Assembly (NCBI GenBank): GCA_002269645.1
Contig: NIVC01001325.1
Span: forward strand, 186,001-250,000
DNA from: Macrostomum lignano
Lineage: Eukaryota
Reading direction: 5' to 3'
Length of the DNA: 64,000 nucleotides
The notes below the pieces were generated by a model. That model was not told the DNA's origin and did no database searches. It saw nothing but the letters and a program-made list of their open reading frames with translations. Positions within the stretch are counted from its first letter, which is position 1, and every line of letters starts with the position of its first letter. The position numbers were made by a program, and so were the translations under genes. Below are positions 1 to 64,000 of this stretch, in pieces.

Positions 1-1949
1 GCAAAGAGCTACAACACTAGCAAGGTTGTTGAAAAGTGGAAGCAAGCATTCTCCCTCTGCCCATAACATCAACAATTTTTACTTGATTTTTTACTTTCCT
101 ATATGTAAGCATGGCCATGGGTCGGCAAACTTTTGACTTTAAGGGCCAGTTAAGTAATCTAGATTATTGCTGCAGGCTAGAAGAGAATAGAAGAAAAGTT
201 AAGATAGAGGAGAGAGAAGAAAGAGATAACAGAAAAGATGAAAGATAAGAGACATGATGAGAGAAGATATGAGAGGGGAGAAGATAGGTAAGGAGATGAG
301 ATCAGAGAAAAGAGAGGAGAGAACTTAGAAGAGATGCCAAGCTTGCGCAGGCCAGATTGCTTATAGTCTAGATCATGGCAGGTGTATGCCAGAATAAAAA
401 TTCATGTTTTTCAATTTAAAAAAATTGAAAAAAATTTATGCCAAGGTCAGAGTTGTTTGTACGCCAATTTTTAAGAAACATATTTTTAGACATAAAAGAG
501 TTTTACTAAACTTTAGCATGGTTGTTTTTTGCTTAAAACTAATATTCTTTGTTTTTATTCTTTGTAAGTATAGGCTAGAACATGTAAGTCTTATTATTTC
601 TTATCTTAAAACTATCTACTAAAAATACTCTTTTAACTTCCTTTGATATATTCATGTATAAAACTAGAAGCATTATTAACATTAGGCAAGAATATTGTAA
701 AAGATATTCCTAATATTAGCTGGCATGCATTCAAAACTTTTTTGGCGTGCATTGGCATGTATTTGTATTTGTTCAATTTTTGTTTGGACATGCACGCACC
801 CAGCACAATCTAGACTATGGGAACTATGCAGTTATTTCTCAGTATTTGTCATAAAAATAAATAGAAAAAACTGCCTATTTCTATCTCTTAGCAAATTATG
901 ACTAGACTATAAATAACAACAAATGTGCCTGCGAATTTTTCTGAAAGCTGCGAAAAAAAATAAATTCCATCCCATGGTGCTAAAGCAAAGGCAATTGACT
1001 AAAAGCTAAAGACTATTAAAGGCAAGACTTCAAGAATAAAGTTAAATTGGTTTGTATATATTAGCAAAGTGCTGCTAGTCAGTTTTTAGGCCTTTAGCTC
1101 AATATGTTAATCTGTTAATACAAGGAACCAACCGATAATAAAAATGTTATTAAAAAGATCGATACAAGTTGGTCACTACTCACTGTGGTGCCACATAAAA
1201 AATTAGTTAAAATGATAAACTGGTTAAAGGAAGAGATTAAGTAACGTTAACCTTATAAAAACCTGGTAAAATATTCACAAAACAAATTATGGGATCATTT
1301 AATTTACCTATTTATACGTCTTACTCTTACTCAATACTCAGTCACATTAGTCGTTGCGTTGCCTTGTATTAAGGAACCATCATGTGTTTCTTGGAATTTT
1401 TACAATTCAAATACGAGCGTCTTGCCGTTCAATTGTTGCAAAATTATTGATGCTTGTATTTTAATATGAATCATACGAATTGGCTTAAGGCTTGTTGTGG
1501 CTTGGTTTAGTTTTAGGAAGTTACTTACTTTTTATTGGAAGAGATGATGCCTCATGATAAATTATAATTACATTCAATTAAGCTAGGCTTCTGCCATGCA
1601 TCGGAAGCCTTATCAAGGGGACAATACCATGCAATACCAAGATCTATATAACTAAACTTCGGTTTATGAATTTAGACTAACACCATGTAAATAAATAACG
1701 TTCAATTCAATAAACGCAGTAAACCGTGCCATCAGAAACAAGATCAAAATGTACATGTAACTATACTGTGATATTTATTGTGAAACCCACCAGAGGAGAA
1801 AGTACGCTCGTATATTAAACGTAGAACGTCCTTCTGCTTCTTCAACAGAATTTTGCTGCTTGCAGAGATCTTGGATCAGAAATTCATCAGAAATTTTAAA
1901 TCAGAATTTTTAATCCAGTGTCTCTGTGCATGCAGCTGGACACAAGATT

Positions 1950-2682
1950 ACACAAGTCTGTTGCAAAAGCTGAAGACGACCCGCAGGAACGCAGCCACTT
2001 CGGTCGGGTACGCGGTCCACAAAGATTTCACGCGGACACAACTCCGCCTGGTTTGCGGGGCAGCTGAACAGGTGCGTAACCTTATTGGGTTCCAACAGCA
2101 GTCTGGAGTCCGGAGTCGATCCGTGCCGCCGCCTAGCTGGATTGTCGACTCTGGCTTGAAAATCATGGAGCAGTTGGCATAAGCTGGATCAGCGCAACGT
2201 ACCTGCGCCTGCAGGATGCACAGATGGATCTCAGGCCGCGGTCGCCAAATGACGCAGTTAATTGTGGGGCAGGCCGTCCAAAGTGTCCTAAAAATCCTAA
2301 GCACGATCCCAGCAGCCGCGTCTCAAAGATGTCCCTGGCCGGAATCAGAATCCAGTTCACGATGAAGCGCACCGCTCGTGAAAATGAAGGTCTTCAAGAG
2401 CCTGTGCAGAAGCAGTGAAAGGTGGTTGTTGTAGATGAAACCAGTGTAGGACACCTAACTGGTTCGGAGCTTGAACTGGAGCGACAGAGAGGAGATTGCG
2501 CTGGAGATTGAGCAGCCGGCCGTACTTCACAGTGGGGATCAGCTTTGGAAGTTATAGCAATGCAGCCGTTGATACAGCGGATGGCCGGCGTTCTGGGACC
2601 GTCTGCAGTTGAGTCCAGAAGGTCTGGGAGATGAAGGGCCCCAGACAGACACGGCGTAGTCTAGCAGACTTCTGTGAAGCGC
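1950..2682 (-). mobile_element. Decayed non-LTR retrotransposon (LINE, I/Nimb-like), 3' part: RT thumb and C-terminal CCHC region
   Basis: Minus strand reads RSLLDYAVSVWGP...LQTV and HLFSCPAN...LWTAYPTEVAAFL, with frameshifts. Confidence 0.7.
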
Positions 2683-3341
2683 TGAAGTGACACATTTTGG
2701 CTCTTATAGAAAGTTCCCATCCAGATGGAATGTATTTTAACCAACGAATGCGCTCCAACTAGCAAAAGCTGAGGACACGACCCCAACCTCAACCAATGAA
2801 AAACAGTTATGTACCATCCAATGCGATCAAGACTGAAAAGTACTATAAAAGCTCATGTTAACCAACCAAGAAGCTCGCGCCTCCCTGGCCTTTTCTCTCT
2901 TCCGCCTCTCTTTCGCCCTTCTCCTATCTTACCTCCTTTGACTACTTTTGATTGACACTGCCAGGGTCTCGGCCCAAACACTAAAACTGATAAATTGACT
3001 CACTAAAACTAAAACAACAACCAACCCACGTTCCACAATAGACTGAACCTTCGGTTCCCCCGAACACTTAGAAACCCCTTGGAACTCGAACAAAACGAGC
3101 TTCTTATTTGGAATTCCATCTTAGACCTTATATTTTGTAAGATAACATCTCGAGATTGTGACCATCAAATACAACGGTCTGTAAGTTAACATCAAGTGTT
3201 TGCATCATCAGGAAAAGTCAGTTGAATCCGCCGCCTCAGTTATTTGGCTCTCACATTGATATTTGAAGTAGAACAAGAGCCATAGAAGTGAGAGACCAGA
3301 AGAAGAACAATAAAACCTACATATTATTTTAAAATATTTCA
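2683..3341 (+). repeat. 5' LTR (659 bp)
   Basis: Starts TGAAG, ends TTTCA. CCAAT motifs ~2792 and ~2817, TATAAA ~2844, AATAAA ~3309. About 7 substitutions and one 3-bp indel versus the 3' LTR by eye. Confidence 0.95.
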
Positions 3342-3342
3342 C

Positions 3343-3356
3343 TGGTTCCCTGACCG
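3343..3356 (+). promoter_or_regulatory. Primer-binding site complementary to tRNA-Glu 3' end
   Basis: TGGTTCCCTGACCG lies 1 nt after the LTR. Its reverse complement CGGTCAGGGAACCA matches the 3' end of metazoan tRNA-Glu(CUC) plus CCA as recalled. Confidence 0.85.
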
Positions 3357-5143
3357 TACTTTTCCTCCGATGCTTTTCACCACAATAGCCGCCATGCCCT
3401 ACATGGGGTAGACAGCTATAGGCGTGGCTGATGGGTGCGAACGGTTGGACTGGCTTCTCCCCCCCCCCTCCCCTTTGAGCATTCGAGACTGTCAATAATA
3501 CATATTCGAAGAATGAATCGTAAATCACGAGCTCTTAAATTCAAATTCAGAATTCAAATCGGTTCTAAGTTTTGTCCAGTGCACTGAGACCTGATTCACG
3601 TCATTTCAAATTCAAAGGAGCCATGCATGAAAGTCAATACATTATCGTTCCGGAACAATTACAATTTCAATTCAATTCAAGAAACGTCGTCGAACATCTG
3701 ATATCGAGTTCTTATTCTCAAGCCTCAGAGCTTCAATGCAGAAATTCAATTCAGTTATTCTGATCCTCAATTGTTCAAGCTTCAAAGCTTCGATTTTTCT
3801 AAGACCGCGGCATCATCAATTGTTCAAGTTTATTTAATGTTGGACGCCTCTTTATTCACTGCTTTTCCACAGAATAGCAACGTTTGCTCTGGACTTCCTC
3901 ATACAAGTATGAGACTCTCCAAAGCGACTGCGCCATTCGTTTTTCCTCCTCGGTTTTTCCCAGCAGTGTGTGGCCACATCCAGAAAACTGGCTTATCTCA
4001 GATTCTCTGCCCAGTTAAGCGCCCGAAAGAAAGAACGAAAACGCAAAAAACCTGACGAGCTATTCAAACGAAGTCACTACAGCAAATATTAATCAAACTC
4101 TGGAGCCACCAATTTCTTGCTGTCAGAAAACTTCTTCGCTTATCAGACAGGCTGCTTGCCTGACCATTCATTATCTTCCTTGATTAAAGCCCACGATTCG
4201 CTGGTTGCCGAGCCTGCGTGCTCCATCCGGAAAACCTTTTTGCTTATTTTTGCAGACCGCTTGTCTAGCCTTCCATCATTTTTTCTTGATTAAAGCCAAA
4301 AAACTTACTGTTTGCAGACTTCATGAGCCCCATCTATCAAATCCTTATCCACCCAAGTTTTTTTTTTCGGATTGTTGATTCTGGCGGTTGCCCTTTATAG
4401 ATCATTTTGATGTAGAGATTAGGATGCTTTGGAATCTTCTTGTGTGTTTAATCAACTTCAGTGCCCTCCAACAAATCCTTATCTTAAACAAGCTGCCCAA
4501 GTCAGACTTCGCGCGCATACTTAATCTCCCAGAGAGACCTCTTTTCTTGATTAGAACCATCACTCAACTTCATCTCCCACGAGAAAATCTTTTTCTCAAT
4601 CAAACTGTCCAGGCCAGCCTTATCATGCCACTTCATCACCGGCCCAGCGATGTTTTTTCCGCAATCTCTGACAACCGACTTCCCCTGGGATCTGTCCCTA
4701 GCCCCCTCCCGTTTCGCATGATGGATTAAGACCAAAATAACCTCAACTTTTCTTCCATCTCCCTATTGCCAGTGGCCAAAGCCGTTTGATACCCCACAGA
4801 GCTTGTATTCTAGTTATTTTGCCAGTTATTCTGTTCTCGGCTTTACAAAAAACTACATTAACGCTATCTATTACCTACCTTATTAAAATAGAACTTTGCC
4901 CATATTTTCCACCTTTTCTTAAAAGCAGCCTGCGTTGATTTAAATAGTTAAACAGGTTGGTTTGGTTGTGTATTTTGCAAGCATCTACACACAGAGAGGG
5001 TGGTCGCGGCACCAACAGTATGTAAATATATGTACACTAATAAGTAATTCTATATCTACAAAAAACTATACCAAAAATTACAAAAACATGAAAATTAAAA
5101 TTAAAGATACATAAACCTAAAGTCAGTTATTCCCCAAATTAAA

Positions 5144-5425
5144 TTACACCAGAATAAAGTTACCCCAGCGTCGTCCCGCTACAATCTCCTCCTCGACTTG
5201 CCGGAGTTCCTGCCACCATTCGAGGCGGCGCTCACACCACTTGCGGACGGGTGTGACTAGCCGCCTGAACGCTGACAGGAGCCGTGAACCCCGCCGAGCA
5301 CCCCGCTTCGTGTCGCGGGGCCAGCCGTCCTCCAGCAGCAATGCGAGTTCCCACAACCGCCGACAGAGCCACCACCATTGATCCGCCGTCTTCCTCGTCC
5401 TTTCGAGTTGGGCTTCCATAGCCAT
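5144..5425 (-). CDS. Antisense accessory ORF (93 aa, Trp/Arg-rich, unknown)
   Basis: ATG-initiated GC-rich island in an AT-rich leader, divergent from ORF-A. Confidence 0.4.
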   Translation of the reverse strand: MAMEAQLERTRKTADQWWWLCRRLWELALLLEDGWPRDTKRGARRGSRLLSAFRRLVTPVRKWCERRLEWWQELRQVEEEIVAGRRWGNFILV

Positions 5426-5520
5426 AATGGGTTGTCGAGCAGTCGCGGTTCGGGAATGGTTGAATTGACAGAGTCGCGTAGGAGTAGCAAACCTTATCCG
5501 TTCCCCTTCAGTTTAACCAA

Positions 5521-5659
5521 TATATGCGCCCCGCCTCCCAGGCATAGCTTGGAATTCCCCCAACCAACCAATGAGGACGCCGCAAACTCTGTTCCCAACT
5601 CCCTTCAGAATTTGCCATCAACAGCACTATTCTGCTAGCACTTTTTGCAATACTATAAA
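5521..5659. promoter_or_regulatory. Candidate internal (bidirectional) Pol II promoter
   Basis: GC box GCCCCGCCTCC 5528-5538, CCAAT 5568-5572, TACTATAAA 5651-5659 (same 9-mer as the LTR TATA). Confidence 0.45.
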
Positions 5660-5799
5660 TCGACAGGATCCCGCACTTTTGGGTTAATCGCCTCTCCAGT
5701 ACCACCGAAACTGACTGCAAGATCGACCTTTCGCATATACAGCCTCTACCGACTCAGCAAACACCGTAAATACTCTCAATTGTGTATTCTTACTTCAAT

Positions 5800-6677
5800 A
5801 TGGCCGGATTTCAGCATATCCATGCCCTCATCAAGGCCCTCACCGCTTCTGATGATGTCCCGCTCTTTGACTGTATGTGTGAAATGTACTATTGCCAACA
5901 TCGCCGCAATTTCATTTATTACCACCCCTCCTATCTTTCGCCCTTCCCGTTTCCTCGCACTGTTAAGCCTGCTATTCCAGATTCCCTACATCATGATCTC
6001 TTCAATTGTAACGGACGCTTCGATCTGGTAGCCGACTTCGCCTTTACCATTGCCGACTCCTACCTTTCCCGGATCCACGACCACTGCCAATGTTCTATTC
6101 CGGGACAGATAGACAATATTCTGTTCCACCTCGAGGGCCTCCATACCCCACCCCTGCGAGGAACCTTTAAGTCTGCCATCGTCGAGCTAGCCATCCACCG
6201 CCAGGAGTTCGAGGTGCTCTTCCGCACCCTGCGTTGTGTCAATTTCCACACCGCTAATCCTCTCAACTACGAATATCTCCACCGAATGTACCGTGACAAA
6301 ATCGATGGCATGGAATGCGAACGTTATGATCAACTGCTCCAGAGCTTTGTTCCCCCCCGTTTCCGACTCACCCTCGAGCATGTTTAACCTTGCCTCACAC
6401 CAAACTCCGCCACCACTTCTGGTCGACCTGGACGCGCCATCGCGGCAGTTCTAGAGGTCAGGCCATTGAAGCTCACTTCCTCACCCTCCCTCGGTTCCAC
6501 CGGGAACACATAGTTGGCCATCCCGAGTTCACCGACGACCCCTGTTTTGAAGTTAGCGACTCTCCTTGCCCCACACTCGAGGACACATCACTTGTGCCGA
6601 AGAAAACGGTTCACCACCGCGACTACCGCTGGCAGGTCCTACGCTTGGATTGCCTCCGCATACGGTGGTCGCCTTAA
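5800..6677 (+). CDS. Accessory ORF-A of the LTR element (~290 aa, Cys/His-rich, unknown), one -1 frameshift ~6375
   Basis: ORF 5782-6387 (first ATG 5800) abuts ORF 6390-6677 in the -1 frame. Globular-looking composition and upstream TATA box. Confidence 0.6.
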
Positions 6678-7649
6678 TTACCTTATTCCCTCCCCCTAAG
6701 CCGCAATTTCTATGGCCTCAGCACCAACCCCCCTCGGGCCCTGTAAATATACTATACTCTCTCATTGTCTTTTGAGCACAGTTTCATTTCCAACTCACTT
6801 TCTGTTACCTTCTCAACTGTATTGTGTAAACACTATTTTGAAAATGATCCTTTGATCGACAAAAATTATAAAATTCAAAACCTCAAAAAGCACGTCTCCA
6901 TTTATTTTTCTTCGCTTTATCTATGCTAGACTATTCACATAGTGTTTTCGTAGCCTGCGACAAACTCAAAATGATCATTAGATTGCAAAAAAAACAATAA
7001 AACCAGGAAAACACAAAAAACAATACAATTGTTTATAGTTCATTGCGTATAATCCGTAGTGCTCTTATCATGTTAAATTTACAAAATGATCAGTCCGATC
7101 AATAAAAATTATAAAATTTCAAAAATTAAAAATAGAAAATTTACAAAACTACCGGTACAAAAACAATACTCTACGTTTGCTTAAATTATGAAATTAACCC
7201 CCTAGCTGAAACTCGTCAGAAAATTCAAAATTCAAATGCGAAATTCAAAAGCCAGAACAAATTCTCAGAAGAAAAAACTGCCGACTTCAAGAAAAAGAAA
7301 ACTGCCGATTTCAATGATACAAATTCGATTTTATTGGCCACCACTGATGTCCGTCTAGTCCAACATTCAGGAGCTCTTTTATCAGTTTATCAGTTTCGAT
7401 AAAAGTTTCAGAACCGATTAAAAAGGCAGTTCAATTCAAAATTACTTCGATTTTCAAAGCTCGTTGCAGATCACAGTTCAAAAAATCACACAGTCTCTCT
7501 TTTTCTCCCTTCCCCAGCCAGTCCGCCAACCGCAACCCTGAAAGCCATTGCCGTTTGCTCACTTTGAACTTGACACTCTCTCTTTATTTTGCTATCAGTT
7601 ACATTTCTGTGATATCGTTCCCCCGAAATTATTGATCGTATTCTTGTTG

Positions 7650-9000
7650 ATGACCTCACCTGTCCGAGATTTACTTTCCGGACCAGTATTCCAAAGCTCA
7701 AATCTTAACAGACCTCCTCAACAAAATTTAGAAATTTCTGACCGTCAAGTAGGCGAACAGCCTCCACGAAATAGTTCACCAGTTCCTAATCCGTTTGTAC
7801 CAGATAACGTTGAGCTTAATAACCCTCTTGCGGATCATTTTGAACACAACCGTGCACACTCGCCAGAACCCAGTTCCATTCTAACAGACGTGGACGAAAC
7901 AGTTCAACAAGTCCCAAACGCTATTGCTGAAGAATCTACTCTAGACATGGCTGATCAGGAAGCCGCTCCCCATGTTGATGCTGCAGCCACAAATGCTGTC
8001 CGCGAACTCACTGATGTTATGAATCGCAGTCTACAATTGCAATCGAATCATCCCGTCTCAGCTACTGCTCTTGCTAAAATTCGTCAATCCCTGAAAGGAA
8101 TCGACCAAATGCATGACTTCCGTTCCTTCACTGAAGAGTTCGACTTGATCACACGCTCCTTTGGACTATCGGAGAACGCAAAGATTCGGCTCTTCCCGCG
8201 ACTACTGAATGACCTTCTTAAACTCGAATACAGTCGCCTTTCTGCCGTGGTCCAAGCCTCTTATCCAGCCACCATTGAGGCACTATCTCAACGCCTTTGG
8301 GAAGTAACCATTGGTTCGGCTCTAACGCTGCATAATGCAACAACCCGGAAGCAACAGTACGGCGAACCGTTCCTGTCCTATTTCACCGACATTCGTCGAA
8401 AGCTCCGGTCAGCTATGCCGGAAATACCGGAAGAATTTCCGGAAGATGCCGGTCCGGAAACACCACCCGCGAACCAAGCTGTCATCGACCAGCGAAACCG
8501 AGACTTTCTCGCTACCCTGATGGCTACGACTATCAACAATGCTCTACCCTACATCAAACGAGAACTCTTGAAGCAAAATATCACCACGGAAAGTACGCTA
8601 ATCAACAAGGCCATCCGCGTGAACAAATCCGCGACTCCACCATGGACTCTGATGGCACTGACTTGAAGGCTCTGACTGAGCGCCTAACAACCCTAGAGAA
8701 AACAACGAAGGAAGCCAATCAACAGGTAGTTGCTCTCTGCAAACACAAACCAAGCCACTCACTGCTAATGTGCAACAAAAGCCGACTTGTTATCATTGCG
8801 GTCGACCTGGACATTATGCCGCCGACTGTCGTCGAAGGAATGACGAACAGCCTCGTCCCTTCCGACCTAACTCTGACGATCGAAGAAACGCAGCTCACTA
8901 CGGCTCGGACGCCCGCGAAATCGCTACCAGCAGGCGCCGCCACGGTTGACCTGTAACTATTGCCGGAAACCAGGACACTCTATTAACCAGTGCCGACTAC
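7650..9000 (+). CDS. gag: Gag (capsid + two CCHC zinc knuckles), interrupted by three -1 frameshifts (~8618, ~8745, ~8935)
   Basis: ATG 7650. Gag-like helical CA (FRSFTEEFDLI...QQYGEPFLSYF). Knuckle CYHCGRPGHYAADC at ~8788-8829 lies in a frame absent from the ORF track. Second knuckle CNYCRKPGHSINQC at ~8952-8993. Confidence 0.88.
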
Positions 9001-9500
9001 GAGCCCAACGTACACAAGGCTACGGTCCACCGGCGACACAACAATCACGATTCCCACCTCGTCAAGACTACAGAAATCGGCCTCAGCAACGCTATCCGCC
9101 TCGATACAACGACACCAACAATCAACGACAAGCTCTGAGATTCGCGCAACAACAATATCCTCCAATACGCGCCATCACTGCTCAGGATCCTGAAACGTCC
9201 CACCCAGGATGGAATCAACAGCCGCAGATTGGATGGACGACTCACGACGCTCCCGAGTCTGCCCAACTGATGCACATTGCTACAGTTGATGAACGCCCAC
9301 CGACTTTTGGAAACGAAATTCGCTACTCTGGAGACGCTAAGCAGCTGAAATCTTTACTCAAAAAACCGACTACTGCCGCTGCGACTATCAACTCTATTCG
9401 CCTTTGTACGGTTGAAAGAGTGACTAACGCCTACACTCCACCGAACAACAACAACAACCGCGAGAATACCGTGAAAGCTTCCGTTGGAATTCGCCAATCA

Positions 9501-12260
9501 CTACTGGCACTTTTTCTCCTTTGCCTAGTAACTTCACTCTTCTCACTAGCCAACGCTACTCCGGTAACGACGTCAACTCCACCATCGATCGAAAGACAAT
9601 CTCAAGAGGGCTTCATTGACACGCCAATGGTCTGTCCGTACAACCAGATCCCACGAATCTTTACGATACCACACGAAATCCGTTGTGAACAGCTCAAACA
9701 CAAAACCACACCGGCACTTCCGTTAAAACTAGAACTCTACAAAACTAACGTCGAAACCAGCTCCCTGGTCATGACTGTCTGTTTTCGCGAGAAAATCACT
9801 ATTAGATGTGATACTGCGGTGGTAAGAACCTGGACATCCGCCCTAGTAGAGTTAGAGCCACAACCAGTCACCAAAGCTGATTGTGAAAATTGGGCGCGAA
9901 CAAAGCTATCGCCTGATGGATCATTAGTGCTAAAGACTGCGTCAACTCAGTCTATCCAACGCCTGCAATCGACATTCAACACGCAAAATGCTGTGCGTTG
10001 CACTCCTGGTTCCCATTCAGAACAAATAGTAACAACGGTGATCACCGGAATCCCAGCCTACTCAACAGCAGATCAAAAAATGGAATCTTTTTCCTTCCCA
10101 ATGGACAACTGCAAACTCGCAGACAAATTTTGTACAATTAAAACAACTGCACAAGAAATGCGAGCTTTCAACCTACCTTTGCCGATACTAACATCTCCCT
10201 GGGATCCTTTGGAAACTGAAGCAATCTACCAAATTGACGTGAAAGAACCAAGACACCTGAATCTCATTTGGACACCTCCACCGCTCGCTGATTGTCCTTT
10301 AAAACCATTTCGTACTCTTGAAGGCAACTTAAACTCCGGCTTGTTCTTAACTAATGACCAAAAATTGGGACTAACCTTCAACCCAGTGCCGTCGACTCAC
10401 ACTCTCACCTGCACTGGCGTCCGTAAGACATTGTACCTTTCAACGCAAGGTCTCTACGTAGACATCCTTGACAACAAAGAAGCAGACTTTCTCGCCACCT
10501 TACGAAGCCCATTAGAGGAAGCCACTCCAAAACCTCAAATTAGCAAAGAAACCACTTCTTCGAGACAAAAACGTCGTTCACCACCAGCCATACTACCAAC
10601 GCCACCAACTATATTACCAGTTCAGCAATCGACAACTCAACATCCTTCCACTACGACAACACAGTCACGACAACTCCTACCGCCGCAACCTTTACGACAA
10701 GAACGACCTGATCATCCACCGACGTCAAGTACCTCTACAACAATGACGCCAACAACTACGATACTAACTACTACAAAATCAACACCAACAACTACAATTT
10801 TGACAACAACAACTCCACCGACTACAACAACACCACCGACTACAACGAAAACACCACCGACTACAACAACACCACCGACTACAACGACAACACTACCGAC
10901 TACAACGACAACACTACCGACTACGACAACACCACTGACTAGAACGACAACACCACCGACTACAACGACAACACCACTGACTACAACGACAATGCCACTG
11001 ACTACAACGACAACAACACCTACAACAACCGTAACACCGACAACTCCAACAACCACAACTGCTACAACCTCAGCAGCAACAACGACAGCCGACTCAACTA
11101 CAACGACAACGAAAGTGACGACACAACCTCGTGCCACCACCACTCTACTGCCAGCAACCTCAACCTCTAGCAGCACAACCAGTGCACCAGCAAAGTCTAC
11201 CACCTCGACCTTCACGACGAACCTACCAACGACAACAACCAATCCGCAACTGGCTTCTATTTATACGAATCTAGCAGTTCCACATCACGAACCAAAAGGT
11301 AGTCAACCGGACCTCCTGCTACTACCACGCAACAAGCGAAGCACAGACGACAAAACCATCGCAGCCCCTTCAGGCAACTCCACTGCGCAACTCTCATCAA
11401 CGTTCGCATCCGCTGAACTTCTTGCTGGACAACTACAAGGAGCTGCTAGTAAAGCTCGAAAAGACCTTCTCCAAGTGCAGAGACAACTTGCAACTACTCA
11501 ATGCATGATGTACGCAACTAATCTCAAGTACAACCGACAGTTATACTACACACAACCAACGCTCGCTGCTCGACTCTTATTAAATGATCCTTTCTTGCGA
11601 ACTAGATCCATTGCTGGATACCTCTTCGTCTACCAGTGCAAACCTCTACATCAATTCTGCTTTGTCCAACCAAAGTATAAGACGAACCAATGCTTCATGC
11701 GTCCCCCACTGGAATTCCGCCTACAAAATTATACTGTTCTTGGTTTTTGGACACAACGACTCGTATTGTCTCCACAGCTACTCCAGCTCTAATCTCATGC
11801 GACGCCTTCCCATACTACTACCTGCCTAAACAATCGATGCTATTCAAGACCACACTAAATTTTTTGAGATTCGAACCCACAACCGCTAATGTCAGATCCG
11901 ATGAAAATTATCGGTTGTCCGATTCGCAAACTTCCGTCTCCGAAAGCATCTTCAAACCTATGGGAGATATCAATTATACTTCACTTCATAGCCCGATAGC
12001 GGTGACCGACCTAATGCACCAGTTCATGCAAACTCGCGATTTCCTGATTACGGTTTTCAAACTCCCGAATCGAACACGACACAGAACAGCCATGCTGACA
12101 GTGCATTCCTGGACTCAAAATTAGCTCTCCTCAATCTATGGTCTTCGACGATATTCAACTGGGATCGACTAGTCGCAAACTATCAAGAAAAGTTCGTATT
12201 AACAGCAGCTGTAATTGTCTACATTGCCGTTATTATCTTCGTGTGCAATCTTGGCCGACT
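9501..12260 (+). CDS. env: Envelope glycoprotein, class III (herpesvirus gB / rhabdovirus G-like), embedded between gag and pol; frameshifts ~11738 and ~12055
   Basis: Signal peptide LLALFLLCLVTSLFSLANA|T (9501-9557) and Cys-patterned ectodomain. gB-like block GQLQ...QC...PTLAARLLL...R..AG..F..QC...CFMRPPLEF. Furin sites RQKR and RNKR. TM FVLTAAVIVYIAVIIFVC (12193-12246). Confidence 0.8.
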
Positions 12261-15200
12261 ATGCGTTGCCAGCACCATCCGTTACGGCAGAACGCACACT
12301 ATACAAGTGCTGCGGCAACAACGAACTCCAACTCGAGTAGAATCACAAAACGACTACTCCCAACAACAACAACTGATGCCACCGAGACAAGCGCCAACAC
12401 CTTCAGCACCCATCGAAACGATTGAACTTCGTGCCACCCTTCCGCCACCACGGAGACCACCACCAGAACCGAAAGTTCCAAAATGGCCAGCAAACTACTC
12501 ATACGCCTTTGTTTTAAAGCACCTAACAACAGCAACAATGATCAACCTGTGGTGCCGCAAAGCACCGCATACTCGACACAGATGCACCGCCCTCATTGAC
12601 AGCGGCGCCTCGATCTCCTGCATCTCTCCGGCATTCGCCAAGAAGCTTCGAGTACCACTACAAGATACCAACATGAACGCCATTTGTGCAGGAGGACAAC
12701 AACTAAACCTCAATAAAAAGGCTACTTTTGATCTCGAAATCGATGGACGAAACCACAAGATATCAGCCTTTGTGCTAGATACTCCCGACGCTGACTATGA
12801 CTTGCTTCTAGGAGTGGAAACCTTCAAATCACTGGAATACCACTACAATTCGACTACTCAAAAGCGACAGCTAAGCTCGGCAATGAGCAATTTGCGATGC
12901 TCAACTCAATTCAACAGTTGAAAGAAACCTCTGCAGTGATGCAAAAGAAACTAGAGTTACCACCACAGACAACGCATCAAGTTACGTTGAAACTTTCTTC
13001 TCGACATGAGCCAACGATTCCTGTTCTATTCGTCCCTAAGGACCACACGATCCGAAAACACCAGTTGATGATACCAACTTGCCTTGTTTCTGTCAACCCG
13101 GACGGACAAACTATCAACGTAGAAGTCACCAACCCGTCGCTGACAACACAAACCTTGCATCCTCAACAAGTCATTGGAAATCTGGCCAACATGTCTGACT
13201 ACAACATCGTGCGCCCAGCAGCTCAAATCAACAGTCTACGTACGCTGCAACAAGAAGCACCTACGACTGACATGATTCGTACTCAACTCAAACAAGCCAA
13301 CCAGCACCTCTCAGCCGAGCAGAGTGAACAATTGGTCACTCTGATGAACAAGTACCGTGACGTCTTGGCACTATTGCCAACTGATATGGGTTGCTCTACC
13401 CAATACACGGCTCACCTGCATCTGTACCCACACTCTGAGCCAGTCACGTCCAGACCGTATCCAATCGCTCATGGATTACAAGAACGATTTGACGAACTTA
13501 TCGAAAACTTCCGTCAAAAAGGAATTATCAGTCCGAGTGAATCTGAATACTCGAGTCCATGTCTTCTCGTGGAAAAGAAGACGCTCGACGCTCAAGGTCG
13601 TCGACAGCTAAGACTCGTGACGGATTACCGAAAACTGAACAAGCTAATTCGTGCTCCTAGCATCCGACCTCCGAAGATTCCGGATTTGCTACATCGATTG
13701 AAGAACGCTAAACTGTACACACTCTGTGACCTAGCAGATGCTTTCTACCAAGTTCGAATCGATCCAGAAAGCACAAAATACACTGCGTTCATTGCACCGA
13801 ACGGCCTACTTTGGGAATTCAATCGACTACCTCAAGGACTCAAATCCAGTCCTAGCTTAATGTGCCGTCTTGTAGCATTGTTAACAGCTGACTCTCCAAA
13901 TCAGATTGCCTACTTGGATGACGTCATGCTCATCGCCGAAGACTTCACCGGCATGCTCAAAGAAGTTGAGCGCTTCTTCCAAAAGTTACGACATCATGGA
14001 TTGCGAATTTCACTCCGAAAATGCATCTTTGCTAAAACAGAGGTACAATATGTCTTGGATTTGTGGTTTCTGCTCAAGGCATTAGACCAGCTCCCAGCCT
14101 TATCGAAAAAATCAAGACCTTTCCTGTGCCTCAAACGGTTAAACAACTACAATCTTTCCTTGGACTTGCAAATTTCTACAGAACGCACATTGCTGGCTAC
14201 TCACGAGTAGTACAACCACTTCTGAGTATTATCAAAAATACTTCGAAGCCTAACAAATTCGTCTGGACGAACGCTGCCCAAACAGCCTTTGAAAAACTGA
14301 AACAACTTTTCTCTACGGACATACTACTGGTTCATCCAAATCCGCGAAAACCGTACTTCCTGCACACTGACGCCTCGGATACCGCCATTGGAGCAGTACT
14401 CTCACAGCTAGATGACAACAACCATCAACGCCCGGTTGCCTACATCTCTAAGACGTTAAGCTCAACTGAACAACGCTATCCACCGATTGAACGCGAAGCA
14501 TACGCCATCTATTGGGCAATAAAGAAGCTACACGTGTTCCTCTACGCTTCTTACCAACAGTTCCACGTCTTCACTGATCACCAGCCACTCAAGAGCCTAT
14601 TCAGCGACAAGCAGCCAATTTCAAAACGACTTCAGAAGTGGATTCTAGCGATACAAGATTACAACTTCACCCTTAACTACGTGAAGGGCAAATCAAATGT
14701 AGTAGCAGACTGCCTTTCACGCATCCCCAAAGTCTGTCAGATACAATCGCTGTCAACATTCAACGGACTGCAGGCTGCTATTGATCAAGATCCACTATTG
14801 TCTACAATCAAAGCGCTTCTATCGGAACAGTCACCCACACACGAGCTGTCCAAGAAAGATCAACAATATGTTCGCCGACACCTGGCACGTTATTTCCTGG
14901 ACGGAAACACCCTGTACTTTGAAGATGACGAAGGACGAAGCCGCTTCGTGATACGAACACGCTATCGTGAAGCTCTTTTGACAAGCAACCACTCGACAGC
15001 CCTTGGTGGTCATCTAGGTCACCAAAAGACAGCAGACAAAATCAGTCACTTCTATTACTGGCCTACACTACGACAAGATGTCTACAATTTCGTTAACAAC
15101 TGCAAAGTCTGCCACAAAGCGAAAACAGCACCTCGACTGCGACCAATGCACAAAGCCGTAAAATTCAACGAGGTTTTCTCTCATTTGGCTATTGACCTTG

Positions 15201-16197
15201 TAGGTCCACTGCCACCAGCTTCACACGGCCGCGACGTCTACAAGTACATACTCACGGCCCAATGCGGCGTTAGCAAATTCCTGTTCACTATCCCGCTAAC
15301 TGAGACAACTTCTGCAACTATCTGCAACAACCTCTTCAACCGTGTGTTCGCTTTCGCAGGACTACCAGCACACATCATCTCAGACAATGGACCCCAATTC
15401 ATCTCGCAAGAATTTCGAGAGTTTATGGGTGCCCTTGGAATACACCTGATCTACACCTCGGTGTACCAACCATCCAGCAACTTCGTCGAACGCGCTCACA
15501 AGACACTGAAGCAAACTCTTACGGCCTTCGTCCATGACAAACCAGATCTCTGGATTGACTTCCTACCTGCGGTGACACTAGCAATCAATACCGCCGCCCA
15601 CTCAACGATGAACGAATCACCATTCTACTTGTTCTTCGCTCGAGACTTCCTGCCACCCAACGCACGGATCATGGAACACCAGACAACTGCATCATGGACG
15701 TTATTAAACCAGTCAATTTGACCTGTTCAGCTATTTTGCTTGCCAGAGAAGTCGCCAAGGAACTTCTGCACAACTCAGCTGAACAGCGCGCTGAAAACTC
15801 TGATAAGAAGACCAACAGCCGCTACATACGCCCAGGTGCTCGATGCTATTTGGATATCTCAGCAACGAAGGAGACAAAATTCTCCAATCCTTATCGTGGC
15901 CCAATGCGTCTACTAGCATGGCTCTCCGATCAGAACGCACTAATTTTTTACGTCAACCGGCCAAGCGAACGACCAATCGTGGTACATGCCTCCAAGCTGA
16001 AACCATGGCCTGGAGATGGACTCAGCGCTGGACCTAGTCACCTACCTGAGTTTACAACTGATGACATTCAGGTCCACCACAACCATCGGCCGCCATTGAG
16101 CAAGTCCATCGCGCTGCAAACCACGTCCACTGATGAGCCACCAGTCCAGCCACAGACGCATGGCTACAACCTAAGATCGAAGAACAAGAAGTTGTGA
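12261..16197 (+). CDS. pol: Pol: aspartic protease, RT, RNase H, integrase; frameshifts ~12840, ~14052, ~15690
   Basis: PR LIDSGASISC (D at 12598). RT LVTDYRKLN, DLADAFYQ, LPQGL, YLDD (13911). RH TDASDTAIGAVL, EREAYAI, TDHQPL. IN H-x6-H...C-x2-C, AIDLVGP, SDNGPQF, VER. Confidence 0.95.
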
Positions 16198-16506
16198 ATG
16201 ATCAAAAATCTTCTAAATTTCTTTTCTCCTTTCTTTTCCTTAACTGACAATATTGCTTTCTCTTCCTTTCTTTCTCTTCTTCTTTTCTTTCCTTCTTTTC
16301 TAACAATTTTGCTCTCTCTCCCTGCATTGCGACACTTTACGTGACTATATTGACGAACTGACACAAATGAACTTTTATTTTCTGTTTTATCAACAAAAAG
16401 CTACAAAAATTTTCTTTCTTTTCCCTCTTTACATTGCAGAGCTCACACGCTAAAACAACATTTTAATTTTGTGTATCTATTGCTTTTCTCCCTTTTCCTT
16501 TCTCTT

Positions 16507-17436
16507 ATGGATCCATTTCCGCAACCAGTGGATATCCGACCACAGTTAAATCATGATCTTATTTGCCTCGCAACCGTTGTTGCTTGGTTCACTGAAGCAA
16601 TATTTTATTCTGAAACTATTGGTGAATCCCAACGGCTACGCATGGCCTCCGCTTTCTTCTCTCGTTTTTATGTTATCCGCCATCATCGCTTTTATCCTAA
16701 GATGCTCCGCGTCCTGCGAATTAGTCTATTTGGTGTGCTGCGTCGTACTCACTCACGACCACGTATACAGAACTTTTCTCCCACTATGACTGGCGTTCTA
16801 CGCCGCAGCTTCGTACCAATTATACATTTTCTTTTCTCTCCTAATATGTCTATCGACGATTTCTTTCAACTCTCTGCTTCTACTCTCCCTCAATCATGCC
16901 TGCGCTTTAACCAAGACACTTGGCCTTTGTTGCTTTCCTCTCTGCGCTACCCATGGCAACAATTCCGCCATGATGCTGCTAATCTTTCGGCGCAAAAGTT
17001 AACATCTACGCTCCAAAATTATTTAACCTCCTTCGATTATCTCGCCCCTTATGTTTATCAAATTTTTGCTCCGTTTTTTCCCCGTCCTACTAAGAGCGCT
17101 ATCATACGCACGCTAAATCGTCTGTATCCGCACAATTTTTTCTTCACCCACGCTGTTTTCATTCTCTCAACGCGTTCAAGAAGCTTTGCTTTTATAATTA
17201 TCGATTTTTATTCTCGCTCGGTAGTTGCCCATACTATCTTCCCTTTCTCTTGTCCTCCGCTTCGTCGATATTTATACAATATTCACCGTATACGAAATGC
17301 TCATGTTGGCTACCCTAACACCTTGCCAGAGTATGCCGCTCTTCATACCTTCTCCATCAAGCGTATTAAGCATTCTCCTCCTTCTGATCTTAATATTAAT
17401 TTTGCTCGACTGGCATACGTTTTTTATATGATTTGA
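16507..17436 (+). CDS. Accessory ORF-B (309 aa); C-terminal half resembles a degenerate integrase core
   Basis: Uninterrupted ORF with ATG 16507 downstream of a strong acceptor (AG at 16438-16439). Contains FIIIDFYSRSVVAHTI...GYP...LHTFSIKRIKHSP. Confidence 0.7.
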   Translation: MDPFPQPVDIRPQLNHDLICLATVVAWFTEAIFYSETIGESQRLRMASAFFSRFYVIRHHRFYPKMLRVLRISLFGVLRRTHSRPRIQNFSPTMTGVLRRSFVPIIHFLFSPNMSIDDFFQLSASTLPQSCLRFNQDTWPLLLSSLRYPWQQFRHDAANLSAQKLTSTLQNYLTSFDYLAPYVYQIFAPFFPRPTKSAIIRTLNRLYPHNFFFTHAVFILSTRSRSFAFIIIDFYSRSVVAHTIFPFSCPPLRRYLYNIHRIRNAHVGYPNTLPEYAALHTFSIKRIKHSPPSDLNINFARLAYVFYMI

Positions 17437-17647
17437 TTCACCATCATCGCTCACTATTTTAATCCGCTTTTTCTCCAATATTGAGCGTTGAAACGCCACA
17501 CATTTTTTCCCAAAAAATACTCACAAATATTTTCCGTTTCTCTGCCTATTACTCCTCCGTTATTTTGCGCTAACCTTTGTAAAGCCTATGCTATTTTTTT
17601 CTCTGTTATTCTGTCAACTGCTTTTTCGAACGTCATCACGCACTAAC

Positions 17648-17900
17648 CTGCCCAACCCTGCTCAACCCTGCTCAACCCTGCTCAACCCTGACCTACACGA
17701 CTGCTGCTCTGTGCCTGGTCTTTGCCAATTGCTGCCCCTGGCGCTGCTGTAACCAACTTCAAACAACAACCTTGCTCTACACAACTGCCGCTCTATGCCT
17801 GGTCTCTGCCTACTGCTGTCTCTGGCGCTGCCTCAGCCAAAGTCGAACAACAACTTTGCTCTACCCAGCTGCCGCTCTATTTTATGCCTGGTTTTTGCAA
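17648..17900. repeat. Short tandem repeats inside the element: 11-bp CCCTGCTCAA(C) x4, then ~84-bp unit x2.5
   Basis: Directly visible repeated units. Confidence 0.7.
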
Positions 17901-18022
17901 GTCGCTCGACCTCTGGTGCTGCTTCCACCTAAGTCAACCAACTAGCACTAAGGCATATGGCTCAACAACGTCTGTTCTTTCATGACTGCTCAGTCTGCTC
18001 ATCTGACAACTTCGGCATCACA

Positions 18023-18373
18023 TCATGTGGTGGCCCTGAAAAAGGCCGTTGTAACGTTCAAAGGACGGCAGAGCCGGCAGAGCAGCCAGGGCGCTAACAC
18101 GGCCGCTTCTACCGACTCCACCGAAGGCGCTTCCGCGTCGGCCGCGGCGGCCGGTGTTTCTGATGGGCCCGCGCGACAGCAACAGCGACGGCAACAACGA
18201 TAGCACTGTTGGCAGACCGAGCACTGGCCCAACAGTGACAGTAACACTAGTGCCCCCAGCACCACCAGGACCACGATAGTGCAAGTCCAGCGGACGTCAG
18301 CTTTATCACAATGCTCCTGCGACTGTCGTGCTAGATCTCCTAGCAGAAAGCGCAAGTTCTTCATGGTACTCAT
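18023..18373 (-). CDS. Antisense accessory ORF: small single-pass membrane protein with Cys/Arg-rich juxtamembrane segment (116 aa)
   Basis: MSTMKN...WTC TIVVLVVLGALVLLSLLG QCSVCQQCYRCCRRCCCR. Minus-strand TATATAA at ~18463-18469. Confidence 0.55.
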   Translation of the reverse strand: MSTMKNLRFLLGDLARQSQEHCDKADVRWTCTIVVLVVLGALVLLSLLGQCSVCQQCYRCCRRCCCRAGPSETPAAAADAEAPSVESVEAAVLAPWLLCRLCRPLNVTTAFFRATT

Positions 18374-19296
18374 GATGCTAATTAGAGTGGGAATTAATTT
18401 GACCAAAAACACTTTCGGTTAAAAAAATCACCTAACTCTCCTCGTTCTGTTTTAGTTTGGTGTTATATACCCCTTTTGGGCCTTTTCATATTACCAATTC
18501 CAGAACCAGAATCGGTTCGGAATTCCAAGAAAAACAGCAGTATAACTATTAAACTCTGTTAATATTTGACTGCCTTAACAACCTAAATTAGCACAATTTT
18601 TCACTTTCTTCTTGGCGATTGTCATTCAATAATAAAAACTGTATAGCACGTATCTCCCTCTAGTTATGGAGACAAAAAGTTATACTTCACAAATTGGTTC
18701 TGGTTCTGGAACCAGAGCAAGCAATATGAAAAGGCCCTTTGACTGTACAATTTTTCCTGGAATTTTCACTATTTCATGCTCCCTATTTAAAAGATTTTAA
18801 CCTCATAGCTTGTACATATGATTTATTAACTGCGCGGCTCCTTGCTACAACCACCCCAACTTTCACTGTATAACGATTTTTATTACCTTCCTTCTAACTC
18901 AAACGCGTTTTCATTTTAAGCTTGTGTCGCTAAACCCCCGTTTTGCTCTGTACACCTATTTTATCGATTTTTTTGGTTAACCCTCGCTACGTTTTATTCC
19001 ATCCTTGCTTAACTAGTTTAGCTTCGCCTAACTAAAGGCCCTCTGCGCTATCCCTTCTTTTGCTATTTAGACTGATGTTGTACTTTAACCTATGTTACCT
19101 TGCTTAAATTGGTTCCCTTTTACTCAAACATTTTTGCTAACATTATTCACTGCGCACTATTTTTTTCTGCAACAACTTTTCTCGTTTAATACAATGCGTT
19201 ATCTTTTTCTGCAATTTTATCAATTTTAGCCCCCTGCTATACTTTTTCTGTTGTTATGCGCTCGGAGGGCCTCGCTTCCCCAAAAAATAGAGCGAA

Positions 19297-19952
19297 TTAA
19301 GTGACACATTTTGGCTCTAGAAACTTCCCATCCAGATTGAATGTATTTTAACCAACGAATGCGCTCCAACTAGCAAAAGCTGAGGACACGACCCCAACCT
19401 CAACCAATGAAAAACAGTTATGTACCATCCAATGCGATCAAGACTGAAAAGTACTATAAAAGCTCATGTTAACCAACCAAGAAGCTCGCGCCTCCCTGGC
19501 CTTTTCTCTCTTCCGCCTCTCTTTTGCCCTTCTCCTATCTTACCTCCTTTGACTACTTTTGATTGACACTGCCAGGGTCTCGGCCCAAACACTAAAACTG
19601 ATAAATTGACTCACTAAAACTAAAACAACAACCAACCCACGTTCCACAATAGACTGAACCTTCGGTTCCCCCGAACACTTAGAAACCCCTTTGAACTCGA
19701 ACAAAACGAGCTTCTTATTTGGAATTCCATCTTAGACCTTATATTTTGTAAGATAACATCTCGAGATTGTGACCATCAAATACAACGGTCTGTAAGTTAC
19801 CATCAAGTGTTTGCATCATCAGGAAAAGTCAGTTGAATCCGCCGCCTCAGTTATTTGGCTCTCACATTGATATTTGAAGTAGAACAAGAGCCATAGAAGT
19901 GAGAGACCAGAAGAAGAACAATAAAACCCACATATTATTTTAAAATATTTCA
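19297..19952 (+). repeat. 3' LTR (656 bp)
   Basis: Near-identical copy of 2683-3341 (starts TTAAG, one mismatch). Preceded by purine-rich AAAAAATAGAGCGAA (PPT, ~19282-19296). Confidence 0.95.
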
Positions 19953-20700
19953 GCGCCTCATGTAAGTGGTGCCGGCCAGGTAGCGCAGAATGCTTGTTCT
20001 CTTCTGGACTTTGTCCGCTAGGGTGAAGACGTCTCAAAAAAGACAGCTAAATTGGGGTCGAAAATGATCCTCATAATTTTCAGGTACAGCGCTTGCGGAA
20101 GTGGCGCACCGTTTGATATAAACACGCAGTTAACGCGGGTTAGAAAGGTGGCCGTAAATTTTAAAGTTGAGAAAACTGCATCCACTCCTACGAGGCCGAC
20201 CCTCCCCGTGGCAGTAAGCATGCAGGGTGGGTGGGACGCTGACGCTTCTTCCCGGGCCGCCAAAGCGAACCGTCCCTCCCGGCAGCATGACCCCGCGGGC
20301 AAGGGTGAGCACGTTACTGAGGGCGGAGCCGACCGACGCCCAACGCGCAGCGCCAGACGGCGTGGCCTGTTCCAGCGAGCAGCTGCAGTGGTCCGCACCG
20401 CCAAAATCAGTTAGCTGAAGCGAAAGGTCGCCGGGACGCTCAGGCGCACCAGTTCGTCCAGGGACGGTGAGGACGTCCCAGCTAACTGGGCCCAACCCCT
20501 TGGGGCAGGGCTGACTGGAGACGATCCGCCTGCCAAGACGGCTGGCTGTTCCAGGGCATTGGGCCACTCCGAGGTGGAAGACCCTGTCGCCGGTGGGCGA
20601 AGGGCGGCGAATGTCGCCTACTCCCTTCCGACTGGTCAGGGGTCGATCCTCTGTTGAAGGCACTCACGAACGACCGCGTTTTTCTAAACTTTCCCAGCTG
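19953..20700 (-). mobile_element. Continuation of the same decayed LINE on the other side of the LTR insertion
   Basis: Minus strand reads NGAPLP...IIFDPNL...LADKVQKRTSILRYLAGTT. It joins EALHRSLLDY across the GCGC target site. Confidence 0.6.
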
Positions 20701-22128
20701 TAGTAAAGAGACCTGATCGCTCGGTCACAGAGAGCTCTGAAGAGACTCTAGAGCTCATGCTCAGCAGTTTTTCCCTAAATCCCCGACCTAGCAGGGCCCG
20801 CCTGACAACACCGTGAGAAGGCATGGCCTAGCAAAGCCTTTTATCACCAAAGACCACATTACTATAGAGCGGCAAGGTCCTTTAACTTGCTCAAGGCGCC
20901 TGGGCCCGATGGCATCTACCCAGCGTTCTTGCACGTGGCGGTAAAAAACCAACGCTTTTTTATTAAACCTCCTTTGTCGTCTCCTCCGAGCTTTGTGGAA
21001 CTGGGAAATGTAACATTTGCATGGAGAGAGGCCCGGGTGGTCTTTAATTTATCCCAAGCCTGGGAAGAGCGACTACCAATCGCGTATGGCCTTCAAGCCT
21101 ATCTGCAGTCTCCCCTCTTTCTGATTTAAGCTCCTCGAAAGGCTGGTGCTTTGTCGCCTGCTCTCGGTCGAGCTGAAGCGCTTCCCACTCCACAGAACCA
21201 GCACACCTTCCGTGCGGGCAGGTCTACTGAGAGTGCCCTCCGTCATCGTTTACTTGGCGAGGGCCGTTCTTGGCAGCGGCTTTGCCCGTTCGCTTTTCCT
21301 GGACATTGAGGGGCCTTCGAAAATGTCATCTTCGAGGTCTTGGTAGAGCCCTGGAATCCAGGGCCACCCACCCTCACCTTGTCCGGTGGATCATGCTCAT
21401 GATCCGAAACCGCACTGTTGGGGCCCACCTGAACGGCAGCTCAAACGGCGCATGTCCAGAAAGGGATCCTCAGGGCGGGTTACCCCTGTTCTCTAGAACA
21501 ATGTCATGGATGAGTTGCTTTGCAGTGCTCTTCATGACCCTATTCTCAAGGTGGGCTATGCCGATGACGTGGGACCGCATATGTCGACCCTCGATTTCTC
21601 GGTCGACACAACCAGAAATTTGCTGGAGCGTTAGGCAAACCAGATTCAGAAACTACAGCGGTTATATTTACCAACAAACTGCTCTGGACCATGAAGCCCT
21701 CGCCCTCTGCCCTCTATATGGAAAGAGCATTTCTCTGCCGGCGCCCTTCTGCGGCCACCGGGCCCCCATCCCTACCTCGGTGGTCAACTCCCGCGTTAAG
21801 CGCTGGGCTGACTCCGAGCACCTCCGCAGGTGGCACGACACTCGGAATTGCAGGAAATACCATGCTGCCATCCCCTGTTCCCTCCCCCTCCTGCGTAGAG
21901 CCCTCCTCAGGCTCAACCACAGAGACCTCAGGGCTCAGAGCAGTCAGCATGGCCCTCTCCGGGCATGGCTACTTCTCTCACCACCGCTTCCTTCAGGGCC
22001 AGGTACCCGAGGAGCGGTGCCCCTTCTGCCGCTCAGGCAGTGAAAACGCTGAGCACTTTGGCATTGCCCGGTCTTCACCAGAGACCAGGCTCATTCAACT
22101 CGGATCAAACCCGTTAAGTTCTCCCTGA
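20700..22128 (+). mobile_element. Decayed LOA/R1-like non-LTR retrotransposon fragment
   Basis: KAPGPDGIYP, WREARVVF, LLERLV, FLDIEG, PQGG and GYADD remnants. C-terminal GHGYFSHH...CPFC...EHF zinc motif. Many frameshifts. Confidence 0.75.
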
Positions 22129-22129
22129 C

Positions 22130-22760
22130 GTTTGCAGGCCCGCGAGAGCATCCTGCTGCTCGCCCAGTAACTTCAGGGATACGGGACGAGCTAAGTTCTT
22201 TCCCACCGCCAGGAGGACAGGCAAGACGGACGGATCCCTCTGAGCGACATCACTTCGACGGAAGCTTTTTATCGCCAGGGGCTCGCGGAATAGCCACGGT
22301 CTCCTCCATCTTCTCGCTGCCGGCCTGACGATGTTCCCCTGCAGCTACATGTAAGTCGTAGTCAAGCCTAACGACGAAAGGGCAGATGCCGTCTGGCCAA
22401 ATCGCTTTAGATGGCTTGGACAGCCTCATGGCCCACTTGACGTCGTCGGCAGAGAAGAGGGGGACACATCCCGAGTAACGCGCGGAGGGCCTTAAAGCGA
22501 CAGCGGACGAGGCGTTCGAACAATGCAGGCGGGGTTTCGTGAATAGGCAGTTGAGCCAGTCTATCGTCTCAGCTATAGCGTCAGATGAGGCTGGTAATTT
22601 TTCGTTGAATTTGATGATGACGTTTTTAGCCGCGCTAGGCAGTCAGACAGATTTTTTGAGGGTAGACAGAGCCTGGAAGTAAGGGCAGGTTGATGACTTT
22701 GAGGACATTGTAAAGGAAATTAACTCGTTCCAACGACCCGGTCTTCTCTGCGATTGGTTG
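22130..22760 (-). mobile_element. Upstream piece of a decayed minus-strand LINE RT region
   Basis: Minus strand reads PLFSADDVKWAMRLSKPSKAIWPDGICP, the pre-RT 'KA.GPDGI' motif. Confidence 0.55.
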
Positions 22761-25700
22761 TGATTGAACATCTGCGATTCTCAGGTCCGACGGGTTGCTA
22801 GCGCGAAGCGCGTCACGTTTGGATAAGCTGGTGGATTTTACGGTTGGGCAAGGGAACGGATTCTGCAGATTGAAATTTGAATCGGCTCTTCAGAATCGCG
22901 GTTTTCATGGCTTGCAGGATAAAAGTTTGCAGAAAGCGATTTCTTGGGCATTTAGTGGAGCCTTCGTCTGCGAAGTTGTCTAGAGGTCTCTCGAGTGTTT
23001 TCGTGAAGAGACTGCAGGTGCCCGTCTGAAGTTGATAAAACACATGCAAGCTGATTTTACTTGTTTACGGGTAATATTTTTCCACCATCTTTGCCCAACC
23101 ATTGCAGCTGAATAAACGGTATGCTACATACTTTCATATTGTAAAGGAAAGATGGTGGATTCAGATTAAAGCGCGGAGGGTAAGCAATAAAGAGGCTCTC
23201 AAATGCTGGGAATGCTAAGGGAATGAAAAAGGAGTTTATCACGTGAATTCAGAGTGTCATTAAAATTAAAATTATTCTTTTCTATGAATCACATATGTAG
23301 TGCGTATTGAACTGGAAGCAACGCAGTCTGGCGCCGTTTTGAAATAGAGAAAATGCCAGTTTCGTTCCAAGTTTTTTTCGAGTGTAAAACCGGGGGGGGG
23401 CATAGAAAATCCCGTTCCCGCGGTTCCCGCATAGAAAATGAAAGCCATATTCTTAGTTTAAAATCAGTCTATTCTTCCACGTTATATTTATTGCTGAACC
23501 TATTATTTCTTTTTCTGTTATCCGCATGTGGTACGAAATTAATAATAATAGTAATACTACTACTAGCCTAAACTATTGTGTAGTCTCTCACAGAGCCTAT
23601 TCTTTCGGTAGACACAGTTTGCTTTAGTAGGCCTTGCTCTTAGGCTCTAGTCTTAGCTAAGTCTTACCTTATTTTTATGCTAATTTTGGATTTTATACAA
23701 TATGATCGTTTAAACGACCGTCGGCATAGTTTATGCTCTGCTATGTGTTCTAGGCCTAGTTGTTTTAGAATTCAAAAGCAGCTCTGTGAAAAATATAGAA
23801 CTAGAAGTTTAACACAGATTGCTTTTTGCAGCTTTGTTCTAGGCCTATCTATGGCTCAAAAGTTACAAATGTGCTTTTATTTTAAAGTTCAAAAACATGA
23901 TGGAACCCTCTTGTGGAATTACCCATTTATAGTTTTTTAACAATTCTAAATGATGATATAGAAAATTCTAGTCACTTTTGTCCATTCAAAGAGACAATTC
24001 TTTGTCCATAATTAGGCCTAGGGCCTAGAGAATCTCAGAAATCTTTTAGCATTGAAATTAGATTCAAAACACCAGGCCCTATTTCAATAGCTAGGGGCCT
24101 ATTTGAATCGTTAGATTTTGAATCATGTATATATAGTAGCATTTAGAATATACATTCATGAAGTCATGAAGTCTTGTCCTGTTATTGACAAATTTGCTTA
24201 GCTTGTTTTAACTGTTGACAAATTTGATTTCCTCCAATTTCTTAAATTTTAGATCTGTTGACAAATTAGATAGGTTGTTCGCAAATCTTGGGTGGAGCAA
24301 AAATTTTAACAATTTTCCGAACATTTAGGCCTACTATTGTTACTGCCATATTGAAAATAATAGGACACTTTCATCTGTGAATAAAGATAATTTTTGGGTT
24401 GAAATTTATGTTACAAAAATGTTTTAAATTATCTTGCAGTATTAGGCGATGAAAAAAATTCAAATTCAATCACTTCACCTATGTCCTAATTTTTGACACT
24501 ATGATACAGTCTGTAACTTAAAAAAGTTGTTGTGTTGAAAACTTGCTATATTACATAGAAACAAAAGCTTTTATAAATTTAATTTTAGAAAATGTTAAAA
24601 GACATAAACTGCACTATAAACAATTTTATAGACACTTAACTAAATGCCTAGCATTCCTGGTGGTACAGCCACTTAGCGTCTCACAAAATGTATTTTTTAG
24701 CTGATGCCTAGAATGAGTGCTTAAAATGATACATTTTGATACAGATTATTACAAACATGTGTCATATAAAACCATACTTTGAAGCACAAGATAAATTTCC
24801 TATAACCACATTAGCATTCTTCATAGAGCACCTTTTTGAGCTGAAATTTTATATAGATATCCACTAAAGTGAAATGAGCAAATGATTTTTTTATTTTTGA
24901 AAATATTTCAATTTGGCTATATATCACTAGTTTATTTGACAAATTTATTATATTTTTTTTGAAAATCCTTGTAACCAAGCTATAGAGGTACATGTTCAAA
25001 ACTGGACCTTGAAATTTGATTTGAATGATCAGCTAATGTGTATCTTGAAATGATTTTTTGTTTTTATCAAGTCATTCTATGCTACTCTTTATTTGACTAG
25101 AAAGATACAATATATTTAGAGTCAATTAGAGAAGCATTTAGGCTTATTTAAGAGTCATTATAGTTCTAATTAGTCATCATAATATTTGTCAACTTGACAA
25201 AAATTAACTTCTAAAAGCCCTTATATATTTAAATTAAAACAACAGTGTGTTAATTTCTGGACCAATATTTTGAAGTAACTGACCTTATAAACCTTTATTC
25301 AAATGGGCCCGAAGCTAAAAAATGAATCAAGAGCTTATTGTGTGCTATGTCTAAAAATTTTTTGACTCTCAAATTATACTAAATTAGTTAAATTAGTTGT
25401 TAAATTAAATTAAATCAACTTATTATTTATTAAATTAAATTAGTTTCACTTTCTACTGCATTTAAATAGAGTACCTCTTCTATAATTATAGAAGTATTGT
25501 AAAAAGTTTTTTTGGTTTAATTCTGGCTTGCGTCCATTTTTTAGTTTTGATAGATAGTAAGTGTTGATTAATTGCTTTGTCACCTTTTGCCACTGGAAAT
25601 AGCACATGTCGGACATGCAATACTCTTACTTCCCTGCATCCAAAGACTGCTTCTGCTTCTTCAATACTCAAAAACTGAGCTCATGGAGCTTCAGGTTATG

Positions 25701-25860
25701 CCATCAGAGTGCTGCTGCCAGTCTTGTATGTGTGTCTTTGGTGGGTAGGATCCCCTTCAGTTTTAGCTACTATGGTGGGCTAACTCGAGGAACTGTTGTT
25801 GTTGGTGCTGCAGGTGGCACTGCATAGTAGTATTGACACTTTCAGTGATACTGGCAAGGC

Positions 25861-26010
25861 TTGGACAAAGCTTGTCATTGTCAGAAGGACATGCGTATGC
25901 TGCTAACCAGTGCACTCATTCGACCGGACATGTATCTAGTGCAGTCCAGTGGATTCACTGAGATTGTATGGATTCACTATGATTGTGTAGATCTGCCTCC
26001 TTGCATCACC
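25861..26010 (+). pseudogene. Degenerate PHD-finger-like remnant in AT-rich decayed DNA
   Basis: CHCQK...DM.LVQ...WIHYDCVDLPP resembles a PHD finger with lost cysteines. Confidence 0.3.
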
Positions 26011-26192
26011 TCAACCAGGCTCAATTTATTTTGTAGAATTTTTGTGCGCTGCTTAACTGCATCTTGTGCCTGCTGCCAAGTGATGCCAAGAATTGTGCCA
26101 CACAATACATGTACATGTATTTGACTCATAGACCATATATGTATACATATAATATATGTGCACAGCACATGCACTATAAGTTCATTCATTAT

Positions 26193-26490
26193 CATACATG
26201 CGCAACCTCCAAAATTCGGTCGGCCGTGCGACTTAGTTTTAACAAAAATGCGACGTAGTTTTTGGCCAAAAATGCGACTTACATGTAAAAAAACCCTAAA
26301 GCAAAATTAACGCAACTTTGGGTAAACGGCAGGAGTAACTATGACTGTTTTATTAAGCCAAAATGCCTCGTCAGCTACTTAGTACTACTACTTGGGTATT
26401 TTTTTAGGTGGACATTTTTGCGACTTCCTTGGTTGGCTGCCAAATCAGTCGGCCGGATCGGCCGACTCGGCCGACTGTTGCGCACGTATG
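26193..26490 (+). mobile_element. MITE copy 1 (298 bp, 14-bp TIR CATACATGCGCAAC)
   Basis: TIRs at both ends, flanked by a 9-bp direct repeat ATTCATTAT. Confidence 0.85.
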
Positions 26491-26809
26491 ATTCATTATT
26501 ATATGTCATTGATAGAATTCCTATCACATGAGCTTTTGGTCAATGGACAAACTTGAAATTACTAGAAAAGCTCCAGCCTTCTTTGAGCAGTGCGCTGCAA
26601 GCAAAATATGATTCCTTAGTGCAACCAATTATAAAAGTGTAGTACAGGCTATAGCCTGAAGTAGCCACATGTGTATAAGATGCTAAGGGATGATTTTTGC
26701 ATAGGAGCTACTAATGTTGATAGAACTAGGGGAGGTGAGAGATTCAAAGCAAGGGACGTAAACCATGCATAGTTTGATCATAAGTTTGATTATTGCATGG
26801 GTTCTGGGG

Positions 26810-27109
26810 CATACATGCGCAACAGTCGGCCGAGTCGGCCGATCCGGCCGACCGATTTTGCGGCCAACCAAAGAAGTCGCAAAAATGGCCACCCGAAAAA
26901 ACACCCAAGCAGTAGTACTAAGTAGCTGACGAGGCATTTTAGCTTAATAAGACAGTCATAGTTACTCCTGCCGTTTACCCAAAGTTGCGGTAATTTTGCT
27001 TTAGGGTTTTTTTACATGTAAGTCGCATTTTTAGCCAAAAACTACGTCGCATTTTTTTGTTAAAACTAAGTCGCACGGCCGACCGAATTTTGGAGGTTGC
27101 GCATGTATG
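26810..27109 (-). mobile_element. MITE copy 2, inverted relative to copy 1
   Basis: Reverse complement of 26193-26490 with scattered mismatches, flanked by an 8-bp direct repeat TTCTGGGG. Confidence 0.85.
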
Positions 27110-29828
27110 TTCTGGGGACGCAATGAGAGGCAGACGAGAGCTCACTTTTGATCATCAAAGGCTTGGGCGCCATTGCTACTGGTGTTTTAGTGTGCGCATT
27201 ATGTCTCCTTATCATATTAAATGTGCATTTGCAGTGTCTTTCTTCATTTAATGTGAAATATTTTCACAAATTTTGCCTACATTTTTGTTTGTCTCTGTTT
27301 CTGCATGCTCATTTGCATTTTTACATCTCATACAACCTCATTTTTCTCAATTAACAAGTGGAATTTTCTTAAAGACTAATTGTTGTTTTAGTTAAGCCAG
27401 TAGATTTTTAGTAATTAATAGAGATTTAGTATATTGTACAATAATATTTAATATTGTCTAATTTTTCCAAAAAAATCCAATTTATTGAATTAATTGAAAT
27501 CAATTTGAATTATTTCAATTTAATTTGATTTAAATTTATAATAAGTAACTATAATTTTCAATTTTAAGTACTTATAGCCTTATTATAAGTATTAATGTAA
27601 TAAGTAACTTAATTAAAATAAAATCAAGCAAGTTATAGTTTTCAAAAGTTACTGCAAATCAAATATTTATACTAGTGTCCAAATTCCTCTATAAAAGAGT
27701 ATTTAGTCGATATGAAGTCTATAATGTGCATTTTTGTTGTTGAAGGATAGTTCTTGATTTATTCTATTATTAGTTCCATTTTATTCTATTGTATTCAATG
27801 TAAAAATGAAGAATTCTATTCAACATAAAAATGAACATTATTTTATTGGTCAAATCATCTTGACTTTCAAAAGATATGTATTGTAAACTGTATTTCTAAA
27901 TTCAACCTTTTTAAGATGTAAGAATTCTTAATTCAGTGAGTAAGTTAAATTGATCAAAGTCCATTTGAGTGAATGCTAAATAATTTCGCACTTTGATTTC
28001 TTGCACATGATAAATTTAAATGTCTAGGATTTAGAGCAGAGAAACGAAATATTGTGCTCAAAAACATTTCCTTTGTCGATTTCTTGTTCTTTTATTATTG
28101 CAAAAGAAATGAAAATGCATATTTTAAATAAAAATTAATAGAAATTTTTTAAAATATTTTTGTCATTTTTTAATTTATTTTATTTATTATTTATTAATAT
28201 TTATACTATTATTTATTTATCATTTATTTGTCAGTAACAAAGATTAACAAATCGATTGATTTCTTCTCATACTTAAGTTTTCTTGTGGTTTTAGTAGCAG
28301 ATACTTATAGAAATTGTCAAAAGAACAATTATTTTTTGTACAATTATTGGTCTATGTACAAACTTCTTTTTCAACAACAAAAAGTTGTGACCTATCTTTG
28401 AGAATGACCCAGATGTTGACAAATTTGGTTTAACCCATTGTTTAATAGTTCTTTAATAGTTCCTTAGTACAATAAGGTCCTTTATTGTTGCAACTGCAAA
28501 AAAGGTGGCATACCATTGGGGTATGTTTTTTCCCATAGACAAGAGGCATTTTTTCCAGTGTACCATGCTATACTATCCAAACACTAGCTTCTCAGTACCT
28601 TGAAATAATTTATACAAATCAAATAAAAAAGCACATTATCTTAAGAACTAATTTCTTCTGTTTTATAAATCACCTTATTCAAGTAAAATTTTCATAGACA
28701 AAGATGTTCCTTATAAATCCCTTTTTTCTTAAAGTAACATAAGGACAAAACAAAATAAAGCCTTCACAAAAATAATAGGCATTCCTCTAAATAGAAAGCA
28801 TCTCCTAGATACCAAATGTCCTCCAAATAGCAAGCATTTCCAGATGGCAAGCAAACCTATATAGCAAACATCCCTTAGATAGCAAGTATCCCACAGATAG
28901 CAAGTGGCTAATGCAACAATTTTCTGAGCTAGTGCAATAATTCTTTTTGCATATAGTGCAATAATTATTTTTAATCAAGTGCTTCATTTGATATTGCGCT
29001 ATCACTATGCAATATAAAAAACAATGTTGCACCCTAAGAGTTATGGCAATGGTTGTGGCTATTATATTATACTTTAAAATTTTTGGCTATGGCCCTTTGC
29101 TTAAGTCCCGTCCCCATTTTCATAAAATTTGCCTAAAAATAAGATATACCATCCAATAATTTTGAATTAAAAAATGGGGCTTCACCTTGGCTAATGAATG
29201 CCTAGACCTAAGTATCTAGATTACAAATGCAAATGTTAGTGTTGCATCAATAGGATCTTAGATATAGTTATAGCCAATGTTAAGGTTGCAGAAGTCATAG
29301 ACTTCTATGTATAGTAGCTATTTAGGATTTTTAGTTTGAAAAATTCACCAAAGTTTGTGTTTATCTAGTTCAGTCATAATATTTTATAATGCTATCAACC
29401 AGGAAATTTATAATTTAAATAGCAAACTCAACTATCTAAGTTAGAAAAATATTAAATTGCAGACTCATCAAGTTATTTTAGATATCTGTTATCTTGGTAT
29501 ATAGACCTATAGTATATAGCTAAATAAGAGTCTTTGGAAAAAGCTATCACAAGCTAATATATCTTCATAGTTGTAGCTAAGGGAGCGCATATCTGTAGCT
29601 GTGGATGTAGTTCTGATAATGCACTAGTTTTTAGTGTATTTGTGTCTAGTGATAGACATCAATAGAGACAGCATAGGACCTACACCAAGCAAGCTAGAGG
29701 CAATCACCCCCAAAGGTATAGAAAATCTCACTGATTAATCATTGATCATCATGATAAAAACAGCACTAAAACCAACATCCTATAATCTATGCAACTTCAA
29801 GCCTGCAATAACAATTATTCCCCAGCAA

Positions 29829-30515
29829 ATGTCGGCACTCATTGACAAGTCAGTCTGTGTGCGGCTAACTCCAGCTTTGCTGGCCTTCCTGCGCAATGCC
29901 GCCACAGCACCGGATGGCCAGCTGACCGCAGACTGTCTCAGCAGTATTAGACGCATCCTAGATAGTGTCGAAAGCGACAATGAAGCCAGCAGCTGCGGCG
30001 TCAGTTTCGCTCTGATTAAATCGGTGCGCGACTGTCTGGCGTCGAATGCCAAACAGTCGCCGCCGCCGCCTCCGCTGTGGCGTCTGCTAGTCGGCAGCGA
30101 ATTGCTGCTGCCTAAGCCGCCTGATCGGCCTCCGAATCCGGAGCTGGCAGCCCGGCTGGAGCGACTGCGAGCCGAGCAGGCGCAGCGCGAATACGATCGA
30201 ATGACCGCCGATGTTCGCTCGACGCCGCTGGGCAGTTCGTATCGTAATCGACAATTCCATGATGCTGACGACAGTCTTGGCAGCCAGTTGCGCATGGTGA
30301 ACAGGCAGCTGGCTACTGTGGTTAATTTTCTATTGACAGTTGGGGCGGCGTTCGCTTTCGGTTACAAGGCCTGCGAATTGGCTAGCAGCGAGCGTTCGGC
30401 CCCATTGGTGTACAAAATGGCCGCAGGCTTGCTGCTGGCCGCCGTTGTGTTCTTTGCCGATTTGTACTTTGTTGTTAAGCTGGACTATTTGTCTGGAAAG
30501 AAGAAAGCTGATTGA
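29829..30515 (+). CDS. TMEM199: V-ATPase assembly factor TMEM199/Vma12 (228 aa, single exon)
   Basis: PPDRPPNPELAARLERLRAEQAQREYDRMTADV, two C-terminal TM segments (VVNFLLTVGAAFAFGY; LAAVVFFADLYFVVK), KKxx ER-retrieval end. Confidence 0.92.
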   Translation: MSALIDKSVCVRLTPALLAFLRNAATAPDGQLTADCLSSIRRILDSVESDNEASSCGVSFALIKSVRDCLASNAKQSPPPPPLWRLLVGSELLLPKPPDRPPNPELAARLERLRAEQAQREYDRMTADVRSTPLGSSYRNRQFHDADDSLGSQLRMVNRQLATVVNFLLTVGAAFAFGYKACELASSERSAPLVYKMAAGLLLAAVVFFADLYFVVKLDYLSGKKKAD

Positions 30516-30589
30516 TAGGAGTTTACTTGACCGTCACAGCGTGTTTAGCGTTTAGAAGATGCCCATAGCTAAGAGTCTGAGCCATCTTT

Positions 30590-30890
30590 GAGTCTGACCC
30601 AATCTGAGAATCACCCCCGTGAGAGTCTGACCCAATCTGATAATCACCCCCGTGAGAGTCTGACCCAATCTGATAATCACCCCCGTGAGAGTCTGACCCA
30701 ATCTGATAATCACCCCCGTGAGAGTCTGACCCAATCTGAGAATCACCCCCGTGAGAGCCTGACCCAATCTGAGAATCACCCCCGTGAGAGCCTGACCCAA
30801 TCTGAGAATCACCCCGTGAGAGCCTGACCCAATCTGATAATCACCCCCGTGAGAGTCTGACCCAATCTGATAATCACCCGTGAGAGTCAC
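30590..30890. repeat. 33-bp minisatellite
   Basis: GAGTCTGACCCAATCTGA(G/T)AATCACCCCCGTGA tandem units. Confidence 0.9.
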
Positions 30891-31678
30891 ACCTAATCTG
30901 GGAATCGCCCATTAGTCTCAACAAATCTAAGAATTTCCACATTGATTCTCATGGTGAGAGTCTCATCCATCTTAAAAATCACCTTCACCTACTAGAGGTG
31001 TATTCTGGTTATCATTTTGACATTTATATATATTTATATTCTGGTGTAATTGCTTGCCTGTAAATTATATAAAACAGTTATACAAGCTCCCTGGAAAACT
31101 TGTTGTTCGCTCTTTTTGTACTAGGTATCGTTTTTTCTGGTGTGATAATTGTTGTAATTATGCATAATAAACCTTCTAGTTTGATTTATTTACTGTCTGT
31201 CATTATCTTTTGTTTTATTTCAATCGCAAAAATTAAAAAAGAAAGCTTTTATACAAGGGTCTTCACCTGCAATCGGCGATGCGGGAATTGACTTTTGGGA
31301 ACAGCCAAAAATGTTTGCCGGTGCAAAATCAGGCGAGTATTATGGTTACCTGGTTGCCGCATCTGGCTAGGTTGTCCTTGTAGGGAATCCACATAGCTGC
31401 AGATCATAGGCCATGACGTCATCAATGTTGGTCTTGGATTATTCCCCGTGTCTTTTACAAGCTTTCTTTCACCATAAGACGTCTGTGCTCTCGTCTGCTC
31501 TCTCCTTCAAGTGCTACAGTGAAAAACAGTGAACAGTTTTTACAAGAGCTGGTATATATGTTCGGAGTATGAGTGTGAATCCCCGCTATGAATAATAATT
31601 ATCAGTATCATATGGAATTGCACCAGCTGTAGGGGCAATAACCATGGAAACCAATTGCTATTTGCAGCCAGGCCAGCA

Positions 31679-34600
31679 ATGGACGGCGGTCTGGACATTG
31701 ACCCGGCGCTTGTCCGGCCGTCGAGGCACACTCTCTACCTGCGCGGCTTTCGGCCAAACGTCCGACCGGACGATATTCGTCGATACTTTGTCGATCGCGG
31801 CCACGCCTGCAGCCTGGTGTTTCAGGTCAATAAGCGAGGCGTGCTGAACGTAGCGCTGCGTTTCGACTCGCACGAGGAAGCTGATCAGGTGCGCAAAACC
31901 TAACCTTGTGATTTATTACTTTTCTGTTGATTTTTGCGGCCTCCTAAAACTGCTTAAAAGTTGTCTTTTTTGAAACAAAATAGTCAAATGAGACAAAATA
32001 GTCTCAAAAATCGATTCGTTTCAAAAATAAATTTCACCTTGTCCCCTAATGGCCAGATGTGCAACCGACAGCTCAGCCGCAGCTATTGCGCGGCGCATCT
32101 GAAGGCTGCGTACGGCTGTTCAGTCCAAGGAGTGGGGGGTCGCCACACACACCCTCAATTACCCCAGCTAATGCTGGCACCCATTTTACAGCTGGGTGAA
32201 CTGAAGCGATGCAGAGTTAAGTGTCTTGCTCAAGGCCACAAATTGTTCCAGTGGGATCGGGAATCGAACCCGCGACCTTCAAGTCATGAGTCCGACGCTC
32301 TGACCACTAGGCTGAAACCCTAAAATAAACAAAACTTCCAATTGTGACAAACAAATTTGTAGATTTGAAGGAGATGAACGAAAGCACATTGAACGTGTCA
32401 GAGGAAACAAATGATATTTCATTCTGAGTCTGAGGGAATATCCCTTCTGAGTCTTTAGTCGTCAGAAGACATGTACACTCTGAGGCTTGGGGGCTGGCCC
32501 TCATGAGTGTCAATCGCTAGGCAACCCCTGAGGCTTGGGGGCTGGCCCTCATGAGTGTCAATCGCACGGCAACCCCTGAGGCTTGGGGGCTGGCCCTCAT
32601 GAGTGTCAATCGCACGGCAACCCCTGAGGCTTGGGGGCTGGCCCTCATGAGTGTCAATCGCACGGCAACCCCTGATCATTTTTGTACACAAGTCTCAAAT
32701 TAATCTGGCCGCGCAACGAATCGAACCAACCGGGTGTCGTGGTGCGAGAGTCCGACAGGTTTCCCTAGTTACTATATACGTACAATGTCTTTTTCCTCAA
32801 GGACTACTAAAGTACATAGAAGATTCTCGTTTCTTGGAAACTTTTGAAGATAGAAGATGAGCTTTTGATCTGCTGCTAATGTAGCGACAGAGATGCTTAT
32901 ATTGATAGAGAGCTATCACTCATTTTAGTATATACGATGCTTTTTCTTATCTCTCATCGTAGTATCCCGTCCATCTACTTGTGTTTGTTGTCCTTGCCTT
33001 TCCCTCTGAATTCTCTCAATCGGCACTTTTATTCACTCATTAAAAATTCCATCAAAACCGTAATCCCTGCCAGTTGTTGAAACGCTACGGCGACGGTCGC
33101 TTCAATATTCTCGGCTCTCGGCCTAGCATAGTTTGGTTCAAGGACTTGCAGGCGGCTAGGGAACGGGTGCGCAACGATCCCAATCTTCGGCGTCGCCTAG
33201 AACAGCGCGGCGTCTTGCCGCCTTCTTCGTCGAACTATTCGTCGGCTGTTCACTCGCTATCGTCAAACCTGGCAAACCGACTCGGCAGCGGCGCCGGTAG
33301 ACAGCGGCGCGCCGGAGGCGGCGACTACGACAGCGGCTATCAGCGCGACGAGCATCGGGACGAGTCGCCGCCGCCAGCTTCGCCAAAGTCTTCGCACTCT
33401 TCGCGTTCGCGATCTGTTCTCAGTGCCGGTGGCGGAAGCGAATCTAGGTAAGTCCATAAGCTCCTGCCCCTCACTGTACACTGGCCCCAGCCAACTTCTG
33501 CCCTCAATGTACACTGGCCCCAGCCAACTCCTGCCCTCAATGTACACTGGCCCCAGCCAACTTCTGCCCTCAATGTACACTGGCCCCAGCCAACTCCTGC
33601 ACCTCACTGTACACTGGCCCCAGCCAACTTCTGCCCTCAATGTACACTGGCCCCAGCCAACTCCTGCCCTCAATGTACACTGGCCCCAGCCAACTTCTGC
33701 CCTCAATGTACACTGGCCCCAGCCAACTCCTGCACCTCACTGTACACTGGCCCCAGCCAACTCCTGCCCCTCACTGTACACTGGCCCCAGCCAACTTCTG
33801 CCCCTCACTGTACACTGTTCCCAGCAACTTCTGCCCCTCACTGTACACTGGCCCCAGCCAACTCCTGCCCCTCACTGTACACTGGCCCCAGCCAACTTCT
33901 GCCCCTCACTGTACACTGGCCCCAGCCAACTTCTGCCCCTCACTGTACACTGGTCTCAGCCAACTTCTGCCCCTCACTGTACACTGGCCCCAGCCAACTT
34001 CTGCCCCTCACTGTACACTGGCCCCAGCCAGCTTCTGCCCCTCACTGTACACTGGCCCCAGCCAACTTCTGCCCCTCACTGTACACTGGCCCCAGCCAAC
34101 TTCTGCCCCTCACTGTACACTGGTCCCAGCCAACTTCTGCCCCTCACTGTACACTGGCCCCAGCCAACTTCTGCCCCTCACTGTACACTGGCCCCAGCCA
34201 ACTTCTGCCCCTCACTGTACACTGGCCCCAGCCAACTTCTGCCCCTCACTGTACACTGGCCCCAGCCAACTTCTGCCCCTCACTGTACACTGGCCCCAGC
34301 CAACTTCTGCCCCTCACTGTACACTGGCCCCAGCCAACTTCTGCCCCTCACTGTACACTGGCCCCAGCCAACTCCTGCCCCTCCGCAATGTGCACTAACG
34401 CAGATCGAAACATCGTCCAGTGCCGCCGTCAGCTCCCCTGCATAGGCGAGAGTCGCCGCCGTCGCCTATTTCGCCCTCGGCAAACGCTCGATCTCGTTCC
34501 CGTTCGCCGTTGCCTGAGCCGGAGGCGACAACAGCTACCGCCGCTGAACTGGTTCGACGTCGGAAAGCCGACATTGAAGCGATGTATCGAAAGGATTGTG

Positions 34601-34809
34601 AGACATTCGCCACCGTAGTGAAGATGCTGCTGCGTCACGACCCCAGTCTGGACGGTCCCATTCAATTAGCGTTAAAAGCCGCCCTGAGAGACATTGGAAA
34701 TCAAAGTGTAGACGAATTGCGTGACTATATTCAAAGTATTCAAGCTGCCAGCGCGCAGGCTAGCAATAGCGCTAATGATCGTCAGCTGTCTGGCTCAGCT
34801 GATGGCTGA
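31679..34809 (+). CDS. PPHLN1: Periphilin-like protein with N-terminal RRM (exons 31679-31888, 33074-33447, 34404-34809; 329 aa)
   Basis: GT-AG junctions keep frame. C-terminus YRKDCETFATVVKMLLRHDPSLDGPIQLALKAALRDIG...VDELRDYI matches the periphilin C-terminal domain as recalled. Exons 1-2 give an RRM-like pattern. RS/S-rich linker. Confidence 0.85.
32035..32320 (-). mobile_element. tRNA-derived SINE with CORE/Meta-like central domain, copy 1
   Basis: Minus strand has A box (CAGCCTAGTGG), B box (GGTTCGATTC), then GCCTTGAGCAAGACACTTAAC...CACCCAGCTGTAAAATGGGTGCC. Second copy at 52156-52437. Confidence 0.85.
32480..32675. repeat. 48-bp minisatellite x4 (periphilin intron 1)
   Basis: Visible tandem units. 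Confidence 0.9.
33463..34381. repeat. 34-bp minisatellite filling periphilin intron 2
   Basis: CTGTACACTGGCCCCAGCCAACTTCTGCCCCTCA tandem. Confidence 0.95.
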
Positions 34810-34869
34810 CGCAACGATTTTAGCTGTTATTATTACTGTGTACGGCAGGCAATGAGCCCTGCTTTTGTG

Positions 34870-35860
34870 GAGTTGAAGCGTGGAATTACTGCAGAAACAA
34901 GGGGAATTACTGCAGAAACAAGGGAAATTACTGCAGAAACAAGGGGAATTACTGCAGAAACAAGGGGAATTACTGCAAAAACAAGGAGAATTACTGCAGA
35001 AACAAGGAGAATTACTGCAGAAACAAGGGGAATTACTGAAGGAACAAGGGGAATTACTGCAGAAACAATGAGAATTACTGAAAGAACAAGGGGAATTACT
35101 GCAGAAACAAGGGGAATTACTGCAGAAACAAGGGGAATTACTGAAGGAACAAGGGGAATTACTGCAGAAACAAGGAGAATTACTGAAAGAACAAGGGGAA
35201 TTACTGCAGAAACAAGGGGAATTACTGCAGAAACAAGGGGAATTACTGCAGAAACAAGGGGAATTACTGCAAAAACAAGGAGAATTACTGCAGAAACAAG
35301 GAGAATTACTGCAGAAACAAGGGGAATTACTGAAGGAACAAGGGGAATTACTGCAGAAACAAGGAGAATTACTGAAAGAACAAGGGGAATTACTGCAGAA
35401 ACAAAGAGAATTACGGAATAAACAAAAGGGAATTACTGCAGAAACAATGAGAATTACTGCAGAAACAAGGAGAATTACTGCAGAAACAAGGGGAATTACT
35501 GCAGAAACATGGGGAATTACTGAAGGAACAAGGGGAATTACTTCAGAAACAAGGAGAATTACTGCAAAAACAAGGGGAATTACTGAAGGAACAAGGGGAA
35601 TTACTGCATAAACAAAGAGAATTACTGCAGAAACAAGGAGAATTACTGCAGAAACAAGGGGAGTTACTGCAGAAACAAGGGGAATTACTGCAAAAACAAA
35701 GGGAATTACTGAAGGAACAAGGGGAATTACTGAAGGAACAAGGGGAATTACGAGTACTGCAGAAACAAGGAGAATTATTGAAGAAACAAGGCTAATTACT
35801 GAAGAAACAAGGCTAATTACTGAAGGAACAAGGAGAATTACTGCAGAAACAAGGGGAATT
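34870..35860. repeat. 21-bp minisatellite
   Basis: GGAATTACTGCAGAAACAAGG tandem. Confidence 0.95.
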
Positions 35861-36951
35861 ACAAAGTTACTGAAGGCACAACGGAGAGAACTGTGAGGCA
35901 GCAGTCTTGATTTTTGTATGCATCGCATTACAACAAACAGCGCATATTTTATCAAGCATCTAAATTAATTTTTCGTGTGCATCATTTTTATGCTATATAA
36001 ACTCCATACAGTCTATACTTGCATGCTACTTCTCACTAGTAATAAGTAATATCATTAGTTCTATGACCCATTCAAAGTCTTTTAATTAAATTATTTCTAC
36101 TCTATTTTGAGGATAATTTATTGCTTAATAACATCCCAACGCTCTCCCAATAAAATTCATTTGAATAACTATTGTGTGGCATCCCCTAGTGCAAGCGCGA
36201 TTCTAAATTTATTCTGGCTTTTGGTGTATATTATTCAACATGTTTGTTTTATAGTACGAGTTATTGCTTAATCTTGCTTGTTGCTTCAGACAACACTACG
36301 AGAGATAATAGATTAAAGTTACTCGAAAACCTGCATGTGCAGAGACTGCCCTACTTCTTAACATGTTTGCATTGCCAATTTGAAAACTGCACTTAGCTTC
36401 GCCAAAAGAATTGACTTGACTGTAAAACAATTTTTCTTCACTTTTCTTTTCTTCAATTTTTCTTTCCCCAATTATCAATAATATAACGGTTTAGCAAGCT
36501 AAACTAAATCGCATTGAAGCGAATTAAGGCTGGTTTTGGTTTGGAATTTGTGTAATTATGTTGATGTTCACGTTTTAGCGAATTCTGCCGCTGTCGCTAC
36601 AATAAGAAGTTTAAAGGACTCCAGTTTTATCTTTACATTGATAGGAATTTTATTTAGGCTTATGATATGCACTTGTAATGTAAAAGTATCAGCGTATTTT
36701 TTAAAGTACTGCCATACTATAAAAGTACTTAGGTACTTTAAAAAGTTGTGTACTTGAAAATAATTCTAGTGTTACTTTGAAGTACGTGTGTACTTGTGAG
36801 TACGTGTGTACTTGCAAGTACGTCTGTACTCAAAAAGTACTTGCGTACTCTAAAAGTACTTGCGTACTCTAAAAGTACTTACGTACTCGTAAAGTGCTTG
36901 TGTACTTGATCTTCTATTACTTAGTGATACCTTAACCCATCCTGCTTGCAG

Positions 36952-37266
36952 GCAGTCCTAATCACGTGGCTCATCCGAGCTAGCAAGCTCGGCCTTGTCG
37001 GCGGCGCACTCTGGGCCACTCACTCGGCCGGCGTTTGGAGCCTGCAGCCCGGCGTGCCAAATCCGGCCGCATCTAGACTGCGTCGGGACATTCTGCCCGA
37101 GGCGGCCGCGGCGGTGGATTCTGTGCCCAGTGCCGGCCAGCTTGTCGACCAGGCGGCCGGACAGTGGAATGACGGCGTGTCGGCCGCCTGCTCGTGGCTG
37201 GCGCGGGCACCCTCCAGCCTCACCGACGCTTGTCGGGGTCTTTTAGTTTCTCAACGATCGGAATAA
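36952..37266 (+). CDS. MICOS13: MICOS complex subunit MIC13/QIL1 (coding exon lacking its own ATG)
   Basis: KLGLVGGALWATHSAGVW and WNDGVSAACSWLARAPS resemble MIC13 (GSVAGGAVYLVYDQ; WNAGIMTVMSALSVAPS). Starts right after acceptor TTGCAG|GCA. Confidence 0.75.
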   Translation, partial: AVLITWLIRASKLGLVGGALWATHSAGVWSLQPGVPNPAASRLRRDILPEAAAAVDSVPSAGQLVDQAAGQWNDGVSAACSWLARAPSSLTDACRGLLVSQRSE

Positions 37267-37739
37267 ATAACAGAGACTATTAAGTTCTACCTATTTTCAT
37301 GTGTTTAATACGATCCTTCTTTGAAAGCGGCATAAAAGTGCGCAAGTAAAGCACTTTTAAAAACAATTACACTCTCGATAATTGGTTGGAATGGGATTTT
37401 TCAGAGCAAATGAGTCCCACAGGATCTCAGCTCTTTCACAGTTTCACATTATATAATCTGGATCTGGCCCGCTGAACCAACCTAAGAATTTTGCTCATTT
37501 TATAAACTGTCAAAGAAGTATGCTGCTCGAGAAGCACTGCCTACTATAACATAGTAAATAGATCGACTATATATTATATAAAGCGATTCTTGGCGCTTGG
37601 CACCTTGCTTTTGTTTCGTTTTTTTCATTTTAGTAGTCCGCACCCTCGGAACTTCAATATGAAGTTTCGGAGTTCTGTCGAAAATGTAAAGTGTCGGAAA
37701 TTCAGTGATTTGAAGTGTCGGAATTGTAAAGTTTCGGTG

Positions 37740-37990
37740 ATTGAAGTGTCGGAGACATGAAGTGTCGGAGACATGAAGTGTCGGAGACATGAAGTGTCGG
37801 AGACATGAAGTGTCGGAGACATGAAGTGTCGGAGACATGAAGTGTCGGAGACATGAAGTGTCGGAGACATGAAGTGTCGGAGATATGAAGTGTCGGAGTC
37901 ATGAAGTGTCGGAGACATGAAATGTCGGAAATGTGAAGTGTCAGAGATGTGAAATGTCGGAAATGCAAAGTGTAGGAAATGTGAAGTGTC
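37740..37990. repeat. 16-bp minisatellite
   Basis: GAAGTGTCGGAGACAT tandem. Confidence 0.9.
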
Positions 37991-38213
37991 GGGGGGTATC
38001 AAGAGTCGTACATATAAGAGGTGCTGTTGTACATATGAAAATTCGGAAATATGAAAGCAGCCTCCCGTTTAGGCCTATACTCGGTTATATACTTCAATTA
38101 ATCTTTCGTTTATGCCTTTCGCTACTGGAGATCCGCAGGTCATCTGTCAGAGCAATATAGCACGCTTTCTTTAACGTGTGTGCAGCTCTTCTTGCCGACG
38201 TAAAAAATCTATT

Positions 38214-41200
38214 ATGCAACAACAGCAGCTGCGTCTGCCAGTCGACTTGCCGAATTGGCCAGACTTGCGAAAAATATTATTGATATTGCGTCATAATGAT
38301 GGCAAAACCTCCACCCTAATGCGATCTCTGGACCTGTTGCAGTCATGCTTTGTTGGCGGCGGCTGCGGCGGCGACTTAATGGCGGCATCGGTTGGCATCG
38401 GCAGGAGTCGGTCGTCCTGCTTTGCCGGTCTCGGCCGTTTCTTAGAAACCTCTCTGCGGCCGGATGAACGGCGCCAGTTCTTTAGCAGCACCCTGCCGTT
38501 TATTGTGGACCGGGTGCTGGCGCTGGAGACGCACAGGGAGACTCTGAATTATTCGCGCCAGAGTTTGCGTGAGTCGCACTGAAAATAATTATAAGCCTAT
38601 TGAGTATGATCCTAACCTAAGAATCACCCAAAAAAGACCTATGAATCACCAAAAACAGACCTAAAATCACCCTAAACAGATTTTAAGATCACCTAAAAAC
38701 AGACAAGAATCACCCGAAAAACAGACGTATGAATAACCTCAAACAGGCCTTTGAATCACCTTAAACAGACCCATGAATCACCAAAAACAGGCCTATAAAT
38801 CACCCAAAAACAGACTTATGAATCACCTAAAAACAGACCTACGAATCACCCAAAAACAGACTTATGAATCACCTAAAAACAGACCTACGAATCAACCAAA
38901 AACAGACCTTAAAATCACCGTAAAACGGACCTAATAATCACCTAAGGCTGACTCGCATGAGCCTGTGTACAAGCAAGCCCAATTAGCATTAACGCAAGTA
39001 TGAATGATCTAATACTGCCTTTAATCCTCTCCCCGCAGCCGTTGCCGTCCTGCTTAGCCGAAGTTTTATCTCATCTCTAATTGCGTCCGCTTTCCTCTGT
39101 TTGATGCCGCCGCATCCGCCTGAACTGTTGGATTCCATGTCCGACAATAGTTTTGCACCATTCTTTGCCGGCATCCTGTCCACGTGAGTTGCTGGGTGTT
39201 ACTTTTGTATGAGCAGTGTTTCACAATGGTCATTAGTGTGTGAGCAGTGTTTCACAATGGTCATTAGTGTGTGAGCAGTGTTTCACAATGGTCATTAGTG
39301 TGTGAGCAGTGTTTCACAAAGGTCATTAGTGTGTGAGCAGTGTTTCACTGAGGTCATTAGTGTGAGAGCAGTGTTTCACAATGGTCATTAGTGTGTGAGC
39401 AGTGTTTCACGAAGGTTATTAGTGTGTGAGCAGTGTTTCACAATGGTCATTAGTGTGTGAGCAGTGTTTCACAATGGTCATTAGTGTGTGAGCAGTGTTT
39501 CACGAAGGTCATTAGTGTGTGAGCAGTGTTTCACAATGGTCATTAGTGTGTGAGCAGTGTTTCACGAAGGTCATTAGTGTGTGAGCAGTGTTTCACAATG
39601 GTCATTAGTGTGTGAGCAGTGTTTCACGAAGGTCATTAGTGTGTGAGCAGTGTTTCACGAAGGTCATTAGTGCTGCACAAATCATAAATCATAAAGCTTG
39701 AGCAACGCATCCCCACCGCCCCTCAATCCCGCTGCAGCTCCAGCTACCAAGCCGAGAAGCTTCGCTGCATCCTGGCCTACTTCGAGGAACTCCAGCGTCG
39801 GTCCACTGTTGCCAGCCAACTTGAAACTGACGATGAAAAGCTGCTCATTGTTCGATCCGTGCTGGAACCGGGACTGCTGCTAGGCTCGGATTACCTGGCC
39901 TCCAGCTCCCAGCCCCTGTGCCCGGTGCTGCTTGACCCCGATGCGCCAATCGATCAGGCGGACACCGCGCTGCTGCATGTCAACTTCAGCAGCTGCCTGC
40001 TCGGGGGCAGCACTCTGCGGACTGGGGTGGCCCAGGTATGCCAGGTCCTCCAAATTTTGTTGCTGGGCCAGCCTCCCAAGTCCTCAGTTGCTGGGCCAGC
40101 CTCCCAAGTCCTCAGTTGCTGGGCCACAATCCCAGACCCTCAGTTGCTCGGCCACTGCCAGCCTCCGAGATCCATAATTGCTGGGCCAGCCTCCGAGATC
40201 CTCAATTGCTGGGCCAGCCTCCGAGATCCATAATTGCTGGGCCAGCCTCCGAGATCCTCAATTGCTGGGCCAGCCTCCGAGATCCATAATTGCTGGGCCA
40301 GCCTCCGAGATCCTCAATTGCTAGGCCAGCCTCCCAGATCCTCAGTTGCTAGTCCATCCTCCCAGATCCTCAGTTGCTAGGCACTGCCACTTTCTCAGAT
40401 CCTCAGTTGCTAGGCCACCGCCAATTTCCCAGATCCTCAGTTGCTGGGCCATCGCCACATTCCCAGTTTGCAAATATTAATACATTAACAAACTGCAACT
40501 CATTGTCAGGAGGAAGTGAACTTCTGCGTTCACCCCGAGCTGCTGGTAACGCAGCTGTTCATGGAGGCCATGGAGAGCAACGAATCTGTATTCGTATTCG
40601 GCTACGAGCCATTCAGCTCCTACACCGGCTCGGGCGTGGGCTTCAGATTCAGCGGGCGCTTGTCAGAAATGTCTTTGCCTCCTTTTGACCGCTGCCTCGT
40701 GTGCATGGACGCTCTGCCGTTCATCTGGTGCCAGCACGAGCAATACTACGAATGCAATTTGATGCGAGAACTTAACAAGGCTTTTGTAGGATTCAGGCAG
40801 AGCTTCGCTCATGTGAGTGGCTTTTTTCCTGTGTTGCATTTTTAGGATATTTCTCTTTGAGTCCCGTCTCATCCGTCCAGTTCTCTATTTTCGAGACTGG
40901 TTTGAGTCCCGTCTCATTCTGTTCTCTATTTTCGAGACTGGTTTGAGTCCCATCTCATCCTTGCTGTTCTCTATTTTCGAGACTGGTTTGAGTCCCATCT
41001 CATCCTTGCTGTTCTCTATTTTCGAGACTGGTTTGAGTCCCATCTCATCCTTGCTGTTCTCTATTTTCGAGACTGGTTTAAGTCCCGTCTCATCCTTGCT
41101 GTTCTCTATTTTCGAGACTGGTTTAAGTCCCGTCTCATCCTTGCTGTTCTCTATTTTCGGGACTGGTTTGAGTCCCGTCTTAATCTGTTCTCTATTTTCG

Positions 41201-44200
41201 GGACTGGTTTGAGTCCCGTCTTAATCTGTTCTCTATTTTCGGGGACTGGTTTGAGTCCCGTCTTAATCTGTTCTCTTTTTTCGGGGACTGGTTTGAGTCC
41301 CGTCTTAATCTGTTCTCCATTCTGCCTTTCTATTATGATGCCCCCTTTCAATTTTCTGTTTCAAAAAAGATCCCCTACTCACAATATTTCCCATACAATT
41401 CGTATTTTTCTAGATCCCCAAGCAGGCGCCGCAGCCAGCGGACCAGGGCCCCCTGTCCATGCTGGAGCTGGCCGCCGCCCCCTCGCCTCATCCTCATCGG
41501 CGGCCTCCTACTCAAGCTCAGCCCCAGCCTCCTCATCATCATCCTCGAACCCCCGCCTCGGCCTCCGCATCAACTTCCGGGGCTGTCGTCATCGACTGGA
41601 CTAATCGTAGGCGCAGCAGCGGCGCCGCCTCATCGGCGTCGTCCTCGACGCCCTCCTGGCAGCAGCAGCGCGGCAGTCATTCGTCTTCGTCGTCGTCCGC
41701 CTCGCGTCGGAGCAGCTCCCGTAACTCCAGCCAGGTGAACGCGTCCGAACTGGAAGAATTCCTGCAGCAGGGCGGCCGCAGGACCATCGCCGAGGAGGCC
41801 ATCATCGAGGCGGATGTGGCGACGGCTGGGAATGGCGGCGACTATCACAGCCAGGAGCAGCCGGGTAGCAACGGCGTTGGGAACAGCAGCGGCAACAACA
41901 AAGTCGAACCGGCAAAGCCTGTCGCGGACGTCGGCCTGGGCAGCAGCAAGCTGTCCACCATGCTTCAGCGCAGGCGCAACAGCTCGCCGCTGCGTCGGCC
42001 GCCTAGCAACGGCGAACAGCGTCGTCGTAGGCGTCGCCGACTATCGGCTAGGCGCGACAGTTCGCCTGCGGCCTCGCCGCCGCTTGTCTTCATTGACGAT
42101 TGTCGACGACGCAGAGAAGCAGCTACGGCGACAGCGGCGGCCGCCCTCTTAGACTCGCTGCTTCGCCAGGCTATGCTGGAGGCCGCAGCCGCTCTGGCCG
42201 CCAACGCCGCCGCTGAGAAGACCAAGAGAAATAATCGAACAAAGAAAAAGAAGCCGAAGCACCAATCTAGTTTGTCTTCGACTGCCAGAGCTTATCTGCC
42301 TAGCGGCGACCAGCGCCAGCAGCAGCTGTTCAGCGTCGACGCCTGCGGCAATCTGGCGGAGCCGAGGCTGCACTGGCTGGCTGGCCGGGTGGCCGATCGG
42401 GCCGTGGCCTCCGCTTTGCTGGTGCTGCGCCATCGGGCCCTGTGCCCCAGCCAGGCCTGCTGCCAGCGCCGGCATCGGCAGCAGCTGAGCGATGCCGACC
42501 AGCAGGCCGAGCTGGCCTTTGTTGACGCTGTCGACGGTCTGGCCAGTCGGATGGCCCACCGGATTGTGGCGCAGGCTGTGCCGGAGGCGGCCCGGACCTA
42601 CAGCGACTCGTTGCACGTGAGTTTCTGGCTGGATTGTGCTGTGCTCATTGAGTTCTCTACCAATGGCTTCTCTACCCACTGTGCTCATTGAGTTCTCTAC
42701 CAATGGCTTCTCTACCCACTGTGCTCATTGAGTTCTCTACCAATGGCTTCTCTACCCACTGTGCTCATTGAGTTCTCTACCAATGGCTTCTCTACCCACT
42801 GTGCTCATTGAGTTCTCTACCAATGGCTTCTCTACCCACTGTGCTCATTGAGTTCTCTACCAATGGCTTCTCTACCCACTGTGCTCATTGACTTCTCTAC
42901 CAATGGCTTCTCTACCCGCTGTGCTCATTGAGTTCTCGACCAATGGCTTCTCTACCCGCTGTGCTCATTGAGTTTTTTACCCACTGCTTCATTCCAGTGC
43001 CATGAACTTGCTTCGCTTGTACCTCGCGGCGTTGCCACCGGCAACTGGGGCTGCGATTCAAGCGGCGGCGACCCCCAGCTAAAATCGCTGCTGCAGTGGA
43101 TGGCGGCTTCGCTAAATCAGCTGCCGGTCTATCAGTACCATTCGCTGGGCAATTCCCGGATGGGACAGGTGTGTGTTACATCTTGTTATCGAAATCTTAT
43201 GTATTTATACCTCGTAAATATGAGTTTTCATGTATCAAAAAGGGGAGCCCCGATCCCAATACTGGAAATCTTGTTCTTTAACATTGAAAATCCCGATACG
43301 GAAATCCCGCTTCTAAACATGGTTCTCGTTCTAAAATCTCGTTCTAAACGACGAAAGTCCTGTTCCTAAAATATCTTCCTTAATGTGAGAAATCCAGTTT
43401 CTAAACGTAAGAAATCGCGTTTTTAAGCATCGGAAATCTCGTTCCTAAACGCAGGAAACCCTATTTCTAAGGAAATCCCTTTTACAAGAAATAGAAATCC
43501 CGTTTCTAAACATGGAAAACCCTGTTTCTAGCCATAGAAAATCCCGTCTATAAGTATGAGAAATCCTGTTTCTAAGCAAGGGAAATCTGTTTCTAATCGT
43601 GGGAAATCCCATTTCTAAGCTTGAGAAATCACATTTCTAAGCATGGGAAATCCCGTTTCTAAGCATGGGAAATCCCGTTTCTAAGCATGAGAAATCCAGT
43701 TTCTAAGCATGGGAAATCCAGTTTCTAAGCATGGGAAATCCCGTTTCTAAGCATGAGAAATCCCGTTTCTAAGCATGGGAAATCCCGTTTCTAAGCATGG
43801 GAAATCCCGTTTCTAAGCATGGGAAATCCCGTTTCTAAGCATGGGAAATCCCGTTTCTAAGCATGAGAAATCCAGTTTCTAAGCATGGGAAATCCAGTTT
43901 CTAAGCATGGGAAATCCAGTTTTTAAGCATGGGAAATCCAGTTTCTAAGCATGGGAAATCCAGTTTTTAAGCATGGGAAATCCCGTTTCTAAGCATTGGA
44001 AATCGCGTTTCTAAGCATGGGAAATCCTGTTTCTAAGCTAGGGGAATTCCATTCCACTGAATGTTGGAAAACTCAATTTCTAATTGTCCCATCATCCCAG
44101 TACTAATAAAAGAAAATTCTGTCCATTTTCATGCGGCTCACTGTCTGCCTCTTCCCCCTTCCTCGATCCCCATCCCCCAGTTCGACGAACTCAGCAACCA

Positions 44201-44357
44201 GCTGCAGACTCAAGGCTGGTCCGTGGGCCGACTTTGGCAGCAAGTCCAGGCCTACAGCCAGGTGGCTCTGAAGGAGCAGGAGCGATTAGAGCGGGTTGAG
44301 ACCAGCCTGTTTGCTTACCTGCTGGCGCAGCTGTCTGCACATGCTGCTTCTGAATAA
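38214..44357 (+). CDS. PARG: Poly(ADP-ribose) glycohydrolase-like protein (exons 38214-38568, 39039-39183, 39738-40035, 40510-40812, 41414-42616, 42998-43168, 44181-44357; 883 aa)
   Basis: All junctions are GT-AG and frame-consistent. Motifs FFSSTLPFI, KLRCILAYF, LGGSTLRTGVAQ|EEVNF, RELNKAFVGF, VATGNWGC..GGDPQLKSLLQWMAAS. Confidence 0.9.
38620..38945. repeat. ~23-bp degenerate minisatellite (PARG intron 1)
   Basis: AATCACC(C/T)AAAAACAGACCTATG-like units. Confidence 0.85.
39212..39672. repeat. 31-bp minisatellite (PARG intron 2)
   Basis: GAGCAGTGTTTCACAATGGTCATTAGTGTGT tandem. Confidence 0.95.
40070..40450. repeat. ~28-bp minisatellite (PARG intron 3)
   Basis: TTGCTGGGCCAGCCTCCGAGATCCTCA-like units. 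Confidence 0.9.
40860..41317. repeat. 45/39-bp minisatellite (PARG intron 4)
   Basis: GAGACTGGTTTGAGTCCC...TGTTCTCTATTTTC units. Confidence 0.9.
42637..42983. repeat. 40-bp minisatellite (PARG intron 5)
   Basis: GTGCTCATTGAGTTCTCTACCAATGGCTTCTCTACCCACT tandem. Confidence 0.95.
43490..44035. repeat. 22-bp minisatellite (PARG intron 6)
   Basis: GGGAAATCCCGTTTCTAAGCAT tandem. Confidence 0.95.
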
Positions 44358-44850
44358 ATCAATTTTTATTGAGATTTACGCACAGTTCTTGAGCAGAGAT
44401 CAGTAAGGAGTTTGTGCTCTTTTTTCATGTATTTTGTCATTTTTTCACTTTTTTACTATTTATTTCCCCCATAGCTCCTCACTGTTGAGTATAATCCGGA
44501 TTCTGTTTGTAAGCAATTAGATTTCTCTTTTATAAGTTCCTTTTTTATTTCACCATATTATGCATCCTGCTCAACCTACTTGAGTAGGTAAATTAGTGAC
44601 CGTATTTGAGAGTCAGTTGGTATTTCGTAGTTATTATTAATTGTAGAAAATTTTTGGTCCATTTATCGCGCACTTTGACTACTTTTTTGTTTCAGTAGTG
44701 TAGTGTGTGTGTGTGTGTTTGAGTTGTGCTTGCGATAGGGTAGCATGTTTTTGGCGTTTCTTTGTCGCACTGATTGACTTTTTCTATTTCTGTTAATCGG
44801 CAATGTTTATCTGGTAGAATTCAAATCAATGCCATTTAGCAAGTAATTGT

Positions 44851-45213
44851 AGCACTGTCAGCTAGATCAGAGTGAGTAGTGTGACACTGTCAGCTAGATC
44901 AGAGTGAGTAGTGTGACACTGTCAGCTAGATCAGAGTGAGTAGTGTGACACTGTCAGCTAGATCAGAGTGAGTAGTGTGACACTGTCAGCTAGATCAGAG
45001 TGAGTAGTGTGACACTGTCAGCTAGATCAGAGTGAGTAGTGTGACACTGTCAGCTAGATCAGAGTGAGTAGTGTGACACTGTCAGCTAGATCAGAGTGAG
45101 TAGTGTGACACTGTCAGCTAGATCAGAGTGAGTAGTGTGACACTGTCAGCTAGATCAGAGTGAGTAGTGTGACACTGTCAGCTAGATCAGAGTGAGTAGT
45201 GTGACACTGTCAG
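44851..45213. repeat. 32-bp minisatellite
   Basis: GTGTGACACTGTCAGCTAGATCAGAGTGAGTA, near-perfect tandem. Confidence 0.95.
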
Positions 45214-45611
45214 TTAAATTTATATTTCAGTAAAATCCTATATACAATCAACTGTTTCCTTATTTTAGTTAAATATTGAAATACTCGTATCGACCTTTTA
45301 CATAAGGCGCGCTTTGTTATTAGTTGGCTAAGATTGATACAAAGTATTCATATATGAGCGTGTATTCTTGCTAAAGCTTGCTCTTTCATACTGTTATAGC
45401 TATGTAATTAGAACGCGTTTTGTGAATGCACGTTTAGCTTAGAGTTTTGCAACACCTTTAGCATTTCGTCGTATTACCATTTTGTGTTTTTTCATATTTT
45501 TCCTCATATACTCGTACGTTAGTAGTCTGTCGCTCATTATATTGCCCTTGGTCACTCACCCCGCACTATCGGTTGCAACAGGCTGTTTATTCAACGGGTG
45601 CTAAATCCAAG

Positions 45612-46130
45612 TCACCCAGGTGATCAGTCAGTTGGTCACTCAGGTGATCAATCAGTTGGTCACTCAGGTGATCAATCAGTTGGTCACTCAGGTGATCAAT
45701 CAGTTGGTCACTCAGGTGATCAATCAGTTGGTCACTCAGGTGATCAGTCAGTTGGTCACTCAGGTGATCAATCAGTTGGTCACTCAGGTGATCAATCAGT
45801 TGGTCACTCAGGTGATCAAGCAGTTGGTCACTCAGGTGATCAATCAGTTGGTCACTCAGGTGATCAAGCAGTTGGTCACTCAGGTGATCAATCAGTTGGT
45901 CACTCAGGTGATCAATCAGTTGGTCACTCAGGTGATCAGTCAGTTGGTCACTCAGGTGATCAATCAGTTGGTCACTCAGGTGATCAATCAGTTGGTCACT
46001 CAGGTGATCAGTCAGTCAATTGGTCACTCAGGTGATCAGTCAGTTGGTCACTCAGGTCAGGTGATCAGTCAGTTGGTCACTCAGGCCAGGTGATCAGTCA
46101 GTTGGTCACTCAGGTCAGGTGATCAGTCAG
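45612..46130. repeat. 24-bp minisatellite
   Basis: GGTGATCAATCAGTTGGTCACTCA tandem. Confidence 0.95.
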
Positions 46131-46852
46131 TACTGGAGGTTTCATCCCCTAACTTTGCAGGCTACCTCAGTCCCAGCTCCAAAGTACTTTGCGCTCTGAT
46201 CTCAGCCGTTCTTCATTGCCGCACAGACAAGCTGTTTAATCTGTGCGAATATTTTGTCTTGCCCGATTTCCTGAGCCTAGAAAAATTGAGTTTAAATTAT
46301 ACAATTTTGAGTTGTCCAAAAAATTCATTGCTGACCCGGCTTTCAAATTGGCAGTTGTGTACAGACACCCGCATCATGGGCCATTGCATCCTGTCATATT
46401 GATTATAATCGTGTAGCATTCGTACGCCTCCGCTGCCAGTAGTGCGATGCGCGGTTTCTGGGCTTTTTTTCTCTTGTATACTAGGAATTCGTTGTTTAAA
46501 TAGCCTACGGTTGACAGTCATATCTTGGTTTGTAGTTTTTTGTGTATGATGTCATGTCAATTAGTGACCAGTTTGATCCAAAACTGACTGTGTTTCATTT
46601 ATTCAATTGTGTTTTTTATATTAGTCTTTTCTCAAGCTACCCAGTAAAGGTGCACACATACGGACAATAGTTCAGTATCCAAAGAATGGAGTGAAGCAGT
46701 TTTAACTTTGTGCCTGTGTGTACTCTGAGTATAATTATATCTATAATTTATGGGTGTTTAATATTGGTTGTTAGTTTCTCTAATGTGACATCATATTTCT
46801 AATTGATTAATAAGTATTGGTCTCAGCTGTGTTGTTTAACAGCTAATTATAT

Positions 46853-47451
46853 TATACCTTTTTGCGATCTAGTTTGCCAAAACTGCAATCAATTTTGCCA
46901 AAACTGCCACCTAGTTTGCCCATAGCAAAGAAAACACCAGAGACATACATAGCAAGATCAAAGAATGGCCCAGCGTGGACCTTATAACAGGATTTCAGCG
47001 AAGGACCGGCAGCGATTGATTCAAGCATATCAGGATGGAGAGGACTGGCAAGATTTCGGTAGGCTGTTGGGCATCTCACGAAGAACCGTGACTTACATAG
47101 TATAGTATAGAGCCTCTGCCTCGCGGAGGTGCCAAGCGGAGGCACCCCTTAACAATGCTATGATTGAGAGCATTTGTGCCTACGTCTACCATTATAAACT
47201 CGCTGTTTATTGTTCACTGTTACAGTTTATTTCGTCACACTTCCGAATTGATTCTCAATAAAAATGCTTGCTATGGGCAAACTAGGTGGCAGTTTTAGCA
47301 AAATTGGTTGCAGTTTTCAAAGAGTTGTCTATGGCTGAAACTCTGGTCATGACTCAGCAGACTTGGCCTAGACAGCAAAATTATAAAGTGATACTTTTCC
47401 GCGGGCAAAATTGATTGCAGTTTTGGCAAACTAGATCGCTAAAAGGTATAT
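46853..47451. mobile_element. Non-autonomous TIR element (~600 bp, probable TA target duplication)
   Basis: 46853-46898 and 47405-47451 are near-perfect inverted repeats. A further inverted partial copy lies at ~47268-47310. Confidence 0.7.
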
Positions 47452-47669
47452 TTATAGTTATTAAGTTGATAGCAAGCACTACGATTTTTGATTAGAGTTG
47501 CACCATAATGTGGATTATCAGTGTTTTTTAAACAAATTTTGTATAAAAATATATTTCAATACGAGTTCGTTTTTTGTGTGTGCTATCATTCGTTGCCGAC
47601 TAAACGCGTGTCAAGTTTTGTTCAGTCCGGCATCAATTAACGAGTAAGCCCACGAACCATGAGTTGAAA

Positions 47670-48500
47670 TAGCGCCATAGCCAATATTTTAGCGCCAAAA
47701 CAGCGCCATAGTCAATCTTTTAGCGCCAAAATATCGCCGTAGTCAATATTTTAGCGCCAAAATAGCGCTATAGTCAATATTTTAGCGCCAAAATAGCGCT
47801 ATAGTCAATATTTTAGCGCCAAAATAGCGCTATAGTCAATATTTTAGCGCCAAAATAGCGCTATAGTCAATATTTTAGCGCCAAAATAGCGCTATAGTCA
47901 ATATTTTAGCGCCAAAATAGCGCTATAGTCAATATTTTAGCGCCAAAATAGCGCCATAGTCAATCTTTTAGCGCCAAAATATCGCCGTAGTCAATATTTT
48001 AGCGCCAAAATAGCGCCATAGTCAATATTTTAGCGCCAAAATAGCGCCATAGTCAATATTTTAGCGCCAAAATAGCGCCGTAGTCAATCTTTTAGCGCCA
48101 AAATAGCGCCATAGTCAATCTTTTAGCGCCAAAATATCGCCGTAGTCAATATTTTAGCGCCAAAATAGCGCCATAGTCAATATTTTAGCGCCAAAATAGC
48201 GCCATAGTCAATATTTTAGCGCCAAAATAGCGCCGTAGTCAATATTTTAGCGCCAAAATAGCGCCGTAGTCAACATTTAAGCGCCAACTTAAAGGCGTAG
48301 CCAATCTATTAGCGCCCAAATAGCGCCGTAGTCTATATTTTAGCGCCAACTTAAAGGTGTAGCCAATATATTAGCGCCAAAAATAGCGCCGTAGTCAATA
48401 TTTTAGCGCCAACTTAAAGGCGTAGCCAATATATTAGCGCCAAAAATAGCGCCGTAGTCAATATTTTAGCGCCAAAAAAGCGCCGTAGTCAAGACTTTAG
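47670..48500. repeat. 31-bp minisatellite
   Basis: TAGCGCCATAGTCAATATTTTAGCGCCAAAA tandem. Confidence 0.95.
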
Positions 48501-49600
48501 CGCCAACTTCGGGGATCCAGGGGGTAGCTGCATAATACAGATGACATATATTAAAAGCATTGGATATTTTTGAAAATTTTACTCCTAAGTAATGTGTGCT
48601 CAATAAAATTGGAATATCACGCTTTTGTATGTTCTCTATAATCCTAAGTGTAGGGAATTTCCCCGAGCTCATCATCATCTGTCGCGCCATATGCCTCCCT
48701 CACGCTGAAAGGAAGCTGAGACGCCCCATCCCCCAAGAATAAAGGCTGGGTTAATTCGTTACACTTCCTTGAGGTTTTTTCTCGATTTTTTCGCTAGCGA
48801 ACTGTGCTAAACTAGCAAAAAGTCGCCGACGAAATTCCAAAGGGTTGGTGTGGTGAGGCAGCGATGCCTCTTGAGCTGGAAGCTGAAGTTCCGGCCACCG
48901 CACCTGCCCCGCAGTCCCGCGCCTGTCTTTTTTTATGCAATAATTGCCTGCATTCAGCAACGCTTTTTTACGCTTCAAGTGGCGCTTCGATTCCTTCGAA
49001 TTCCTTTCTTCCTTTGAAGCTTGATACACTCGCTGGAAATCTATAAATCTGTCAGGCCATTCTTCATCTAGGCCTCTATAAATCTAAAAGTCACACTGTC
49101 GTGTATATCGCTGGGATTTGGTTGTAGTAGTAGTTGTATTTTTTTAATCTAAAATTTCCGTAGCAGATTGCAGACTGACTCTTGAGCCACGACCCCTGCT
49201 TCGAGTGTACATGTGTGACGTATGAGTGCTGCCTGACTGCGTACAGTATTGGCGCGCTTATAATGTGCTCAGAAGTCAGCGGAATGGGCAGAATTGCCCG
49301 GAGGTGCTCATCATCAGGCATGTACAGTTGTACACTCTCATAGACCTCTCACAAGCCTTTGACGCAGGAGTCGGAAACCATTAAACTGCTCTGCCGGCCC
49401 TCTCTTATCTCTATGATTTTCAAGAGAGAGAGAGACTGATCTCCGCCATCAGTGCGGCAGCTGGATTTCAGAACTGCCCCCCCACTCCCTTGGCTCCTCC
49501 CAATCTCGTTTCAGCATCATCAGCATCATCATCATCATCCATTTGGTTCTCAGCAGGGGGGAGCGCATTGCGGCGCAGTGGGCTTCGCAATATTCGGAAA

Positions 49601-49602
<2 letters not shown>

Positions 49603-49649
<47 letters not shown>
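49603..49649. repeat. (GA)n microsatellite
   Basis: Visible. Confidence 0.95.
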
Positions 49650-49650
<1 letters not shown>

Positions 49651-52155
49651 GGAACTCGAAGGTGCTCATTATCATAATCCCGCGGCCGCGTCACCCCCCG
49701 CCGAGCGGCCGGTCCAACTTTGGGATTAAAGAGAGCGGGGAGGAGAGTGCCTGTGTTTAGCGTTCGAAAAGCGCGATTACCTGGTGCCGCTAATTGGCCC
49801 GGACCCAGTGCGAGATTCGGATAAAAAGCGGCACGGTTTAAATAATAATTGTTCGACATATTGAGCAGAGCGAGAATTGCCCTGAGGCGGGTGCGGGGGG
49901 GGGGCTGCGGCGCTGGCGGCTGTCCGTCTGCCACCGAAATTGTTTTTGCTGTCCACCGGAATTTTGGAAATTTCGTCCATTAACGCGTGTCATATAGGGT
50001 TGGGACAATGGGGAATTACGCGTGACTGTCTCGTCTCTGGTTCCTTTCGTTGCATGGATATTGCATCACTTTTGACTGCGCTGGGCGAATATTTACTCTT
50101 ATGATTTCCAGTTAAGTGCTAGAAATGACAAACTTTTTAATACTTGTCTTTGGAGCAATTAATCAATTAAGAGCGTAATCCCGAAAAAAATATCCCAATA
50201 TCTCTAATCTCAGTTTTGATCACACAAAATACGGATAATACCAATCCTTAACCCCTGTTAATATTCCCAATCCCAATCATCCAAATCCTTTATCCCAGTC
50301 TTTGATCCCGATTTCCAATCATCCTAATCCCTTATCCCAGTCTTTGATCCCAACTCAAATTATCCCAATCCCATATCTATCTTTGATCCCAATTATTCCA
50401 ATCCCAATTCCCAGTCTTTGATCCCAATCATTTCAATCCCATAATCCCAATCTTTGATCCCAATCATTTCAATCCCATAATCCCAATCTTTGGTCCCAAT
50501 TATCCCATCCCACATCCCAATCTCTGATCCCAATTATCCCAATCCCATACGAGCATCCCAGTCTCTGATCCCGATCCTCGATCCCATTCCAATCGCGTGT
50601 ATCTCCCAGCTCATTAAAATCCACGATCCGAATTCCTCATCTCACTCAATTATGTATGCAAGCAACGCCATGAAGTGTCTCGTGGCTGGTGAATTCAGGC
50701 AGATGGCAGCAAGGCAGATCATGCAAGTTTCTGAGAGGCAACTGCTGCAGCAGCAGCAGCCGAAGCAGGACCCCCTCCCTACCCTCCCCCCAGGGCAGAT
50801 CTCGAGCCAACTTATCTCGTCGAGCAGGGCTAATATAGATGTTCGGCTGCGAGAAGTTTCCCCAACCGAAGCGACTCGACAGAGCGGAGGAGCTGACTGT
50901 ATACGGGAGAGCCCAGATCTCCAGCCCGTCTCATTTATTTACTCATTCTGGCTAATGAAACAAATAATTGTCTCATTATCCTGTTTCGGTAGGGAGTCGA
51001 GTCGTTTCGGGGATCGAATTTGCTCCGCCCGACTTCGAATAGCTGCGGGAAATCTCTTCGGCCAATTTCGAAGCCCAGAGGCAATTTTTGGAGTCTCGGC
51101 TTGGTGCGGCGCAGGAGGCTGGGACGGAGGCTGTTGCTGGGCCTGTAGCTCCGCTCCATCTCCCGCTATCCTGTGATTGGAGTGGTTTGCCCGAAACCTA
51201 ACCCGATTACCTTGGGCCGAGCTCCCATCATCCTCATCAGCTCCGCAGCCTCCCCCTCCCCAGCCTCCCGCCTCCGAGTTGAGGCGAAAAAGAAATCAAG
51301 ATTATTCGACCATAAAAACATTCGCTCAGCCCGGGCCAGAGCTGTCCATCGGCAATCCCCAATTTCGCTCTCAGTCTCAATCTCTCCAACGCGCTGCTCC
51401 TTCGACTCTGCCAGGCCAGGAGGTCGTCGCCGAGGCTCACCTGGACGACGCGAGTTCAAAGTTTGATAGCCGCAAGGTAGCTCAGCTCCTGCCGTCTCCG
51501 CGTCCTGTCCTGTCAAAGTTGCTGGCGCCAGGCCGCTGAGTGCCCCGGTAATAGTATCAGGTAAGCTGAGACAATTGCATTTGCGGGCATTACGGCCCGG
51601 GCGACCGACTGCCCCGGCCCACTTCTGCGGGCCTTGCTTAAACAAATATGATCAGCTTAGACTGCCAGCGCACGCGAGGGGGTCCGCCGCCCCACCACCA
51701 CCTAATAACTTCCTTCTCTATCCTGAATCCCACTCTTTGCGTTTCGCCTTCGGAGCGCTGGCGGTTCGACTCAGTGACTCTCTGTAGGTGCAAGGGGATT
51801 GGGGTGGTGTTTAGCCACAGATTTCCTATACTTATAAATATTCGTTTAGTTAGCTGCCCTACATGTGCGCGTAAAGAAATCGTACTATACTCAAGCGAAA
51901 ATGCGAGACCAAAGAGCCCCTTTGAGAGAACAGAACCTGCATAAAGTGCCATCCAATGTGTGCGGTAAAAAGTGAAGTTCACATTCTTTATTTGCTTTAA
52001 TTACTTTAATAGTTTTACGCTACGATCTAATTAAAAAATGAAATAATTGCGGTGGCAGTGTAGTGTGCAGCTCATAATCCTAGTGTTTCACTGATAAAAC
52101 TTCTGGGATAAACGCAGATTTCACTAATAATATTAATAATAATAATAATTGAATA

Positions 52156-52437
52156 CACCTGCCCTAATGGGCAGATGTGCAACCGACAGCTCAGCCGCAG
52201 CTATTGCGCGGCGCATCTGAAGGCTGCGTACGGCTGTTCAGTCCAAGGACTGGGGGGTCGCCACACACCCTCAATTACCCCAGCTAATGCTGGCACCCAT
52301 TTTACAGCTGGGTGAACTGAAGCAATGCAGAGTTAAGTGTCTTGCTCAAGGACACAAATTGTTTCGAGTGAGTCAAGAATCGAACCCGCGACCTTCAAGT
52401 CGTGAGTCCGACGCTCTAACCACTAGGCTACAACCCC
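52156..52437 (-). mobile_element. tRNA-derived SINE, copy 2
   Basis: Highly similar to 32035-32320. (TAA)n-type tail at ~52128-52150 and a possible CACTAA target duplication. Confidence 0.85.
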
Positions 52438-52442
52438 ACTAG

Positions 52443-52790
52443 GCTGATAAAACTTCTGGGGTGAGCGCAGATTTTGCTGATAAAACTTCTGGGTTAAGCG
52501 CAGATTTTACTGATAAAACTTCTGGGTTAAGCGCAGATTTTACTGATAAAACTTCTGGGTTAAGCGCAGATTTTACTGATAAAACTTCTGGGTTAAGCGC
52601 AGATTTTACTGATAAAACTTCTGGGTTAAGCGCAGATTTTACTGATAAAACTTCTGGGTTAAGCGCAGATTTTACTGATAAAACTTCTGGTTAAGCGCAG
52701 ATTTTACTGATAAAACTTCTGGGTTAAGCGCAGATTTTACTGATAAAACTTCTGGGTTAAGCGCAGATTTTACTGATAAAACTTCTGGGT
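52443..52790. repeat. 33-bp minisatellite
   Basis: TGATAAAACTTCTGGGTTAAGCGCAGATTTTAC tandem. A related unit at ~52091-52127 lies on the other side of the SINE. Confidence 0.95.
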
Positions 52791-52939
52791 TAATCTCGTT
52801 CAAACTCAATTAAAACTTATGTATTATTCAATTCGTGAAAATCACTAGTTAAACAAAATCCGATTTAGGAACTGGCTATTGTACTCTATAACATGCACAA
52901 TACACCACAGACATTGTCATGCAGATTGGTTAGAGCTCG

Positions 52940-53353
52940 TTAAATCATGGGCACTTAAGTCATGGGCGCTTAAGTCATACACGCTTATGTCATGGGCGCT
53001 TAAGTCATACACGCTTATGTCATGGGCGCTTAAGTCATACACGCTTACGTCATGGGCGCTTAAGTCATGGGCACTTAAGTCATACACGCTTACGTCATGG
53101 GCGCTTAAGTCATGGGCACTTAAGTCATACACGCTTACGTCATGGGCGCTTAAGTCATGGGCACTTAAGTCATACACGCTTACGTCATGGGCGCTTAAGT
53201 TATGGGCGCTTAAGTCATGGGCGCTTAAGTCATGGGCGCTTAAGTCATGGGCACTTAAGTCATACACGCTTACGTCATGGGCGCTTAAGTTATGGGCGCT
53301 TAAGTCATGGGCGCTTAAGTCATGGGCGCTTAAGTCATGGGCACTTAAGTCAT
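52940..53353. repeat. 15-bp minisatellite with variant units
   Basis: TAAGTCATGGGCGCT / TAAGTCATACACGCT / TACGTCATGGGCGCT. Confidence 0.95.
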
Positions 53354-54384
53354 GCGCTGCTTTTGCTAAAAAGATCTCAATATTTTTGCCACTTTTTTTC
53401 GTCAACTTAGTTTTTTTCTTTAAAAGTAATATTGCTTTTTAAAAAATTGCTACTTGATTTCATGAAGTTGTAAATAAAATCGACTTTTCTTTCTTGGAAA
53501 ATCACTAGTTATCGTTCTTACTGTTGACTAAAAATTGAAATTGAAATACTTGAACTTCCTGTGCCCAAGCATTTCGGAGTGGCTACTTAAAGTAGCTTCG
53601 GACCCTAGACCTTGTCTGTTTAAAAGCAATAAAGGAGTTTATTCGTTATTCGCTCGAACACTGCCATAAATAACCTATACAGATCGCTCCGTAAAGAACA
53701 AATAAGATTATTCTATGGCTATAATCTATCCAGGCGTGTTTTCACCCTAGCCTACACAATAGACTGCTGCGTACGTGGCTTCGCTTAAAAAAGGTGCGAA
53801 AAACTCGTCACTTTTCCAGCCTCGGGGCGCTTAAGGAGGGGGATTGGGAAGGCGTGGCCTAAAAAGTCATTAGTTGGCGCGATGGACAATGGGAGCATTG
53901 GAATTCTGGTCCAACTGGTGGCGGATTGCAGATCCCCGCGTATCCCATGCACCCCGCCGTGCATGGTCTCGCATTTGTTGCATTATTATAGCCTTGATAA
54001 GGGTCCATAATGGCCTTAGGGGGGTATAACAATTCAAGTTTTTACAGGGGTAATTTAGAACTATATATAATAGTATTGCGGTAAACGTTACCTCCACAAA
54101 ATTATTGAACACAATGTTGATTGCAAATGGAAATAAAAAACTAATGATTGGTTTGACACGTCTGTGGTTGTAAATGGTTGAATATTCTATTTAATAATAG
54201 ATAGTAAATTTTAATCATACTGAATTTACTACTGTGTCCAGTTACTTCACAGGCACACAAAGTTGGATCACAATTCAAAAGAGCTTCACTTTTGAACCGC
54301 AGACAGAAAGAAGCCTTCAAGCTAGATTGAGCAAAATCCCAGCCACTGAGTAATCTGCCTCACCCCTGAACCTCACTTCTGAAA

Positions 54385-55440
54385 CTCAATCCTGAGCCTC
54401 AATCCCGAGCCTCAATCCTGAGCCTCAATCCTGAACCTCAATCCTGAGCCTCAATCCTGAACCTCAATCCTGAACCTCAATCCTGAGCCTCAATCCTGAA
54501 CCTCAATCCTGAGCCTCAATCCTGAGCCTCAATCCTGAACCTCAATCCTGAGCCTCAATCCTGAACCTCAATCCTGAACCTCAATCCCGAGCCTCAATCC
54601 CGAGCCTCAATCCCGAGCCTCAATCCCGAGCCTCAATCCTGAGCCTCAATCCTGAACCTCAATCCTGAGCCTCAATCCTGAGCCTCAATCCTGAGCCTCA
54701 ATCCTGAGCCTCACTCCTAAACTCTCAATCCTGAACCTCAATTCTAAACTTCAATCCTGAGCCTCACTCCTAAACTCTCAATCCTGAACCTCAATTCTAA
54801 ACTTCAATCCTGAGCCTCACTCCTGAACCTCAATCCTGAACCTCACTCCTGAACCTCAATCCTGAACCTCAATCCTGAACCTCAATCCTGAACTCAATCC
54901 TGAACCTCACTCCTGAACCTCAATCCTGAACCTCAATCCTGAACTCAATCCTGAACCTCAATTCTAAACTTCAATCCTGAGCCTCACTCCTGAACCTCAA
55001 TCCTGAACCTCACTCCTGAACCTCAATCCTGAACCTCAATCCTGAACCTCAATCCTGAACTCAATCCTGAACCTCACTCCTGAACCTCAATCCTGAACCT
55101 CAATCCTGAACCTCAATCCTGAACTCAATCCTGAACCTCACTCCTGAACCTCAATCCTGAACCTCAATCCTGAACCTCAATCCTGAACCTCAATCCTGAA
55201 CTCAATCCTAAACCTCACTCCTGAACCTCAATCCTGAACCTCAATCCTGAACCTCAATCCTGAACTCAATCCTAAACCTCAATCCTGAACCTCAATCCTG
55301 AACCTCAATCCTAAACCTCACTCCTGAACCTCAATCCTAAACCTCAATCCTGAACCTCACTCCTGAACCTCACTCCTGAACCTCACTCCTGAGCCTCACT
55401 TCTGAACTCTCAAACCTAAACCTCACTCCTGAACCTTACT
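54385..55440. repeat. 13-bp minisatellite
   Basis: TCAATCCTGA(A/G)CC tandem. Confidence 0.95.
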
Positions 55441-56061
55441 TCTTAAACTCGCCCCTGAGCAAGCTGACCCCTAACTCGCCTAAACCTTGCACCTGAACCT
55501 CGCTTGCTTGGCAAATACTTGAGAAAAGACGTCAAAATAAACATATATTTATCCAATGTTTGCTTGAAGCATTGGTATAAGATTATATCAGTAATATAAT
55601 ATAAAGTACCAAAAACAGCCTTTGACTGACCCAGGACATTCACCACTGACACTGACGCAGCCCTCTCTTTGCGTCAACTCAAGCTCCTTTGATGGCGGAG
55701 CTTTCGCGTCTCTGTGCAGCGTGTTTGAGTCCGAATGCGCCGAAAGCAAGAGGCGCGGCAGCTCGCATTCGTCATTGCCAGTCAGGCTGATTGGGTGCGG
55801 CAGGCTGCCCCACTGGGGGAGCGGCGGCGCAGCGCCCGGCCGCTCGGGTTGGCCGCGAGCGAAGCCGGCGAAACCAGGGCGGGGGGAGGGGGCCGCCCAA
55901 CCTACCCGCCCCTCCCCCAGAGCCGGGGTGGCGGCCGAGCTGGCGGCATAATTGACTTAATGCCCCGTTCGAATTGCAGCAAGGCGAGGAAAGGCGAGGA
56001 GAGACGAGGAGAAAGAGAGAGAGGCGCGGACTCTAATTCACTTAGCAAGCCACTACACAGC

Positions 56062-63951
<7,890 letters not shown>

Positions 63952-64000
63952 GTGAGGATTTTGTCCCAGACAGCTGCTTCAGAATTACGTAGTGAACAGC

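Follow-up and report, generated by a model that had tools for sequence, protein, structure and literature searches.

An env-carrying Ty3/gypsy element with four putative accessory genes in a macrostomid flatworm

The locus studied here raises the question of what kind of agent a 17-kb gypsy-type element with an env in its coding region and four extra open reading frames (ORFs) may be. It lies in a 64-kb window, that is, the whole stretch of 64,000 nucleotides analysed. We consider it likely that a macrostomid flatworm here carries an env-bearing Ty3/gypsy element (an errantivirus, broadly defined) of the known GAG-ENV-POL kind, whose four accessory genes are real and form a modular set. Named protein homologues indicate that the host is probably Macrostomum lignano.

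Element boundaries and sibling copies

The element spans positions 2683-19952 (17,270 bp, 17.27 kb). Its terminal and non-coding features are listed below; the target-site duplications and the polypurine tract were read from the sequence.

2679..2682, no strand: 5′ target-site duplication, GCGC
2683..3341, +: 5′ LTR, 659 bp, TG...CA, with CCAAT (2793), TATA (2844) and AATAAA (3309) motifs
3343..3356, +: primer-binding site
17683..17942, no strand: imperfect 84-nt tandem repeat, non-coding on the + strand
19281..19296, +: polypurine-tract-like segment
19297..19952, +: 3′ LTR, 656 bp
19953..19956, no strand: 3′ target-site duplication, GCGC

The LTR pair is 98.6% identical (one 3-nt indel, and 7 substitutions over an alignment of 656 bases), and the 3′ LTR starts with TT, not TG. 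These measurements agree with the first-pass annotation, which had described an element of about 17.3 kb with LTRs about 99% identical. The intact target duplication, the 4.3-kb leader (3342-7649) and the 3.1 kb between the end of pol (16197) and the 3′ LTR were likewise as it had described them. The primer-binding site, which we take to correspond to tRNA-Glu, is identical in all four other copies compared, each of them examined at a 5′ LTR flanked by host sequence or at the start of the copy; no tRNA gene was found within the 64-kb window. Two LTRs, a short target duplication, a primer site and a polypurine tract, all features of Ty3/gypsy membership, are present.

Each of the three single sibling insertions that retain both LTRs carries an identical LTR pair and a 4-bp duplication of its own. 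Judged by these sequences, the sibling copies show very recent activity, and the earlier view of the family as recently active stands. Two independent 16.9-kb insertions run colinear with the window element over the whole length.

The gag-env-pol polyprotein

The following coding features were identified, the two hydrophobic segments from sequence.

7650..9494, +: gag, capsid-like region with a CCHC knuckle (8949-8996), in three frame pieces in the window copy
9495..9557, +: hydrophobic segment resembling an internal signal peptide, between gag and env
9558..12192, +: ectodomain of env, a class III fusogen like herpes gB (profile against PDB, E 8e-14)
10563..11342, +: mucin-like block, 260 aa, 67% Thr/Ser/Pro, between RQKR and RNKR furin-like sites
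12193..12255, +: env transmembrane (TM) anchor, followed by the protease in frame
12577..12828, +: aspartic protease (PR; PF13975, E 4e-8)
13371..14051, +: reverse transcriptase (RT; YLDD; PF00078, E 8e-22)
14264..14662, +: RNase H (RH; PF17917, E 7e-36)
14960..16197, +: integrase (IN), zinc domain, core and C-terminal part (PF17921, PF00665)

The Pfam domain order is PR-RT-RH-IN, as in Ty3/gypsy, and the Pfam search found no BEL/Pao-specific domain in the element. The best PDB matches of the RT were 4ol8 (E 3e-25) and the Ty3-G Gag-Pol 7q5b (E 2e-24), and Ty3-type entries outranked caulimovirus-type, foamy, MLV and HIV entries in this ranking by similarity to PDB. The assignment to the gypsy type is therefore upheld. 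The gag is 49% identical to the gag region of a relative, P0001, and its zf-CCHC match in Pfam is weak (E 0.1).

In the window copy, gag-env-pol is split by 7 breaks into eight overlapping frame pieces, and an env within the polyprotein, as first claimed, is thus unreadable from the window alone; it was established from other copies. Frame-changing indels relative to same-site copies occur in all seven break zones, and the assembly is rich in single-base indels; on this comparison the breaks look like assembly indels. As assembled, the window copy lacks the full-length RT and IN in continuous ORFs that PMC13524379 used as its inclusion rule. Among the loci spanning each junction, one frame was retained from knuckle to signal in 8/10, signal to env in 9/10, env to TM in 6/9, TM to PR in 5/9, RT to RH in 10/11, and RH to IN in 5/10. 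One relative of 2852 aa has all domains in a single protein. In distant loci, env runs into the protease in one frame in five of six, the sixth stretch stopping at the TM; no close copy has a whole-polyprotein frame, the longest being 2086 aa. A comparable hydrophobic segment precedes env in loci L027-L032. At the level of predicted proteins, these frames show one polyprotein, Gag-signal-Env-TM-PR-RT-RH-IN, with env between gag and pol.

Foldseek matched env to gB-type proteins (E 4e-10 and 5e-13), from a structure model with a pTM of 0.41 and low TM-scores. PF24664 was matched by 7 of 11 env members, the window's own env piece being without a match, and a Nyavirus glycoprotein ranked third in one env structure search. 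A single-sequence PDB search with env found nothing, the homologue search with the env alignment gave P0001 as its sole match, and that with the env N-half against longer proteins gave none. On profile and model evidence, env is a gB-type class III fusogen, its predicted ectodomain lying between the signal segment and the TM. Among sibling copies its dN/dS is 0.08-0.10, and from this selection it is plausible that the element is potentially infectious. The mucin-like block is disordered in the env model and measures 214-260 aa across 10 sibling loci.

Accessory ORFs in the leader and after pol

Two extra sense and two antisense ORFs were found, together with one promoter-like segment; we assume that the ORFs are the four reported, without coordinates, by the first-pass annotation.

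5144..5425, -: antiC, 93 aa, Trp/Arg-rich, no family; dN/dS 0.05-0.07
5568..5659, +: CCAAT and TATAAA resembling an internal promoter, by motif match only, between the divergent leader ORFs
5800..6387, +: ORF-A, 195 aa here, no family; dN/dS 0.21-0.24
16507..17436, +: ORF-B, 309 aa, no family; dN/dS 0.28-0.50
18023..18373, -: antiD, 116 aa here; dN/dS 0.10-0.15

All four are under purifying selection against sibling copies, by pairwise dN/dS values that are mutually non-independent. In non-coding controls the tested frame gave 0.47-1.09, and the best of six frames reached 0.27 on one occasion (P 7.5e-4); compared with close siblings, ORF-B therefore stands out from background only modestly. 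Against a 72% homologue it had a dN/dS of 0.33 (P 1e-6), and 0 of 1000 shuffles were open. Substitutions in antiC fell at codon position 3 in 17/20 and 18/23 cases, and antiC had 30 matches in the searched genome (G000). The selection test for ORF-A gave P about 1e-12 to 1e-14, and this ORF is about 269 aa long in one sibling copy. Three other frames were rejected as genes: 17583-17945, 10712-11260 (-), which shadows the Thr repeat, and 4424-4729, whose behaviour is that of non-coding DNA.

No outside homologue was detectable for any of the four, and an exact look-up of accessory proteins in a protein collection found 0 of 10. An alignment search with ORF-A found no homologue at E 0.1 among 2321 candidates; its best ESM Atlas match (0.86) is a lead only, and its AlphaFold pLDDT is 40. 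ORF-B found nothing in the ESM Atlas. Because the searches run gave no Pfam family, homologue or usable fold for antiC, ORF-A and ORF-B, roles given to these three are guesses. A leader ORF of a family with 582-bp LTRs was rejected as an antiC homologue, its likeness covering only 18 residues (E 0.011 pairwise; 0.58 elsewhere) and its diverged copies being broken.

The antiD protein has an N-terminus of about 30 aa, one hydrophobic span and a Cys/Arg-rich cluster, as seen in a hydropathy window only. It is 86-92 aa long in sibling copies, and a TATA-like motif lies about 96 nt upstream. An antisense ORF with a TM and Cys/basic residues follows pol in 4 of 6 related families (2 of 6 show none), in the same place across families whose env is 27-47% alike, and 0 of 300 shuffles passed the ORF filter in each of three regions. 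The ORFs of the distant families share the layout at only 25-28% identity, that of a fourth family having a Cys pair only and a longer N-terminus. The proteins of two distant members finish with ETAV and ETEV, similar to PDZ-binding tails of viroporin-like or junction-binding proteins. By its layout, antiD is similar to cell-fusion proteins of the FAST/sORF2 type or to viroporins. At the L023 junction, splicing of antiD to antiC was considered and rejected, as the junction falls in short shared sequence without GT-AG.

The check for copies without the accessory regions had a divided outcome. Of 8 sibling copies, 3 lack the leader module, including one whose LTRs are identical, and the 3′ module after pol is present in all eight. 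Selection against siblings and the two colinear insertions support the proposal that the four ORFs are real genes, and not secondary insertions or an assembly chimera, as far as codon patterns can tell.

Described systems, competing readings and significance

The first-pass annotation had called the element giant and matched it to no described family. That the layout is undescribed is unsupported: giant flatworm gypsy elements with accessory ORFs and an in-frame env between gag and pol were described by Arkhipova and Yushenova in 2019 (PMC6431247), whose 20-kb bar for "giant" the window element, at 17 kb, does not reach, and GAG-ENV-POL elements with gB-type env in Nematoda, Bryozoa and Platyhelminthes by Chary and Hayashi in 2026 (PMC13524379). 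With the latter the window element shares Ty3/gypsy pol, gag-env-pol order, gB-type env with signal segment and TM, multiple copies and a flatworm host. It differs from Mlig_errantivirus_2, the only Macrostomum element there, which has 864-bp LTRs, another primer site and about 10.6 kb; a G000 family with an 870-bp LTR has that primer site, and its env is about 29% alike to that of the window element. The nematode endogenous retroviruses cited in PMC13524379 also have env ahead of pol, in nematode rather than flatworm hosts. The main text of that paper makes no mention of accessory, antisense, sORF, mucin or polyprotein. For the four accessory ORFs, no published description was found in the literature searched. 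The nematode elements of Sacco et al. 2022 are said to have one continuous gag-env-pro-pol ORF, a nyamivirus-like env and some extra ORFs, and reportedly form a monophyletic nematode clade by RT. We know of none of these four accessory genes from that work.

The planarian Burro/GYPSM1 (PMC6431247) is likewise a flatworm gypsy element and proposed provirus with in-frame env in one polyprotein and accessory ORFs. However, it exceeds 30 kb, its ORF of 4,873-5,140 aa carries BIR, MATH, ankyrin, BCL2 and dUTPase, none of which was found in the window element, and its env matched gypsy Env/F-like proteins and mononegavirus glycoproteins, whereas the window env matched gB. Plant Retand (PMC11963269) shares a lengthy stretch from pol to the 3′ LTR, antisense ORFs and tandem repeats, but has no env polyprotein, and its antisense ORFs carry TRP28, unlike the window element. 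Rotifer Vesta (PMC5408684) shares small TM/Cys ORFs after pol; in contrast to antiD, the ORF3s of rotifers have lengths of 210-230 aa and are reported under that name, downstream of pol. The sORF2/FAST-like proteins of the MDG1 group (PMC11952523) are, like antiD, small one-pass membrane accessory proteins of gypsy elements with an ectodomain of about 30 aa and a basic patch, sometimes after pol. They are sense, mostly myristoylated and from env-less insect elements, whereas antiD is antisense, Cys-rich and beside a selected env. Among the features used for sORF2/FAST, antiD has the length (63-200 aa), one TM, the ectodomain of about 30 aa and the juxtamembrane basic patch (hydropathy window only), and lacks MGxxxS/T and sense orientation.

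A chimeric assembly or nested secondary insertions are scarcely credible as the origin of the 17-kb layout: the many single-base indels and the nested or rearranged loci L023, L038 and L042 elsewhere would favour such an origin, but the two colinear 16.9-kb insertions refute it unless those contigs share an error, and the 3′ module is in all eight siblings. It is improbable that the accessory ORFs are merely young cargo captured from host or other virus, without a role in the element cycle and with a codon signal predating capture. For the same pairs of copies, dS is 0.74-0.82 for ORF-A and 1.0-1.4 for antiD, far above the 0.10-0.17 of RT, which indicates a separate, older history of these pieces, and the missing leader pairs point the same way. 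However, all strong matches placeable in G000 fall within elements of this clade, start codons, frame, position and orientation are retained across swapped alleles, and the antiD-like ORF keeps its place in families only 27-47% alike in env.

The chances are about even that the element is purely intracellular, its env serving budding into internal membranes or soma-to-germline passage within one animal, with no infection between animals. The element is known here from sequence alone, and PMC13524379 argues for long vertical descent of such elements; the mucin shield and conserved furin-like sites would instead suit an extracellular phase. This reading is compatible with most of the explanation we prefer. 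That antiD is a true FAST/sORF2-type cell-cell fusogen, providing a second, env-independent route, seems unlikely: MGxxxS/T is in no member of the antiD alignment, the element retains a selected env, and the ETAV and ETEV ends of two distant members look like PDZ-binding tails. All 105 sORF2 candidates are sense (PMC11952523), also against antiD; its 67-92 aa, N-terminus of 22-30 aa, single hydrophobic span and juxtamembrane basic patch nevertheless agree with sORF2/FAST in that paper, and its Cys cluster would fit the palmitoylated FAST proteins mentioned there.

Under the preferred reading of an env-carrying element with accessory genes, the polyprotein would thread the ER membrane twice, with Gag and Pol cytosolic on either side of a luminal Env, and its cleavage would fall to signal peptidase, furin and the protease of the element; particles would thereby bud with Env at a fixed ratio. 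By cutting the mucin block at either end, furin may release a glycan shield and prime fusion. Internal promoters probably drive the accessory genes. The most likely place of action for antiD is the membrane, where, palmitoylated, it would assist the exit of particles or their passage from cell to cell; a FAST-like fusogen and a viroporin (or Vpu- or E-like budding or trafficking factor) are equally weighted, tentative candidates, with receptor interference or another role scarcely less likely. For antiC, ORF-A and ORF-B, the likeliest roles, as a guess, are to counteract silencing by the host or to regulate expression, and the leader pair (antiC and ORF-A) would be dispensable in cis.

It is conceivable, if decidedly speculative, that a flatworm clade of "complex" errantiviruses combines a mucin-shielded gB-type envelope, a small antisense-encoded fusogen or viroporin of the membrane that deeply diverged families retain, and swappable lineage-specific anti-host gene cassettes, which in sister families would hold a RING-like protein and perhaps a deoxynucleoside kinase. 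If true, an animal lineage of Metaviridae, active in a laboratory model worm, would parallel by convergence the accessory and antisense genes of lentiviruses and deltaretroviruses. The gene order, already published, will not surprise specialists; the accessory set may. In surveys of invertebrate env elements, annotation was confined to gag, pol and env, and the survey of small fusogens (PMC11952523) targeted arthropod ORFs with myristoylation. That a Cys-rich membrane protein, antisense and under selection, keeps its place beside a working-looking envelope across such distant families points to an undescribed step of the life cycle. RNAi and transgenesis are routine in Macrostomum lignano. With a family very recently active in what is probably this species, the movement of env-carrying elements between soma, stem cells and germline would become testable outside insects.

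Structure of the element and its copies

Self-comparison revealed direct repeats, taken as LTRs, that are 98.6% identical (7 substitutions in 656 aligned bases, plus one 3-nt indel), with GCGC at both element ends as the target duplication. A primer-site-like sequence lies directly 3′ of the 5′ LTR; the 3′ LTR is preceded by a purine-rich run. The leader is 4.3 kb long and the stretch from pol to the 3′ LTR 3.1 kb. These features agree with the first-pass annotation, which had claimed a real element. Pfam hits to protease, RT, RNase H, and integrase follow the gypsy order, a weak CCHC knuckle lies further 5′, and the closest solved structures to the RT are Ty3-type. The coding region in the window consists of eight overlapping frames rather than one.

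Main features of the element in the window
2683-3341, 5′ LTR
5144-5425 (-), antiC, leader module
5800-6387 (+), ORF-A, leader module
16507-17436 (+), ORF-B, 3′ module
18023-18373 (-), antiD, 3′ module
19297-19952, 3′ LTR

The element sits inside another repeat (2400-2682 and 19957-22128), whose downstream frames (19957-22128) look like a decayed non-LTR retrotransposon and resemble part of a chimeric protein, P0004. Elsewhere in the window, long inverted repeats at 26193-27109 (arms of ~300 nt, 94–100%, around 319 nt) are MITE-like, and 33000-64000 is dense in minisatellites with periods of 8–46 nt, several long open frames there being repeat shadows.

In the LTR search of the genome, 40 of 284 candidates were scored, and all 40 matched at 89–100%. 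For the ORF-A region, 24 of 30 rows matched beyond 59 bases; for the 3′ region, 18 of 43 rows carried matches of at least about 1 kb. The copies compared were 10 units in 20 fetched stretches. Two of these units, on contigs C1861 and C3269, have the flanks of the window (97–100%) and hence are the same insertion, represented three times. The C1861 version is without most of env through RT. Over 6.2 kb the window and C3269 align with no mismatch and 10 gap openings; over the next 6.9 kb there are 10 mismatches and 8 gap openings. At all seven break zones (7/7), a frame-changing indel distinguishes the window from the same-site copies covering the zone, so the frame breaks are most likely assembly errors. 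The LTR differences recur in C1861 (8/655), and the divergence of ~1% is therefore probably genuine. A 256-nt segment (18479-18735) is present in the window and the same-site copies and is unmatched in the sibling subfamily.

The sister subfamily is ~90% alike to that of the window in the LTR. Its three single insertions with both LTRs all showed 0 differences in 653 LTR bases, each with its own 4-bp duplication; in a tandem pair, one unit had 22 LTR differences and the other 0. From these sequences the sister subfamily is judged younger than the window's insertion. Fetched stretches L017-L020 (contig C172) hold two tandem elements with a common middle LTR, both without the leader module.

Polyprotein and env

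Same-frame counts, in which overlapping stretches enter some copies twice and same-site copies are included, were 8/10 fetched loci for knuckle-signal, 9/10 for signal-env, 8/11 and 8/11 within env, 6/9 for env-TM, 5/9 for TM-protease, 9/9 and 7/9 for protease-RT, 10/11 for RT-RH, 5/10 for RH-IN, and 9/10 within IN. One capsid marker was printed as 0/11 because it straddles one of the window's own frame breaks; manual reading of the comparison output placed the capsid region and the knuckle in a common frame in 7/11 loci. The longest open frame among close copies is 2086 aa, and distant families have open frames of 2,500–2,866 aa. A single 2852-aa M. lignano database protein, P0001, contains gag, env, protease, RT, RNase H, and integrase; its RT is 79% identical to that of the window, and an ORF in the searched genome is identical at 431/431 residues to a member of its cluster, which makes M. 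lignano very probably the host.

One hydrophobic segment (9495-9557) lies immediately 5′ of the env ectodomain, and a second (12193-12255) closes it and continues into protease. PF24664 (Monjiviricetes fusion protein) was matched by 7 of the 11 aligned env members; the window's own env piece gave no match to it. The env profile matches herpesvirus gB (E 8e-14). The env model (pLDDT 59.6 overall, mostly 70–90 outside the repeat, pTM 0.41) returned gB together with rhabdo-, nyami-, and chu-like glycoproteins in a structure search, a likeness of the predicted fold with low TM-scores. The env dN/dS is 0.08–0.10. Between RQKR and RNKR lies a 260-aa block, 67% Thr/Ser/Pro, which is present in 10 sibling loci (214–260 aa) and has a similar counterpart in two nearer families; at five loci further removed, one basic site stands in its place. 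RQKR and RNKR may be furin sites, and the block would then be a shed glycan shield. The deposited record of an env homologue (P0002, P0013) assigns the protein to a bacterial metagenome bin (Kangiellaceae); this is probably animal DNA within the bin.

Accessory ORFs

In pairwise codon tests against siblings, whose comparisons are mutually non-independent, dN/dS was 0.07 for antiC and 0.21–0.24 for ORF-A (two comparisons each), and 0.10–0.15 for antiD and 0.28–0.50 for ORF-B (three each). The minimum fell in the own frame among six for all four. The accessory genes of the first-pass annotation are judged real. Four non-coding controls gave 0.47–1.09 in the tested frame, and one went down to 0.27 off-frame (P 7.5e-4). 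ORF-B, whose sibling values lie near this range, is accordingly the weakest candidate for selection of the four. Against a 72% homologue it gave 0.33 (P 1e-6), and its frame was open in 0/1000 shuffles. The dS of ORF-A (0.74–0.82) and antiD (1.0–1.4) is higher than that of RT (0.10–0.17), which suggests that accessory alleles were swapped by recombination.

That other copies carry the accessory regions proved right for the 3′ module, present in 8/8 sibling units, and only partly so for the leader module, present in 5/8 and missing from 3/8, one of the latter with identical LTRs. By motif match only, the interval separating the divergent leader ORFs contains CCAAT and TATA, and a TATA occurs upstream of antiD. 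No outside homologue of antiC, ORF-A, or ORF-B was found in homologue, Pfam, or ESM Atlas searches. At L023:8228-8558, antiD runs straight into the 3′ portion of antiC, the junction being a short sequence common to both, within a rearranged locus adjoining the integrase of another family, and the tail of the window's antiD also resembles antiC. Together these hint that the two antisense genes were formerly adjacent.

The post-pol region was inspected in six families. In the window's family, the 582-bp-LTR family (84 aa, the same ORF at 9 places), and the 555-bp-LTR family (67 aa), an ORF antisense to the element encodes a short N-terminus, a single hydrophobic stretch, and a cluster of Cys and Arg. 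A layout filter, devised after these ORFs had been seen, passed no others over 296,824 bases and passed 0/300 shuffles for each of the three regions. The two shortest members end in ETAV and ETEV, presumably class I PDZ-binding tails; sibling antiD ends in ESVV or EAAV, and the window's antiD extends beyond that point. In a fourth family (27% env likeness) the ORF fits this layout less closely (86 aa, with a Cys pair and an Arg run). In the post-pol region of the 870-bp-LTR family, whose primer site is that listed for Mlig_errantivirus_2, there is no antisense TM+Cys ORF; its place is taken by a pair of sense ORFs, the 210-aa one being RING-like (Sina_RING, E 2.5e-4, short of the cut-off). In the sixth family the region continues into other DNA.

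Post-pol ORFs of other families
L036:1784-2416, - (element sense), 870-bp-LTR family, 210 aa, two RING-like Cys clusters
L036:2487-2897, - (element sense), 870-bp-LTR family, second ORF, 136 aa
L042:1761-2441 (-); L038:1005-2792, 3325-3999 (+), 40%-env family, post-integrase ORFs
L039:1996-2778 (-), 27%-env family, its own 260-aa sense ORF, no confident family assignment

In the 40%-env family, a deoxynucleoside kinase ORF (PF01712, E 2.5e-21) lies 3′ of integrase in the element's sense, followed by ORFs resembling Endonuclease VII and DNA polymerase B; either the kinase would have been captured, or the element would abut a Polinton-like one here. Outside an LTR, L021:1174-1980 (+) is a DUF3504/tyrosine-recombinase-like ORF (E 5e-13), which we take to be Crypton-like.

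Published elements and novelty of the family

The layout, presented by the first-pass annotation as the main surprise, is already on record in PMC13524379 and PMC6431247. The former reports GAG-ENV-POL with a gB-type env from Nematoda, Bryozoa, and Platyhelminthes, lists nine flatworm elements, one of them from M. lignano with an LTR and primer site unlike those of the window element, and tabulates 93 POL and 51 ENV predictions for this species; the window's family may be among the unlisted ones. The latter names Burro as the first instance of an env set in frame between gag and pol, and also mentions accessory ORFs. The described sORF2 are all sense, palmitoylated variants lying outside that survey (PMC11952523), and small TM ORFs and antisense ORFs after pol have precedents (PMC5408684, PMC11963269). 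No description of the accessory set was found in the literature searched, which did not include subscription journals, Repbase, GyDB, or preprint supplements.

Judged by sequence, the element is a new family with four predicted orphan genes under selection. The features left as new include the mucin block with its two putative cuts, and the predicted antisense membrane protein common to much of the clade. The gene order gag-env-pol itself is not new.

What the first reader, a model, noticed from the sequence alone, without database searches (positions are those of the whole stretch)
7650..16197. Gag-Env-Pol order in one reading frame: flavivirus-like polyprotein topology in a retroelement
Seen: after the second zinc knuckle the same open frame (8946-11792) runs into a hydrophobic signal ending A-N-A|T (9501-9557) and the glycoprotein ectodomain. 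The TM (12193-12246) is in the same open frame as the protease DSG (12598). So Gag-to-Env and Env-to-PR are each directly fused with no stop. Inference: the internal signal would translocate Env, signal peptidase would free Gag, and the TM would leave Pol in the cytosol tethered to the Env tail until PR cuts it. This resembles capsid-signal-envelope-nonstructural processing in flaviviruses and implies 1:1:1 stoichiometry with membrane-anchored Pol packaging. Non-canonical env positions are reported for a few nematode elements, so novelty needs checking.
Basis: partly seen in the sequence, partly recalled or inferred. Interest (0 to 1): 0.88.

Follow-up and report, generated by a model that had tools for sequence, protein, structure and literature searches.

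The report
Flatworm retroelement with envelope inside polyprotein
A jumping gene of a flatworm makes its capsid, a herpes-type membrane-fusion protein and its enzymes as one long chain in the order Gag-Env-Pol; this layout is already published for worms, but short budding-type signals on the envelope protein's tail suggest how such a chain could build a virus particle.

Summary
Real, but the layout is known. The region is the coding core of a 17.3-kb Ty3/gypsy LTR element (659-bp LTRs, 4-bp target duplication, tRNA-Glu primer site), host very probably Macrostomum lignano. Both fusions are confirmed: knuckle-signal-ectodomain and TM-protease. This copy is not one frame: it has eight frame changes, each a site where it differs from all or all but one of the 11-16 other copies, including a second assembly of the same insertion. 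Related lineages in the genome carry unbroken 2,458-2,866-aa Gag-Env-PR-RT-RH-IN frames. Env is a class III (herpes gB/nyamivirus-like) fusogen under purifying selection (dN/dS about 0.1), so the flavivirus likeness is topological only. Gag-Env-Pol order is published for nematodes, bryozoans and flatworms, including a Macrostomum relative (PMC13524379); a continuous ORF in nematodes is recalled from Sacco 2022 (not held). Not found in my searches: P[S/T]AP and YPx[L/I] late-domain-like motifs in the Env-protease spacer (11 of 13 elements; shuffles 0.8), a mucin insert between two furin-type sites, and three accessory ORFs. Processing, 1:1:1 stoichiometry and absence of splicing are untested.

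The parts
2679..2682 (+). Left 4-bp target-site duplication (repeated at 19953-19956)
   Evidence: 4-bp duplications also flank several solo LTRs of the family
2683..3341 (+). 5' LTR, TG...CA, 659 bp
   Evidence: 7 substitutions and 3 gap columns against the 3' LTR
3343..3356 (+). Primer-binding site complementary to the 3' end of host tRNA-Glu
5800..6387 (+). Accessory ORF upstream of gag, 195 aa here and 232-278 aa in most other copies read; no family found
   Evidence: dN/dS 0.21-0.40
7650..8780 (+). Gag, capsid-like region from the first ATG; no N-terminal Gly2; two frame changes in this copy
   Evidence: homologous to the N-terminal part of P0001. No Pfam capsid hit, so 'capsid' is by position and homology
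8785..8832 (+). CCHC zinc knuckle 1
   Evidence: Pfam zf-CCHC E 4e-07
8952..8993 (+). CCHC zinc knuckle 2
   Evidence: sequence; no Pfam hit for this frame
9165..9398 (+). Two protease-site-like motifs (IRAI, INSI) between knuckles and signal, resembling the motif before RT at 13227
   Evidence: inference
9501..9557 (+). Internal signal-like hydrophobic segment ending A-N-A
   Evidence: core found in 20 of 20 loci; a similar segment precedes the ectodomain in 9 of 9 lineages printed
9558..10562 (+). Env ectodomain, N-terminal half (beta-rich, class III domains I/II-like)
   Evidence: dN/dS 0.09
10563..11339 (+). Thr/Pro-rich mucin-like insert (about 250 aa, tandem 18-21-nt units) between two furin-type sites, RQKR 10563-10574 and RNKR 11328-11339
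   Evidence: sites found in 19 of 20 and 20 of 20 loci; disordered in the model
11340..12192 (+). Env ectodomain, C-terminal half (long central helix and crown, gB-like); two frame changes in this copy
   Evidence: profile hits herpesvirus gB, E 2e-11; dN/dS 0.07-0.11
12193..12252 (+). Env transmembrane helix
12253..12480 (+). Env tail / Env-protease spacer with PSAP at 12400-12411
   Evidence: P[ST]AP in 17 of 19 loci of the family
12481..12830 (+). Aspartyl protease, DSG at 12598
   Evidence: Pfam gag-asp_proteas E 4e-08
13575..14051 (+). Reverse transcriptase core, YLDD at 13911
   Evidence: Pfam RVT_1 E 8e-22
14339..14662 (+). RNase H
   Evidence: Pfam RT_RNaseH E 7e-36
14960..16197 (+). 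Integrase (zinc finger, core, C-terminal part) to the final stop
   Evidence: Pfam Integrase_H2C2 and rve
16507..17436 (+). Accessory ORF of 309 aa downstream of pol, in the usual env position; no family found
   Evidence: full-length in 14 of 31 matches; dN/dS 0.32-0.57; no Pfam or Atlas hit
18023..18373 (-). Antisense small ORF: short N-terminus, one TM helix, juxtamembrane cysteine cluster (116 aa here, 86-92 aa in other copies)
   Evidence: open in 9 of 9 other copies read
19282..19296 (+). Purine-rich tract before the 3' LTR
19297..19952 (+). 3' LTR

Best explanation
This is one insertion of a multicopy, envelope-carrying Ty3/gypsy element (a Gag-Env-Pol errantivirus in the operational sense of PMC13524379) in a flatworm. 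The family encodes one polyprotein of roughly 2,850 aa; the frame changes of this copy are mostly assembly errors. Shown: domain order, both fusions, class III fold, purifying selection. Inferred mechanism: Gag is made in the cytosol. The internal signal sends the ribosome to the ER and the ectodomain is threaded into the lumen; signal peptidase cuts after A-N-A. The TM stops transfer, so tail, protease, RT, RNase H and integrase fold in the cytosol, tied to the Env tail. Gag, which has no obvious myristoylation site, stays on the membrane through the leftover signal anchor until the element's protease cuts behind the knuckles. Furin-type cuts on both sides of the mucin insert prime the fusogen. 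Clustering of Env trimers brings protease monomers together, and the PSAP motif of the tail (with YPx[L/I] in relatives) recruits ESCRT for budding, a job that retroviruses give to Gag.
For: Fusions. Breaks peculiar to this assembly. Unbroken 2,458-2,866-aa frames with knuckle-Env-TM-PR-RT-IN order in 8 of 8 loci fetched (chosen for their long frames); 16 of 135 Env matches in the genome lie in frames of 2,400 aa or more. Env-TM-PR-RT-IN is one frame in two outside proteins, P0015 and P0016, 58-60% identical in RT-RNase H. Class III fold: gB E 2e-11 by profile, Foldseek gB E 8.5e-14 and nyavirus glycoprotein E 2.7e-18; 10 invariant cysteines across 10 sequences. Selection: ectodomain dN/dS 0.07-0.11, like Pol (0.02-0.17), tail 0.28. 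Late-domain-like motifs: P[ST]AP in 9 of 13 and YPx[LI] in 9 of 13 spacers, either in 11 of 13, shuffle means 0.33, 0.45 and 0.77, 0 of 10,000 shuffles reaching each count; their order varies, and tails of different groups are mostly about 20-30% identical. None in the stretch before the protease of 14 env-less controls, though only 9 of these had 68 residues or more to inspect. PTAP/PSAP-TSG101 and YPxL-ALIX binding is textbook knowledge, recalled.
Against: No copy of this family was seen unbroken end to end. TM and protease share a frame in only 9 of 16 distinct copies, and 4 of 15 share one length difference about 10 codons after the TM; similar recurrence occurs inside domains, so error or shared descent is likelier than a programmed shift, but this is not excluded. 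The signal was judged by hydropathy and by eye only; in L052 it missed the 1.6 threshold, and its 24 codons show 4 replacement against 1 silent change. Two of 13 spacers (L133, P0015) have neither motif and the window's family has PSAP only. The 13 spacers fall into about four related groups, so they are not independent, and the motifs were chosen after I saw the sequences. The structural model is moderate (mean pLDDT 56.5, pTM 0.38; Foldseek TM-scores 0.2-0.35). No transcript or protein evidence was obtained.
Confidence: 0.62

Rival explanations
1. The DNA is one frame, but the cell does not make equal amounts: splicing, early polyadenylation or degradation yields extra Gag or an env-skipping Gag-Pol, so the element copies itself inside the cell and Env is used only at times.
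For: Capsids normally need Gag in excess of Pol (general knowledge). Cer1 has no stop between gag and pol yet makes a spliced message from the same RNA (PMC10309623, passages).
Against: No spliced form was seen, but none could be tested. Env is conserved as strongly as Pol and lies in frame in every long frame examined.
Confidence: 0.3
2. The first hydrophobic segment is an uncleaved signal anchor, so Env is held by two membrane helices and Gag is freed only by the element's protease.
For: PMC13524379 reports gB-type ectodomains flanked either by signal and TM or by two TMs. Protease-site-like motifs lie between knuckles and signal in the five polyproteins scanned.
Against: The segment ends in small residues at -3/-1 here (A-N-A) and in several relatives (A-T-A, V-R-A, V-Q-T), after a basic stretch in most, and is followed by a variable polar stretch before the first conserved cysteine.
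Confidence: 0.2
3. The tail motifs are trafficking signals (Yxx-hydrophobic endocytosis or multivesicular-body sorting of Env), not budding signals; they came with the captured env gene and have no link to the fusion with Pol.
For: YPx[LI] also fits the Yxx-hydrophobic sorting consensus (recalled). Two Env proteins that end without a protease also carry such motifs near the C-terminus (P0006 PSAP; P0009 PPAY and IYPSL).
Against: P[ST]AP and [LIM]YPx[LI] occur together in 7 of 13 spacers, as in lentiviral p6 (recalled), while the Gag part of the four unbroken polyproteins scanned holds few such motifs (one PSAP in L051, one YPAL in L054, one PPPY in L053).
Confidence: 0.3
4. The order is an assembly chimera, or a decayed element with an unrelated glycoprotein gene inserted.
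For: Eight frame changes in this copy.
Against: Same order in 17 copies and several related lineages, LTRs about 1% apart, purifying selection, outside relatives.
Confidence: 0.02

Closest known systems
GAG-ENV-POL errantiviruses with HSV/gB-type Env of Platyhelminthes, Bryozoa and Nematoda (Chary and Hayashi, eLife 2026, PMC13524379), including Platyhelminthes_Rhabditophora_Mlig_errantivirus_2
   Same: Ty3/gypsy Pol, gB-type Env, Gag-Env-Pol order, multicopy, same host species. The primer-site 12-mer listed for Mlig_errantivirus_2 occurs in related lineages whose Env aligns with this one (12 of 142 loci, e.g. L053-L056, L058).
   Different: A different family: LTR 659 against about 864 bp, 17.3 against about 10.6 kb, tRNA-Glu primer site, mucin insert, three accessory ORFs, RT-RNase H of the sister lineage about 41% identical to the lineages with the published primer site. 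The paper speaks of three ORFs; its main text has no occurrence of 'polyprotein', 'ESCRT', 'late domain', 'cytoplasmic tail', 'splic', 'mucin', 'single ORF' or 'fused'. Figures and the GitHub sequences were not seen.
Nematode endogenous retroviruses (NERV) of Sacco et al. 2022, J Gen Virol 103:1739
   Same: env between gag and pol (as cited in PMC13524379). Recalled, not read: one continuous gag-env-pro-pol ORF, env like Nyamiviridae glycoproteins, extra ORFs. The best viral fold match here is a nyavirus glycoprotein.
   Different: Host is a flatworm. Whether the lineages share one origin was not tested; PMC13524379 finds the order non-monophyletic. Paper not held.
Flavivirus, hepacivirus and alphavirus structural polyproteins
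   Same: Topology only: a capsid followed by an internal signal, a glycoprotein and, in flaviviruses, cytosolic enzymes (recalled).
   Different: Class III, not class II, fusogen; reverse-transcribing, integrating element; aspartyl protease. Flavivirus E appeared only as a low Atlas lead (0.79) and not among the fold matches listed.
Drosophila errantiviruses (gypsy, ZAM) and Bel/Pao elements with chuvirus-like glycoprotein
   Same: LTR retroelements with a captured fusogen.
   Different: In the Drosophila elements env lies after pol and is F-type (PMC13524379); its own spliced message is recalled. Bel/Pao is another superfamily.

Membership tests
Ty3/gypsy (Metaviridae) LTR retrotransposon | Pol order PR-RT-RNase H-IN | tested here: met
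Ty3/gypsy (Metaviridae) LTR retrotransposon | LTRs TG...CA, target-site duplication, tRNA primer site, purine tract | tested here: met
   the 3' LTR of this insertion starts TT instead of TG
Ty3/gypsy (Metaviridae) LTR retrotransposon | RT grouping with named Ty3/gypsy clades | tested here: inconclusive
   ten env-bearing rows form one side of a 98/95 branch against 15 unnamed gypsy-type polyproteins; no named reference clades, no env-less elements of this host, one long branch (L052)
GAG-ENV-POL errantivirus with HSV/gB-type Env (PMC13524379) | gB-type (class III) ectodomain between signal or TM and TM | tested here: met
GAG-ENV-POL errantivirus with HSV/gB-type Env (PMC13524379) | env between gag and pol | tested here: met
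GAG-ENV-POL errantivirus with HSV/gB-type Env (PMC13524379) | intact, uninterrupted ORFs in multiple copies | tested here: inconclusive
   17 distinct copies, none unbroken as assembled; related lineages unbroken
GAG-ENV-POL errantivirus with HSV/gB-type Env (PMC13524379) | identity with the listed element Mlig_errantivirus_2 | tested here: not met
   LTR length, element length and primer site differ
NERV (Sacco 2022) | continuous gag-env-pro-pol ORF (recalled) | tested here: met
   at family level and in related lineages; not in this copy as assembled
NERV (Sacco 2022) | chromadorean nematode host and NERV RT clade (recalled) | tested here: not met
   nearest named proteins are Macrostomum lignano; no NERV sequence was retrieved, so the RT clade itself is untested
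Flavivirus-like polyprotein | class II envelope protein and RNA-dependent RNA polymerase | tested here: not met
Flavivirus-like polyprotein | signal peptidase plus viral protease free the capsid | not testable with these tools
   motifs fit; cleavage needs bench work
ESCRT late domain | P[ST]AP / YPxL motif conserved beyond chance | tested here: met
ESCRT late domain | binds TSG101 or ALIX and is needed for release | not testable with these tools
   no host ESCRT protein was modelled or assayed

The most novel reading that the evidence does not exclude
In these flatworm elements the whole particle is assembled from one membrane-threaded polyprotein: the signal anchor replaces matrix as Gag's membrane tether, Pol is packaged by being tied to the Env tail, Env clustering switches the protease on, and the ESCRT late domains sit on the Env tail instead of Gag. 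That would be a mode of retroelement assembly that I did not find described, and this family would add a furin-excised mucin shield and an antisense FAST-like small membrane protein.
Probability: 0.35. Interest if true: 0.7.

Novelty: new member of a known kind. Interest (0 to 1): 0.42.

Why it matters
The order itself is published, so the headline is not new. What remains open in the paper read is how such elements are expressed and assembled. If one polyprotein is threaded through the ER membrane, the usual retroviral solutions (excess Gag, spliced env, matrix-driven budding, late domains in Gag) cannot apply unchanged. The conserved tail motifs and protease-site-like motifs give specific, testable answers, in a laboratory flatworm with transgenesis (PMC12801592) that carries several such lineages with recent insertions.

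Tried and rejected
Pfam finds nothing in the frame 8877-11789; the Atlas gave a Monjiviricetes-fusion lead at 0.89 with low recognition, used as a lead only. A profile search for long homologues returned 1 protein among 1,910 candidates and an Env-TM-protease region search 2 among 5,927; no nematode or bryozoan relative was retrieved, so the tail-motif test covers one genome plus two outside proteins. A metagenome scan with P0015 confirmed none of 19 candidate stretches. Sequencing runs: no RNA holder listed on record; read-level evidence on splicing and on the frame changes was not obtained. My first tail cut-off clipped several YPx[LI] motifs (4 of 11); the fixed rule is the one reported. 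PPxY is not convincingly enriched (3 of 13; 152 of 10,000 shuffles). Homology between the 5' and 3' accessory ORFs is not supported (E 0.004 with the window's ORF, 0.72 with another copy). The 3' ORF gave no Atlas hit and no usable model (pLDDT 41). Literature: 'gag-env-pro-pol' 0 papers; 'gag-env-pol' plus 'retrotransposon' only the eLife paper and its preprint; late-domain terms with gypsy and envelope listed three retrovirus papers, not read; NERV terms nothing relevant; Macrostomum terms six papers, of which PMC12801592 has no mention of envelope or glycoprotein in its main text. Four look-ups in the scan's earlier notes gave nothing that bears on this.


Full report
Observation. The frame 8877-11792 runs from the second zinc knuckle through a hydrophobic segment (9501-9557, ending A-N-A) into a cysteine-rich ectodomain; the frame 11992-12921 runs from a TM helix to the protease DSG. 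RT, RNase H and integrase follow in Ty3/gypsy order. The title overstates one point: this copy changes frame eight times between 7650 and 16197.

The element. It spans 2683-19952 (17.3 kb): LTRs of 659 bp with 7 substitutions between them, a 4-bp target duplication, a primer site matching host tRNA-Glu and a purine tract. A DNA search of the genome gave 33 matches (18 of 347 candidates scored, so a lower bound); the 20 loci fetched represent 17 distinct copies, one 99.7% and the rest 90-95% identical to this one. The nearest named proteins are from the flatworm Macrostomum lignano; one gene model (P0004) is nearly identical to parts of this family, so that is very probably the host.

Are the breaks real? 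The same insertion, with the same target site and flank, is assembled on two more contigs; the complete one differs by 9 substitutions and 10 small length differences in 8.2 kb and is broken at two other places. At each of the eight sites the window differs from all, or all but one, of the 11-16 other copies. Other copies break at scattered sites (87 bins hit by one copy, 16 by two), and every pair of neighbouring landmarks is joined in one frame in at least half of the loci that cover it. Against this: no copy of the family was seen unbroken; TM and protease share a frame in 9 of 16 distinct copies; and 4 of 15 share a difference about 10 codons after the TM, a level of recurrence also seen inside domains. 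Related lineages settle the architecture: 16 of 135 Env matches in the genome lie in open frames of 2,400 aa or more, and 8 of 8 such loci fetched show knuckle, ectodomain, TM, protease, RT and integrase in one frame. Two outside proteins of unknown host (P0015, P0016) hold Env-TM-PR-RT-RH-IN in one frame; P0002, with the same source label and contig length as P0015, holds Gag-signal-Env.

Env. Ten aligned ectodomain-bearing sequences (20-65% identical to the first) keep 10 cysteines. Their profile matches herpesvirus glycoprotein B in the PDB (best E 2.3e-11; 14 gB sequences among 21 matches). A model of the family's ectodomain (868 aa, mean pLDDT 56.5, about 286 central residues disordered) matches gB (E 8.5e-14) and nyavirus, rhabdo-like and chuvirus glycoproteins (best E 2.7e-18) with low TM-scores. 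It is a class III fusogen, unrelated to flavivirus E. Pairwise dN/dS between copies is 0.07-0.11 in the ectodomain, 0.02-0.17 in Pol, 0.06-0.21 in Gag and 0.28 in mucin and tail. A Thr-rich insert of about 250 aa lies between two R-x-K-R sites, at the position where insert-free relatives have one such site; the sister lineage has a shorter insert.

How it probably works. Shown: order, fusions, fold, selection. Inferred: the internal signal translocates the ectodomain, the TM stops transfer, and Gag and Pol stay cytosolic. Motifs of the kind V/I/A-N/Q/R-S/A/T-I/L recur behind the knuckles and at the RT and integrase boundaries in the five polyproteins scanned, among other places; this suggests that the element's protease trims Gag off its anchor. 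The TM-to-protease spacer (69-107 aa) carries P[ST]AP in 9 of 13 elements and YPx[LI] in 9 of 13, either in 11 of 13, against shuffle means below 1, while 14 env-less controls show none (limits: about four related groups, motifs chosen after inspection, five controls too short). These are the classic ESCRT late-domain motifs (recalled), here on the Env side. The 1:1:1 ratio holds for synthesis from an unspliced message only; splicing was not testable, and Cer1 shows that a stop-free gag-pol can coexist with a spliced message (PMC10309623, passages).

What is known. Chary and Hayashi (PMC13524379; I read the abstract, the first part of sections 5 and 9, section 14, passages, and rows of supplementary files 1, 2, 5 and 6; figures not held; preprint passages) report GAG-ENV-POL elements with gB-type Env in nematodes, bryozoans and flatworms, list one Macrostomum element and count 93 POL and 51 ENV ORFs in ENV-POL order for that species. 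Its primer site occurs in related lineages here, not in this family. They credit Sacco et al. 2022 for nematode elements; that paper is not held, and my recollection that it describes a continuous gag-env-pro-pol ORF is unverified. The main text of the eLife paper does not discuss a polyprotein, splicing, ESCRT or the tail; its figures, GitHub files and the Sacco paper may. PMC12801592 (abstract, first part and passages; supplements not opened) catalogues the host's LTR families without mentioning envelopes in the main text. PMC11952523 (passages) describes FAST-like small proteins in insect LTR elements, all in sense orientation.

Verdict. A real, recently inserted new family of a published kind. 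The tail motifs, the mucin insert and the accessory ORFs are the parts worth following.

Noticed in passing
window 18023-18373 (-): Antisense small ORF inside the element, open in 9 of 9 other copies read (86-92 aa): conserved N-terminus of about 30 aa, one TM helix, a cluster of cysteines and arginines, acidic tail; 50-74% identical between copies. Resembles FAST/sORF2 proteins in layout (PMC11952523, passages), but has no Gly2 and is antisense, whereas those are all sense.
   Followed up: partly
window 16507-17436 (+): 309-aa ORF in the usual env position, under purifying selection (dN/dS 0.32-0.57); no Pfam, Atlas or fold assignment.
   Followed up: partly
window 5800-6387 (+): His/Cys-rich ORF upstream of gag, more diverged between copies than the polyprotein (66-98% identity; dS up to 0.9), dN/dS 0.21-0.40; some matches lie on contigs where the 9.5-kb coding query found no match (C87, C1130, C2121).
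   Followed up: partly
G000:C1861:77269-90174 (L060, L061): A third assembly of the same insertion lacks about 4.4 kb from Env into RT (matches to query 403-2749 and 7172-9501 abut).
   Followed up: no
G000:C1753 (L080, L082, L083, L087, L088): Several LTRs of this family on one contig, three spaced about 3.4 kb apart and each followed by the primer site: a tandem array of LTR plus leader.
   Followed up: no
L052, L129 (and P0001): Knuckle number and type vary between lineages: three CCHC in L052 and L129, one in L053 and L054, CCHC plus CHHC in the sister lineage.
   Followed up: no
L133 (G000:C103:773700-783600): Most distant Env lineage found (20% identity) keeps signal-ectodomain-TM-protease in one frame but has a shorter spacer without late-domain-like motifs.
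   Followed up: partly
P0002, P0015: A Gag-Env-Pol element labelled as a bacterial metagenome-assembled genome (Kangiellaceae); almost certainly eukaryotic DNA in the bin.
   Followed up: no
window 33200-63500: Many unrelated minisatellite arrays (units of 8-46 bp) and a 247-bp inverted repeat at 26244-27056.
   Followed up: no

Follow-up and report, generated by a model that had tools for sequence, protein, structure and literature searches.

The 64,000-nucleotide stretch of Macrostomum lignano DNA analysed here (contig NIVC01001325.1, positions 186,001 to 250,000 of the forward strand; hereafter the window) carries a 17.3-kb LTR retroelement of the Ty3/gypsy type at 2683-19952, with the gene order gag-(env-like)-pol and all features on the plus strand. 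The 5′ LTR (2683-3341) has TG...CA ends and the target duplication GCGC directly ahead of it, the 3′ LTR (19297-19952) has GCGC directly behind it, and the pair is identical at 648 of 656 aligned bases. Donor-like sites lie in the 5′ LTR at 3137, 3181 and 3288, and a TGG motif resembling a primer-binding site follows at 3343-3354. The 4-kb leader contains ORF-A (5800-6387, 195 amino acids), the second of two orphan accessory genes. The gag region (7542-9200), spread over several frames in the window copy, gives a weak Pfam match to a CCHC zinc knuckle. Pol (12560-16197, start approximate) is broken up by changes of frame in the window copy, and Pfam recognizes in it protease, reverse transcriptase, RNase H and an integrase (H2C2 and rve), in the order expected between the LTRs of a Ty3/gypsy element. 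Between pol and the 3′ LTR of this complete element lies the subject of this study, ORF-B (16507-17436), an accessory gene of 309 amino acids preceded by a predicted pyrimidine tract and AG acceptor (16414-16439). Its codons 226-244 (17182-17238) form a hairpin motif resembling the integrase β2-β3 turn.

The interval between gag and protease (9200-12400, limits approximate) holds about 3 kb of coding sequence that is Cys-rich and has a Thr-rich tract and a hydrophobic stretch. A mucin-like, Thr/Pro-rich tandem tract occupies 10700-11260 inside it. Pfam and PDB sequence searches of the region returned no env match, and it has a gB-like look. We infer that it may encode a gB-type env, by analogy with gB-type errantiviruses, for which the same gene order has been reported in nematodes, bryozoans and flatworms (PMC13524379).

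Elsewhere in the window we observed a small MITE-like element (26193-27109) with terminal inverted repeats of about 300 bases that are 94-100% complementary, an intronless host-like ORF of 258 amino acids (29739-30515) and, between 33700 and 63500, many minisatellite arrays with units of 8-46 bases.

ORF-B runs from ATG to TGA without interruption over its 309 codons, and all the peptides quoted from it in the initial annotation are found within it. A frame of this length was reached in none of 500 composition-matched (order-1) simulations of its DNA. A search of the host genome with ORF-B gave 31 matches at 21 places, namely 18 close copies (94-100% DNA identity) and three partial copies at 82%. 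Wherever the sequence of a close integrase copy continues beyond pol, ORF-B follows; two further integrase copies lie at contig ends. Fourteen of the 18 close copies are uninterrupted, 11 of them reaching 318 amino acids with a different end; the other four carry one to five small deletions, and small indels also occur in the three divergent copies. In-frame stops are absent from all 21.

When 12 copies were compared with the window copy, the distinct codon changes numbered 46.5 at 214 synonymous sites and 54.5 at 686 non-synonymous sites, which gives a dN/dS of 0.37 (Fisher p 3e-7, a value that is approximate since the copies are related). The ratio is 0.39 in the N-part and 0.31 in the C-part, against 0.07 in the integrase core and 0.14 in the integrase tail, and ORF-B evolves about five times faster than the integrase. 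Against the three copies at 82% identity it is 0.32-0.34, at a dS of 0.39. Identity among copies is about 95% in ORF-B vs about 87% in the adjoining 200 non-coding bases, and residues 206-262 are the best-kept part relative to one divergent copy (48/57). The AG of the predicted acceptor ends at 16439, and the first ATG after it opens ORF-B. Five such strong sites occur in the element, and this acceptor alone among them lies behind gag; 18/18 close copies retain it, with no ATG ahead of the ORF-B start. Our results show that ORF-B is a real, protein-coding gene under purifying selection weaker than that on the integrase. The initial annotation had described a separate, uninterrupted gene with its own acceptor, and this part of it stands; it had also named a dN/dS near 1 with frequent disruption in other copies as refuting its reading, and neither was observed.

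The encoded protein has a pI of 10.4, with 34 K+R vs 14 D+E and three Cys in all. Its peak 19-residue hydropathy is 1.43, with no clear membrane stretch, and ORF-B is hence not env-like. The underlying DNA is A- and G-poor and pyrimidine-rich, which could partly account for the basic, aromatic composition of the protein.

Two sister families, with integrases 68% and 64% identical to that of the element, fall in one clade with the ORF-B family (support 100/99), the branching order inside it being unsettled. No match to ORF-A or ORF-B was found in them by tblastn. The distance from pol to a common 3′ landmark is 700 and 416 bases in the sister families vs 1827 and 1460 in the ORF-B family, which makes ORF-B a module, either gained or lost, of about 1.0-1.1 kb. 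No close copy extending past pol is without ORF-B, and both sister families lack the corresponding 1.0-1.1 kb. One sister family (L031, L058; G000:C270, C1672, C4280, C247) encodes everything from gag to integrase in a single frame of 2859-2866 codons and has neither a long leader nor a 3′ ORF. A separate observation in the 3′ untranslated region is a short motif around a GGCC-(A-rich loop)-GGCC hairpin (window 18024-18062; L031:2060-2100; L034 reverse 1940-1977), kept in three families whose flanks are otherwise unalignable; it is a candidate cis-acting RNA element.

At least seven of ten other integrase lineages sampled in the host genome carry their own unrelated 3′ ORFs (of at least 200 codons), two of them RING-like, so that varied orphans commonly occupy the 3′ slot in this genome. 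In a high-copy gypsy lineage (L040-L043) two 3′ ORFs stand in tandem (for example L040:1373-2038 and 2177-2740), each combining a helical tail with a pair of Cys-rich, RING-like fingers (Pfam RING E 2e-4); they are possible element-encoded E3 ligases. Two further gypsy families share an orphan 3′ ORF of 254-260 amino acids on the minus strand (L044:4799-5578 and L045:4856-5617), 41% identical between them and well kept in the C-terminal half. Kinship of ORF-B with this last pair was considered and rejected (hhalign probability 0.08). Fragments of the ORF-B family and of the RING-carrying family were also found packed together, nested and partly inverted, at L051-L057 (G000:C87, C2121, C2152), an arrangement resembling transposon graveyards or small-RNA clusters. 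At L035, L036 and L038, integrase fragments are interrupted by a stretch with two ORFs, one presumably deoxynucleoside-kinase-like and the other, a long one, resembling what we take to be a Maverick/Polinton-type polymerase.

ORF-A is also selected, with a dN/dS of 0.20-0.24 at a dS of about 0.8 relative to divergent copies about 70% identical. It diverges more among copies than pol does, which suggests exchange of the leader module between subfamilies. None of 23 candidates was a relative of it. In the window pair, ORF-A is weakly alignable to ORF-B 187-243 (BLASTP E 0.004, 19/2000 shuffles). This likeness fades with four divergent ORF-A copies (369-798 of 2000 shuffles) and is reached by 9/150 when profiles are compared; divergent ORF-A copies have a similar strand (6-7 of 1000 shuffles), in a window chosen afterwards. 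A reading of ORF-A itself as an integrase core is not supported, with 273 of 1000 shuffles scoring as high.

The initial annotation had gone further and read ORF-B as a candidate catalytically dead second integrase, with putative roles as a targeting factor, dominant-negative regulator or decoy for which no evidence emerged here. Library searches with the protein were blank. No match was found in Pfam, NCBIfam or PHROGs; the best hits among PDB sequences (E 0.12 and 0.48) were both unrelated proteins; the two matches among 1.84 billion protein representatives were both repeat artefacts; none of 737 candidates of near length from a 5.8-billion set was a relative; the ESM Atlas gave no informative match to the whole protein or to 195-309; and tblastn against IS-rich plasmids gave E values of 8-10. 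For this reason integrase profiles were purpose-built from integrase cores of the host genome (G000) and plasmid transposases, with 19 rows for the HMM and 18 for the blocks, the block profile omitting a mis-cut row (L076) and an incomplete one (L110); further searches to enlarge the set of integrases added none.

Placed in order on ORF-B, the four integrase blocks total 2.6 bits at best (-3.6, +14.8, -2.7 and -5.9), the sole positive block being the β2-β3 hairpin. This whole-core score was reached by 51/600 whole shuffles and 73/600 local shuffles, and true integrases left out of the block profile score 62-132 bits. The placement agrees with the earlier register for three of the four blocks, block 3 falling about six residues earlier. 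Gapped alignments of ORF-B were matched by 400, 441 and 129 of 500 shuffles at three gap settings, and 32 of 500 shuffles scored as high against an HMM built from 12 local integrases. Simulated integrase cores decayed to about 26% identity drop to the block score of ORF-B in 81% of trials.

The hairpin SFAFIIIDFYSRSVVAHTI (226-244) scores 14.8 bits, a value reached by 5/2000 shuffles for a motif chosen post hoc, and the same block in true integrases scores 23-44 bits. It contains the D-x-x-S/T-R/K signature, with D233 kept in 21/21 copies. The ORF-B hairpin is the only non-integrase among 31 distinct matches in 151,228 redundant residues, and the motif is absent from the seven other accessory ORFs examined. 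Extending the comparison, the HMM score of the C-part was reached by 22/1000 shuffles and the profile-profile score by 5/150, in the same register, with an hhalign probability of 0.1-1.3%; natural sequences here frequently outscore shuffles at p 0.01-0.04. Two other integrase families of the host genome (L098, L094) resemble the motif more than does the integrase of the element, which has Cys at that Asp position, and duplication of the element's own integrase is hence the less likely route. BLASTP between ORF-B and this integrase gave a best E of 0.33, in another region. The proposed rve pattern is thus nominally significant in the hairpin and at chance over the whole core.

A second peptide, YPWQQFRHDAANL, had been likened to one of the element's own, and as a likeness to the zinc finger this is at chance. 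Its score against the zinc-finger block is 2.6 bits, and the best placement anywhere was matched by 359/1000 shuffles. It is spaced 76 residues from the hairpin vs 52-62 in integrases, and it is followed by no CxxC, so that ORF-B has no N-terminal H2C2 zinc finger by this criterion. His215 does occupy the expected position of the first catalytic Asp, as annotated, only three acidic residues occur in 201-309, and in the earlier register none falls at the other two positions of the D,D(35)E triad. With no acidic triad, 'catalytically dead' is plausible; it is the identity as an integrase that profile and fold searches do not bear out.

Structure prediction was of low confidence. Single-sequence AlphaFold reached a pLDDT of 41 over the full length and 47 over 195-309, with 1-206 predicted helical and a β-β-β-α order from 215. 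In the model of 195-309, a three-stranded meander and a helix stand at a pLDDT of about 60; in that of the whole protein, 215-308 form β-β-β-α-β-β-α, the two added strands and helix at 33-41. This predicted order is compatible with an RNase H fold. Five fold searches with these low-pLDDT models found nothing at E 0.001 or Z 8, and no integrase was among the fold matches listed; the best Z was 4.1, to an unrelated ATPase domain. A dsRBD-like reading of an α-β-β-β-α order was set aside, with only weak Dicer and RNase III matches among those listed. Since the models are of low confidence and the block test misses 81% of cores at about 26% identity, the pseudo-integrase is not refuted.

The best surviving alternative is that the C-terminal domain of ORF-B is a decayed, dead core captured from another integrase lineage, which would bind to the integrase, to DNA ends or to a host factor. 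The hairpin and the C-part and profile-profile scores in one register argue for it, together with the resemblance to L098 and L094 over the element's own integrase, the conservation of 206-262 and the predicted strand-helix order; the ability of decayed cores to evade the block test and the fast pace of ORF-B are also consistent with it. Against it stand the chance-level scores of the three remaining blocks and of the zinc finger, the wrong spacing, the missing H2C2, the blank library, PDB, plasmid and protein-set searches, the hhalign probability and the post hoc choice of the motif among sequences that often beat shuffles. On balance we regard this reading as doubtful. Its fuller version is slightly more so: a separately spliced pseudo-integrase from a different lineage, perhaps anciently duplicated into ORF-A, that might regulate or redirect integration or act as a decoy for a host restriction factor.

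Less probable still is that the domain derives from some other dead RNase H-fold protein (an RNase H, a tether or pseudo-RNase H, or a DEDD exonuclease) and would bind RNA or hybrids. The predicted β1-β2-β3-α start fits such an origin. The top non-significant Foldseek matches listed (E 0.1 or more) included endonuclease V, Cas9 and sugar kinases, and a viral library fold search gave RuvC at E 0.028, all of which share the RNase H-type fold. Precedents exist in errantivirus pol with pseudo- or mini-RNase H domains (PMC13524379) and in rotifer LTR elements with DEDDy ORF3s (PMC5408684). The lack of any fold match at E 0.001, the best Z falling on an unrelated ATPase domain and the blank Pfam search count against it, and a three-stranded meander with a helix is very common. 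That ORF-B is untranslated, with a frame that happens to be open in T/C-rich 3′ DNA and is kept for RNA reasons, would suit the A- and G-poor region, the lack of protein relatives and the indels in four of 18 close and three divergent copies, and is made highly improbable by the frame-specific dN/dS, the absence of stops, the simulated frame lengths, the kept acceptor and ATG and the lower identity of the adjoining non-coding DNA.

Known systems place the element and its extra genes. A GAG-ENV-POL order with an HSV/gB-type env is reported in Nematoda, Bryozoa and Platyhelminthes (PMC13524379). The window family, compared here with the main text of that report, resembles these errantiviruses in its Ty3/gypsy pol, the env-like region between gag and protease and its recent multicopy spread; it differs in having two extra genes, ORF-A and ORF-B, and the main text mentions neither 'accessory' nor 'extra ORF'. 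Burro/GYPSM1, giant planarian gypsy elements, likewise have env in frame between gag and pol and accessory ORFs beside the polyprotein, but their extras are recognizable domains (RING, BIR, MATH, BCL2-like) and ORF-B matches nothing (PMC6431247). Extra ORFs in sense orientation, placed between pol and the 3′ LTR, are described in plants (PMC7264820) and as rotifer ORF3s (PMC5408684). ORF-B shares with them its position, sense orientation and presence in most copies, as well as a likely spliced expression and an often obscure origin, and differs in having no DEDDy or GDSL match.

Dead relatives of such enzymes are also on record. Imagin is a domesticated, DDE-less integrase core under purifying selection (PMC12863088); unlike ORF-B, which is element-borne and has neither feature detectable, it is a host gene with a detectable H2C2 finger and core. 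In errantivirus and retroviral pol, the pseudo-RNase H, mini and tether domains show that dead RNase H-fold duplicates do occur in LTR elements, but as parts of the pol polyprotein and not as separate genes (PMC13524379). An element-encoded, separate pseudo-integrase was not found in the literature searched, a scope outside which most subscription papers and Repbase entries lie; on inactive integrases only host-domesticated and Ginger cases turned up, and the accessible text of PMC12801592 makes no mention of 'ORF'. ORF-B is a new orphan among the already described extra 3′ ORFs of LTR elements, with the pseudo-integrase as a minority hypothesis.

Taken together, we favour the reading of ORF-B as a lineage-specific accessory gene of one gag-env-pol Ty3/gypsy family whose product would bind to nucleic acid or to a silencing factor of the host, and give it a probability of roughly 0.55. 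It is preferred on the dN/dS of 0.37, the acceptor kept in 18/18 close copies, the pI of 10.4 and the negative scores of three of the four integrase blocks; the hairpin (5/2000 shuffles) and the RNase H-fold strand order of the low-pLDDT model speak against it. Judging from the sequence, the template for translating ORF-B would be a subgenomic RNA joined by splicing to the acceptor at 16439, the partner being an LTR donor or, if the host uses leader trans-splicing, a trans-spliced leader. The product would be a soluble, strongly basic and non-enzymatic protein. In what is the weakest step of this proposal, it may bind to nucleic acid or to an RNA-silencing factor of the host, and could thereby protect or route the RNA of the element, much as the accessory proteins of complex retroviruses do. 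The integrase-like hairpin would then be a chance or convergent β-turn motif.

If ORF-B were a pseudo-integrase after all, it would present a mobile element that uses a dead version of its central enzyme to regulate where its own insertion is concerned or to bait the defence of the host. On the accessory-gene reading, the family would represent an envelope-type invertebrate retroelement with a layout like that of complex retroviruses, in which two selected orphan genes flank gag-env-pol. The sister families without ORF-A and ORF-B provide natural controls, making this a tractable case for the function of extra ORFs in LTR elements.
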